Position numbers and translations under genes: made by a program
Notes under the pieces: generated by a model
The model's input: only the letters and a program-made list of their open reading frames with translations
Told to the model about the DNA's origin: nothing
The model's database searches: none
NCBI RefSeq assembly: GCF_006345805.1
Contig: NW_021835991.1
Span: forward strand, 1 to 64,000
Origin: Octopus sinensis
Lineage: Eukaryota
Reading direction: 5' to 3'
DNA length: 64,000 nt
Shown here: positions 1 to 64,000 of the stretch, piece by piece
How the letters are laid out: every line of letters starts with the position of its first letter
Numbering within the stretch: position 1 is the stretch's first letter

Positions 1-1820
1 ACGCCCTCTCCGCAACCGGGGTAAATGGTGCTCTTCTCTCCCGGTGCTAGGGTCAAACCCTTCTCTATAGTCCACATTTTAGCGTTTGCATGTATGATTT
101 CAGTCGTCCCAAGACTGCGATATCCTTTTCGAGTATCCATGACCAGGATATCGTCAGCATAGATAACGAGCTTGCCAGTACGTGTCGACGGCAGAGGAAT
201 GTCCGCCAAGAAGAGGTTGAACAGAAGTGGACTCAAGATAGATCCCTGCGGACTCCCCTTCTAAGTTCCACACACCCGATAGGCGGTTTCCACAGCGGAC
301 AATGATTGTCTTCCTGACAAGAAGCTCTCCAGCCATCGATAGGTCTTTATATCCCGGCTCCGATGTCATGGATTCTGGAGAGTAGGCCCAGGTGCCACAC
401 GCTATCGAAGGCTTTGGCCAGATCCAGACACACCACAGTTAGCCATGCTTCATTTCTGTCAGCACGGGATAATTGGTGCTCTAACTCCCTGAGGCAGTCC
501 CCTGTGGATCTTCCTCCACGAAATCCCCATTGTTCAGGTAAAAGCAAATTTTGTGATTCTATATGACCAGAGAGTCTGTTAAAGACAATCTTTTCCATTG
601 TCTTAGAGAAAGCACAAATGAGGCTAATTGGCCGGTAGTTCTGTGCCAGCAGTGTCGATTTACCAGATTTTGGAATCATTCGAACAATCGTATGCTTCCA
701 CGCCGATGGAAGGTGTCCGAACGTCCAGCTGGCGTGAAACAACATAGTCAATGCTCGTATCAAGATTTCAGGGGCCTTCTTTAACAACTTCGGAGGGATG
801 TAGTCGAAGCCACGCCTTGTTCTTCAACCCAGCAATTGCCCTTTCAACCTCTTCCTGTGTTATCGCCCCACATAATGGTCCCTCCGATAATTGCGAAAGA
901 GCCAGCTTCTTCACAATTCGGTCATAAGTCCCTCGTGGACGGTAGATTCGACCTCTTGAACCTGACTAAGTTTGGTTCCTGAGTACTTCTGGGATACGAT
1001 CAGAGGAGATATATTTCCCGTCTGGTTCTTTTAGTGAAATTTCAAATCCTTTGGCATCATTTCTGGTAAGGCGTTGATATGCTTTCCAGAAATTAGGGTT
1101 TCGCTTATCCAGTTTTCTGCATTCAGACCTCCATTTACTTTCGACCTCAGTCTTGGCCATTTTTGCAATAGTAAATTTTATCTTGTCGATCTCCAATTTC
1201 AGGCGGCATTTGATTGACTCAACCCGACATCTTCTCCTGCGATTTTCCAGGGTACCTTTCGTTCTGATCAGAGTGACAAGTTTCGAATTCATCCGCTTTT
1301 GCGTTCCTTTGGGTTTCCATACATTTTTTAATGCATAAACATCCAGGAATTTTATGATTGACGATCTAAGGTGATCATCGAGATTGTCAATATCATCTCT
1401 GCTTCTCAGAGGCTGAGACACGACATTTCGAAGAGAATCCCGCATATATGATTCGAATAAACTCCAGTTCATGTTCACGAGGTTGTAACCAATGAACAAG
1501 TCCTCCGTAACATTCATAGTCATCTTTATCAACATCGTTTGCGGCACGTGGTCAGAGCCAATGTCCGCTTCCAACCTCGGTATGTAACATAAAGGACTAA
1601 TTGATGCCGAGCATAGAAAGAGACCCAAGCGATCAGCCCTGCCTCTGTCTGCATAATGATTCAGTTTTCCGATGTAAGACCGAAAAACCCAAGCTACTGG
1701 CCAAGTCCTCAAGGACAGTTCCATCCATATTCGTAGTTTCACATCCATAACTCACATTTTTGGCATTAAGATCTCCTGCTAGGATTGACAGGCAATTTTC
1801 CTCAAAGAACGTCCAATAAC
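1..1820 (-). mobile_element. Non-LTR retrotransposon (LINE family A), 5'-truncated and frameshifted; C-terminal part of APE endonuclease plus RT; runs off the window start
   Basis: ORF 966-1748 has APE motif EADIGSDHVP, preceded by ILAGDLNAK. ORF 347-787 has NYRPISLI, QWGFRGGRST, LDLAKAFDSVWH. Bases 1-346 give GVPQGS/YADD-type motifs in shifted frames. Same family as 32195-34561. Confidence 0.93.
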
Positions 1821-2899
1821 GTATATTTTTTTTTTTTTTTTTTTTTTAAATTATATTTAATTGCAAAAAATTGTATTAAATTATATTAATTGCAAAAAAT
1901 TGCAATTGGTTGCCCTAGTAATTAGCAAATATTTTATTAAAATTAAATCATAATAATTACAACTAATCTACTAAGTTTTTTGAAATTAGAATATTTATAA
2001 GATTTTCAAAGAAAAACTAAATATGAATTTTGAATCATTTTTTTTGGCGAGGAGTGTAAATGCTAAAGTTGAGATAATTCTTGTTTAAAAAAATGTATTT
2101 TATTTCTAGCGGATAATCATGATGTGCTTAATTCGGAAATTCACACAAAACAATTTTGAAGTGATAAAAAACACAATTTATGTCAGTTTATTGAATTCGG
2201 ATTTCCAGTTTTAAAAAATCAAAAAATAATAATTGAAAGGTCAAAAAATACCAGTTTACTTTCCATTTGTATTCTAATTAATTTATTTTAATTAGGGATT
2301 TACAAGTACACTAATTTAGAAAATTTTTAATGGAAAAAACTAATTTCATGTGCGAAATTTGATATTAATTGCACCTTGCCGCCAAACAATTTAATTAATG
2401 TCAAAATCAGGGTCCACTAGCCACCATTCGTGAATAATTAATTATTAATTCATAAAGGAAAAGGAATTTAATAAGTAAATTGCTTTAATTTATTTGAATC
2501 TTTTAATTATCCTCATATCCAATGGCTAGATTAATGTGTTGTATTTTTAGGCAAGTAAAAAATTGAACGTTTGAAAAATCAACTAATAGATGTGAACTAG
2601 CATTATCCAACAACATTAATATATTTTTTCTTCTGAAAGCATTCTTGGATTTATTTTTAAGATCCAGGTTTTAAAAATGTCAATTGTCATCTAAAAGAAT
2701 GCATGACGTTAAAAACATCAAAATTAAATTGTTTTCAGCAAAGAAAAAAATGTCAAAACAGACATTTTATGACCCTTCTCCAACTAAAAAATTCAAATTT
2801 TTAAAAAAAAATTAGAATAAAATCGGCATAGTTCAATTTTTTAAATTTTCGATCTAATATTCATAAAAATTTTCATTAATTCATTTAGTGGCTATTTTC

Positions 2900-4250
2900 G
2901 TGCAGGATGAAATGCAAAAGTACCCACAAATATTGCTAATCGAGTCAGTTGTGGAAGGGTTTGCTTCCACTTCGAACAAGAGGGCTTGCAGAATGGCGGA
3001 GATTTTGAGAAATGGGTTAGCAGGTTGGATTCTGAAACCAACGAGGACTGGACGTGAGTATGACATTTACAACGAGGACATTTGGCGACAGACCCTTAGA
3101 CATGACATATTTGAAGAATGTCAGTCGACAGCACGTGGCCACCAATTGAGGAAATTGGTTTGTAATTACTTGGTTTGTAATCACTTCAAAAAACTCGGTC
3201 AGGTTGTTCAATTTGAGCTGCGACATTATTGTGGACACTACCCGATGGTCGCGGAGGTCAGCACCGAAAGTGTCCTCTAAACATTAACGGACACTCCGCG
3301 TGTCAGTATTCAAGCCGGGTTTCCTCTTCGTAGTGAGTGGGGTAGCCCAGTTGAAGGTAGTAGAGCACAGAGGACAGTACTTGGGGGTGTCTTTAATTCG
3401 CGACATGCACTTTTTGTGAATGACATGTTCGCAGGACGTCACCGACACTTATCACACAAAAACAGGTTTATCACCAAATTGACCAGACTCTTCAGTGGTG
3501 AGGTTGAGGAGTACATTTCGGTAGTTTTTGTATACAGATTCGATCTGGCGGGCACCCCGTCCTCCCCCGTCCAGCTGAAAATGGGGCAGTGGCCCAATCA
3601 CAAGACTGGACAGAATGAGGCTGAACCAGTGGGGCGATTGCCTCAAAGTTCGTTTTGTCTGGGTTGAAGGATTTGGACAACCAAATCTGGACGTCGTGAA
3701 CAGTTTTGGACATTTTCTTGACTCTACGAATAGAGCAAGGGATCACCTACGTTGGTATTCGTAGTACATTGTGTTGTAAATCTCGGAATTGATCTTTGTT
3801 CAGCACGAATATTCCCCGTTGAATAATTTGAGGGCCAACTCTCGTTAATTTGAGACAATGCCCATTTGCCTTTGAGTGAATAATGTCCGGAGACAGTTTC
3901 TTCAACGTGGCAACAAAAGTATGGTTCGCGGTAATCAGCAATGTCCTTGAGCATTGTGGAGGGCTTAACGGAGACATTGTAGACACAATTCCAGATCCTG
4001 AAATACTTGGCGATGTTAATGTAAGTAGAGGCATTTCTGAGAAGGAACACAGAAAGTTGTTTCTCAAACATGTCTCGGTCGGAAATCCGTCTGCTGTCGC
4101 AACACGGGGACTGAACCGTAATGCAGAACCGTGGCGTTGGCATTGAATCCCAGAACAGATATGAGTTGGGCACTTCCGCAAGGGCAGGAGATATTGGAGG
4201 AAAGTCTTGTCGAACAAGAATAGGTATGTGTCGAAAAAAAGTAATAAAAT
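2900..4250 (-). mobile_element. Heavily decayed non-LTR RT remnant
   Basis: GC-richer island with RT-like pieces in shifting frames (KDIADYRE, SWPSNYSTG, WLSKSFNPDKT); no intact ORF. Confidence 0.45.
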
Positions 4251-4685
4251 TTTCCAATTGACAAAAATTTATTTTATATTTTTGTAAAAGAAACCCCAAG
4301 GTATTTAAACGTGAAAAAAAGAAAGAAATCCAAAAAAGTATACCCCCATCTCACTTTTACTAGTCCACCGTTGCTATGATTCCAAACAACACCCATTTGA
4401 AATGGCTAGAAATACACTCGAGCTCTCAACGCAATAAAACTTGAAAGAGTATTTTTTAAGCTTTTTGTCTACGATTTATCAGGCCAGTGTGACTCAATTA
4501 GTACAATGTCTTGTTCCTACTCTTCACTATTTTTCTGCTAACTGGATCCTATAATGGAGAGGTCCCTAACTATTGTTTCAAAGCTTAGATTCGCATCTGG
4601 AGCTTCCCACTCCCCACTGTGTGTCAAATTTTAATTTTGTTTGGCGATATAAACATTTTATAATAGTTTCGATTAGGCTATGGGC

Positions 4686-5112
4686 CAGGGTTTCCGAAAC
4701 TCTTTCTTTCCCAAGGTATATAAACGATACCCCTAAAAATGTTGACTTTATCCTCGACACCTCTAAATAATGTTTTAAATAAATATTTGTTCAAAAATTT
4801 TTCAAGATTTTTGGCAGATTTGTCAGAGAATCTATATAAAGTATTTTCCTGCTATTCGTGATATTCGAAAACGAAATTAAGTCAATCTTTCCGAAATGAT
4901 CATCAAAAAAATCATTATCTTATTAGAACATGTAAAAGTGCCCAATTTTTTCAAAAAATTATAAAAAAATAACGATAAAACTATAGATATCGACACGGCC
5001 GTTATTTGTTTAGAATCTATTTATTTTGTTTAAATAAAATTACTTAAATAATAAAATGATTTTTCGCGCCACCCCTAGTACTTGCCCGCGGCACCAACTC
5101 TGGGAAACGCTG
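4686..5112. mobile_element. Possible small non-autonomous hAT (MITE)
   Basis: Ends CAGGGTTTCCGAAACT and CTGGGAAACGCTG; flanking 8-mers CTATGGGC / CTATAAAC match only 5/8. Confidence 0.4.
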
Positions 5113-6214
5113 CTATAAACCATTCCATGGAAATTCCTTTGAAATTCTACTGAAGTTGTATGTAAATCCTTTATCTTTTAAATTAAATTTGACATTTGAT
5201 TTTGTTGCTACATTGAAATAGACATATTTAATTATTATGTTAATTAATTATTTCATTCGATGATTCTCAAAGACGGCCTTCTTAACATTATTAAAAAATC
5301 TGTTATTGGTACATTAATTAAGGAATTCGAAGACGTTTTGACGATTTTAAACATCTCTACCCATTATGAAAAAATTTTCATCACTTATGGGAACAGACAC
5401 TGCAACTGTTCAATCCGTATATCAACTGGAGATAATTAAAATCCAGTCAGATTTACAAATTTCCGCGATATTTAAGTCAAATGAGCTTCTGGATTTTTGA
5501 TTTGAATTTAAAATAGAAATATCAGAACTTGTTTGGTAATGCACAAAAAATGCATGAATATTTGATCAACATATGCTTGTGTAGCTCTTTTCAACAAACT
5601 TACGCGATTAAAACAAAGTATCGAAATCAATTAAAAGATGAACATCTGATTCAACTTTGGGTACATTGTTTTCGAATTCACTCCCTGTTACTACAAAATA
5701 AAACTCCAAACCAAATAAAGCCTTATTTTTGTCACTCTTTCTTTTATTTAACAACATAAATAATTTTTTGTGTGGTCATTAAATGAACTTTTAATTATCG
5801 ATTTAAGTCCTTGAGCTAAAAAAGTTTAGTACTCAGGATATAATTAATAAAATCTTCATTACGTAGCGTGTTAGTCGTCATTTCCAAATGAAAATCTGAA
5901 TAAATTGTTTAAAAGCTTACTTAAACATCGATGACTGTTAAAACCCATTTAGATCTACAAGATCTAGCTGAAACCTTTCATTCGGAAAAGAAGCAAAAAT
6001 ATGATGATTCATATCACCAACCTACATTAAAAATTAAAAAGAATTAAAACTTACAATGGACAGGCAAATTTACATACTTCACAATTTCGAATGACTTTTC
6101 TGATTATGTCATTTTTGACAATGAAGTATCTTTGTCAACAGACATACTCAATCTTGTTTACTCCTCGATGTGAATATTCATGTAGAGATTTAGCTAAATA
6201 CTCCATCTCGGTTT

Positions 6215-7440
6215 CGTTGTCCAAATTTATTTATTTTTATTTTATTGAACCAGAAAACCACCGTCATAGCCAAAAGAAAGAAGAATTCAGGTGATTCCAG
6301 CCTCCCTCAGCAGTTCGCGCAGCCTCTCCCGATGTTCCGCCGTTGTCCCGACGCATTTTCGGTACGGACGGGGATTTTCAGGACGAACCTCTCTGTTGTT
6401 CCAGACTTTTGGGATAATCTCTTTATCGGAGAAAGTATTCAGCAGGTTCGCCGCTTTCACCCGAATTTTGTCGATTTTTGATCGATTGTTTGCACTTAAG
6501 TTTGTTCCCCAGATTCCGCACGCATAGCCGATCGTAGGTTCCAAGTATTGATTATATATGTTGTTTAGACCATATAGGCCTTTGCATTCTCCTGCGTTCT
6601 TCAGGAAGGCATTCAGGAAGTTAACCTTTCTTGCACCCGCCATAACTACATTTTCAACGTGGGTTGAAAAGGTTAGAAAGGTGTCGAATGTTACTCCAAT
6701 AATCTTCTGGGTTTTGCTCTGCGGTATAATTTCCCAGGCTAACTTCGCTTCAATTGAGACTTTCCCAAGTCTTTTGTTTTTCGTAAACAGAGTCAAAATA
6801 GATTTTTCCGGACTTGCCTCCAGTTCGTTTTTATATAGCCATGAACTCAGATTGTTGAGGTTATCCTGTATTCTATCCGTTGCTTTTATTATGCTCACGT
6901 CCCTTGATGCGACGATAATATCATCTGCATATAGTAATAACAGATCGTTGTCCCCTTCTGGCTGTGGTATGTCGTTCATCATGAGATTGAATAAAAGTGG
7001 AGATAGTGGAGAACCATGAGGGACCCCATTTGGTAATAGTCTCGATATGGAAGATCTGTTTCCACAGCAAGCCCTTCCCCGACGGCCGCTCAGGAAATTC
7101 CCAAGCCATAGTTTTAGATTCGTATCAATATTTGAGGAATAGATCTTTTGTGTGAGTATTTTCCTTGGCACCGAATCGAAAGCCTTCTTTATGTCGATCG
7201 AGCAGACAATGGATTTTTCCTGTTTAGGTTTCTTGTTTAGAACGTCTGATATAAACTTCATTAAAGCATTTAGGTGTGTGACAGTTGATCGCCCCTCTTT
7301 GAATCCATGTTGGAAACTGACTTCTGGGAGGAGGGGGCGAATCAAAGTCATCACCATTCTCTCTAGAATTCGTGCCTGGACGCATAAAAGGGACAGTGAC
7401 CTGTATGATCCAGGTTGCTCCTTCGGTTCTCCAAATTAAT
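6215..7440 (-). mobile_element. Non-LTR retrotransposon family B, 5'-truncated RT copy with AATAA-rich 3' tail
   Basis: ORF 6287-7357: QHGFKEGRST, IDIKKAFDSV, NGVPHGSPLSPLLFN, YADD, ends LLREAGIT*. Paralogous to 39363-41012. Confidence 0.93.
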
Positions 7441-7711
7441 GAAAAGCTTTAAATCGTCAGATTTTAGATACTAAAATTCGATACTCTGAAGAATCTTTAA
7501 CATAGCCCCTATAAGAACCCATTACAAGAAACAAATCTAGCACGCTAAAAAATTTTGCAATATATTTAGATTTATTAATTAAACAAATAAATTTTTTAAA
7601 TTATTTAAGTAAATGAACAAAGACTAATTTAAATCAGTACAAGGCATAGATAGAATTTATAATTGGTGCATAAAAATAATGTTTGTGATAATTAAGAGCT
7701 TGTGATAATTA

Positions 7712-7790
7712 ATCGGCTGGCTGTACCAGAGGAAATCGATCGCAATCTTGCGAGGTAACTCGCTTGCAATCCGAGGTGCAGCCACTGCTG
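7712..7790 (+). mobile_element. C-terminal fragment of CRE-like (RLE endonuclease) non-LTR element
   Basis: Translates GWLYQRKSIAILRGNSLAIRG, matching the FQRISIAIQRGN terminal motif seen in the other fragments here. Confidence 0.55.
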
Positions 7791-8977
7791 ACACTTAATT
7801 AGCTATTTTGAATAACTCTTTTTCTGAACTAAAAACCATTAAGAGCTTTTATTTTGACGTCTACAAGGTCAAAAAATGTAACCATGTTACAAATTAAGAC
7901 TAAACAGTGAATTATTAAAATATTCAAATATTAGCGTATGACTAAATTTTTCGGAGACAAAAAATGAAATGATATAGCATTTTATTGTGAAAATATGATC
8001 GTTGCAGCATTAGCGAACTGTATAGGTTTAAATTGATGTAACGAAAATATTTCCTAAATGAAAATTTCTAATTATTCAAAATATTTTTAAGTTTATAAAA
8101 ACTTGAAAAAAATATTAATGACTTGTAGAAAAATATTATTAAAAACGTGAGTGAAAATAAATTTTATCCAATATTCCTGTTTTTTAAATTATATGCATAT
8201 GTATACTATATCCGGAAGAATAAGCACAAATGTTCAAAAAGAGTTATTAATGTGTAATAATGATGTACTCGATATTCTCTCTCAATGATGGTCTGATATA
8301 TAAATTCTTATAATAATAATAATAAATTAAGAAAAAATATGAACTTTTCAATCAATTTCGTAATAAACTTTTCTTTCCTTCTTCGGCTGAGGACAAAGAT
8401 TGCAAGGGTAAACAAAAATCTCAAAAAAACTTTTATCTTTTCCAAAGAGTCTCGTTGGCGATCGTTCGAGGTAACTGCCAGGTCATCCATCTTATACGCC
8501 AGCAGTTTAAAATAATCTTTGTTTGTGCTATCCATTGAAAAAAATATTGAGCTTTTAAAAAAATAAAATCAAATATAGTCTTTTTTAAAAGATACAACGA
8601 TGGTGTCATATCTTACGCAATCATGCGTAATGTTTCAGAAAAATTGGACGAGATATCACTCTATTTGTACTCGGCATAGACAAAATATGACGAAATTACT
8701 CACATCCGCAAACAAAGAAATATATGAAAATAAATCAAATAGTAAAAAAGTGTTATATTTAATAAAATAATTATTCGGGTCAGAATAAAAATATAACAGA
8801 CATAGATAATCATTTAGTAATGTTAGTCACGTAATACACTCAGAAATATTGAAAATATATTACTTAATCTCCTGGAAAATAAAAGTATAAAAAGGTCATA
8901 TCGAGAATCGAATTGACAATTGAAATTAAAAAAATTAGGTCATTAAAAAGAAGGCATCAAAATGAATAGAAATAATA

Positions 8978-10536
8978 TGTCGCGACCCACGCTGGCGACC
9001 ATCCCACGCTGGCGACCATCAGTTTGACAGGTTATGACCTTCAGTTTGACAGGTGATTAGTTTGATATTTAAACCGGAAAAAATTCATTTTAAGAAATGG
9101 TTTAGCGTCATTTTAGAAAAAAAATTATAATTTCTCTCAAAAGATGTTAGCATGAAAAAAGCGACTCAATTTATCATTATTAATGATCGGTATATTTGCG
9201 ACTCCTAACTCATAGTCTTTATCTAAAGGACGAGAATAATCAAAAACACAAATTGGTCATTTGTCTGGACAATGAAATGGAGATCAGGACACTAGCATTC
9301 GCCATTCACCAAGAATCCCACTGGGGAATACGAAAGCTTCAGAAAAAGTGCAGTGAATTCTATTTCACTGTAAAACGTCCAATCATCGAACAAATTATAA
9401 AAGACTGCGAAATTTGTAAATTTGCCCTACCATTGAAAGTATTTAAAAAAATATATACCTAGTTGTCGGATTCTAATTACCATGTAACTGCAGAAAAACC
9501 CAATGAAAAATTCCAGGCGGATCTTATGGATGTTAGAAGATATAAAGAGTTTGACGATGGATGTAATTGGATACTGACAATTATTGACATCTACAGCAAA
9601 TTTGTTGTCTGCAAATCTTTAAAAAATAAAACTGCTTCTGGTAAGACTTACAATTTAATTGAAGAAGTGGTGAATAAATTCCAAAAATTGTTTTATCAAA
9701 TTGGATATTGTCAGATCTTGCAAACGGACAACGGGCTGGAATTCAAAAACCAACTTATGGCTCAACTATGCGAGGAATAAATTTGAAATAAATTAGGGTG
9801 TAATTGAGCGCTTTAACTAGATATTGACACGTGGTATGGCAAAACTGATGGATGAAGAAGGAACTAAAAATTGGAAACAATACGGCGGACATATTACGAA
9901 CAAATTTCGACCTCTCTAAAAATCAAATTATACAACATGCTACTGAAACCGGTCTTATTGTACAATTTCTCTACATAAAAAAATACGTAAAAATTGGAAA
10001 CAATTTTTAGACAAAGTAACTTTTTCCTATAATACGACACACCACTCGGCGATCAATGAGACCCCCTTCACAAGTTTAGGGGTATTTCTGGAATTAACAC
10101 TGTGATTCATGAAATACCAGGTTATAATCTTATTTATAATTTAGATGAAAATAACGAGGCATCGTTTGTCGAAGATGAACTTAATGGTAAATTTACGATG
10201 TATTTATTTTTAGAAACGAATAATAAAAAATTGTAGGACGAATCCGTCATTGAAGCTACACAGATTTGAATCCTTATATGAAGAAAATGGAAAAGTAAAA
10301 AATATAATGTCTAAATACAGATTAATGGTTATTTGTCTTTCCTAACAAACATTTAGATCGAATTACGAAATAGTTACTATGAATAGAGATAAAAAATGTT
10401 AAGTTTTTTGATTTTTTAGCAATTATCTTTAGTCAGTAATTAGTGTCAAACTATGTAGGTCGCCCTGTCAATCGTGTCAACAATGAAGGTCGCTCTGGTC
10501 GCCAGCGTGGGATGGTCGCCAGCGTGGGTCGCGACA
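8978..10536 (+). mobile_element. Ginger-like (retroviral-type integrase) DNA transposon, decayed, with TIRs and 5-bp TSD
   Basis: Perfect 41-bp TIRs TGTCGCGACCCACGCTGGCGACCATCCCACGCTGGCGACCA. TAATA on both sides (8973-8977, 10537-10541). HHCC zinc region (HQESHWG..CEIC) and rve core (FQADLMD, IIDIYSKF, LQTDNGLEF) at 9196-9780. Confidence 0.88.
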
Positions 10537-10604
10537 TAATATATTATTAAATCATAGACTAACGGATAATACATATCTCGATATTATGAAAAAAAACTCA
10601 TAAC

Positions 10605-11581
10605 TAGAGCAACATTTTTATTGACTTAAAAAAAAAAAAAATTGCCCTTAAAAAGTCAATGTAATTGACCTTAAAATTTTAAAAATTGACTGAATAATTG
10701 ACCGTAAAAATACTACTTTATTTTCATATATAAACTACGTTTATGAAAATTTAAAGTAATTTTATTCATCGTTTATCGAGTTATTTACAATTAAGTAATA
10801 TTTTACATTATCCACTTTAAAATTCCTATCCTTGGTTAAGATTTTGTTAAGAATCGAAAATGATTGTTCTACTGCGCACGATGTTGGCTGACATTCAATC
10901 AACAAAGAATAATCTAAAGGTGAAATGGAATGATCATCGAAATTCATAATTTTTGTGATATCATTGGAATTCATCCTTTTGATAATATAATTTTTTATTC
11001 CACACACGTCTTCTTTAAAATCTTCTTCTCAATTTATAGAGCGGAATGTTTGCGGATACAAATGCTTCTGTTACGTCTGTTGCAAAATTTCTGAAGACAT
11101 AATTTGGAGGAACAATATTCAATTGTTTTTTATTTGTGGATATATTATTTGTTCGGGAAGAGTGTTTCTGTGTTTCCCTGTGTTTGTTCACAAAAAATTG
11201 TTTCTTGCATGTCACATGTAACTCACATAATTTACAAAAAAGCATTCCATTTGGTGTAATAGTAAACTCTTTAGGATATTTTTCACAAATATTTTTAGCT
11301 TTTTTAAAATCCGAAGGTTTATTTTTAGGCATAAGTACACTATAATTTGGTTTAAAATTTGTTACAATAAGAGACAAATGTCACTGCGACTATTATTTAA
11401 ATTTTTATTTAAAAATTGACCTAATTAAAAAAATTGCCCTGAAAATCTAAAAAGTTGACCAAATTGACCTAAAGAACTTTTTATATAAACATTTTTTTGA
11501 CTTTATTTTAATTTAATCATTATTTTTAGACTTAAGTCTAACTCTGGATTGAAGTTGACTTTATTGACTTATGTTGCCCTA
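10605..11581 (-). mobile_element. Internally deleted hAT element (CGGBP1-like transposase), perfect 8-bp TSD
   Basis: TIRs TAG(A/G)GCAACAT; TSD CTCATAAC at 10597-10604 and 11582-11589. N-terminal zinc finger (FCKLC..KH..TQKH, 11015-11377) fused to hAT C-terminus (PTSCAVEQSFS, 10762-11007). Confidence 0.88.
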
Positions 11582-11639
11582 CTCATAACCAACAATTTTT
11601 TTAATTCATAGAAGGTTCTGAGTAAACCGAAGAAAAAAG

Positions 11640-12230
11640 TCTGTGTTTATTGAAGATAGAAATCAAATCTTTTTATATTGACTGACATGTGAATTTGTTC
11701 TACTGACGCTGGATAGATGCAGAATCGGACAGCCTCGAGCCAAACCGAGCTTCCCACCGGCCACAAGCAGCAAAATAATCTTCAGACAATTTCCATTCAG
11801 GAAGGTTTCTTGAACGATGTCTGAAAGAATACGTAAACCAGAGTGAGTTGATAAAAAAGCAGGAAAGGCCAGATCGGAATAGGATCTCATGCCAAGGACG
11901 CCCCAGCGCTGAGGTAGGGATGTATGAGTCCAGGCCGAATCTTCGAAGGCTAGATTGCAAGATGAGTTCCTATCGAACTATAAAATATTGTCAAAATCGG
12001 AAAGAAAATCACCTCTGTGCAAACAGGGTGGGCATCTTAATGTGTATAGGATCTTAGGGGCGGAAAAGTGGTTTCGTGGGAGGAAAAGACCCACATGATG
12101 TTTGTCCCTGTTTTTAACATAATAGAGGTTTGGACAATCATCGTAATGGGGATGTGATATATTGTACATTAATATTTCGACCACAACCGAGGATAGGAGA
12201 GATCCCTGAGGGAATTCATTTTGTAGAAAA
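11640..12230 (-). mobile_element. Decayed LINE RT fragment
   Basis: FPQGSLLS motif in ORF 11978-12400 and downstream GC-richer coding-like sequence. Confidence 0.5.
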
Positions 12231-12349
12231 AGACTTTTTAATTTTATGCAAAAAAAACAAAACACTCGATTAAAATTAACTGATTTTTTTATTAAAAAAT
12301 AAAAATTGTAGTTATCCGTCTCGGTTATATTATTAAGAGAGATATCGAA

Positions 12350-12437
12350 CAGGCGAGACCTAAATTTAATGAAAAACCTTTTTTTGGGGGAAAACCTCAA
12401 AATTGGGGAAAAATTTACCCAATTCGAGGTCGCACTG
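12350..12437. mobile_element. pogo/Tigger-type terminal sequence (88-bp mini element); the same end recurs at about 13790-13880
   Basis: CCAATTCGAGGTCGCACTG followed by TA occurs ending at 12437 and at 13880, same orientation. Confidence 0.55.
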
Positions 12438-12620
12438 TACCCACTTCAGAAATTACACTTCTCTGGAGCACTCATTGGGTTTATTGGGAATTTAATTGGA
12501 ATTTTTATTCTTGCCAAAGTCTTTACAATGCTTTACCCACAATTTAAAACTAAAGAAGCAATTATATATGAGTGGATTTTGGCTATTCTTTTGGCTATTT
12601 CTTTTTCAAGACTCGGCAGA
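12438..12620 (+). pseudogene. Fragment of a DRAM/TMEM150-family paralogue (one exon)
   Basis: PLQKLHFSGALIGFIGNLIGIFILAKVFTMLYPQFKTKEAII aligns with exon 5 of the gene at 27238-28187 (PLRKVHLFGAFIGFFGNTIGICMLVKVSKMLYPQFKTRQAII). Confidence 0.7.
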
Positions 12621-15099
12621 ATGTTTTTTTCCCGTTTATTAGAGAGTTTATTTCGTGGCTGTAACCTGGACAGAACATTTTTATTAAGAAAAATTAGATA
12701 ATTGACTCCTGCATCAGTCAAGCAAATGACCTTCTAAAAAATGACAATAGCTTGAACTGGAGTACACATTGAGAATTAAGGAAGAGATTATTCCAACAAT
12801 TTCCTAGAAGTATCAGGAACAGGCCATTTTCGTGTAATTAAGTACACAAATGCTCGGAAAATCAGGCCTAAGACAACCAGTATATAATTTCAATAAATTA
12901 TATCAAAGCTACTCATTACCAAAAATAAAACTACGAATGCAAAACCGTAGTCGAAAATAAAGTCAGTAAATTAAGAATTATCATTTTAAAGTTTTCGAAA
13001 GTTTACATTGTCCATTTATTCTGCTGAGTAATATTTTTTACACCAAATATTGAACAAGCTAAAAACATTTATGGCAACCACGTATGAAAGAAGGACAGAA
13101 TATTTGAGGCAAAAAGGTTGTAGGAATATGTAAGACTTTTGACATCATAGAAAAATCCACGTACGTGGGTTTTAATAGTAATTTTTATGTAATCCTTATG
13201 AAAGTACTAAAATGATAATATTAATGGAAGTACCGAATAAACATAATATAGCAGGATAATGACCAAAATAGAATAAATTCCCTTTAAATTTAATTTATTT
13301 TTATTCAAGAATTTTTTAAAAATAAGGTCAAATATAAAAATTTAACATAATTTATGTCCAGTTCAACAGAGTTACTTTTTCCATGCAAAGTATTTTTTTA
13401 TCTGTCTTACGTTGATCAGGATTCAAATGAAACAGACTCGTCAGTTTACATGAATGTGGGGGAAGCTCTTCTTCCCACCAAAGTCATCCAAAAAGTGGGC
13501 CAGAACGAACTCCCGATTAGTCGAAAAAAACGGAAAAATTAAATGTAGAATTTCCGGTTTAATAAAAAAAACGTGTTATTTCCGATTTTTTGACATCTCT
13601 GCTCTTACTGAATTGGATACAATTATTTATTTTCATCATTTTATATATTTACTTAGTTCTGTTGTGTTTGCACTGATCTGGTACATTCTGTTTTTATACA
13701 GTGAAACGGAATGTGTTCATAATTTAAACACTTTTTTAGGAGCAATGGTTTTTTCAATGGCAACACAATCCACTGTCGTATTTTATAGGGATGGCAAAAA
13801 TATTCCCCCAAAAGCAAGGTTTTCCCCAAAAAAAGAGGGTTTCCCCGCTACTTGGTTTTCCCCAATTCGAGGTCGCACTGTATAACTATTAAAATTTTAA
13901 ATGAAAATAAAAAAACCTGAAAATTGACGGGAATTAAAATTCCAAAAGTGCACAAAAATTCATTAAGAAATAAAATATTATTCAAAAATTGAGATTTCAA
14001 TGTGTATAAAAAATTAACAAAAAATCTTAAAAATTATAGCTATTCACCTTTATATGTTTAGTCGAGACTAATACATTTGCCCATATTCTACTCTATTGTC
14101 TTTTCAAAACAATGTTATATAACATCTAATTTTCTGGAAATTTCCACTGAAAAACACTTTCAACTGTAAAAATACGTATTAAATATTCACAGAATTCCGA
14201 AACTTATTTTTACTGAAGAAAAATCATTAAATGAGGATGTTAATAATTGGTTAAGAAATAAATCTAACATTGACCATATTTTTAGAAAAGTCACTGCATT
14301 GCCAATAAATATGAATTCAAAAATTGAAACAATTTAGATCAGGGATTCTCAACATGACCCAGCTGGCCGGATGCAGGCCTCCATGATTTTTGTGCGGGCC
14401 GCTTAAAATTATAAAAGAGATACATGTTTTACATAATGCAGGCGGATTTTAACTGTTTCTTCTTTCTGTCTGTTTGTACAATAAACTTTTGATGTAACAA
14501 AATTTTTACATATTTTAATTATTGTTTTTGAATTAAATATTTTTTTATATTAAATTTTAATTGTTATTGCTTGTGATGTCTGGAAAACGTGTTAAAAGAA
14601 GTTATTATTAATAAAACATCAAGACCACGGTAAAACCGATCAAAAGTCACTCAACTACGAACCTCATCCTCGCTTGATGATTTTGGGGACCGACCTCCAT
14701 ATGAGGTAGAAATCAGGTCGATTGGATCCACACACGTGAAGAACTCGAGTATTGAATTCTGATTTTCATTTTATGTCTAAAATCTTGAGACGATGAATAA
14801 CGATTTCTTAGTTTGAGATCCTAGGGAGGGTTTAGAGGAGATCGAACAAGTTAATATAGTCGACAATCACGGATGACGATATTCCTAAAAAAATCAGGTC
14901 TATCGGTTTCACTTACCTGCAGAACTCCTATATAGATTTTCTGATTTTTATAGTTAGTCTAAAATCTTGAGACGATTTTTTCTTACTAGAAAGTCGTTCC
15001 CTACATACTATGTGCGCGGTCCACATAAGATCGTACCGGGCGGCTTGCCACTTTCGCTGCGGCAGTTGCATTTCAGGGTTACCCCTAAATTGTTTCAAT

Positions 15100-15860
15100 T
15101 TTTGAATTCATATTTATTGGCAATACAGTGACTTCTAAAAATATCGTCAATATTAGATTTATTTCTAAACCAATTATTAACATTCGCATTTAATGATTTT
15201 CTCTTCAGTAAAAAAGGGAATGGACATATTGTTAACTTCAAGTCGATCGTCTTTCTTCTCAATATTTATCGGATGTGAAAAGGGACGTATAGCTATGCGT
15301 CGAGCCGATCCAAGTTTGAAGTTTTTCAAAGACCTTTTAAATGTCCTGATCCCATAAGGCCAATACGATTTCACCCCCATATGAAAGGACAACATCATTA
15401 TCGTCGAGGGAGGTCACATGATCACATTACTAATGATAACATTACCAATGAAAAAATCTCCATTATAAAAAACCCTTCCGAAAACAAATGATGTGCGGTG
15501 AGCGACGGTAGGAGGCTGACAAATGGAAACTGGGCGAACCAGATATTCCCCACCTCTCTTTGGATCCGGAAAGCTGTATTGAAGATTTGGAGGCTAATGA
15601 TGATTGGTACAGACAGTTCCTTCTTCCTTGATTTTTTCATTCGATTAGTTAGCTATGACTGTTTGTGCTGGGTTTGCTAAGCAAGCTTGTGAGTTAATAA
15701 ATAAATTGTCGAGGAAGGGCGGGAGATCTTCAGGAAAAGGTTGAAAAGGGTCGGGATAAGGGGGATTCTTTTGGTACTCCGTTTGGCAGGAATCGAGACG
15801 TGGACTTCCGTCCTCCGAGTCAAAGGCTTTGTCGATGTTTACATAGGCAAACACGGTCTT
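15100..15860 (-). mobile_element. Degenerate family-B RT remnant
   Basis: IDKAFDS followed, in a shifted frame, by RFLPNGVPKESPLS. Confidence 0.6.
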
Positions 15861-16169
15861 TTGGTGATTTGAATGAAATATTTTTTGTATTAAATTTCAA
15901 TTAATATTGCTTGTGATGTCTTGAAAATGTGTTAAAAGAAGTAGAAAAATTATTCAATAAAATCTTGTTTTTTACTCTGAATGGAGGAAAATTTTTTTCA
16001 ATTCACAATTAAAATATCCGAACTTGGTTGATAATGCTCAAAAAATGCATTAGTCAAAGTATTCATGTGAACCTCTTTTCAGTAAACTTACGGGAATAAA
16101 AAGTAAGTATTGAAATCAATTGACTGGTGAACATTTAATTCAACGTACATCGTATTCGAACTCACTCTT

Positions 16170-16325
16170 AACAACAACAAGCCCTGCCGCAAGATGAAAA
16201 CGAAATGTTGACATCTCGCTTGGGCCAGCCACATAAGATCAAGACAGAAAGAGAACATGTTATTAGGAAACTAACTAATCCAAAAGAAGACAATCCAAAC
16301 GAAGACATGTGTCTCTGCTCCATCT
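16170..16325 (-). mobile_element. Short retroposed element (LINE 3' end or SINE) with (TTG)n tail, copy 1
   Basis: About 155 bp closely similar to the reverse complement of 56660-56814; near-perfect TSD GAAC(T)TCACTCTT at 16158-16169 and 16326-16338. Confidence 0.7.
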
Positions 16326-18033
16326 GAACTTCACTCTTCGCTTTGATAAAATATTAGACGCCAAACAAAATCAAGTCTCACATTGATTCTCTTATTACGT
16401 AATAAAGCCTTTTTTCTTTAATAAATAAAATCTTTTTTGTGCGGCCCGGAAATATACTCTTTCTTGTCAATTTGACCCTTAAGCAATTTGGCCCTTATAT
16501 ATTAAAACCAAAACAATAAATGGGTTAAAGAGAAATTGATAATTAGAAAACTCGAACTTTTAGAGTGTTTGTTCTCAACATTTGATGCTTTTGTGATCCG
16601 GATGACTAAATTGATTAAAATATTCTTACTCATCTGGTTTGAAGACAGATTTTTTCGATTCTTCACGGACCTAAAATCACAGTAGCTAGATAAGCATGAT
16701 TTTGTGTTCTGGATGTTCATTTTCATGATTTTTGGAGTTCGGTTTTTTTGGTTCAATTTTTTGATTATTTTGTTTGTACAAATAAAGTTTATAGTCGACA
16801 CTTTTATCATTAAAATCAGTTAGGACAATTCGGATATTCTTTCTTGTGACGTTTTCACTAATAAAGTGTTATCAAAACATCAAATATATTTTATACGTTC
16901 AATAATTCATTTTGTCTCAATAAGTATCACAAACTGAAAACGTTATGAGCAATTCTGATTGAAAGGACGTATCTTTTCCATAAAAATTTTGCTAAAATAA
17001 ATTGATAAATTAAATGTAAATTATCATATGTTAAAAAGAGTCATTCAGTGTAATAAATGGTCTTTACATATGGAATGCGACTTAATTGTTATTATTTGTT
17101 TCAATTAAAATCTTCATGGTGTCTCCGATAGAGTAAAAATACACTTAATGCAGAAAAAACTGACTACGTATAAATAATGCAATCTGTTATACAGTGCTGG
17201 TAGAAAAAAACCGGTTTTCTTTAGTTACTAACTTTTTTTGACGGATAGCATTCAATTTTCCGACTGAATTGAACTCTTTGGAGTTGATTAGATTTATAAT
17301 TTTTTTTATTTATAAAAAGTTTCATTAATCGTTTAAAATTTTGAAGATTTAAATTTTTGCGTGTGAATAAAAAACCGGTTTGCTTTATTGAGTGATATTT
17401 TAGTTATTGAATTTTGAGTTTTATAAGCAAATGTTAAATGCAAAAATTAAAGAAAAGATCCAAAAAATATGGGACTGGTGATAGGATTCCTGGTTCGGAC
17501 GTCTTAAAAAGCTTCAGAAAACAGACATTGAAATTCTATTACATCTTATAGAGTGCGATCCAAAAAAATCTTCTAACACGTTGAGGAATGAAATAAAACA
17601 TTTAACTAGTAAGAGTGTCTGTAGAAAGATAATTGGAACTTACATGCCTGACAAAAAAATTGGATTTGTAATAAATCGACTTTTTTTTAAAATAAATTAT
17701 AATTTAATCATTCTTGGTAAAATTAGAATTATTTTTTTAATTTTTAAAATTATTTTTGGCTTTTAGAATTTAATTTTAAAGCAGAATTTAAAATTTGCCG
17801 GACAAAAAAAATTGGATTTTTGTTGTTTTTGATCTGATCTCGTATAAATGAAGCGTAATTCAAAAATCCATTTATCTGATTTTACAAAAGAAGTAATGAT
17901 TGGATATTACTCTTCTTGAAAAACAATTGAAGAGATATCTAAAATACTGAAAATTCTCAGATCAACCGTGGGATTTGTGACAAGAAAATTTTCCAAAGAA
18001 GGGACCACTACGCGAAAAATTGGATCTGGACGT

Positions 18034-18737
18034 GGAGGTACATCAACTTATTAAACTGACGAATGGTTAAACTGACGGTTAACCGACTTGATTTGTTAAT
18101 ACAATTAATTTTATTATAAAATATTATAAGAGAAATATTTATACTGATGACTACAAACGGAATCAGTAATACCATAAATATATGAACTATTCCCATATAA
18201 TATTTCTCAATTTTTTCAAATCCCTCAATTTTCGTAGAAATACACAAATAGCCGCCAATAGGCATTTTAAATGAGTGATAAAAAATCACTTATGGCACAC
18301 ATAGCATAAGCGACACCACAAGAACACACCCAAGTATAATTCTGGAGATTTTCGGGTTGCAATATTTATTTCGTTTTAATGGATGTTTCAAAGATATATA
18401 TAATTCACAAGTAAAGCACAAAATGAGCATTGGAGAGGCAAATTGAGCAAAGTAATCCGCCCACATTTATTTTGCAAGCTACATTACTGGAGTCCAGAAT
18501 ATTGTGTTTCAACACGACTTTAGCTCGGAGGAGACAATTTGAGATTAAAAATAAAAGCTCGACAAATCCGAGGGTGATCATAAAAAGGCCAGAAGATGAC
18601 TTTCTTAAATGTGTATTCCAAAATGTAATTATTAGACATAAATTGCCTGGGAGGCCGATTATTGACCAAAAAATGAGGAAGAACCTTTCAACTTGGATTG
18701 TGTATTCTGGATGTAAGTTGAACGAAGGGAAACTCAT
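18034..18737 (-). pseudogene. Class A (rhodopsin-like) GPCR pseudogene, TM1-TM5, truncated
   Basis: IIGLPGNLCLII (TM1), SSGLFMITLGFVELLFL (TM2), CK (TM3 Cys), CELYISLKHPL (ERY-like), TM5 LLIPFVVI. One frameshift near 18415 and one in-frame TAA near 18290. Confidence 0.8.
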
Positions 18738-18824
18738 TTAGAATGCATTAAATTAATCTGCTTAAATATTATTTTTTATATTAAATATTACAAATATCCG
18801 TCAACGTCATTATTCCTTTAAATA

Positions 18825-19430
18825 TGTCGCGAGCGCTGAGAGCGATCTATCAATGATTGTCAAAGATAAAAATAATCTATTACATCAAAGTTAGCTAAGG
18901 TTAGTTAGTTATGTTACCCCGGCTTCACTAACATGTAGGAAGCCGGCTGCAATCAGGTAGCGAGACGCGAAGATCGGGCGCTCCCAGAGATCCAGAATCC
19001 CAATAGGCGGAGACAAGTGAGGCGGTCCAGGGAAGGGGAAGAGGTCTTCAGGGGTGAAGGAACGGTATGTTTCGAAAGTTAGCTAAGGTCAATTATTGAC
19101 AATTAATACATGATAATTAACCATTATTTAAGTCGTCTTGAATTTTTTTAGTCGCCTTTAATGAACTTTCTTAATAGACCCATCACTATTTGTGACTTTG
19201 ACAAAATTGTTAGACAATTTTGTTAGACTCTCTGATTGTACAAAACACAGCTTTTTGAATGTGTTTTATCCACTCTTTTTTATCATCCGAACCCATCAAT
19301 TTTGATAAACTCCTTGTGATTGTCTGATTAAATCTTTCAACTATCCACTGACTCTGTGGATTGTTGGGTCGTCTATGAATTTGAACAATTTTGTACTCTT
19401 GACAGACTTTTCTTATATGGTCATTCTTTA
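18825..19430 (-). mobile_element. Ginger-like element end and integrase fragment
   Basis: TGTCGCGA terminus at 18825; rve C-terminal half [20 protein letters not shown] at about 19210-19430. Confidence 0.65.
18902..19074 (-). mobile_element. 173-bp retroposed 3' fragment with (TAAC)n tail and stem-loop
   Basis: 15-bp TSD AAAGTTAGCTAAGGT (18887-18901, 19075-19089); hairpin CCGGCTTC-N12-GAAGCCGG next to the tail. Confidence 0.7.
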
Positions 19431-19830
19431 GATGAAATCTGGGCCGCCGACTCGTCTTCGAAGATGAAACCAGAGCTAGACCAACACCGGCTAGCGTGCC
19501 TAATCTCGGCCGCACATCCTCACAGCGGTGCATGGCTCGGCGCCTACCCATCTACATCAACAGGAACCTTTTTGGATGACGACTGCCTGAGGATCGGGAT
19601 CTCCCTTCGGCTTGGCCTCAACATATGCAGCATCCACCGATGCCGATGTGGAGTCAAAGTCGACGCTAAAGGGCTCCACCCTCTTTCGTGTCGCAGGAGT
19701 GCTGGTCGATATCCCCGCCACGCCTCGTTAAATGACGTCGTGTTTAGAGCCCTCAAGGCTGCAGGCTTTCCGTCACAACTTGAGCCTGTCGGATTGGACC
19801 GTAGTGACGGCAAACGCCCAGACGGATTAA
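19430..19830 (+). mobile_element. CRE-like non-LTR fragment (zinc knuckle plus start of RLE nuclease)
   Basis: [33 protein letters not shown] in ORF 19356-19853. Confidence 0.8.
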
Positions 19831-19866
19831 TAAATAGCGCACAACGAATTTAATTTTACTTGTGGT

Positions 19867-21375
19867 ATGTACATTAAGTCAATTGTAATTGACGGCTTCA
19901 AGTCATATCCACGTCGTACCGAGATAAAAGACTTTGACAGCCAATTCAATGCTATAACCGGCCTCAACGGTAGTGGAAAGTCGAACATTCTCGATTCCAT
20001 TTGTTTTCTACTCGGAATCACCATTCTCTCCCAAGTACGAGTCAACAACATGCACGAACTCGTCTACAAGTCCGGCCACGCTGGAATAAACAAGGCCTCT
20101 GTTTGTGTAACATTCGACAACAACAACAAAAAGGACAGTCCAGCAGGCTACGAGAAGTACGACGACATTGTAGACGACGTTAATAAAGTTAATAAAGTTT
20201 TACGTGTTTTTTTCGAATTTTTAGGTCATAGAAGCAGATATTGGACCACTTTTGACTAAATTGGACGCGGAAAGGTCGTTTTATTCGGAATATCAGCAAA
20301 TTTCGAGAGAGATTGACAGCTTTAGAATGATCAGTGTGGCCCTCATGTATTCCTCTGCACAGGTATTTACAGGTCTTTCATATTTAGAACGAAGTGGAAG
20401 AATATAAAGAAAAGATATCAGAAATTGAAACAAAGTTGAGTGAGAATAAACGCCGGTTGGGTGAGATTGAGCAGGAATGTGGTCAAATTGAGAGAGAAAT
20501 TACAAGAAAAAGCGCGGGAAATGATAATGTTGGTTTTTTTGCTGGCAATTTTAGGACGAAATTGACAATCGAGTAGCGAAACTGCAAGCAGAACTGGACG
20601 AGAAAATGTTAGTGCAAACTAAACTATGGCTCAACAAAACGCCAAGAAAGAGCAGGTTATATCCGAGGAAAACAAACTAAAAAAACTGATCAGACAGAAA
20701 GACGATGTTATTACGTAATCAATATGTTTAGGAGACAAAATCGTTAGCAGAACGAAGGTTGATTCAGATAGATCAAGAGAAGAAGACTGCCAGTCTGCAA
20801 GAGGAGACTGATTTGGAGGCTAAGCGACTATTGGAATCAGAGTCCTACTATAATGCACTGTCCACTGGTATTTCCGTTTCCTTGGATGGAAAGAGGAACA
20901 CTCTCCAGCAGCAGTTGATTGGTAGTGGGTGATAGTAATGGGTAGACGCAAAGCATGGGGTGTCAGTGTTGGAGACTCAGATTAGACAGACAGAGCTGGA
21001 GTATTGTGGGAGTGATGATTGGTAGGTCAATCCACATTCGGTCCCGGTTGAAGAAGAGTAGTGAAGACATGAAGAGCACGGAGGATGACTCGACTCCGAC
21101 TGAAAGGGAGATTGACAAGAAGAATGTCCAATTGGAGCAAATGAGGGATGAAATAGTCCAAATTGACCAAAAACTGAACATTTATGACAAAAATGAAATC
21201 AATTTTAAAAAACAAGACTGAAGAGTGAGATAACTTCACTACAACATAACGTGGACAGTTTACAGTTGTGTTGAGTACATATATCGTAGGACAAGACAAT
21301 TTAGCTTCCAAAACACGGAAGTCTGCGGTCTCGGGTGACCTTTATTCCCCTGAATCGAATCGTCCCCAACAAAAT
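19867..21375 (+). pseudogene. SMC2: SMC2 (condensin) 5' fragment with 7 retained introns, two internal deletions and frameshifts
   Basis: [14 protein letters not shown], Walker [13 protein letters not shown], coiled coil, hinge-like GSLRSRVTFIPLNRI. Introns 20197-20224, 20363-20387, 20529-20554, 20707-20731, 20922-20945, 21001-21025, 21265-21289. No C-terminal half. Confidence 0.85.
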
Positions 21376-22094
21376 ATCTGACTAAGTATTAGAAAATGCA
21401 CAGAGACTAGTAAATGGACTGATTAAATAATAAAAAGATATGAATTGTCAAAAATTTTTATTCGGATGAACAATGACGCATGGAAAACTATTATTTTCTC
21501 TGATAAAGCATCTTTTCAGATTTTTCATACTAAAAAAAGGCAATACTATTATCAAAAAAATGTTCATGTTATGAATTAAGCCATATAACGCCGACAGTAA
21601 AATTTTGTGGAGGTAGTGTTGTGGTTTGGGGCTGTATTTCCTATCAAGGAGTGCACAATTTAGTTTTGTTGATGGAACACTCGATTCCGCTAAATATATA
21701 AATGTAATAACGAATAATTTGTTTGTTTCGGCGCAAAAATGGAACTAAATCAGTTCACTTTCCAACAAGATTTGGCTCCCTGTCATTAATCTGCGTTGAC
21801 AACTAACCAAAAAAAGTTAGTAACTGCAAAACCGGTTTTTTTCTACCAGCACTGTAGTTTTACGTATTTGTATAAATAATTGTAAAATTAACAATATCTA
21901 TTTTTAAAAAAAACACGAAAAATATTTCAAAATTGACTATTTGTTTTTTTATTAGTGATAACGATGGTTTTTAAAAAAAATTCAACAAACTTTATGTCTT
22001 CCATTTTCAAACATATATACTTTTGCTAAACGGGTATGGAAACTTTATATTATTTATAAAGTTCCAGATGCTTATTATTTCGGCCATTTTTAAG

Positions 22095-22255
22095 TTGAGC
22101 GCGCGCTCAACAATATAATTCAAGGCAGCATGTCTGGGTATTCGGCCGGCACAGAGGCGACAAGAGAGGGGGTGCAGCCCTCTCCTGTTAATGACTTTTC
22201 CGCATCTGTACTGATGTGGCTGGCAAATCTCGATCCCAAGGCGTAGACACAAACC
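22095..22255 (-). mobile_element. CRE-like non-LTR fragment
   Basis: [26 protein letters not shown]. Confidence 0.7.
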
Positions 22256-22269
22256 ATTCGTTGTCCAAA

Positions 22270-23376
22270 TTCGTTGTTTCGGCTTTGGTTTGGGATTTTT
22301 TTAGTAGTCTAACCCTCGAAATTTATTATTTATGTTGGCCAAGATGTGTTCTATTATATTTAAATTAGAGCTTTGAGAAGGCAATTCAAGTGTTTTGATA
22401 TTTTTTCGCGTATCCATTCGCAAACAATCTTGGCTGTATGCTTTGTGCCAAAATTTGTTTATAATAGGCAGCATTTATTTTTCATCGATAAAAACGATTC
22501 TACCAACGCCTTTGGACGGTAGCATTATGTTCCCACCACCGTGTTTCACAGTAGGAGAATGTTATTTGATTTATAACGTTCTCCGGGATAATAGCGTACA
22601 TATCGGTGTCCGTCACTCTGATATAAATTAAATTTCCACTCAAAAATTATTGTGTTGAGTTTGGCATTTGACATACCCAAACACTTGTTCGAAAATGAAT
22701 TTCTATTTTCAACGTTCACCCGTCTTAAAAGTGGTTTTTTAATTGAGTTTTCAGTAATAAGACCGCCAGATCGTAACGTATTTGATATATTTTGATACTG
22801 TGATCATTATCAATTTTATGCATAATTTTCCTTAGCGTAATGAAGTGACATTGATGTCATGATATTTAAAAATATCGGTCTTTCAGAGCCTACTCTTCTA
22901 GACAGGGATTTATTATTTTGTATTTTTGAATGTATTTTTTGCACCGCCGATTTCAAAATCTTGTATTTTTTTGCATTAAATCTTTGCGACAGTCAATTTC
23001 TTAAATCTTCGGCAATTAAAATTTTCTCCGCGTCAGATAAGTGCTTAGGCATTAGAATTTATTTATTTAAATAATGATGAAAAATTTGATATTTAAGTGA
23101 TAACTTTTTTAATAGAAATAGATATTCAAAAAATTATCGTTAAGACAGATTTTAGAATAAAATTTTGAGCATAATATGTTTATCAATAAAAATAACAGTT
23201 GTTAGCTTTTGAAATTTTTTGAATGATAATTAAAACCTTAATAATTGCATTATTTTTAAATGGTCACTTTTTCCTGCATTTAGTATATATTGGAATCTAA
23301 AATTAGAAGAATTAGAATTCAAACTCAGGTTTTACGCCTTTTACAACAAAATTCTCGAATATTTTGAACTACACTG
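22270..23376 (-). mobile_element. Decayed Tc1 element
   Basis: PTVKHGGGNIM and PSQSSNLNIIEH motifs; terminal CAGTGTAGTTCAAAA at 23376. Confidence 0.7.
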
Positions 23377-23599
23377 CACTACCAAACCTGCTTGGGTTCA
23401 TAGTACATAACTCACTCCGTAGTAAGTCAACCCGACTTTTTACTTGTAAATGTACCACATTTATAAATCAGTAACAGTTAAATAACCAATTATCTCAGAC
23501 TTGACTGACCTGCCATTGACATCTTAAGTATTACTAGACCTGTATACTACAAAATATACAACAAAAACTGTAAAAATCATAATAAAAACAAAATCATGT

Positions 23600-25320
23600 C
23601 TAATTAATGTCATCCCTATTTTTTCTACAAAATAACAAATAAAATAACTTTTTTTTCTCTTTATTTACAAAAGACGTCTCGAACACATTTCCATCACAAC
23701 CAGACATAGACTGATTAACCGTCTTCTTCCTTTTTACAACCACAGTCTCGACATTGGCTGCATCCTCGGTCACAATGGGGACAAATTCAGCAGATTCCAT
23801 CAGCTTCTTTCTCTTAGTCCCCTTCCCGGCCACCATTGGAGACACCTCCCATGGAGAAGGTATCGCCAAGTTCAATTTAAACCTCAATTGTCGATATTGA
23901 CTAAATTAGCCATCAAATCGTACTGGTCAATCCACTCTTGTGGGGTTGTCTCATTTCTACGTCCATATTGAAGCAACATTCCATTCTCTATCAAATGTTT
24001 CTTCAATTTAGACTAAAACACAATTTCCCGCCATAAATAGACCTACCACATCACCAAGTCCCCAACGACGTGGATATGTATCTCTTTCCATTAAAACCCT
24101 CTTAAGCTTAGCCACTACTCCATGACTACACATCCCAATGTCCGCAGACTCCATTTTGGCTACCCCCAAGGCAACCGCTTCTCCTTTCGTAGTAACTATT
24201 ACAACCACACTATCCAAGGTGATTCCTTCATCATATCTCAGTACTCCAGGGGCGAGGACCATTGCCCCATAGCACACAGCATTGACCTATTTTGTCATTT
24301 TTTGAACATACAGCTGAATCTTTGATAAAAATACGTTTGTAGGATAATAGTAAGCCTTCCATTGGTTTGATCACATGTCTGAGGTATGTTTCGTTATTTT
24401 TATTGTCGTAATACCACTGGGCGTCCAAGACGTCATGAAGAGTCACTAAATTGTCCTTAAAAATAATATTTTGACTAGTAATATACATATTCGGTAATTT
24501 TTCCTGATTGGACTCTTCTTAGTTCAGTCATTTCTGCCCCTACTCCAAGATGTACTCCAATATGCTCACAAAGTGTACGGATATATGTCCCTGCTTCACA
24601 TTTTACAGAAAAAAGTGCTATATAATAAAAATTATATTTACCAATGTTTTTATCCTTGTGGAATTCTAATAATTTTGACTCGAAAATTGTTCGAACTCGC
24701 AACTGTCTTTTAACTGCCGCAATCGCTGGAGGTTTTTGAAAAATTGACCCACGAAAATAAGAAAGTGACTAAAAATATTAATAAAAAAAACATTTTGAAT
24801 TTCCGTGATATTTTTTATCGCTTTATGTAAGCTCATGACACAGACATACTCTTTTCCGGCTGTTTGTTGCGATTTGACTAATCTTGTGGCATTTTCTATA
24901 CACACAATAAGACATCCAGTGACCTAAATGGGCTAAAAATGTCTTTTTTGTAACCTTTGGGTCTAATGTGCCAGAATGGCCTGTTTTATTCACTCTGAGA
25001 ATTCTCTTTACCCACGCCACTACTTCATGAGAGGACGGATTTGCTGGTTTATCCAAATTAATAAATCCAGATCTATGTTTATAGTATAATATATTAAAAT
25101 GCCTTATATATTGATCAATTGGTCTGTTTAAAGGGGAAACTCCGTATGGAAGAGGTACGTAGTGATTGGTTCGTACATTTAGTTTTTCGTAGTTCTTTTT
25201 AAAATTGAATTTAGTGGGGATTACTTTGAGTAATAAAGGCCATTTTTTGGATTTTAAACGTTGGCCTTTAAGGTTTGGTTCTTCTGTCTTAAATAGGTTT
25301 TATTTTAGATTTTATACCAT
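23600..25320 (-). CDS. DKC1: Dyskerin / H/ACA pseudouridine synthase (Cbf5), intact, 10-11 introns of 23-34 nt
   Basis: Spliced protein has [62 protein letters not shown] and a lysine-rich tail. Introns include 25288-25317, 25195-25224, 25073-25102 (GC-AG), 24924-24954, 24769-24791, 24618-24641, 24456-24486, 24287-24311, 24013-24046, 23901-23923. Confidence 0.96.
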
Positions 25321-25598
25321 GTTTTCGTGCTCCAGGTACATTATGTGATATACAACACTTCACGTGCTTAATTTATTTTAATAATTTATTTAATATTTTT
25401 ATTTATTAATTAATATTATATATATTGTATAATATTTTTAATACAAAAATAAATTATATTCTTAAGTATTTTTAAAAATCAATGATTAATATATAAAAAA
25501 ACGAGTTATAGATATTTATTTTATTATTTTTTATAATTATTCTTAATAAACTATTATATTAAATTAAAAAACATTTAATTTTATAAAAGAAATAAATA

Positions 25599-26164
25599 TT
25601 ATTTATTTCTCGATTTCTTGTGGTTTACTGTTGTCCAACCGGATTCTTCCTCATCAACTTGTTTATACAATTCACGATCATTTTCAATCTTTTTATTACA
25701 TTCTTCCATCTCCATTGGAATATTTTCATAATTTAAATCACAAGACAAATCAGAAATTTTGTTTAGTTCAATATTCAGCTGTTGCCAATTCGTCCTTAAA
25801 TTAAACAAATTAACCACAACATGAGCAACCTAATGAAATAAATTTAAAAATTATTTACATAACGAATCGAAATGTCGTCTTCCTCTATAATAAGGCCCAA
25901 TGAGTCATAAAAGAAGTCAAAAATGTCTTCTTTGACTTCATCCTCTGAAAGTGGATCTTAAAGTTATAAAATGTCAAAAAAACCTTTAATTAGTTGATCG
26001 GTCATTTCATTTATAAAAATAGTCAATTTATTGTCACAATCATTTTCATTTTTTGCGGTCTTTCGATTATATATTTATTTTTATGCCTGAAATATATTCC
26101 AGTGTTGGAAAAGTTGATAGATTGATTGTTTTATTTTGTATAATATTTCATTGTCGCAATTCAT
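25599..26164 (-). CDS. TSR2: Pre-rRNA-processing protein TSR2 homologue, 3 introns
   Basis: LFQHWNIFQ..EDEVKEDIFDFFYDSLGLIIEEDDISIRYVA..GWTTVNHKK matches the TSR2 W..LQ / EDGS / GWTxV pattern. Introns 26060-26086 (GC-AG), 25957-25983, 25830-25858. Confidence 0.8.
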
Positions 26165-26279
26165 ATTATTAAAATACACCACGTAGCCTATTTTAAAAGC
26201 ATGATTTTATTTGATTTAGTTTTACAAAAATATTATTTAATTAAATTTATTAAAAAATTAAAATGTAAGATTGACGTTC

Positions 26280-26960
26280 AGTTAGCTGGGGAATTGTCTA
26301 CTGTTGAGCTCTTATTGGCAAAAGCTGGCCTTATGGCTCTTTAGGGCTGGCCTTGTCACGAATGAAAGCTGTGGAAGAACTTTTAAATAAGTGACAAGAT
26401 CGATAAAGGGGAAACCCATTTACCGATGGTGAATATATCAAGTCATGTTTTATTAAAACATGTGAAGAACTATTTCACGATTTTTAAATTAAGACAGAAA
26501 TCGTGATTAAGATAATTAATATACCTTTATCGACAAAAATTGTAGCTGACATGATTTTTAAGATGTCTTCGAATGTAATTATTTAGATAAATCGTGTGAT
26601 ATAAATGACATTACACAAGTATTTTTGACATATTATATTTTGATCTTTTTGTTTGTTTGTTGGAGGGTTCCATTGGCAAGAACTTTTGGCATTATTGTGT
26701 CTAACGTCAGTAAAACTTATTTTAAAAATGCTTTTTGGTATATGAGAGATTCTTTCAAACATGGTCTTACAATGAAAATGCTTAAATATAAGTTTTAGGA
26801 TTTTAGAAAAGAAAATACATCTCTATCGTTTATATAACATCTTCTTTGTGCTAAACTGAGCAATTTAAAGTTATTCCTGTTTGAATTTAACGCAGCTGAG
26901 TTCATAATGCAACTTTAGAATTGATATGTAAGGATTTATTGGTATCAAAGTTTATTCACT
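26280..26960 (+). mobile_element. Decayed hAT fragment
   Basis: PFTDGEYIKSCF motif and ATGGCTCTTT-type subterminal sequence. Confidence 0.5.
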
Positions 26961-27237
26961 TTTCAGAAAAACCTGAAAAAAAATTATTAGGTAAAATTAA
27001 GAGTGATAAAGATTTATACTAAAGAAACCCGACAATATGATTTTCAAAAGTCTTAGTACTTTTCCGGATTCTTTTTATAAATTAAAAAAATTTGCATATT
27101 AAATTTTAAAAATATCTGGGTCAATTCATTTGTATGAAAAAAGTTTTTGGACTTGATAATTTTTAATATTTTCTGTTAATTTTTTGTTATTTTATTTGTA
27201 TATGAATGATTTGAAATAAATAGTATAAATTATAATT

Positions 27238-28187
27238 ATGTATATTCGCTATTTTCATATAATCATCATTACTTATTTAATATGGGGTACAATTGGAGTC
27301 ATTGGGACAATTTTAATATGGAACAATAATAGATCACTAGACTATGCCGATATCACCCCCAGTTTCAGGTACTATACAATAACGAGAAATGTTCAGTAAC
27401 ATGGATAACATTACACTGGAAAGTTCATTTCTTTTATCAATATGGAACAATCATAAACCACTAAATTTCACTTATCTCATCCCCTATATCAGGTAGCATT
27501 AAATAACGAACAAATATTCAGTGACATGGCTAACAATCGGCCACAAAGTTCATTTTTTTCATTATTTTTTACAATTTCGTTTCTTCACGGTTTGTATTAT
27601 ATTTAATATATAGCATTGGTTATTGCATATATAATATTAATCTATAATCGACAGAAGCTGGAAATCCTTCAAAAACCCCAATTATTGAATAATATATTAT
27701 TCCTTATTGAATTTATATCGGCTTTTGCAATCCTAATTCCAATCAATTTCCAGGTTTTTAAGTTTCATTGGAAATTCAATTAGTTTGACCCACTTCGAAA
27801 GGTACACTTATTCGGAGCATTCATTGGGTTTTTTGGGAATACAATCGGGATTTGTATGCTGGTTAAGGTCTCTAAAATGCTTTACCCACAATTCAAAACT
27901 AGGCAGGCGATTATATTCGAGTCGATTTTGGCAATTCTTAATGTTATTTCTTTTGCGATGTGTATGTGATGTAAGTTTTAACGTCTAGTTGTCATCTTTT
28001 ATATTTTATCGAACAGCTTCGACAATAGAGTAATGTTTTTTTATAAGAATAGAATTTTTATCCTGTAAGTTCATTTTTTGAATGGATGATGCTTCCGCTT
28101 ACATTTTTATTTTTTGGATCTTACTATTTTGAATTTCGAGAACTCTGCGTTGAAATTCGCCTTGTGCAAGAAAAATTACCTGAATAA
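27238..28187 (+). CDS. DRAM/TMEM150 (Frag1/DRAM/Sfk1 family) membrane protein, intact, 6 introns
   Basis: Open spliced frame with family motifs PYISD, NFQ..VHLFGAFIGF, SSFFEW..F..FR. Introns 27369-27396, 27493-27521, 27590-27613, 27754-27783, 27962-27988, 28030-28052 (23-30 nt, all GT-AG). Confidence 0.82.
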
Positions 28188-31100
28188 TTAATATTTCTTA
28201 TATAAAATTTGTTTGATTATTCATTATTATAATGCCACAATAACAAAATTTGGTCATTGTAGATATAGAGCAAGTACACTTGAAGCAGATAAAGTAATTG
28301 TTGAAAAATATTATAAAAAGTTAGTCCCGACGGTTTGAAGACTCAAGTGACCTACACAGTGATTAGATAATATTAAGTTATATGTTTAAGACACAAAACT
28401 ATGTATTAAGAACTGCAAGCCCGCCTTTATAAAATTAAATGATATCGCCAATAAGTTTGCGACTAAAGGAGCAAAAATACTAAAAAACCGACTGGAAATC
28501 AAAAACGAGAAATTAATAATTATGTTAATACTTTGGAGGATATTTTCGAAAAGGAACTACATAATACAATATTGTCAGGAATAAAGGAAATAAATTACGA
28601 TCAAAACAAACATCAAACACTGCTCCAAATTATTCGTTAAAATACTCAGTGTAACCTACCTTTGTGTTTACCAAGACGTTATAATTATTTTAAAAATTGG
28701 CAAAAAGTCTTTGTATTCTCTTCTCAGAGGTTTTTCTCTTTTTGGATAAATTGTGCCTGAGTCCGTCATTAAATTCTTAATGGATATGCAACCATGTGCT
28801 ACATTTCTAATTATAATTCTCGTGACCTTAAATACTATTTTTATTTGCCTTTCCAATGGGTGTTTGCGTATGAGCAAACCATAAATAATCTACTTAGAAG
28901 GGAAGGACTGGATTGATCATTTCGGGTATTATTCGCTATTTCCATCATTACATTCACTTTTAAAATTTACATAAAATTTCAATTTCCATTCTCCATGGGA
29001 ACATTAAAGAAATTCTCTCCACAGAAAAATAACTTATATTTTTGATTAATAAAATTTAATTATTTAGAGATGTGAAAAATAGATTTTCAGTGGCTCCGAA
29101 TTTCTCTAGCTTAAATTTCCTGTCTTGCTAATTCTGAATTTTCTGCAAAAATACAAATGAAGAATTTAACAACTTTATTTTTTATTTAGGAATAAGAATA
29201 ATTGAGCATTCTTTTACATCTTGTAGGAAGAAAATCTGGTACGATATTGTTAAAACACCAACCGACAATCATTGTAAAGAATTGACTGTAATGACGAGTT
29301 TAGTGGAAGGAGAAATGTTTTTATGGCGAGATATCCGATACTTCCGTCAATTAGCTATGGAAATATATTTCGATTAAACCTGGCCGTATTAAGCATTTGT
29401 ATGAAGGATTGCTACTTTCATTAAAAACTACGCACACGCTATTTATGGTTTTATCAAATTTAAAAATTAATATCACAATTAATGCACCAAATAAACTTCT
29501 AATTAATTTCCATTATAGATATCTGAAAAATCAAATGTTTAGATGAGCTGTAGACTAAGTCTACGAATGAGGGGCAATACTGTCCGCCTGATTTGTTTGA
29601 CAAGGAAAGTTTGAAATCCTTTTACTTTAACAGGACATATTGATAGATCAATCCTATCACCAATTAGCTTATGTTCAAATTCAGAAATCTTTTAGGACAC
29701 CAGATAATCTATATAGACCGAATTCATCTTCATTTTATTTTCAAGCAGATAATCAATTTGTGTTTTTGTTTATTATCGTCCTTTAGATAAAAATATAAAT
29801 TCGGGATTGAAAATACCGATCATCAATTATCATAAATTGATTCGCCTTTCCTATAAGTTTGTATTTTCAGATTTAGATGTAGTATATAGAGGTTTTTGGA
29901 GTAATACATTTACCAGATTTTAGCATTCACTGTCATTTTTCACGTAACCTAAGGATTGAGACTATACTGATACAACATCTTTCGGGAGATACCATCTTTT
30001 AATTAAAATGACGCTTATGATAAATTATTTTTTTTGTTTATTTAATGTCAAACTATGTAAGTCACGCTGTCAACAATGAAGGTCGCTCTGGTCGCCTGTG
30101 TAAGGCGGGCATATTAAACCAACTTCAAGATTATGAGGATTTGCCTTATGTGCGCATATCGATTCTAAGGGATGACATTGAACACCCTCCATTTTGCATC
30201 CAAAATCTCATACGAAATTTGTATGGTCCTTGTTATCATTGAAAAAAATTCTGAACAACATTCTGGATTGATTTTGTACAAGCCCGGGATCCAGAATTGT
30301 GGTAGAGTATATGTTTTAGCAGTTATACATGAAAACGATACATGATAATTTGAAAATTTTCATTAATGTAATAATAAAAACGATAAACTATTTTAAAGCC
30401 AAAGCACTCAATTCGCGTCCCAATTTTTAGATATTTTCTTGATAAATACTATTGTTTCTAAATAACCCATTTTCAATTTCAGTTGAAAATCTTCCTTCTG
30501 AAAATTGTATAATTCAGGAAGAATTTATCGACATGAAAAATGATGCATATGAAAACACGTATTTACTGATGTTTCGCGAAACGATTTCTGTATTCAGATT
30601 GCTGATTCCTATTCAGATTTGGCAAAAGTGGTACTTTAGTGCTTATTTCATTTTCAACTAACATATGAGTATGAGACGGAATTTTCAACACTACCTACCA
30701 TTAAATCAAAATTCCGAAATCCAGTTACTATTGCAGTTATATCCAGTTATAAATTAGGTATGTCAAATGAAGAAAAAAAAATTAAAAATCATGTTTGTTT
30801 CAAACAATAATTTATCAAATATCATTTCTTAGGCCGAGATGGTGCAGTGCTTGAAAAACTTGGTAGAAAAAATTAATTTTCTTAGTAAATTAGCCAATTT
30901 GAAAATTGGCGACAATTTTTGAATTAATTTTTTTTGTTTAGAAAAATTACTACAACCAATGGATTTTGGAATTATAAAAACCTTCAAGACTCATTTCATG
31001 AGAAGAAAGCTAAAGTAGTTAACTGATTTGCTGGAGACTTAAAATATTTCTGTATACAATTCATACAAAAAATTGACATTAAAAGATGCAATTTTGTTTG

Positions 31101-31394
31101 TTAATATGGGTGGGGGTGACGTATCTACTGAAACCATTCAAAATTGTTTTATGATTTTAAATAAATCTAGTCTCGAAAATCCATTAATTTAACATTATGA
31201 CACTGAAATTGAAAGAATTGATATTTTAGATCCTTTAATGAGTCAAGATTTTTTAAATATCGAATGCACATCAATTTTTACAATAAATTAGTACCTATTT
31301 AAGACCATAATCTGTTTAACAAATTTAAAAAGTAACCTAAAACTTGAATGACAGCAGACCACGATTAATTTGTATAAAATACGTGAATTAAGAT

Positions 31395-31740
31395 ATTGGT
31401 TTAGCTAGACAATAATGATGTTGTCCTTTCATATGCGGATGACATCGTATTAGCCTCACGGGACCAGGACATCCAGAAGGCCTCTAAAAAACTCCAAGCT
31501 AACTTCGATCGGCTCAACCTATGGCTAACTGACAACCGAATCGTGATAAACGCGGAGAAATCCGCCACCTCACTTTTCACATCTGATAAAAGATTGGGAA
31601 TGGCTTCTATCGACTTGAAGTTTAACAGTGTGTCCATACCCTTATACAGGAGTCAGACGGTCCTAGGGGTACCCTCGAGATGCACCTTTGCTTCTCCTCG
31701 GACGCAGACAACCTTCTTTACAAATGCAAAAAAAATTAAA
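31395..31740 (+). mobile_element. Family-B RT fragment
   Basis: LSYADDIVLASRD..LNLWLTDNRIVINAEKS. Confidence 0.75.
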
Positions 31741-31959
31741 ATTACACATCGATAAAACAAAATTAAATCGCTGCTTTTTCCATGATATGATTATGCAGTG
31801 TTTATAAGTAACTTATTTTGCTTAAATTAATTACAGATCTCTTTGACACTATAAAGGTTGATGAACAGGTTGATCACGAATGTTATATATATTCTCTAAA
31901 AAGTGAATGAAATTATTTTTAGAAAAATATTATTTTTGAACACTTGATACTTATCTTTG

Positions 31960-34900
31960 TGTAATACATTCCAAGATTTCTATTCACCAAAGCTGAAAAA
32001 GTGGCCAGCTAACTTCCTCAGCGGTCGAAGAGGCCGGATCCAACAAAACAATACAAGATCGATGTCACGAAATTTTCCAAACGGAGTCCCTCAAGGCTCA
32101 CCCCTTTCACCAGCCCTTTTTAACTTATTCTTATCGGATCTCCCGCTACCAAACGACAAAGACTCAATCATCCATATATTATAAAGACAATCTGATGGTG
32201 AGGGACTTGAAAATCGTCGAACAAAATTTGTGCGAACTGATTACATTGAAACTACTAACATCCCTTGGATGGATATCTGTCGGAGCTATGTACTCCAAAG
32301 CAATGAAGAATTATCAAAATCTTATTGAAGAATTTTTCCAGAACAATGATAGAGGAATTCTAATAGGAGACCTTAACGCAAAACACACATCGTACGGATG
32401 TGCCAACACAAATTCGGACGGTAATATACTCCTCAGATTATCGGAGAACTGCGGTTTTAGTGTTTTGACCTCACGAGAACCAAACCACTTCTCTTGTTAT
32501 GGAGAGGATTGTATTGGAGTTTTCCTCGTATCGGCAGATCTTGTTCATCAATGCAGCATACCAAGGATTGAGATAAACATTGGTAGTGATCACCTACCTC
32601 AATCCTTGTGTATGCGAACATCATCTACGATATGCGAAGATCTGTTTATCGGATACGATACGTCTCGGACAATCTGGTCGGACCTTGAGGTATCAATGAA
32701 AAAGCATTTGACACCGTATCCAATACAAAACATCTCTTCGAATATACAAATTGAAAAACTTGATAAAATTCTCAGAGAAGCTATACTGGACTTTCTCCGA
32801 AAATCTTCAATCAGGAAATACATCATGTCAAATACTAACAGAAAAACCCGGATTGACGAATCTTTGGGAAAACTTATAAAATGGAAGGGAAACCTTGAAA
32901 AGAAGCTAAGACGATGCAGTGACCCCATAGATCGTATTCGTCTTCGGGATAAGATTCGTACCGTGAAAATAGAGATAAATGATGTCGCAAAAAAACATTC
33001 AGACCTTGCTTGGAAGAGTCAATGCTCGAAACTGAATAAGAAAAACCCTCATTTTTGGAAGGTTTTCAACAGACTGAGTAATATGGAGAACAAAGGAGAA
33101 GAGATCCGACTAAAAACAACTGAAGGGATAGATATCCCGCTCGATGAAGTTCCCTCACATCTGCGAAGTCAACTGGCAAAAGTTCAAGAGGTGGATCCGA
33201 TCGACATGGTTCCGAAAGAAGTTATATGTGAGGCTCAGAGAAGTCTAAGAGCTAATTTGAGTCATACGGGACCACTGTGCAGAGACATAACGTTGGAAGA
33301 AACGTATGCCGCAATTATGAGCTGCAAGAATAATGCACCCGGCCATGACTACATTCCAATTTCTGTATTCAAACATGCTCCAAATATTCTCCTACGATAC
33401 TTGACCGCACTATACAATGCAAGCTGGAGACTTGGATACGTACCGGACTCTTGGAAAAAGTCAATCGTACGTATGATTCCAAAGCCTGGAAAAATAAAGG
33501 ACCATGCAGAGAACTATAGGCCGATAAGCCTAATATGCTCCGTCTCTAAAATTATGGAACGGATTGTCTTCACAAGACTTTCGAACTTCGTAGAGGAATC
33601 AGATGCACTTGCAGTAGAGCAGTGGGGATTCCGACGAAAAAGATCCTGTGGTGATTGTTTCGGAGAACTCGAGAAAGTCATCTCGCTTAGTCTTGCTAAT
33701 AATACAGCGACTATTGCTATCTGCCTCGATGTCTCAAAAGCTTTTGACAGCGTATGGCACCTGGGCCTCTTGGAAAGTGTCGCCAAGAGCAAACCCGGGT
33801 CTAAAACGGTCAATTGGCTGAAGAGCTATTTATCAATGAGAAGGTCATACATACGATGCGGAAACCGTTTGTCGGAATCTGTCGATCTCAAAAGAGGGGT
33901 ACCTCAAGGCTCGGTCTTGAGCCCCCTGCTTTTTAATATTTACGTTGCTGATATTCCAAAACCGAAAGATCCTACCAGTCGTCTCATGATCTACGCGGAC
34001 GACATATTAATAACGGATGCTTCGTGGAGAAAAGACATCTCGTGGAGGAAGTTAAAAGGATACGTGACAAGAGTGGAAGAATGGTGCATATCAAAAGGAC
34101 TGACGCTTGCAAAAGAAAAGTGCACCGCCACTTGGATTGCAAAACAGGGAGCAAAACGAAAACCGCCGAGAAACCTCTATGGGTTTACAGTAACGGAGAA
34201 CCTGAAATACCTTGGGGTTGAAGTTGGATCCAAGGGTTCTTACTTCAGATACATCGACTCGAGGAGAAGGAAATGCGCTCAAATTCTCAGGAGCATAATT
34301 CACTTCCACCTTTCCCCGGAAACGTTTTTATATGTTTATAAAACGTGCGTCGAACCATTGCTTACCTACGGGTTCGAGGGATGGTATCCTACTGCTGAAA
34401 GGGATGGCATTATCGCTAAGCTCGAAAAGACGAGGCGATATGCCATCAAATTGGCAAATGGACTCCAGTTGGACCAACCCATCCCTCAAGTGATGGAAGA
34501 CGCGACGGAAACGGTTGGAAGTGTTCTTGAGAGAGCCTTTTCTTCTCGAATTAAATATTAAAAAAAAAAAAAAAAAAAGAGGGAAACAACGAAGAAGAGG
34601 CATACGTTGTCTCATTAACTTTCTCCCTCTTTTTTCGGCTTTTCCGTTAATAAAAATTCATTCATTCATTTCATTCAAAGACTCAATCATACTATCATAT
34701 GCTGACGATATTGTGATTGCTACTCGGAGCTGTGAGGTTAACATAGCAAGTTCAAAACTACAGAACTACCTCCACAATCTCGAAAGTTGACTTTCGATAA
34801 ATCGACTATCAACAAATCCTGAAAAATCAGTCACTACGCTTCTGACTTCAGCGAGGAAGCTTGGGAAAATGGTGGTGAACTTATATCTAAACAACATGGA

Positions 34901-35200
34901 AATCCCCTTAAAAAATCCCAGAAAATCCTCGGCGCGACTTACGATAGTCATATGTGTTTCTCCCAACAAGTTGAAAATGTTACAACTAGGTACATGAAGA
35001 AACTGAACATCATAAAAGTGTTCCTCCGAAAATGCAAACAATGGATCAGCTTCCTCACACGCCAATCAATCTACCGGCAATACATCGAACCCTCCATTAG
35101 TTATGCTTGTTGGGCGTGGGGAGGGTCTGTCAGTGAAACAAACCGTGAAAAATCGAAAAAACTCAAGAAAGATTTCGGAAAGCACTACTAGGACCGAATG
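31960..35200 (+). mobile_element. Family-B RT copy split by a family-A LINE insertion
   Basis: NGVPQGSPLSPALFNL..NDKDSII stops at 32171 and resumes at 34676 as KDSIILSYADDIVIA..YIEPSISYACWAW. Confidence 0.85.
32172..34675 (+). mobile_element. LINE family A, 5'-truncated; 788-aa ORF (partial APE plus RT); 15-bp TSD
   Basis: ORF 32195-34561: GDLNAKH, IGSDHLP, YRPISLI, DVSKAFDSVWH, GVPQGSVLSPLLF, YADD. TSD CAAAGACTCAATCAT at 32157-32171 and 34676-34690. AATAAA then (TTCA)n tail. Confidence 0.95.
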
Positions 35201-36209
35201 AACATCTATACATCGAATGATTAATTAGTTCTATGTTTTGGACAATCGTGATCTTTAGCAAAATACTCTCATGAATGCTGTAATAAATTGCTGGACTAAC
35301 AAATTAGATGACGCCAATTCAAACAAAATTTTCCAAATAACCAACCACTTAATAATTGGATTCACAGGGAACATGCACGTTTTCGATAATTTGTTCATTT
35401 CAAGTCGTTTTAATTATTTGTATTTTTCTAATTAATTTGTTATGTAGATTGCAGCATCATGTGGATCCAGGAAATTTAATAATACTAATTACGTCCTTAA
35501 ATTATTGCTGAGCGGATCAGTTGATCAAAAATAATATAAATTAAAGAATAAAAACGTCAGACGAAGTAAAATTTTTTGCATTACTATCAGACACGCAGCC
35601 AAAACAGATTCTCATACTGGCAAAAATGCCATCGTTAGGAGAAATAAGATTTTGAGTAATCAAATAGACCAATATGGAGCATATGCAATTTACACTCATT
35701 TCACAGTCTCAGGGAGACGTACACCATCGGATATATTAAAAAAATAATTACATGAATAAAGAAATAAATTGAGTTATAAAATGATAAAAAAATAAAAATT
35801 TTCATTAAAAAATAAGATGAAATCCAATAAATGAAGATGACAGAAAAAATAATAGTTTTTCAAAAGTTTCAAAATAAGTAAAAACCAGATTAATAGAATA
35901 AAATCGGACAATATCATTAAAATTATGAAATTTCAGAAAATTTAATTATTAAAAGAAATTTATTCTTTCTGAATCCAATTAAATAAATAAAGTGTGACAA
36001 ATAATTGAATAAATACCACAAAGTAAATCAAGCGCGTGCTGACACGTGGTTTAATTTATTATTTGTTTTCAAAAATTAAGATAATTAAACAATAATTAAT
36101 AAAAAATAAACTTTATTTTAATTACAGCACAGTTTAAAATGTCAGTAATTTTTACCCTTGTTAAAGAACGGGAATCTAAGAATAATCAGAGTCTCAAAAG
36201 GGTGTTTTT

Positions 36210-36420
36210 TTATTTATTTAACCTCATTCCCCCTGATATTGGGAGGAATGCGGCACGAAGAAAACCGACAGACCTCTTAGGGTCACACCATAAGTTAAGG
36301 AGAGAAATCTTCTATAAGATCTCCTTATGGCGGTGAGATTTTGCAATCCAGAACGACGTGCGTTACTCTGTGTCGTCCGTCATGGCAGATTGGACAGGAC
36401 GCATCAACGTCCTTATCCAG
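36210..36420 (-). mobile_element. 3' end of an I-group-like LINE (CCHC zinc finger) with (TAAA)n tail
   Basis: Minus strand reads DASCPICHDGRHRVTHVVLDC (C-X2-C-X8-H-X4-C), then LWCDPKRSVGFL. Confidence 0.65.
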
Positions 36421-37236
36421 TTTGTTTTTATTTGAAAATAACAAATTACTTTAGAATTGTGTCTATATGAGCTACATGATATTTTATTCTGTAACGTATC
36501 AAGGTTACCATAGCAACACGTAAAAGCTTCAGGTCACCCATAGGCTTCAAGTTGTCCATGTGACATAATAATTCCAAGATTTCTATTGAAACAAACAAAT
36601 ATTAAAATTGCAAAGTGTCTACAAACTTCTTCTGAAAGAGAAGTTGCAAAAAAATTCAAGATAACAAAGGCACTACTTCCCAAATAAAAAAACATTTCTT
36701 CTTTCATTAATACCGGATCAGTCATTTCAAGGTTAGTTCAAATAGATAAAGTTGAGCAAGTTTCTAATGAAATAAATCAATTTGACTATCAAAGATTAAC
36801 GACGACTTTCTCCTGGAAGCAAATTGAGGAAAATAGAGAAGAATTAGTTGAAGATAAAAATTGCTGGGAAGAAGTCCTGGAAGAAATATAACTGAAGTAA
36901 TATCTGAAGAAAACAAAGATCTATTCAAAAGTCGCTAATTTTATAATGGAATTGGCACAGAGGAAAAAACAACGATATTAGAAACGTATAAAATGATGGA
37001 TAAGTTAGAAAATTTAGCGCAAAATAATCTTTTGAACCACTTTTGGAGAGATCGGCTTTTTTCGAAATTAAGAAATCTCAAAAATGGTTTGAATAAAGAA
37101 GAATCTGTAAGGTGATTTCGTTTTGTGCTTTCTGTCTGGTATAACTCCTTTCAGTAAATATTTCTAGTCCAAAAAATTATTGTTTACGAATCCTCCAATT
37201 ACACCAATCATTGCAAGATGAATGGTCAGATACATT

Positions 37237-37958
37237 ATTATTATTATTTGCAACATACGTAGAATCATATTAGTTATAATTTTACTCGTGCAGCATTAAA
37301 AACAATCCTTTGAACCAGCCTCCTCCAACCTCCTCTGTCGTGAGCGAGTTTCCTCAGCTCGTCCAGATCCTCACCACTCCTTAGCCTTTTCTTCACACAT
37401 TTCAGGTCTCCGTCAAGTGTTTCCGGCAGCGTAACACGTGGACGTCCACGGAAGCTCGATCCCTCTTTCAGGAAGTAGCCCTCCATTGCTATGTTAGCTG
37501 GGCAAGCATGTCCATTCGTAGAATATGGCCAAATAACCTCCACCGCATATTGACGATTTCCACACTCAGAGGGCCAGTTCTGCATTTATTGTATAGCGAT
37601 TCCTGGTTGATTCTTATAGGCCAGTTCAATCCCAGTAGGGATCTAAGTTGCCTGCGGTGAAAGAATCGAGTCCACGTTGTTCAGTACTAGACATTCCCCA
37701 GGTCGCCGAATTATATGTCAGGATTGGTTTGACAAAGGCTTCATACATCCTCAGACGAAGTGACGTACAGAGTCGTCGTTTGCCGATCCACTCTTTCTTT
37801 ATCTTGTTCATCGTGGCCCAAGCGAGAGCCTTTCTTCTGACAATATCATGGCCGTCCCCAAGTAGAGAACCGAGTTTGTTCGTTTTGCGCCAGGCTTCAC
37901 TTGAGCTGCTCTCCATCCTCATGAGCTGGTCAGATACATTGCGGCTTCACTTGAGCTG
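37237..37958 (-). mobile_element. RTE-like LINE, 5'-truncated, (TAA)n tail
   Basis: KLGSLLGDG..YEAFVKPILTYNSATW..RWRLFGHILR. (ATT)n at 37237-37247. TSD TGGTCAGATACATT at 37223-37236 and at the 5' junction. Confidence 0.85.
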
Positions 37959-37986
37959 GTCAGATACATTGCGGATTTAATTGACT

Positions 37987-38915
37987 CAAAACTGTTCAAA
38001 ATACAAGACCACATTGTCAATACGAACAGGTTCTGTTTTGGCTACTTCGAGTATAAGCCTCAAAACATGGTTAGATATTTTGTATAGGTGAAGCAATGAA
38101 GAATCAATTGTTATGATTAAAAAATCACTGACTGTATCACCTCCAACACTTATAGAAATTTTTAAAACCATTAGAAAATGTATTAACAGACTTTGAAAGT
38201 AATCCCGTAAAATTGGGTGGAGAAAATGTAGTCTGCCAAATCGATGAAAGTCTCTTTTGTCATAAACAAAAGTACCATCGGGGTAGACTAGCTAATTCTC
38301 AAGTGTGGGTATTCGGTATTGTTGATACCTCATTTTCACCGGCAAAAGGTTTTATGCGAGTGATTCCAAATCGATCAGGGCCACTTTAAAACCAATTATC
38401 TGTGAAGTGATTCTGCCAGGATCAATTATCCATAGTGATGAATGGAGGGCCTATTCCAATTTGAATGTTTTTGGGTATGACCACGCTACTGTAAACCACT
38501 CAATTAACTTTATTGAACCAACCACCGGTGTTCATACCCAACATGTGGAGTCCTATTGGAATAAAAACAAATTGCGTTGTAAGAAAATGAAAGGTGTCAA
38601 AAAGAATTTTTACAAGACTACCTAAACGAATTTGTGTGGCGTGACAACGTAATTGGTGATCCTTTTGAAAAGTTAATGGAGCTTTTGAAAAATTATTATG
38701 TTGTTCAATAAACTTGTTTCTAAAGTATAGTATTTATTTATAAATTTGATTTTTAGTTTTACATTATTTTAATGTTTTCGTCGAATGTTTGACATGTATA
38801 AATTTAGGGGCGTTTGTTTAATATGTGTAAATTTAGGGGCGTTTGTTTAATATGTATGAATTTAAGGGCGTTTGTTTGATATGTGTAAATTTGGGGCGTT
38901 TTTTTAATGTGATCC
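37987..38915 (+). mobile_element. Merlin (ISXO2/IS1016-like) DNA transposon, left end lost
   Basis: VCQIDES, KYHRGR, WVFGIVD, IIHSDEWRAY, VNHS, HTQHVESYW, YLNEFVWR. Confidence 0.85.
38800..38910 (+). repeat. Four 29-bp tandem repeats, subterminal to the Merlin end
   Basis: AAATTTAGGGGCGTTTGTTTAATATGTGT units starting at 38800, 38829, 38858, 38887. Confidence 0.85.
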
Positions 38916-39362
38916 AAAACATGTACGTGGGAGGCCTCATGCTCCTTTGATACAAGGGTAAGTCGAGAGGTTAATGATTTAAAATCGATTTGTAGATTCA
39001 ATCAAAGCATAAAACGCTGGATATCGTCGGCAAGTTCTTCTCGAAAATGTTTTGGACGATATTTCCCATTTTATATATTCATGGGTGTTGAAAATCCTGG
39101 AAGGATTGATGAAGCGGAAATTTAGCAACTTATAGCTTATGATTCGACAGGATTATCAAATGTTCGATAAAGTGCATTAGAAAATTTAATAATTGCTGAC
39201 GAAAAAAAAGTTTAAAAAAGAAATTATCATAAAAATAAACATTACACACAGCAAGATTTATCTCTTTACAGTGCAACCCCTTATTGGGCGACCCCGGACG
39301 TGGGGCACCCTCGGGTTTTGGGGCAATTTGAATTTCTATTATGAGTTTTTCTGTTTATTCTT

Positions 39363-41012
39363 CCGAATCTCTAGAGCCATGAATAAACAAGCCTCTATTT
39401 CGGCCATGTGGACGATGCTGAGACGCTTAAAGAATCCTGACGAGCGTAAAACAGAAACATACCAGCTCAATCTAAACAATTTTATGAAACACTGTGTCAA
39501 GATTAGTCATATTCCTTATAAAAAAATGAACTCACAGCCAAGATTAGAATCAAAGCCATCCAAAAGGCCCCCGACGACTTATTTTCTTCCTGAAGAGGTG
39601 TCTGAAACCATCTCGAATCAGAAGAAAACAAACTCATGTGGACCAAATGGAATTCCACTTATTCTACTAAAACCCTTGGGCCCAGTTTCAATAAATGCTT
39701 TAACCACGATCTATAACACATCATTATTCACGAACTCTATACCGAACTTATGGAAACTATCAAAAATCCGGCCAATATTAAAACCTGGAAGAGGGAAAAA
39801 TGACCCCGGCTCCTATAGATCAATATCCCTTATATGTGTGCTGTCAAGAATCTTGGAAAAACTGGTCCTAAAACATATTCGCCCTTTCCTCCTACAATCC
39901 ACATTCCAACATGGATTCAAGGAAGGATTGTCAACGACCTCCTTCCTCACCACACTAACAAATTTCATAAATGAAGGACACAAAAAGAAGAAATTGCAGG
40001 AGAAATCAATTGTATACACTATCGACATTCAAAAGCGTTTGACTCCGTCTCAAAGAAGATCCTAATTCAAAAGATATTTGGTACACAAATTTGTACACCT
40101 ATGAAGCTATGGATAGCAAATTTTTTGAGCGGACGTCGTGGGAAAGTGTGCGTCGGGAACGAGAGTTCAAGATCACGCTTATTTCCCAATGGTGTACCCC
40201 AGGGTTCTCCTTTATCCCCGACCCTCTTCAACTTGTTTCTGAATGATCTCCCGGTTCCTATGGATAATAATGACATACTACTCTCCTATGCCGATGACAT
40301 AGTTGTCGCATCTAGGGATGTAAATGTCGAATACGCGAAGGAAAGACTACAAAGAATACTGGACGACTTATATGGATGGCTATATGAAAACAGACTACAT
40401 GCATGTTCCGAAAAGTCAGCAGTCACTCTATTCACGAAAAACAGGAAAATGGGGACGAAAACTATTGAAGTCACGCTGAATGGAGTCCCAATACCACAAA
40501 AGAAAAACAGAAGATATTGGGTGTAACGTTTGATATTTTCCTCTGTTTTTCACCTCATGTTGAATCGATTGTGTCAACCTGTATAAAGAAAATCAATTTT
40601 GTGAAAGCCTTCCTTTGGAACTGTGGGAGAGCTTATCCGCCAGGGGTAGAGACCCTTTACAAGCAGTATATCGAGCCAACAATAGGCTATGCATGTGCTG
40701 CTTGGGGCTGTAACCTGGCGGCAACGAACCAACTAAAAATCGAAAAAATCCAAGAAAAATCTATAAACCTACTGAAGGACCATACCGACAGGAAAATTGT
40801 CCATCAAACACTGGAGTCTCTCGTAGAGGCAAATGGGGGGGATCGTGGAGATGGACCACAAAAATTTCACCGTACATACAGAAAGTGTGTGGGGTCACGG
40901 TCTGAACATCGTGAAAAGATAGCTCGACTGTTGAGAAGTGTCGGAATCACCTGAACACGTTAGTTAATGGTTAAGACGGTGATTCTGTTTTTTGGCTTAA
41001 ATGTTTTTTGGC
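39363..41012 (+). mobile_element. Family-B RT copy, 5'-truncated, two frameshifts, 32-bp flanking direct repeat
   Basis: ORFs 39193-40065, 40101-40526, 40517-40954 (GPNGIP, YRSISL, QHGFKEG, GVPQGSPLSP, YADD, ..LLRSVGIT*). Repeats at 39331-39362 and 41013-41044 match 31/32. Confidence 0.92.
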
Positions 41013-41077
41013 AATTTCTATTAGGAGTTTTTCTGTTTATTCTTTATAAGATAATCCCCGTTATGGGGCATTTAATA

Positions 41078-41762
41078 TGTCACATGCCCCACGCGTTACC
41101 ATTGCTCTAAATTTTTAAAATTTCAATTAAAAATATTTAGATGATTGAAATATATTTACTTATTAATTTAAAAATTAATAATATTATGGATTTTATTTTT
41201 TCAATGCTTAACCATTAAAATTAAAAAACAATAAATTAAGCATGCTGTTTAATGTCGGGGTTAGGGCTAGGGTAAAGGTTAGGGTCAGGATTAGGGTTAG
41301 GATTAGTGTAAAGGTTAGGGTTTGAAAAAATTTGAAAGTGCTTGTTGTGATACTGTCACGATCAAATCAATCTTACCTAATAACCGCGTTAATGTAGAAT
41401 TTTCAAATGGAGATACAAAGATAGTTTACAAGAAATGAATCAAATAAAGGACAAAATAATTAATTTTAAATTTTATAAACTATCAAATTATGTTACTTTA
41501 AAGCTTTTCACACAATTCACATTATTTAAAGTATGTTTTAATGTCCGTAGCAGTCATAATGTTTTGTTGTATTAAAAATATTATTTTAATTTATTTATTT
41601 TAAAGCATCTTTTAGTATATCATTAAATTGTACTCTAATTAACTTTATATATAATTTGAATTTTATGACCTTATGATTGATTTTTTAATTTTTCTAAAAA
41701 ATGAAAAATCATATTTCTCAGAGGTAACGAGTGGGGCATAGTAATCGCAGAGGCATGTGACA
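41078..41762. mobile_element. MITE with TGT...ACA ends, TAATA TSD and internal TTAGGG-like tract
   Basis: TIR TGTCACATGCCCCACGCGTTACC; the right copy has a 17-bp insert. TAATA at 41073-41077 and 41763-41767. Confidence 0.78.
41256..41323 (+). repeat. Degenerate telomere-like (TTAGGG)n tract
   Basis: GGGGTTAGGGCTAGGGTAAAGGTTAGGGTCAGGATTAGGGTTAGGATTAGTGTAAAGGTTAGGGTT; about 11 hexamer units. Confidence 0.8.
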
Positions 41763-42269
41763 TAATATTATATATTTTTTAGTTATAATTTTTGAATTTT
41801 ATTTTATAATAACTAATAATAACGTGTTTCTGTTGTTATGCCGAAGAGAATTTCTGTCAAAGACAAATTAGAGATTGCAAAGGCTTTAAAAACGAAAAAT
41901 ATGTCTGAAAAACAAGTTTTAAATAAATTCAAGACAAGCAAAGAAACTATTTCTAGAATCAAACGAGAAATATGTAATTTTGATGGATGTGAAGGTTCTG
42001 AGGGCTTCAGAGAACCCGATGATAGTGATAAACATTCATTTCTCGACAAGGTCGTTTTTACTTCATTTCAAAAGTAATAATTAAGTTGCATAAATTTCTA
42101 TAGATTAAGAAATGATAATTTAGTAGTTTCCGGACCATTATTACAATCTACTGCCAAGAAAGCAGCTCAAATTTTAAATTTACCAGAATTTAAAGCTTCC
42201 AATGGATTGCTTGATCGTTTTAAGAAACGGCATCAACTTTTTTTTAAAACAATTTCTGGTGAAAAAAAG

Positions 42270-42512
42270 GTGTCTACTGACAAATCCGCCCTACTCAGAC
42301 TATTGGAGATTGCACCGGATAAACTTGGAGAATGGTTCTTAATCATGAACACGGACAAGACTGACGTGGTCGAAGTATCACGCTCGGATACCCAAACTAT
42401 GGAAAAATGGAGACTTTCGAAGAAGCTTGGCTCTCTGCTTGGAGACCGAGAAGACATCATGCGGAGAAAGCTACTGGCCGCTGTTGCTCTAAAATCCGTC
42501 ATGAAAGATTGA
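42270..42512 (+). mobile_element. RTE-like fragment inside pogo
   Basis: KKLGSLLGDREDIMRRKLLA, paralogous to 37626-37922. Confidence 0.7.
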
Positions 42513-43162
42513 CTACGATATTGCCCCGGAAACGCATTATATGACGGAGTTATAAAATGTCAATCTATCAAGGAACTAATTTTTTCAATTAATGCAATGG
42601 AAGATGGCATTTTTCAGCATGCCCAGAGATATTAAATAAATTTTATAATTTTAAGAAGTTGACAATTGATCGATTAAATCAAAAGTACAAATTCGGAGCG
42701 AAAATAACGGATCATTTCCCGGCAAGTAAAGACTAAAATTGTTAAATGAAATTAAAAATAAACATCTTTTGGTTTTAAATTTACAAAACGTTAGTTTTTT
42801 CGTTAATATTACAAAACCCCTCTATCTGGGAAACCCCTGTTTTTGGGGCACTAGGTGCCCCAAAAAGAGGTTAGACTGTATTTCAAAACAAATCTAGGCC
42901 TTTTTGCATAATCTGCAAAATTTCTTTGGCGAATAGTTCAATGAAATTATCAAGATTAATACACCATTTGAGAACTAGACATCTAAATCTAGTCGGATCT
43001 TCGTTTGAATATTTTCAAAATATAAAAAACAAAATTGATGAACCTACAACTTCAAAAGTTACTCACTCATCGTGCTCTTGTGCGAAAAAGGTTGAGAATC
43101 AGTTTTAGCTTATGATTCGACAGAATTATAAAATGTTCCATAAAGTGCATTAGAAAATTTAA

Positions 43163-44959
43163 TGTGACAGTCCGAATAAAATACACGCCGAATAATCTAC
43201 ACTTGTCACAAATGGCTGAAAAAATTAGAAATCTAAAAATTAGTATGAAAAAAATCAATAATTGATTATTTATTTTAGTAGAATCACATTATTATTTTTT
43301 ATTTAAAAAAGCGTGAAACATGCGTGTAGTGAGATTATTTAAGGAAACACTGGACAAAATCAAAGAAATGAAAGACTCCAACTTTGATACATCGTCAATC
43401 GAGCGGCATGAGCGATACAGGCTCACAAAATTGGGAAAGAATTTCCATTTTGAAAATGGAAAAACATATTTTCGAAAAAATGGGCTTAAATTGCGTTTTT
43501 TCTGTGAAGATGAAATCGAATTAAAGCTTAAGTGCGTTGAGGTCCAACTTAATAAATAAAATTTAGGCGGAACATAACTATAACCACTTTGGGAGAGACC
43601 GGCTTTTTTCGAAATTAAGAAATCTCTATTATGGATTGAATAGAGAAGAAATCTCTAAGGTGATTTCGAATTGTGCTTTCTGTCAGGTAATAACTCCTTT
43701 TAGTAAATATTCTTAGTCGAAAAAATTATTGTCTACGAAGCCTCCGATTACGCCAATCATTGCAAGGAGATGTAGGGACAGATACATTGCGGATTTAATT
43801 GACCTCAGAAGATATTCGGCGTTGAATGATGGCTTTAGCTGGGTATGAATTTAATGTTAATAAATAGATTTTGGTAATTGTGGATTCTTTTTCCAAATAT
43901 GTAATGCTTGAACTGTCGGTGACCAAATCTTCTGAAGAAATCGCAGATTTATTCCAAAGAATTTTTTATTATGTCGGGCCTCCGCTTATTCTACACACTG
44001 ATAATGGAAGGGAATTTTGCAATTCGCAAATGGATGCTCTATGTACGAAATATGGTATAAAACATGTACGTGGGAGGCCTCGTGCTCCTTGGGTACAAGG
44101 GCAAGTCGAAAGGTTAATGATTTAAAATCGATTTGTAGATTTAATCAAAGCATAAAACGCTGGATATCGTCGGCAAGTTCTTCTCAAAATTGTTTTGGAC
44201 GATATCGCGAATGCATAAAGGACATCGTGTATGATTACAATAACAGCATTCATTCTTCGACAAAAAAATCCCTTTTTATATATTCATGGGTGTTGAAAAT
44301 CCTGGAAGGATTGATGAAGGGGGAATGGAGCAACTTTTAGCCTATGATTCAACTGGATTATCAGAGGCACGAGAAAGTGCATTAGAAAACTTAATTATTG
44401 CTGGCGAAAAAATGATTGAAAAAAGAAAATGGAGATACGACGAAGAAAATATCAATGTCGGAACGACTGTGCTTTTAAGGTCTCAAGCGTCAAATTAATT
44501 TTTAGACAGGACAACGATGCCAATGTTCGGCAGTATCCGCTGTACGATGGACTTGATGTTAATAAGTATATTGTTGTCGAGCGAAGAAATGATCTCTATG
44601 TTATCGAAAAGGAGGACGGTGAGCGGTTACACGGAATTCATATTTCTCGATTAGCTAAAATTGATTAATTTTCATAAATCCATAATAAAAATAATTTTTT
44701 ATTTAAATTAACGATAAATTTTATATGAAAATTTTATTAGGATAACCTAAAATGGAATAACAATATTCAAACGTATAAGTTAACTGCGTAAATTGAGTGT
44801 GGTTGGTTTTGTTTATATAAATTAGTAAAAAAGGTTAATGAATTTTACATTAAAAATCATATTTTTAATAATAATTAAACATTTTGTTGTGTAAATTTTT
44901 AATTTCAGTAAAATTAAAGAATGTAATTATTCGGCGTGTATTTTATTCGGACTGTGACA
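43163..44959 (+). mobile_element. Ginger-like DNA transposon, near-intact; integrase gene 43320-44668 with five micro-introns
   Basis: 34-bp TIRs TGT(G/C)ACAGTCCGAATAAAATACACGCCGAATAAT. Spliced ORF has H..H..C..C, YIADLID, IVDSFSKY, HTDNGREF, QGQVERFN. Introns 43542-43566, 43687-43716, 43843-43867, 44113-44138, 44480-44505. One frameshift in an A7 run at 44262-44268. Confidence 0.9.
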
Positions 44960-46529
44960 AAAAATTATCATAAAATAGACATTACATACAGCATGATTTA
45001 TCTCTTTATTTCAATGTCTCTCTGGGCTGCATAAACAAAATTCTGAATAAACTGAAAACTCGACAAGTTAACAAAATTAAAAAATTCCAGTCGGAAATGT
45101 AAACCAAGCGAAATTGGACAAAAACAAAGATGGAAAATCAGATTTCCAGTAAAATGTTAACATTTGAATTTTATGCACATAGGGGCGGCCAAAGTTAAAA
45201 TAAAGCATTTCGGAACACAAATTGAAAAGTCAATATTTTACAAAAATTTAAGAATTATGAATAATAAAGAGATTAAAAAGTAATATTTTACAAAGATTTA
45301 ATCAAATTTTGATCAAAACAAAAAATGCAAGAAAATAAAGTTGATGAATCATGAAATATCAATAAAATGAATATATACAATAGAAAAAAAATCAATTAAA
45401 AAGATGCATTCAATTGAGATTAAACTAGTAAGACAATAGACACAAATTAACTGGTAAAATAACTTTTTTCAAGGTATTCTACATGTACCCAATATTTAAT
45501 CAGCAATAAAATGCATATAGAAAATTATACTTTAAAAAATTTTGAATAAAAAGTAATAATCAACGTACAAAAACAAAACAAACACAACAACAGGAAAGCG
45601 TGCAGAACACGCTATTGATAATAATTCGATATTTTTATTTATTTAAAAAATAAATATTTTTAGAAAATATATAAGTTATAATTCGATAATTGATTATATA
45701 ACTTGATTGTTGAAAATCCTATGAATAGAATTGTTTTTATTGTCCAAAAAACTAAAACGTAACGAACAAGGAGAAATCGTTAACGGAAGATAAAAACAAA
45801 ACACCGAAGTGTCTCTTTCAGTGTATACGCCAAGTATTGTGTTCAAACACAGGTTTTCTTCAGGACCATCGGGATTGTGGCCGCAGAAGATACTTGAGAG
45901 TCTTCAAACCTTCCTCAAGTTGTCTCCGTAAGCCAATTTCAATACGAAACGTTTTATCTTTTCCAACTACAGTGAATACCCCCAAATTCGCCAATTCTTA
46001 GATTAGCCTTTTTTAAAAAATTTTAGTTTCAATGGAGATTCGCCAATTCTGAAATTCGCCACAATTTTTTAAAATTTTTAAATAAAAAATAAAAAAATAT
46101 TGATAAATAATACATTTTTAAAAAGCATGCTCACGGTGGGTTTAGTACTACAGTCTAACCCCGGGGTGGGGCACCAAAGTGCCCCAGAAAGCGGGGGTGC
46201 CCTTCTAAACAAGGAGTCTGATTCAAACTACTGAATTATTTTTCAGCGACTTTAATTACACATTTATATCTAAGATTCCTTGTAATGGCATATCTTAAAT
46301 AGACGTCAATAACAGTTAACAACCACAAAAATTGATCATCGTTATTTACAAACCTTGAAAACTAAAGTTAACTGAAAAGGTTAGATGCTAGCTAGTGTGG
46401 GTGGCTGAAAGAGTAGTCGAGAGCCTAAGGGTCACTCCAACAACTCCGCGCTGCGTATTGAATAATAGTTTTGCGGAGCACGGCGACCGATATTCGCTGA
46501 AAAAGCCAGCTCGTCTCCCCCCGAACGTA

Positions 46530-48060
46530 AAAAACCTTGAAAATAACACAATTTTATATTTTTAGATTAATCAGAAAATCTGAAACCTCTAATTCGGTAC
46601 ATCCACGAAAATATGACTTACGTCGTTATATTGTTTTGGTCGGACTGCAGAGTGGCATTCATCGCAGTCTCTTACCACCAGACGAATAATATTTCTTTTA
46701 GCAAAACAAAATGGTTTTCTAAACAATTCTTCTAATGCATTGTGTCCACAATAATTAGCGTCGTAAATCTCTTCTTCAATTGTTTGCATCTTCTGTTTGT
46801 TGGTTGAGGTAATAACAAGCCTGTGAATAGATAAAGAATCTTAGAGATAGAGCTTTTCGTCTATTAAAACAAATTTTTTAGCCTTCTTTGTTAGTTTATA
46901 CACCAAGAAGTTGATATATTCAGTTCTTGTCCTTCGATCATGGATTTTATTATGTTGTACTCTTTAGTATTTTTTATGATAAAACGATTAATGTGATCGT
47001 TTATTGCTTATATTGTCAAAAATTGAAAATTAATCTCTATTAGTAAAAATCAATGCTATAACTTATCGAAAAATTAAATTAATATAAATGCGAAATTCAT
47101 CAATTTAGATTTTTTAATTCAAAAAAGAAAGAAAATTTAATTTTTTAGAATGGTTGACCTGATTTGAGATTCGAAATTTTCCGACCTCGTTAACATTATT
47201 TTGTGTTATAAAGTTTGTATTATTGACCCTATAGAAAAGGAACGAAATCATAACGTATCTTAAAGATGGTTTATTGCCAGATGGAGTGACTCAGAATCAG
47301 AATGAGTCGAATTCTAGGAGGACTACATCATTATTCATATTGTCCGACTCCAAGAAAGACGTAGTGTATTTTAAAACATATGGGATATTATTACGAACCT
47401 TCGTTTTCGAAGAAGTAGATGAAAATAAAATGTTTGTCGATAATCTCGATCCAAAAAATGGATATCATGGACGAGACAAACTGCTTTTTTTTCTTAAAGA
47501 TACTGTTTATGGATCTTACAGAAATGAGGTTATGTCTTTTCAAATCCTGTTGCCAATGTCAAGCGAAAAACATTATAAACACCGGGCCGGCAATTAAGCC
47601 CATAAGAGCCTATAGCGTGAGAGAAGGTATCACTATTTGGTCTTATATTAGATATATTTTTGATATAATGGATTTACGTCATTATGCACATGAGAACGAA
47701 AATTACCCATGGTTTTTGGTTGGATTCGATTCATTCTCGAAGTTTAGTTGGACGTCACCGTTATTGTCCAAATCAGCTATGGAAGTGTCCAAAGCAATAA
47801 AAAAATTTATTCGCAGAATTTGATTTATCCAACCTGGATAAAAAATGACGTAGAGGACTAAATGGCTTGGACATGGTATACTACAAGGACAACGGCTTTA
47901 CAGTACTCAGATGTGACGAAACAGAAAATGCTTAAAAAATATGTGGAAAAATGACATCTGTGTATTCAAAATTGGGGACAAGGTTTTGTCAAGAGTTAGA
48001 ACCGACACGAATAAAAGAACGCAGAAGCGTGAACACTTCTAAATGAATATATGGATATGA
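46530..48060. mobile_element. Two divergent decayed Ginger-like integrase fragments (46530-47195 minus, 47230-48060 plus)
   Basis: HNALEELF..CDEC (minus) with TGTTAAC terminus at 47195; HGRDKL..CCQCQ and LVGFDSFSKFSW (plus). Confidence 0.65.
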
Positions 48061-48229
48061 CGATATATTGTGTCAAATGATTCTCACAATGGAGTCTGAA
48101 AATGGCTCTCTTATTCAAGAAGATTGCAGAGAATTGGCCAGTTCATAAACCAATTAAAAAAATATGTCTTTTTGATCTCTCAGTTTTTATTCATTTAAGT
48201 TCCCCATTATTATCTGGAGTTTCAAATAT

Positions 48230-48780
48230 CAGAAAAAATGGTCGTAGAATGGTTCCGTAAGCCCGAGATTCGTTGTTATAAATGCCAATTCTACGGCCAT
48301 ATAGCACGTTTTTGTAAAGCAGAAGTAAAATGCTTGTGGTTACTAATGCCCAAATCCGAAAGAAATCACGAAACTTTTCATCAACTGTGGGTCATCAGAA
48401 CATTGGACTATTTATGGAGGCTGCCCCTCAGTGAAAAATAACAAAAATACAAAAGCCAATCCACCTTCTGATTCCGGATTGTATACGATCTCTAAAAAAG
48501 CCTAAAACATGACCTCAGTTCGGAAGAAACAGCAAACTGTGACTCCAGTTTGGAACGATCGTCTTCCAACAGAAATCTTTAAAAGCAGCGTTTCTATTGA
48601 AACCCAAACGGATGAACCTATGAACGCAAAATATAATGAAAACTATACTCAGTCTAAGGTTAGGGTTAGGGATACACACTTTTCGATTTTGAATACTTCT
48701 CTGCAGGGAAGAACAAACTATGTCATGAATTATTCGGATATTCATGACATAGAAAATTGCTTTAAACATGCATTTTCTAA
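48230..48780 (+). mobile_element. LINE ORF1 (gag-like zinc knuckle) fragment
   Basis: RCYKCQFYGHIARFC followed by degenerate further knuckles. Confidence 0.65.
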
Positions 48781-50094
48781 TATTTAAAAGAAAAAAACCA
48801 AAGAATAAAACAAACAAAAGAGTAACATCTTAGTTGAATTTATGCAAAAATATGAAAATAGTGAGGAATATTGATTATATATTTTGAAGTTGAAAAGCAT
48901 AATCATAGATACATTCAAGATAGCCAAGATAGTGATAAAGAGCTCAAAACATACAATAATTTGATTAATATAGAATGCTAACAAGTCTTGAGACTTGAAA
49001 TGTTCAAAATGCGTCCGATAAACAAGTTGATTGAAGAATGCGATTAAAAAATGAAGAGGAGATAGATTTAGCATATTCGATTATATTTAAAAAAAAACTA
49101 TATCATTTTAGTTCAATTTTTACTATGCAATAATTAATATTGACATTTGTTACATAAATTTTGAAAAAATTGGCCGTTTGTGCACCTTTCGTTCTCTCTC
49201 AATCCTGCAAGACAATATAGATAAAGCATTATTATTAAACAAAATTTCAAATATTTATATTGGAAAATTCGTTTTTTTCAATATTTTCTTTTTTTAAAGA
49301 TTTTACTCGTTCAATACATATGAATTCTCTCTAGCAGCCATCGTCATACCTAGTTTTGTATGTCTGTGACTTGAAGTGAAAATATTGAAATTGGGGATAA
49401 TTTTCAATTGAAAAAGGTTGACTATATATCGGAAATACGGTAGTAATTCCTTTTGGAAATTATGAATGTTATGCTATGAAATTTTGTGTCTTATTTGTAT
49501 CACTAATTCTGTTTTAAAAGAAATAGACTCTACTGATTTTGATCGTAGAAAAATATCAATTCTAACATAAGTTTTAAAAATATTAAAATTCCTCCAGCTA
49601 ATATAGATAATTTAAGTGCATTATTAATAATGTTTTTAATTTTAATTTTTTATAAAAAGTCAGTAATTTAAATAAATATTCCACGTATTCACCACGTGGT
49701 GTTTGTTCCACTGTGCTTCATTATTTTTTGTTGTTAAATCTAACTTTTAGTCCCTATTTTATATGATTTTTATTCAATTTTTATCAAGAATATATTAAAT
49801 AAATGCATTTTAGTAAAAATTAAATACGTTTTTCATTTGTCAAATATTTTCAAACAGAAAATTAGTCAAATTGATTTTCATTCTCTTATCAATGATTTAA
49901 TTTTTATTTAAAATGCCTTTTTATTTATTATATAACACGGGTTTAGATTGACTATTACCAATTTTCCCCAATCAATTACAAATTTTATTAAAATTTGGAA
50001 AAAAATAAAATTATTGTTTTTTTGTATATCATCGATTTCTTTATCAAATAGAAATAATTTATCACCAATAACCGAAAATAATTATTACAATCCA

Positions 50095-50330
50095 AAGCTA
50101 CTGATGATCGAGAAGACGTTGCCCCTCAGGATCGCAATGGATATTCTTTGGAACAACCATTGCTTCTCCCGAGGCTCTCTCCGTCTTTATCTGTTTGAAA
50201 ACTTGTTATCTAAGTCGTCTACCTTTTGGCATTCTACGATAAAGGCAGCAAAATTGAACACGTTGTGGAAGCGGTACGATAAGTGATTAGAAAAGAATTA
50301 ACAAGATTACATCCGATATCCACGACAGCT
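50095..50330 (-). mobile_element. CRE-like non-LTR 3' fragment
   Basis: FNFAAFIVE..EPREKQWLFQRISIAILRGN. Confidence 0.7.
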
Positions 50331-50435
50331 GTGATCATCACCATTATGGTGAAAAAACAGAACTCAAGATTGCAGCAAAACAGATGTATTTTATGGTTCT
50401 AATGTCGTTGTTACAGCCACATTTGTTGCATAAAA

Positions 50436-52610
50436 CAGTGTTTCTCAACCTTTTTTTCCCTGAGGCCCATTTTCAGGGTCATATAAAATCTCAGGCCCAT
50501 TGCCTTTAATAAAACTTTGATTAACAAAAAAGTATTTTTATTAACATAAAAAATCTTATTAAAATGTCAATGACTACACTGCTCTTGATGTCTATCTATC
50601 AATTTGTCAAGTTGAATTTCCAGATCTTGGTTCAACCTCAAACGTAAGTCTCCTCTCTTCTCAATCTGCAATTGATTGCGTTTTTTTGTGAGTAAATCGT
50701 TTGTTGCAGAAAATCCTGTCTCAACCAACCAAGTGGTGGGAAAGCCAAGTACAAACGGAACAACTTTTTCAAAGAGTAATGGATGAATCGATTCTACTTT
50801 CATCCATCCATATAAGCCATCCCTTTCAATATTTTTCATTAATACTTTGTTCTCCTTCAGTTCAAGAAGTTCTCCAGCAATAATAGGATCAATGTCTTTT
50901 TCACTTAATACGTCAAAATGTGCTATATCTATAATCCAACTAGGCGGATTCATTTCGATGATATCTTTAAATCTTCTAGTCATATCTTCTTTCAAGCATT
51001 TCAAGTGGTCAGTGCAGCTTGCGATTACTTCTGAGCTCGGAGCAGTTTTGGCAAAATTACAAAAATAAGCAAATTCATTTTTTTGAAGATGCATCTTCCA
51101 GAGACATAACTTGTTCAAAAAAGAGCGTACTTTCTCAGCACTATCTATCAGATTAGCATTTCGCCCTTGCAGTGTCATGTTCAGTTGGTTGACATGTGCG
51201 AATAAGTCAGCCAGGTAAAAAATCCTTGCTTTTGTATCGTTGTTATTTATCACTGAAAACAAAGTCTCAGCTTTATCTTTCTGCTTCTTGCTACAAGCTT
51301 GTGTTTTCATGTCATGAACAAAAATAAGAACCATATCCCACATTTCAGCAAGACGAACTAGGGAATTTCCTTTGGAAAGCCATCTCACTTCAGTGTGCAT
51401 GAGGAGTCTCTGGTGGTCCTCATGTTCACATAAATGTTGAAATAGGCGGTCATGCAAAGCATTGGCTTTGACAAAATTCACTGTTGAAACAGCGACTTTC
51501 AATGCATGTTCCATGTCATCATTGAGAGATTTAGCACAAAGATGTTCTCGATGGATGATGCAATGAATTGCCAATATATGAGGGGCAACTTTTTTTAATT
51601 TAGCTACAAAGCCATTCTGTTTGCCGGTCATAGCGCTGGCACCGTCTGTTGCAATCTGCAACAGATTTGACAGAGGGATCCCATTATCGTACAGATAGTC
51701 GTAAACAGCCGCATATATAGTGTCGCTTCGTGTGTCAATCAACTTTTTTATAAATAACATTTCTTCATGAATTGCCATTGCATCAATATATCGGACATAA
51801 GTAATAAGGCAGAATTGTTGATTGTTGTCTCATCAATTTGTAGTGAGAACTTATAAACTTTTAATTTTTCCACAAGCTGTTTCTCGAGGTTTTCTGCCAT
51901 TTCAATTTGCCTTCTCTTCACTGTGTCATTAGACAATGGGATTTTTTGTAGAATGTTGGCAGCCTGTTCTCCTAGCAGTTCTTTAGCACAGATCAACATT
52001 GCTGGCTTCACCAGACGTTCTGCAATTGTATGTGGCTTCCCCACCTTAGCAACCAGTTCACTCACTGCATAACTGACTTTTAGTGTCTTGTTATTATGCT
52101 CATTTGCTTTTTTTAAGCAGAATTCTAAAGTTTTTGGAGCATTCTTTTGGCGTAACTCCACTTTCTTCCTGAAATAGCTGCGCTCCTTTCCAACAGAAGC
52201 AGGATGCTTCAACTGTTGATGGGCGAACAATTTTGATTTCTTCATGGAAACATTTGTCATTACTAAGCCACAGTCCACACATTCAGGCCTCTTAGAATCA
52301 GCACTTGATGGGATGAAGCCTAGTAATAAAAAATCAGTCTGGTATTTGCGTGTAGTCTTCCTTTTTTCCTTGTGTACTTTTGACATGAACTATACAATCA
52401 GGCCTATAATATTTAAATTTAAATATGACAATATCATTAAATTAAAAACAAATCAAATCAATTTGAAAATAATAACGAATAAAGATTTATTAGTATTAGT
52501 ATTAACATATTTTCTTTGAGGCCCACTCCAGGCCCAATTAAATCTTCAGGCCCATTTCAAAATTTCTCAGGCCCACAAGTGGGCCTGGGGCCCAACGTTG
52601 AGAAACACTA
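50436..52610 (-). mobile_element. Buster/Charlie-type hAT, full length, about 605-aa transposase with one frameshift
   Basis: TIRs CAGTGTTTCTCAAC / GTTGAGAAACACTA. BED-like finger, LQIDET, TDGA, HCIIHRE, VRWLSKG, ETGFS. ORFs 51748-52386 and 50567-51778 join by one missing base near 51800. No TSD seen. Confidence 0.93.
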
Positions 52611-52619
52611 TAGAGTCTA

Positions 52620-52800
52620 TACCACCACAGCTGGAATCTAGGACTTTTTTCTTAGAGACATTCGAGCGAGGAAGGGGAACAAGTGGTCGTGAGTCAATGG
52701 GAGCAGAACGGACATCGCTTTTTCAACGCATATTAATACCTATTTTGGGTGGCAATTGCCATTCCTTCTTATCCTCTTCTGCTTTTAAACACTTTTTATT
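52620..52800 (+). mobile_element. CRE-like non-LTR 3' fragment
   Basis: FLETFERG..SLFQRILIPILGGN. Confidence 0.55.
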
Positions 52801-53391
52801 GACCAAAGGACCAGGGTAAGCCAGTTAATTATAATACCCCGTGATCCCCCGATTCAAGCGAGGGAGATCCTTCTGAAAGGTTTGATCCTGCCCACAATGA
52901 TCGGACTGAGACGACGATGTCCCTGGGTCAGATTTCTAGAAGTCCTTTTTCGGTAGGCATTAAGTGCCTCCTGAGCGTTGCCATATCCGAATGGAATTTT
53001 CCAACTGACATGGTGGACCCCATAATGCCACGCTAGGACCGGAAGGTAAGAGATCCCCATTTCCAACTGTGTCGTGCCAGAAGTACTCGTTGCCTCACGG
53101 GCAGGGGAACGATAACGAGAATTTACCCCAGGATGAAAATAGCCTCCTTCGGAATCGAGCTCACGACCGTTCAAATCCATTATCCTCTTCTGCTGATTAG
53201 TTACTTGCTTTTTTTATTCATTACTTTACAATAAAAAACTTTACAATACATTTAGTACATTTTCTAATTAAAGTATGCATGTAAATAAATTTCACAATAC
53301 AAACTAAGAACGGCATAGATGCGTTTACTATGCATCTCTTCATCAGGGTTTTCGATTTTAGTAAGAAACAGTCTCCTTTCACACATTAGAG

Positions 53392-54752
53392 CAGGGATGC
53401 GCAAGCTTTTTGGGTTTGCGGCCGCATAGCATTTTTTTTCCTTCTCTTCCACGGCCGCACATTTTCTGCATTATTTTTTCGATATTAATATAGTAATTTT
53501 TTTAATTATTAAAAGTGACCGCATAAGTTGCCCCATTGTCATCGAGACCGAATGAGTTCTTGGACAGGAAATGCTCTCGTTCATCAGGGACATCATATTA
53601 TTAAAATTCATTATGCGCAAACATGACTCTAAGTTTGCATCCGTTATCCGAGATCTATATTGACTTTTTAAATATGTGCTTCCGAGTAAAACGAGAATAT
53701 TTCTCGCCATTTCACGTAAATTTGGATAATCTGTCGCTGATTTCCATACATTCAACAAATTTTGCTTTCATTAAATTTATTTATCAAAATTAAATCATTT
53801 TTTAATTTCGCTGCAGTTAATTGAAGTTTGAGTTCAATTTTTTTTAATTCGTTAAATTGCTCTTCAAATTGTTTCAAAATATAATCGAATATAGTATTAA
53901 ATGTATTTAGTGTAAGATCTTCATAATTAATTATTTTGTCATCAATGAGATTTTTGACTTTTTGAAAATGAAATAATTCATTTTTTTATTTTGTTATACA
54001 TTCGACAAATTGTTTGGTCTTTGGATTCGACAAATTCCTCTTAGACATGTCATGTCCAATTTGAATTCCAAACAACATTGTTTAACTATTTCAAATATAT
54101 CTTGACCCCGTACATTTCCAGGTAGTGACTTCATGGATAGAAAATCCTCATGTATTTCAAAATCGAAGGATAGAGTACGAATAAATATGATCAGCTGAGC
54201 AGAATCACATATATCATTCGACTCATCAATGGCAAGTGAAAATAACGTAGTTTGAGAATTTAATTTTTGTAGAAGTGATAGATTAAGATGCTCGGCAATA
54301 TGAAACTGTCGGCGCTGAATTGTGTCACGTGAAAGTGGAATTGCTTCAAAGTTATGCTCCTTGTCGGGATCAATGCATTTAACTGATTCCATGATACATC
54401 TTTTCACAAGTTCGCCGTCTGAAAAAGGTTTTCCAGCAGATCCAAGGATATGAGCAACTCGAAAGGATGCTTCAACTCTTGCATTTGCCACATTTAAAAA
54501 AGTTTTTAAACATTTTTTTTGTTGTCTTAATTTGTATTTCAAATTTTCGACGGAATCTTCTCTTGAACACTTGGACTTGACAACTAGGTGGTCTAAATGT
54601 CTTTGAAATTGTTGTTTAGCATTGTCCCGTTTTATAGTTTTCACAATCTCATGGCACAATATTCATTGCATGCTATTGTTGTCTGTTTCGATGACCTAAT
54701 TGTGCCCACGGCCGCACATTCATCGACTCTCGGCCGCACTTGCGCACCCCTG
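53392..54752 (-). mobile_element. Internally deleted SPIN/GTF2IRD2-like hAT, perfect 8-bp TSD
   Basis: TIRs CAGGG(A/G)TGCGCAAG; TSD CATTAGAG at 53384-53391 and 54753-54760. GKPFSDGE, IPLSRDTI, LAIDES motifs plus C-terminal KSQYRSRITD. Confidence 0.9.
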
Positions 54753-54760
54753 CATTAGAG

Positions 54761-55010
54761 AGACAAGCTTTGAACATATTAGGGAATTCCGCAGGGCACG
54801 GCTTATCACATCATTAAGTTCAGAGTGGCGGGGGAAATGGCCAGCGCTACGACGGCAAGATAGCGGGTGTAGTCATAATGTGCAAATCCTCTGACTGCAG
54901 GGCATCAATCCAAGGCGCAGAGAAACTGCGATGCGGAGGTATTCGTTATCCAGTAACGTCCAGATTGACGCCATTGGGATGGCTATCAGCCGGGGTCCTG
55001 AATAGTTTTG
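54761..55010 (-). mobile_element. CRE-like non-LTR fragment
   Basis: [38 protein letters not shown]. Confidence 0.75.
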
Positions 55011-55149
55011 GGATTAGAAATATTCCTTATGTTGAACATTATATTACGTACAGCCCTTTTAGCTCTAGGTCCATTATAATTGATCATCTGGTGGTGTGTA
55101 TCAAAGGTTTTTATAACAGCTTCAGTGTCTATATCATATAGACTGAGTG

Positions 55150-56400
55150 AGCGGTTATATCAAATACTCAGATGAAGTAAACTTTTTTCTATAAAAGAAA
55201 GCGTCAGCGTTTATACGAGTGTCAAAGTTTCCATTAATCTGGTCTTATTTAGGAAAGATTCTAATTATAAGCAAGGGTTGGCGTTGCATATGCAAAACAT
55301 CTTCTAACTTTGTATTACTAAGCTTTACCGTAAACTATTCGCACAAATTCGAGTTTAAATTTCGAAATGTACAGGTTTTTGTTATCATGAGGTTGGAACG
55401 ATCCAATCTTCGATTTGGAAGAAGGGGAAAACATTTTGACCACGAATGATCAAGCTGGAGAATCCTCAAAAAGGGATTTCTATGATCTGGAGAGTATAAA
55501 AGCTTTTGAACATCCGACACTAAATATGAACGACTGCCAGTTAAAAACGTTTCCGAAGAAAAAAGAATCAAGCTGTCACACGTACGGGCGCTGAGGTTGT
55601 TAAACAAAACGTTTTCCAAAAGACGTGAGGAATCTCTGTATTTTTCAAGGAGTCTATCATTGCGTTGAATTGAATGTATGTCGACGTCAAATGGATTCTC
55701 AGAAGCATTGCTCGAAATTTTGGGAGCAGATTTGCGACTGACTTGTGCCAAGAGCATTCACTATGTTTTTCCTTTTGCCAAAATTTTTCTTTTTGAAAGC
55801 CATCTTACATGTGACCGCAATAAATAAGTTTTAAATTCAGTCTCATGTTCTTTGCATAACTCAGCAAATAGATACGAATTGAGTACTTCGGCAAATAGAC
55901 GGCAACCAAACATTACTGATGCGTCGTCAGTACACACAAAAATTAAATTACTCTAATTAATGCTGAGATTGTAATGCGGAGATTCCACTGCAACTTAAAA
56001 GGAATCAGATATTGGGTAAAATTTTATTCAGAATTTTTTCAAGTTTCTGTATAGTCTCGTTCTTTACATCTTAAATTCACTAAAAGTTAAATTATTCAAA
56101 TAACTAAATTCTGACGTCTAGTGTCACAACATTAATTCTTTATTCATCAATTGATTCAAATACTTTTGAACATCAAGTTTTAGTGTAGTTTCCTCGTGGT
56201 ATGCGGGCTCCGCAGGTTGATTATCGACAGAGGCGTACTTTTTGTCGTTTACTTTTATTCAATATCTGTGTTCAATAAGCATACTATCCAGTGTTTTCTT
56301 TAGCACAATCGAGTTGATTTATGTCCTCTTTTCTTTTCAAAGTTAAAGATCCTTGAGAAAATCAATGTCATTTCAAAGTATTTTTTGTATGTAGATGTTT
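55150..56400 (-). mobile_element. Decayed hAT fragments
   Basis: HVRWLSK motif near 55800; otherwise degenerate. Confidence 0.45.
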
Positions 56401-56618
56401 ATTATCGTTTATAATTCTTCATATTTTGAAAGATCAAAACGTTTTAAGATCTTCATATTCAAGAAGTCTATCGAGAAATTACTCAATGTTAACTTCTCTG
56501 GAGACAAACTTACTCGTGCAATGTTGCTTCTACGATTCGTTGTTATTGGTATCCGCTCGAAGTTAACAAAGCCATCCAGTTAACAAAGCCATCCATTCGA
56601 AGTGGTTATCAACTAACT

Positions 56619-56814
56619 GATATCTACTTCAGCCACACTCGAAAAGAAAAATAGATGGAGCAGAGACACATTTCTTCGTTTGGATTGTCTTCCTTTGGAT
56701 TAGTTAATCTCCTAGTAACATGTTCTCTCTCTGTTTTGATCTTATGTGGCTGGCCCAAGCGAGATGTTAACATTTCGTTCTCATCTTGCGGCAGGGCTTC
56801 TTTTTTTTGTTGTT
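56619..56814 (+). mobile_element. Short retroposed element with (TTG)n tail, copy 2
   Basis: 14-bp TSD GTTATCAACTAACT at 56605-56618 and 56815-56828; homologous to 16170-16325. Confidence 0.75.
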
Positions 56815-57060
56815 GTTATCAACTAACTCGTTCCAATTAGCATTAAGATGAAAACTGATTTAAATTCAATATCACAAATTCTAAATTCTTTACTTGCACG
56901 TTCAAAGTCTGTTAATAAATTTTCGATATTGTCTATTTGGTAATTTTTGAAATTATCAAATTTAGGATCTTCAATGATATTTTTGCATATTTAAAAAATC
57001 TGAAATGATAACTTTCATTGATTTGTTTTTTGTTCTATTTCATCGCAAATAATACATATA

Positions 57061-57700
57061 CAATGAATACTCCCAAATTCGCCATTTTTGGTTTCGTCAT
57101 TTTTTGGCGAATTTGAGAAAATATAATCAATAATTTGTGAATGTAAGTAGAACTGTTTAATAATTCGAAAATAGCCAAAATTGACGTAATTGACAAAATT
57201 AATTTCATTTTAACAAAGAATTATGCTTTTTATCAAAGTAATATTCCAGTCCCGTTTTTTGTCTCTTTTTCTCAAATCTTCGAATTGAAGTAAATAGACG
57301 CACATCTTCTTTGTTTTCGACAATTTCGATTAGTGATTTCTCAATTTTTCTTAATTTTACACCAATCTCATTTCCTGTGGGATGAACTATTGTTTGTTCA
57401 TTTGAAAGAAAATTTTTATCTACAGATTGTTCTTCAGGATCTTCATTATCGAAATTCGTTTTATCGAAATTACTTTCTTCGCTAATTGCATTTTCTTCTA
57501 AATAATTTATAGAAATGAATTCTTCAATTTGAATAGGATCACAAATATCTGTTTTAATTATCAATTCATCAATTATATTTTTATCTGTAGATTGTTTATC
57601 AAAATCTATTTTTTTAGTTTTTTGAAGCAATTTTCAATAGTTTTCAAGCATACGTTCTCCCAAGGCATTTTTATATATACTTAGTGCAGTAATGTTAGTC
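57061..57700 (-). mobile_element. pogo/Tigger 3' fragment (acidic tail and TIR)
   Basis: Acidic ORF ending KRQKTGLEYYFDK; TIR CAATGAATACTCCCAAATTCGCC is shared with 45970. Confidence 0.6.
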
Positions 57701-57960
57701 AAATTAGGAATTAATAAATATATTCGCCAGCGCATCGGCCTGGTCATTGTTCGGGGCAACGCACACTGCGTCCTTGCCGCTGGGACTTAACGATTTTCGT
57801 TGTCTTTCTTCACAATTTCGAATGACTTTTCTGATTATTTCATTTTTAACAATGAAGTATCTTTGCCGACACTATGAATATATTGTTTTTAGATATCATC
57901 AACGTTGGAGAATATTAGAAGAATAGCAACATAGGTAAAAATTATTCTGAGAATTTAAGC

Positions 57961-58620
57961 CAGAGGTCGGCCGCGGGTCAAATTTGGCCCGCCAACAAAT
58001 TTTATAATACTAAAGGAAATTATCCCGCCAACAAAATTTTCCAACTAACATGGCCCGCGGGCAAATATAAATTTTATTTATTATTAAAAATTAAATTTCT
58101 AAACGTGTTAATAAGTTTGTGTGGTGAATTTGAATTCCGAATTGTCCAAAAAGAATTAAAGATCTTCAAACCCGTACGTTTAATCCAGATTGGACTCATG
58201 AATATTTCTTTATTGAGGATAATGGAAAACCCATGTGCTTAATATGCTTCAAAAAAGTTGCTGTCTAAAACTTTTATAACATCAAGCGACATTATGAAAC
58301 TCGTCATTACGAAAAATTTAACAAGTTTTCAGGAGAATCTCACTTAAAGGAAATTAAGAACCTCCAACATAATTTCCGAAAGCAAACAAAATTTTTTAAT
58401 AATTTGAGATGTAAAAAAGATGATGAAATTCAAAGATAATTGCGAAACGAACTAAACCATTTTCAGACGGAGATTTTATAAAAGAATGCTTAATGGCAGT
58501 AGCTGAAAATCTATTCCCTACAAAAAAACATTTTTGAATCAATCTGTGTATCTCCAAGAATGGTGACAAGTAGAGTAGAAGCAATGTCATTCGATTCAAA
58601 TCTCTCTTTAGAAAACTTTT
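57961..58620 (+). mobile_element. SPIN-like hAT 5' fragment
   Basis: CAGAGGTCGGCCGCGGG end; KPMCLIC..NIKRHYETRH. Confidence 0.65.
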
Positions 58621-59032
58621 TTTTCACGATTGCAAAAGAAACGAGATCTTCTGCTTCAGTCAAGAGGATTCTCGTATATCGTTAATTTGCGACCGATAAG
58701 GATTTTTTCTTGTTTGGCCCGGATTTTTCTGATTAAAGTCCAAGTCATTGATATGATAATTATTGATCATATACCAAAGATTTCGTCACGACATGTTTCC
58801 TCAAAAATTCTATTTCAAATTTTCAAATCAGTTTAATATTGTCAAATGCAATTATCACGCATATTCGTTTTTCAATTTTTTGAAATTTTATTTATGAGTA
58901 CATAACAATCAACTCAACAATTTTTTTAGGAGCTCTAATATATTCAATGTCAGTGTTGTTATTTTCTATTGTAAGAATATTATTGGAACATCGGTTATCG
59001 AATTTTATTCTATTTACGTCATTTTATACTTA

Positions 59033-61870
59033 CAGTACGACATCAAAATGGGTAGACACCAGAGGTGGGGCATCCTAAAATCAACATTTTGGCAGGATAA
59101 AATGAAAAATCAATAAAGAAATTTTGAGGAAAAATTTATCATGGAGTCAATAATTAAACGAAATATTGTACATTTCTCACACTCTTGCAATACTAGTTCA
59201 GACCTTTATGAGACATTTAAAGGCGATAGAGAAAAATTTGATGATCAAGTTTTTGAAATATTTCAAAAACTTCCGGTTCGATTTCAGGCCCTAATTCGAA
59301 AAAATCGTGTTAGTTACAACTGCAAAAATTGGATTTACTTCTTTTAAAGCTTCCAATGGGTAGCTTGATAGATTTAACTTATGGCACGAGCTTTAATTCA
59401 AGTCAATGGGTGGAGAAAAGACCTCAAACGAATTATCTCACGTAAAATATTATTTTAAAAATTTGACGTGAAAGTGCTAAAATATGGATCTGAAAATTAT
59501 TTTAATTGTGACGAAACCGCACCTTTTATTAAAAGAAATCCCCAAAAATCATTTTTTGAAAAAGACGTACCGTGTTTTGGCTATAAACAAGGAAAAGAAA
59601 GACTCGCTGTTAGTCTATGCCAGTGATTCTCAAGCTTCTTTACTCAGGGGCGCAAATAATTTTTAACAATTATTTATTAACTAAAATTTAGTTGAGTTAC
59701 TAAATAATCAAGATTAGGTTTAATTTTACTAGTTGAAGTACGTAACAAATCACTTAGATGACTATCAGTCAATCTGCTGTGAAACTTTGTTTTAATTCGA
59801 ACAAGTTTACTAACATATGTTGATCCAAACATAGCTAAATTTTTCTTTGCATTATAGACTAGATTCGGAAATCGGTTCTCTGGAATTCTCGAATAAAAGT
59901 CAATTATTGAAATGTTACTGAAAAAACTTTTCAATTCAACATCATTTTGCAAATCAATCAATTCCAGTTGGTAAATGCCGGAAACCTCCTCACTTTTCAT
60001 AATTAATGGAGATGCAAATAATCTCATTGAATCTGCACCTTCTTTGAAGCTCTGTCTGCTTAAATTAAATACTAAAAACCTGAAATCTTGCATCAAATCG
60101 CGAATTATATAACTTTAATTATTTTTAAATATTTATCAATTGAGCCACCTTCGGAATTTTCTACCCATCCATTCTCTTTCAATAATGCAGTGCCCACTTT
60201 ATTTTCAGTGAATAAAATAATTTCAGGAAGAAGTTGATAAAATCTACATATAAAAATAAAAGAAATTAACCTTTTGAGACAAGAGCTACAGCTTAACCAT
60301 CTTACTACTGAAAAAAAGGACATCGCCATAATCCGAATCAGTTTCAGTTAAAAATGTTTTAAATTTTCGGTGATTCAAGGCGTTCGCCCAAATGCAATTG
60401 ACAATTTTTATCACTACTTCAGAAACATTTTCCATTTTAATATTTTTGGAAATTAGGTTTTCCTGATGAATAATGCAATGATGCCATAATACTGGAGTCC
60501 AGTTATTATCACACCTCCATTTATTCATAAGTCCACGAAAACCAGTTTTACTGCCAATCATATAAGGCGCTCCATCAATTGAAATTCAAACTAATTTCCT
60601 TGGATCCAGTTGATAATCTTCAATTAATTTCACAATTGAAAAAATCTGTGTTCCTTTAGTTTTTCCGTGAAGTGAATACAATGAAAAAAAATCTTTGTAT
60701 ATTCGAAAGTCAGATGTTAGTCCCCTTATAAATACTACTAATTGTTCGATATCTGAAATATATTTGGAACAATCACTCGCAAAAGAATAATATTAAAAAT
60801 CTTTACAAATTCAAAAAATTACAATTTGCATACTGTGAAAGTTCGTTAATCAGATTATCAGATATATCACTGACTCTTCTAGTAACAGTATCGTTACTTA
60901 CAGGTAACTTATGTGTAATATCGAAAACAGCGGGCGAACAACATTTCAATGCAAATATTTCGATTGCCGTTTTATAAATTCGCCATCAGAATAAGCCAAT
61001 AGTTAACTAATTTTGTTAATATTAGACGAATATGTGCCACTTTTGAAAGTGGATGATCGCTTTAAATAATCTTCTTTCATTTGTTTTAGTTTTTTCGTCC
61101 GAGAAACATCAGTGAATTTGTCATAAAGAATAGAGTGGGAACGGTAGTGCCGTTCGATTGTATACGTTTTTAAAGTTACAATAATAGAATTGCATATTAG
61201 GCAAAGAGCCTTTCCATTGAACTCGATAATGAAATATTGTTCTTCCAAGATGTGTTGAAAAATCCTATTTTCCTCGAAATTTTTCGAGAACGTTTAGAAT
61301 TCGACATTACAGGAACAAATAAAAAAACGTGATAATTTTTTATTCATAAAATTTAAAAATATTAAATTAAAAAATAAAATATTTATAGAAAAATAAGCCC
61401 CTCAATTAAATCCTAGGCGCCGCACTTGAGAATTCCTGGTCTATGCTGCAGTTTAATTAGGGAAAAACTTGATACCTTAATTATTGGAAAGAAAAGAAAC
61501 CTTGGTGCTTAAAAAATTTTGACGCCAAAGAGTTTGGATTATTGTATTTGTCATCTATTTGCCATCTAAAAGCATCTGGCCTTGGCATTCCTGAGCTGGA
61601 TCATTCTCAAAAAAGTTGAGATTCCATTCGGTGTAAAGAAATCATGAAACCCCCGAAAACAAAAGCCGATCAAATCGAACTCCCCTCAATGATCTCACGT
61701 AAAATATTATTTAAAAAAAATCGACGTGAAAGTGCTAAAAAATGGACCTGAAAATTTATGGACCTGAAGTGAATTTTTTTGCAAAAACAACAGAAAATTA
61801 TTATTATTACTTGACTAAGCGGGATGCCATAAAACGAATGCGAAAGACGAAACAATTGAAGTAGAATGCG
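59033..61870 (+). mobile_element. Decayed pogo/Tigger element hosting a hAT insertion
   Basis: TA-CAGTACGAC end; FKASNG, NCDET; IIGK..KP resumes after 61446. Confidence 0.65.
59621..61438 (-). mobile_element. SPIN/GTF2IRD2-like hAT, decayed, perfect 8-bp TSD
   Basis: TIRs CAGTGATTCTCAAG / CTTGAGAATTCCTG; TSD GTCTATGC at 59613-59620 and 61439-61446. ALCLIC, HCIIHQE, VRWLS, MFGSTY motifs. Confidence 0.9.
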
Positions 61871-62777
61871 AAAAGTCCGACAATTATATCTATAATGGAT
61901 GTTCGGGAACTGAAAATTCTGAAAATATTGTAGTGGAAATAAAAGATCTTTTTACTAAAATTTTTGACTAAATTTAACGAATAATATCCGACAAAACTCT
62001 GAAACTAAGATTAAAATAACTAATTATTTCGGTTAAAATGTTATTTGATGTTTATTATTGATTGAATTTTAAAATAATAACAAACCCCTGTTTTTTATGC
62101 ACTTCTTTAAATATGTGCAACGTTTTCCATGTGAATTACTATTTTGATACGAATTTAGTTGTTTTTCTTCATTTTAAGGACATTTATTTGTTAGAACCAA
62201 TTAAATATCAATTTAAACTAACTTGCTTATTGGGAATAAAATTATAAAGTTTTTCAATCTATTTCAGATTTTTAGCGATCAAAATCAGAATTGCCGTAAC
62301 TGAAATCAGGAAATGTATTTTATCTGTTTTATTAATTTCAATTAATATTTAAAATTTATGCTATATCGCGAAAAGTAAATTATAAATAATGTGAATTCCC
62401 AATACTTCCCGAATAGGTTGATAATTGTTCGATTGCCAAAAATTTTTTTTAGATAACTCACATTATTTTCAAAGAGCATTCCATTCGACGTAATTAAAAA
62501 TTCTTTGAAATATTTTTAGATTTTCTAAAATCAGTAATTTAAAAATTGACCTAATTAAAAAAATCACCTAAAAATCTAAAAAGCTTAATTCGTTTTGTCA
62601 ACAAAGAGCGTAGAGTTGGTGATCTAATTTAAATGTACCCAAAGTCAAAAGAAACACTTAAAAATAATCAAATATGAAAATAATTTGATATTATTAATTA
62701 AATATAATTTAATTAAACTTATATTAAATTAATCAATAAATATCTGACTTTGCTAATTATTATTAGTTTTAGTGGTC

Positions 62778-63654
<877 letters not shown>

Positions 63655-64000
63655 GATTTCTTTATTTAACTAATTTATTTTACTTTTAAATTTGTTATTT
63701 TTTGTGTAAAATAGTCGTGTGATTTTGGGTTGTTCTTTGTCTTGAAATTTCAGTTTAGTGGTCAGTTTTTTTATTTAAATCAAATTTTTATTTATGTGTG
63801 AATGGGTAGAAATAATTCAACCAATTTTAAATTAAGAGTCACGTCTGTTTTATGACAATTAATTACAGTCAAACGTCTAATTTATCGAGTTTTTAGATTT
63901 ATAAAAATCATCTTTTCTAAACTAGTTTAAGTAATACTTTATTTATTAAGAAAATCTTACAGAAAGATTGTTTGCAGTTTGATTTGTTTAATAATGACAG

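Follow-up and report, generated by a model that had tools for sequence, protein, structure and literature searches.

A Tc1-like element enclosing GPCR and SMC2 gene fragments in an octopus assembly contig: a Pack-TcMariner-like structure probably made in place

A 64,000-nucleotide stretch of contig NW_021835991.1 (NCBI RefSeq assembly GCF_006345805.1, Octopus sinensis; hereafter "the window") contains fragments of two host genes between the terminal inverted repeats (TIRs) of a Tc1-like transposon. Is this a transposon that picked up host exons and moved with them, or did the host DNA enter the element where it now lies? A preliminary description had favored the former, calling the structure a Pack-Tc1 that "could move host exons." Here, we compare the structure with related copies and ask how the carrier, the host-gene fragments, and the junctions between them came together. 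The features discussed below are listed in Table 1.

Table 1. Positions of the carrier, nested, foreign, and outer sequences in the window.
Feature	Position	Strand	Remarks
Element B, left arm	17098-17189	.	Older outer Tc1-like relic with Tc1-A inside; inverted similarity to 23238-23324
TA flank, left	17190-17191	.	Target-site duplication, read directly; reference copy in L002 likewise TA-flanked
Tc1-A, left part	17192-17642	+	Reference nt 1-544 minus 87-bp internal deletion (reference 268-354)
Tc1-A, left terminal repeat	17192-17240		Followed by 5' inverted-repeat region and transposase remnant
Tc1-A, inner direct repeat of left inverted repeat	17369-17401	+	79% identity to 17205-17237; IR/DR-type layout
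Tc1-C remnant	17643-18055	+	Second Tc1-like family; nested at TA 17641/2 within the Tc1-A transposase gene
Tc1-C, left inverted repeat	17643-17849		Part of the nested remnant
Tc1-C, ORF	17850-18051		PAI-type helix-turn-helix, "..IGSGR", fused to its own transposase's last codons ("RGGTSTY*")
Left junction J1 (18055/18056)	18051-18087	.	11-bp motif TTAAACTGACG at 18051-18061, repeated at 18067-18077, then related TTAACCGAC
GPCR pseudogene fragment	18120-18737	-	Rhodopsin type; start codon (18737) through TM5; Pfam 7tm_1
Noncoding stretch	18738-19212	-	GPCR start codon to integrase stop codon; contains 173-bp insert
Small retroposon-like insert	18887-19089	-	173 bp (18902-19074), GC 55%
Integrase catalytic core, C-terminal part	19213-19440	-	Cut off on N-terminal side; rve_3 E 0.007 (weak)
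Non-LTR retrotransposon fragment	19436-19830	+	C-terminal CCHC and nuclease-like domain (translation); both ends truncated; GC 57%
SMC2 pseudogene fragment	19867-21426	+	SMC_N E 1.7e-27
SMC2 introns (n = 5)	20363-87, 20529-54, 20707-31, 20922-45, 21001-25	+	GT-AG, 24-26 nt, phase-consistent
Tc1-A, right part	21427-21806	+	Reference nt 608-987
Tc1-A, right TIR	21807-21854	-	Last 50 bp of ~190-bp repeat kept (block including TA 21855-6)
TA flank, right	21855-21856	.	Read directly
Element B, body and right arm	21857-23324	-	Translation; SB100X E 1.4e-7

Results

Anatomy of the carrier

The inverted termini of the carrier, Tc1-A, match at 29 of 29 positions (17190-17218 vs 21828-21856, counting the TA on each side), and their similarity extends to about 51 bp at 92%. 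The ~48-bp TIRs with TA on both sides, enclosing 4,663 bp (17192-21854), are therefore as first described. The 27-nt terminus occurs twice in the 64 kb, compared with 0 occurrences expected by chance.

A cargo-free reference copy of 1,456 bp with identical termini is present in a contig of the "Octopus sinensis" assembly (L002:7765-9220). In blastn alignments to L002:7763-9222, the left part of Tc1-A is 89.3% identical over 17190-17459 and 90.0% over 17455-17643, and the right part is 90.9% identical. Positions 17381-17190 match the right repeat of the reference (nt 1271-1460) in inverse orientation (84%). The left part encodes a transposase remnant ("MLN..", then "..GSGRLKKLQKTDIEILLHLIECDPKK..GTYM") that matches protein P0122. 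The right part encodes the catalytic domain, in which the first and second acidic residues are present ("FSDK" and "FQQD"); it has three frameshifts and an E value of 4.2e-16 against SB100X.

Two internal deletions, of 87 and 423 bp, come in addition to the central break. With the longer one (reference nt 988-1410), the element lost its third catalytic residue, the C-terminus, and the inner stretch of the right repeat; this loss could postdate the capture of foreign DNA. The right 50 bp that were kept match the inverse of the reference left end at 50/50 positions and the reference right end at 49/50. Reading frames are broken in both Tc1-A copies seen, which differ from each other by about 10%. 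The best explanation is that Tc1-A is an old, single, non-autonomous copy of an IR/DR-type Tc1-like transposon.

The transposase had been thought to break after GSGR (18033) and to resume near 21380, some 60 codons further on. Alignment to the reference shows instead that the Tc1-A sequence stops at 17643 and is taken up again at 21427, with only 64 bp (21 codons) of reference sequence missing.

A second transposon nested in Tc1-A

The ORF bearing GSGR, previously taken for the carrier's own transposase, belongs to another family, Tc1-C, to which its DNA is about 89% identical (L003; protein P0124). By blastn, L003 7746-8186 corresponds to positions 17604-18033 (89.4%) and L003 9005-9030 to 18030-18055 (92%); Tc1-C itself follows L003:7787-8186 at 89% identity and then 9005-9030. 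The fusion in the ORF corresponds to about 820 bp deleted from within Tc1-C; here the two alignments overlap by 4 nt of microhomology (ACGT). The ORF also resembles the PAI subdomain of Sleeping Beauty (E 0.02). The Tc1-C termini read in L003 are CAGTGCCTGACAAAAAAAATTGG, and in the window the terminus CA(G)TGCCTGACAAAAAAATTGG begins directly after TA 17641/2, at the end of the Tc1-A homology. This boundary shows a TA within Tc1-A as the insertion site of Tc1-C. At its right end, Tc1-C lacks 266 bp, and a similarity search for its right repeat past 18055 gave nothing.

One element at one insertion site

Tc1-A, flanked by TA, evidently sits in a terminal repeat of a further relic, element B. The inverted similarity between the element B arms scores 71, a value reached by 0/279 genomic and 0/300 shuffled controls. 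The body of element B contains a decayed Tc1-type transposase, running from 23058 down to 22304, and a non-LTR nuclease-domain fragment (22090-22300). When the flanks of Tc1-A are joined, the arm alignment continues across the TA and scores 127 vs 71, which 16 of 1000 GC-matched controls reach. Continuity across the insertion alone is weakly significant (p about 0.02), and the right flank alone is not significant. Because the two flanks are two parts of one inverted-repeat arm, they point to a single insertion site.

These data bear on the idea, raised in the preliminary description as a way to refute its own reading, that the TIRs come from two independent neighboring Tc1-A copies that contribute one end each, with host DNA between them and possibly forming a composite "macrotransposon." TA flanks, being present at every Tc1 end, do not discriminate here. 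However, on the 1,456-bp reference the end of one part and the start of the other lie 64 bp apart, and the parts have the same orientation and are equally diverged; by our rough estimate, about 4% of independent breakpoint pairs would lie that close together. Moreover, the flanks derive from one element B arm, and no other Tc1-A terminus occurs in the 64-kb window. We consider two copies extremely improbable. Since one half represents reference nt 1-544 and the other 608-1460, with a shared orientation and 89-91% identity on both sides, the alignments support one Tc1-family element, not two.

The foreign DNA

The foreign DNA comprises 3,371 bp (18056-21426), its right junction, J5, lying exactly at 21426/21427. 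It is no mere addition, replacing 330 bp (266 bp of Tc1-C and 64 bp of Tc1-A). At J1, the first TTAAACTGACG copy spans the last Tc1-C base, 18055, and the duplicated motif would represent templated end-joining filler. Host-gene sequence forms both boundaries: the GPCR fragment is cut after TM5 at J1 and the SMC2 fragment in the hinge at J5.

The GPCR, integrase, LINE, and SMC2 pieces are real, as shown by matches to 7tm_1 and SMC_N, a weak match to rve_3, and translation. The GPCR fragment scores 37.3 bits against 7tm_1 (E 2.7e-9; Pfam cut-off, 30.5) and had no homologue in the protein database. It lacks TM6-7 and has one frameshift near 18468 and an in-frame TAA at 18290-18292. Its lower boundary is uncertain (18088-18125).

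The SMC2 fragment is collinear with human SMC2 (9f5w_A) over about residues 1-105, 197-499, and 566-598, every splice joint being covered. A 55-nt intron-like joint (20170-20224), carrying a duplicated GTTAATAAA, marks the missing residues 103-196. The reading frame shifts near 20622 and 21205 and is interrupted by a TAA near 21380. All of the coding pieces are now disabled pseudogenes. The fragment retains host-type introns of 24-26 nt, like those of the neighboring dyskerin gene (23, 24, 25, 31, 31, and about 34-37 nt); the template was therefore genomic DNA of a dicyemid-type host, in line with the DNA-level capture proposed earlier. The parental SMC2 and GPCR loci were sought and not found.

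GPCR (-) and SMC2 (+) are arranged head to head; the 1.1 kb that separates their start codons contains transposon relics. Hence, a single captured locus is as likely a source as a five-piece mosaic, and the earlier remark that two unrelated host genes inside one Tc1 would be unusual was too strong. The integrase fragment has 84 relatives at E<=1e-3; six of ten that were scanned are 401-600-aa proteins with rve and without reverse transcriptase, and four of these six have an H2C2 zinc finger. This agrees with, but does not prove, an origin from a Ginger-type DNA transposon. The non-LTR fragment, a putative CRE-clade piece according to the preliminary description, had no Pfam match; it has relatives at 22090-22300 (-) in the window and, at 66-71%, in L002 and L003. 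The noncoding stretch upstream of the GPCR fragment, which has no ORF and no similarity to sequences in the window or loci, could be the tail of the integrase element, GPCR upstream DNA, or both. The small retroposon noted earlier within it is a 173-bp insert flanked by a 15-bp direct repeat, AAAGTTAGCTAAGGT (18887-18901 and 19075-19089), that is, a target duplication. A TAAC-type tail suggests its strand; it showed no Rfam or tRNA match and no relatives in the window or loci.

Such relics could suggest that the block arose by nesting and decay, with Ginger-like, LINE, and other elements stacked in Tc1-A and Tc1-C, host fragments brought in by transduction, and deletions following later. Transposons are densely nested in the window, Tc1-C is itself a true nested insertion, and one cargo insert has its clean 15-bp target duplication. 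Yet the block ends in host genes (GPCR after TM5, the SMC2 hinge) rather than transposon termini and substitutes for 330 bp instead of adding to them, and the LINE fragment is 3'-truncated, unlike a target-primed insertion. Nesting and decay therefore seem distinctly unlikely as the source of the block.

An assembly chimera, in which reads from Tc1-A and Tc1-C were misjoined to reads from a GPCR/SMC2 region, might be expected in a repeat-rich region, and the related sequence lies in an octopus assembly that appears to include a second organism's DNA. Against this, each captured gene is a pseudogene bearing frameshifts, stops, and internal deletions of its own, and thus not simply a misjoined functional locus; J1 has a junction-specific duplication; and the joins fall in unique sequence, outside shared repeats. 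We regard a chimera as very unlikely.

Discussion

Origin of the composite

Taken together, the data favor a Pack-TcMariner-like, single-copy structure made in place by filling a break beside the nested element, a reading to which we assign a probability of roughly 0.6. Tc1-A sits in element B, and Tc1-C then inserted at a TA in the Tc1-A transposase gene. A double-strand break may have followed at or near the right end of Tc1-C, most likely through attempted Tc1-C excision, although any break would suffice. Both elements lost sequence, 266 bp in the case of Tc1-C and 64 bp in that of Tc1-A. The gap would have been filled, through repair synthesis or end joining, with a 3,371-bp copy of DNA from another place in the genome. 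This copy carries the 5' portion of a GPCR gene and, pointing away from it, the 5' half of SMC2, with relics of a Ginger-like integrase and a LINE nuclease domain between them; it may stem from one contiguous head-to-head locus or from several templates. Polymerase jumps during this synthesis could account for both gaps within SMC2, for the 55-nt joint and its duplicated GTTAATAAA, and for the 11-mer repeated at the left junction. The template-switch or repair origin suggested in the preliminary description fits the junctions, given the 4-nt microhomology at the Tc1-C deletion and the 11-bp motif duplicated across J1. In-place formation does require extra events, namely three deletions in Tc1-A and two in SMC2.

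Alternatively, a Tc1-A copy could have captured the cargo elsewhere and then carried it into element B by transposition, perhaps as a multicopy exon shuffler. The outer 29 bp are perfect at both ends and TA-flanked, the entire 4.66 kb lies at one site in element B, and multicopy Pack-TIRs are known in animals (PMC8277862). However, searches of the 64-kb window and of 39 kb of related contigs turned up no second copy, the right repeat has lost its inner portion, and frames are broken in both Tc1-A copies seen, about 10% apart. The literature prior is also low: animal Pack-TIRs are nearly all single-copy, and gap filling without transposition accounts for most of the single-copy ones, whose breakpoints fall preferentially in the element interior (PMC8277862). 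We consider such a mobile origin unlikely. Because of this prior and the truncated right repeat, the composite most probably formed where it now lies and did not bring its cargo along. Lacking the right inner repeat, it is unlikely to be mobile today. Of the original Pack-Tc1 reading, then, the enclosure of host-gene fragments by a Tc1 element stands; the capacity to move host exons was overstated, the window and three related loci having yielded no second copy and the right repeat being reduced to its last 50 bp, without the inner repeat.

Comparison with known systems

Internally deleted derivatives of P, Ac/Ds, and Tc1 carry filler DNA from interrupted gap repair; for P elements, work proving this is cited in PMC8277862. 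The present structure resembles them in keeping both ends around a replaced interior, in the microhomologies and duplicated motifs at its joins, and in mixing element-derived with foreign pieces. It differs in that its filler is unusually long and gene-bearing, and its link to excision is one that we infer. With Sleeping Beauty, Tc1-A shares the IR/DR arrangement, a TA target, CAGTG termini, a ~190-bp repeat with outer and inner direct repeats on the left, a PAI/RED-type N-terminus, and a DDE catalytic core alignable to SB100X. Protein similarity is modest (62.7 bits over about 110 residues), and the present copy, unlike Sleeping Beauty, is missing both the third catalytic residue and the inner repeat on the right.

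Plant Pack-MULE and Pack-CACTA (Pack-TYPE) elements are likewise non-autonomous TIR elements with host exon-intron fragments copied at the DNA level. They belong to another superfamily, however, and form multicopy families, some demonstrably mobile (PMC8903248, PMC6379663), whereas the present copy is single and decayed, with part of one repeat gone.

Closest are the animal Pack-TIRs, of which 370 have been catalogued, 115 of them TcMariner (Tan et al. 2021, Nat Commun; PMC8277862). A Pack-TIR formally has an identified parent, which was looked for here and not found. The host here is a dicyemid-type genome. The cargo of 3.4 kb exceeds the reported median of 224 bp (PMC8277862) and consists of parts of two genes plus transposon relics, and the break lies at a nested second transposon rather than in the carrier itself. 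As in animal Pack-TcMariner elements, duplicated host sequence that is not of transposon origin is bounded by TIRs and a target-site duplication, the breakpoints lie inside the element (PMC8277862), the structure is single-copy as far as visible, and an origin by gap filling or template switching fits the junctions. Host-gene filler of this sort is a known by-product of DNA-break repair, and the present structure would be a further case of the catalogued Pack-TcMariner type.

Tc1-A is one interrupted Tc1-like element

The sequence TACAGTGCTGGTAGAAAAAAACCGGTTTT at 17190–17218 has a perfect inverse match at 21828–21856 (29/29, including the TA), and the inverted termini of Tc1-A, the TIR-bearing Tc1-type element studied here, show about 92% similarity over about 51 bp. 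No further copy of this terminus is present in the 64 kb, with a chance expectation of 0. The TIRs begin with CAGTG, TA flanks the element at 17190–17191 and 21855–21856, and the enclosed span amounts to 4,663 bp, all of which bears out the preliminary description of a TIR pair with TA on both sides of 4663 bp. Because all Tc1 ends carry TA, a TA flank alone proves nothing, and further evidence was needed to pair the ends.

When the transposase remnants were used as protein queries, two gene models came up in assembly GCA_006345805.1, which is filed under Octopus sinensis. Around one of them (P0122, at locus L002) lies a 1,456-bp cargo-free element that is likewise TA-flanked and whose termini are exactly those of Tc1-A in the window. 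When mapped on this reference copy (see table), the two halves of Tc1-A are complementary to within 64 bp, point the same way, and have diverged to the same degree, which argues for one interrupted element and against the possibility, raised in the preliminary description, that the TIRs belong to independent neighboring copies. The reading frame of Tc1-A itself is interrupted for 21 codons only.

Features of the window and loci with reference copies
Feature	Position in window	Strand	Match or remark
Reference Tc1-A nt 1–267	17190–17459		89%
Reference Tc1-A nt 268–354			Deleted in window
Reference Tc1-A nt 355–544	17455–17643		90%
Reference Tc1-A nt 545–607			Missing in window
Reference Tc1-A nt 608–987	21427–21806		91%
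Reference Tc1-A nt 988–1410			Deleted in window
Reference Tc1-A nt 1411–1460	21807–21856		98%
Foreign block	18056–21426		3,371 bp
Element B	17098–17189 + 21857–23324		Older Tc1-like relic hosting Tc1-A in its arm
Second LINE nuclease-like domain fragment	22090–22300	Minus	Inside element B
Dyskerin (DKC1/Cbf5)	About 23,650–25,200	Minus	Only apparently intact cellular gene nearby
LINE	32195–34561	Plus	788-aa ORF; Exo_endo_phos_2 endonuclease and RVT_1 domains
Long ORFs	50567–52386, 53994–54659, 59677–61293	Minus	Read like hAT/ZBED-type transposases (“..RWLS.G..”)
Further integrase-like segments	About 9463–9777, 43868–44122, 47419–47823
L002 (reference Tc1-A copy)			GCA_006345805.1 VCDQ01000570.1; 854 kb
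L003 (reference Tc1-C copy)			VCDQ01008398.1; 74 kb

The Tc1-A transposase remnant matches the catalytic domain of SB100X (E = 4.2e-16) and still has acidic residues at the first two catalytic positions. The window copy has lost the third catalytic residue by deletion; the reference, as read, has it (“DMNPMEH”). At the N terminus, the remnant matches P0122, a protein with HTH_Tnp_Tc3_2. With its TA flanks, CAGTG TIRs, and a DDE/D transposase with a paired-type N terminus, Tc1-A belongs to the Tc1/mariner superfamily (Tc1-like, IR/DR type).

A second Tc1-like family is nested in Tc1-A

The other gene model, P0124 at locus L003, represents a different Tc1-like family, Tc1-C, with termini CAGTGCCTGACAAAAAAAATTGG as read in L003. 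A slightly mutated Tc1-C terminus starts at 17643, directly after a TA and at the exact end of the Tc1-A homology. Window 17643–18033 aligns at 89% identity with Tc1-C over its left repeat and 62 initial codons, and window 18030–18055 corresponds, after a 4-nt overlap (ACGT), to the last codons of the Tc1-C transposase. The nested Tc1-C is internally deleted; its right 266 bp were looked for beside both cargo junctions and not found. The transposase break placed after GSGR (18033) in the preliminary description does not belong to the carrier, as the alignment with L003 identifies the GSGR piece as the start of the nested Tc1-C. The segments 17434–17650 and 17850–18036 were also considered as a swapped or duplicated N terminus of one transposase, a reading that was dropped because the reference copies place them in two families.

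The insertion site lies in an older relic

Outside Tc1-A, 17098–17190 is an inverted copy of 23238–23324 (score 71, reached by 0/579 controls), and between these arms, to the right of Tc1-A, a decayed Tc1-type transposase runs from 23058 down to 22304 on the minus strand (SB100X, E = 1.4e-7). With Tc1-A removed and its flanks closed up at the TA, the match to the other arm of element B runs on across the joint and scores 127 instead of 71; 16/1000 GC-matched controls scored at least as high. The right flank alone gave no significant alignment with the arm, and the collinear extension is suggestive only; continuity of the arm across Tc1-A is suggested, although not strongly in such AT-rich DNA. 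Taken together with the reference mapping, it is explained most simply by Tc1-A having inserted once into an older element.

The three hAT/ZBED-like ORFs farther right in the window (50567–61293) gave no Pfam match at E ≤ 1e-4.

The foreign block contains fragments of host genes

Both ends of the foreign block, at the left (18055/18056) and right (21426/21427) cargo junctions, consist of host-gene sequence and not of transposon termini. At the left junction, the 11-mer TTAAACTGACG occurs twice (18051–18061 and 18067–18077), the first copy straddling the last Tc1-C base. The leftmost gene piece, on the minus strand, is a rhodopsin-type GPCR fragment that runs from a start codon at 18737 to just past TM5 and matches 7tm_1 above Pfam’s cut-off (E = 2.7e-9; model positions 62–177). 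It comprises TM1–TM5 only, with one frameshift and one stop codon, and is a pseudogene fragment without an intact seven-helix frame.

Between the GPCR start and an integrase fragment lie 475 bp without coding capacity. Inside this stretch (18887–19089 including flanks) sits a 173-bp GC-rich insert that has a hairpin (CCGGCTTC...GAAGCCGG) at its terminus and is cleanly bounded by a 15-bp target duplication. No relatives of the insert were found in the window or related loci, and Rfam and tRNA scans of 16.5–23.5 kb gave no match; candidate identities are a short non-autonomous retroposon and a LINE with severe 5' truncation. Of the integrase core, the last 74 residues survive, on the minus strand. 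Six of the ten relatives scanned are rve proteins of 401–600 aa without an RT domain, four of the six with an H2C2 zinc finger, a domain make-up that agrees with an assignment to Ginger and does not prove it; neither Ginger termini nor a target duplication were found at the fragment. Next comes a 390-bp, GC-rich fragment of a non-LTR retrotransposon, labelled CRE in the preliminary description and perhaps of that clade, with a CCHC/nuclease-like C-terminal domain and both ends cut. Its CCHC and nuclease-like motifs were recognized by reading; a Pfam search gave no match, and no RT was found. Within the window and related loci, this LINE fragment is the only part of the cargo for which relatives were detected.

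The start codon of the SMC2 fragment lies 36 bp past the non-LTR fragment, and the SMC2 sequence, identified as such by domain order and best matches, extends right up to the junction with Tc1-A. It aligns with human residues 1–105, 197–499, and 566–598. Residues 103–196, about 500–565, and all beyond about 598 are lacking. Two frameshifts and one stop codon break its frame, and the piece is a pseudogene fragment, not a gene. It contains five GT–AG introns of 25, 26, 25, 24, and 25 nt, and the spliced translation is collinear with human SMC2 over every joint. The intron calls are a homology-guided reading; an ORF-maximizing intron finder gave spurious introns. Since SMC2 keeps these introns of about 25 nt, the copying took place at the DNA level and not from mRNA, and in this respect the gene-fragment capture proposed in the preliminary description is upheld.

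The 55-nt joint at the missing SMC2 residues 103–196 contains a tandem GTTAATAAA GTTAATAAA (window 20176–20200). This doubling resembles that of the 11-mer at the left cargo junction, and one and the same error-prone repair synthesis may have left both as footprints.

The GPCR and SMC2 fragments face in opposite directions, away from each other, with start codons 1.1 kb apart. Given this head-to-head arrangement, one contiguous source locus, already full of transposon relics, would be at least as economical an explanation of the block as a mosaic of five pieces. Protein searches for the parental genes gave no near-identical match for SMC2 (best 75% identity) and no relative for the GPCR, and exact-protein look-ups for two window ORFs returned nothing. 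In P0001 (UniRef “SMC2, Ascaris lumbricoides,” 423 aa), the N-terminal SMC2 head segment is present in triplicate, apparently an artefact of annotation or assembly. This protein has the top SMC2 score because its N-terminal domain occurs three times, and a nematode host was dropped for that reason.

The window is most likely dicyemid-type DNA

The dyskerin gene has at least six GT–AG introns, of 23, 24, 25, 31, 31, and about 34–37 nt, and its spliced product matches DKCLD, TruB_N, TruB_C_2, and PUA. The only animals for which introns so short have been reported are dicyemids and myxobolid myxozoans (PMC13644364). The sequenced Dicyema japonicum came from Octopus sinensis; repeats make up 49% of its genome, the GC content is 36.7%, and introns average 38 bp (PMC6736024). 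The window shares its LINE with the “octopus” contigs at 98% and Tc1-A and Tc1-C at about 90%. The LINE match pairs L002:1–594 with window 34072–34675, and the 98% identity of this 3' end makes the LINE family look young, possibly active. A 26-nt intron (L003:1293–1318) interrupts a TMEM19-like gene on L003.

The mini-introns, the shared LINE and Tc1 families, and the TMEM19-like intron together indicate that the window is most likely dicyemid-type DNA, and that the octopus assembly probably contains dicyemid DNA in the form of L002, L003, and the gene models LOC118761107 and LOC115230198. The shared Tc1 families might instead reflect transposon exchange between parasite and host rather than contamination, a less likely alternative. 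For the cargo, the mini-introns rule out an octopus origin, and it was copied from the same kind of genome as the window. A practical by-product is that these contigs and RefSeq-style gene models, although filed under Octopus sinensis, apparently represent dicyemid-type DNA.

A probable break-repair origin of the composite

The nesting runs from element B as the oldest layer through Tc1-A and Tc1-C to the filler as the youngest. The 3.4 kb of filler take the place of about 330 bp that spanned the right end of Tc1-C, and the joins carry short overlaps and duplications. We infer a double-strand break at this end of Tc1-C or next to it, for which a failed or one-sided excision would be the obvious candidate cause. 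The break would have been resected and then repaired by synthesis that strayed onto ectopic templates before rejoining, and the two SMC2 gaps, together with the joint carrying the doubled GTTAATAAA, would represent further jumps on the same template. This putative gap-filling route is the one described by Tan et al. for Pack-TIRs (PMC8277862). Frame-breaking lesions are about three times as dense in the Tc1 remnants as in the cargo, which fits capture by an already dead element.

The composite could, alternatively, belong to a Pack-Tc1 family that is still mobile in the genome of a dicyemid parasite, its 4.66 kb being moved in trans by the Tc1-A transposase. If so, two divergent host genes would have their promoter-proximal halves carried about a genome that has only some 5,000 genes, and these halves could seed new exons or antisense regulators. 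Further copies would lend the composite more weight, as a case of exons shuffled by a Tc1 element in a parasite whose genome is highly reduced. No second copy of Tc1-A with cargo was found in the window or in loci L001–L003 (about 100 kb of sequence in all). Repeats in the Tc1-A family are about 190 bp long, the left one including an inner direct repeat, and of the right repeat the window copy keeps the terminal 50 bp only; in Sleeping Beauty-type elements, inner sites matter for transposition. The two Tc1-A copies examined are about 10% apart, with frames broken in each. We regard such a mobile family as unlikely.

Comparison with known Pack-type elements

The SMC2 and GPCR fragments lie between nt 544 and 608 of the Tc1-A reference, and the termini of one TIR family thus enclose non-transposon host-gene sequence, as the core definition of Pack-type TIR elements requires. 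The designation Pack-Tc1 in the preliminary description therefore holds for the structure, whereas movement with the cargo has left no sign in the window or L001–L003; overall, its observations are confirmed in part and its interpretation is supported in part.

The likeliest meaning of the composite is that a transposon relic served as a patch site for break repair, a process already documented at scale in animals. Its local value is that of a clean case in which the 25-nt introns of the host prove DNA-level copying, in which the order Tc1-A, Tc1-C, filler provides a relative timeline, and in which the filler is about 15 times the typical length. Pack-TcMariner elements make up 115 of the 370 animal Pack-TIRs catalogued (PMC8277862), so that the present element adds to a known kind. 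Compared with these known Pack-TcMariner elements, it stands out by the length of its filler, by its two gene fragments, and by a break at a nested transposon.
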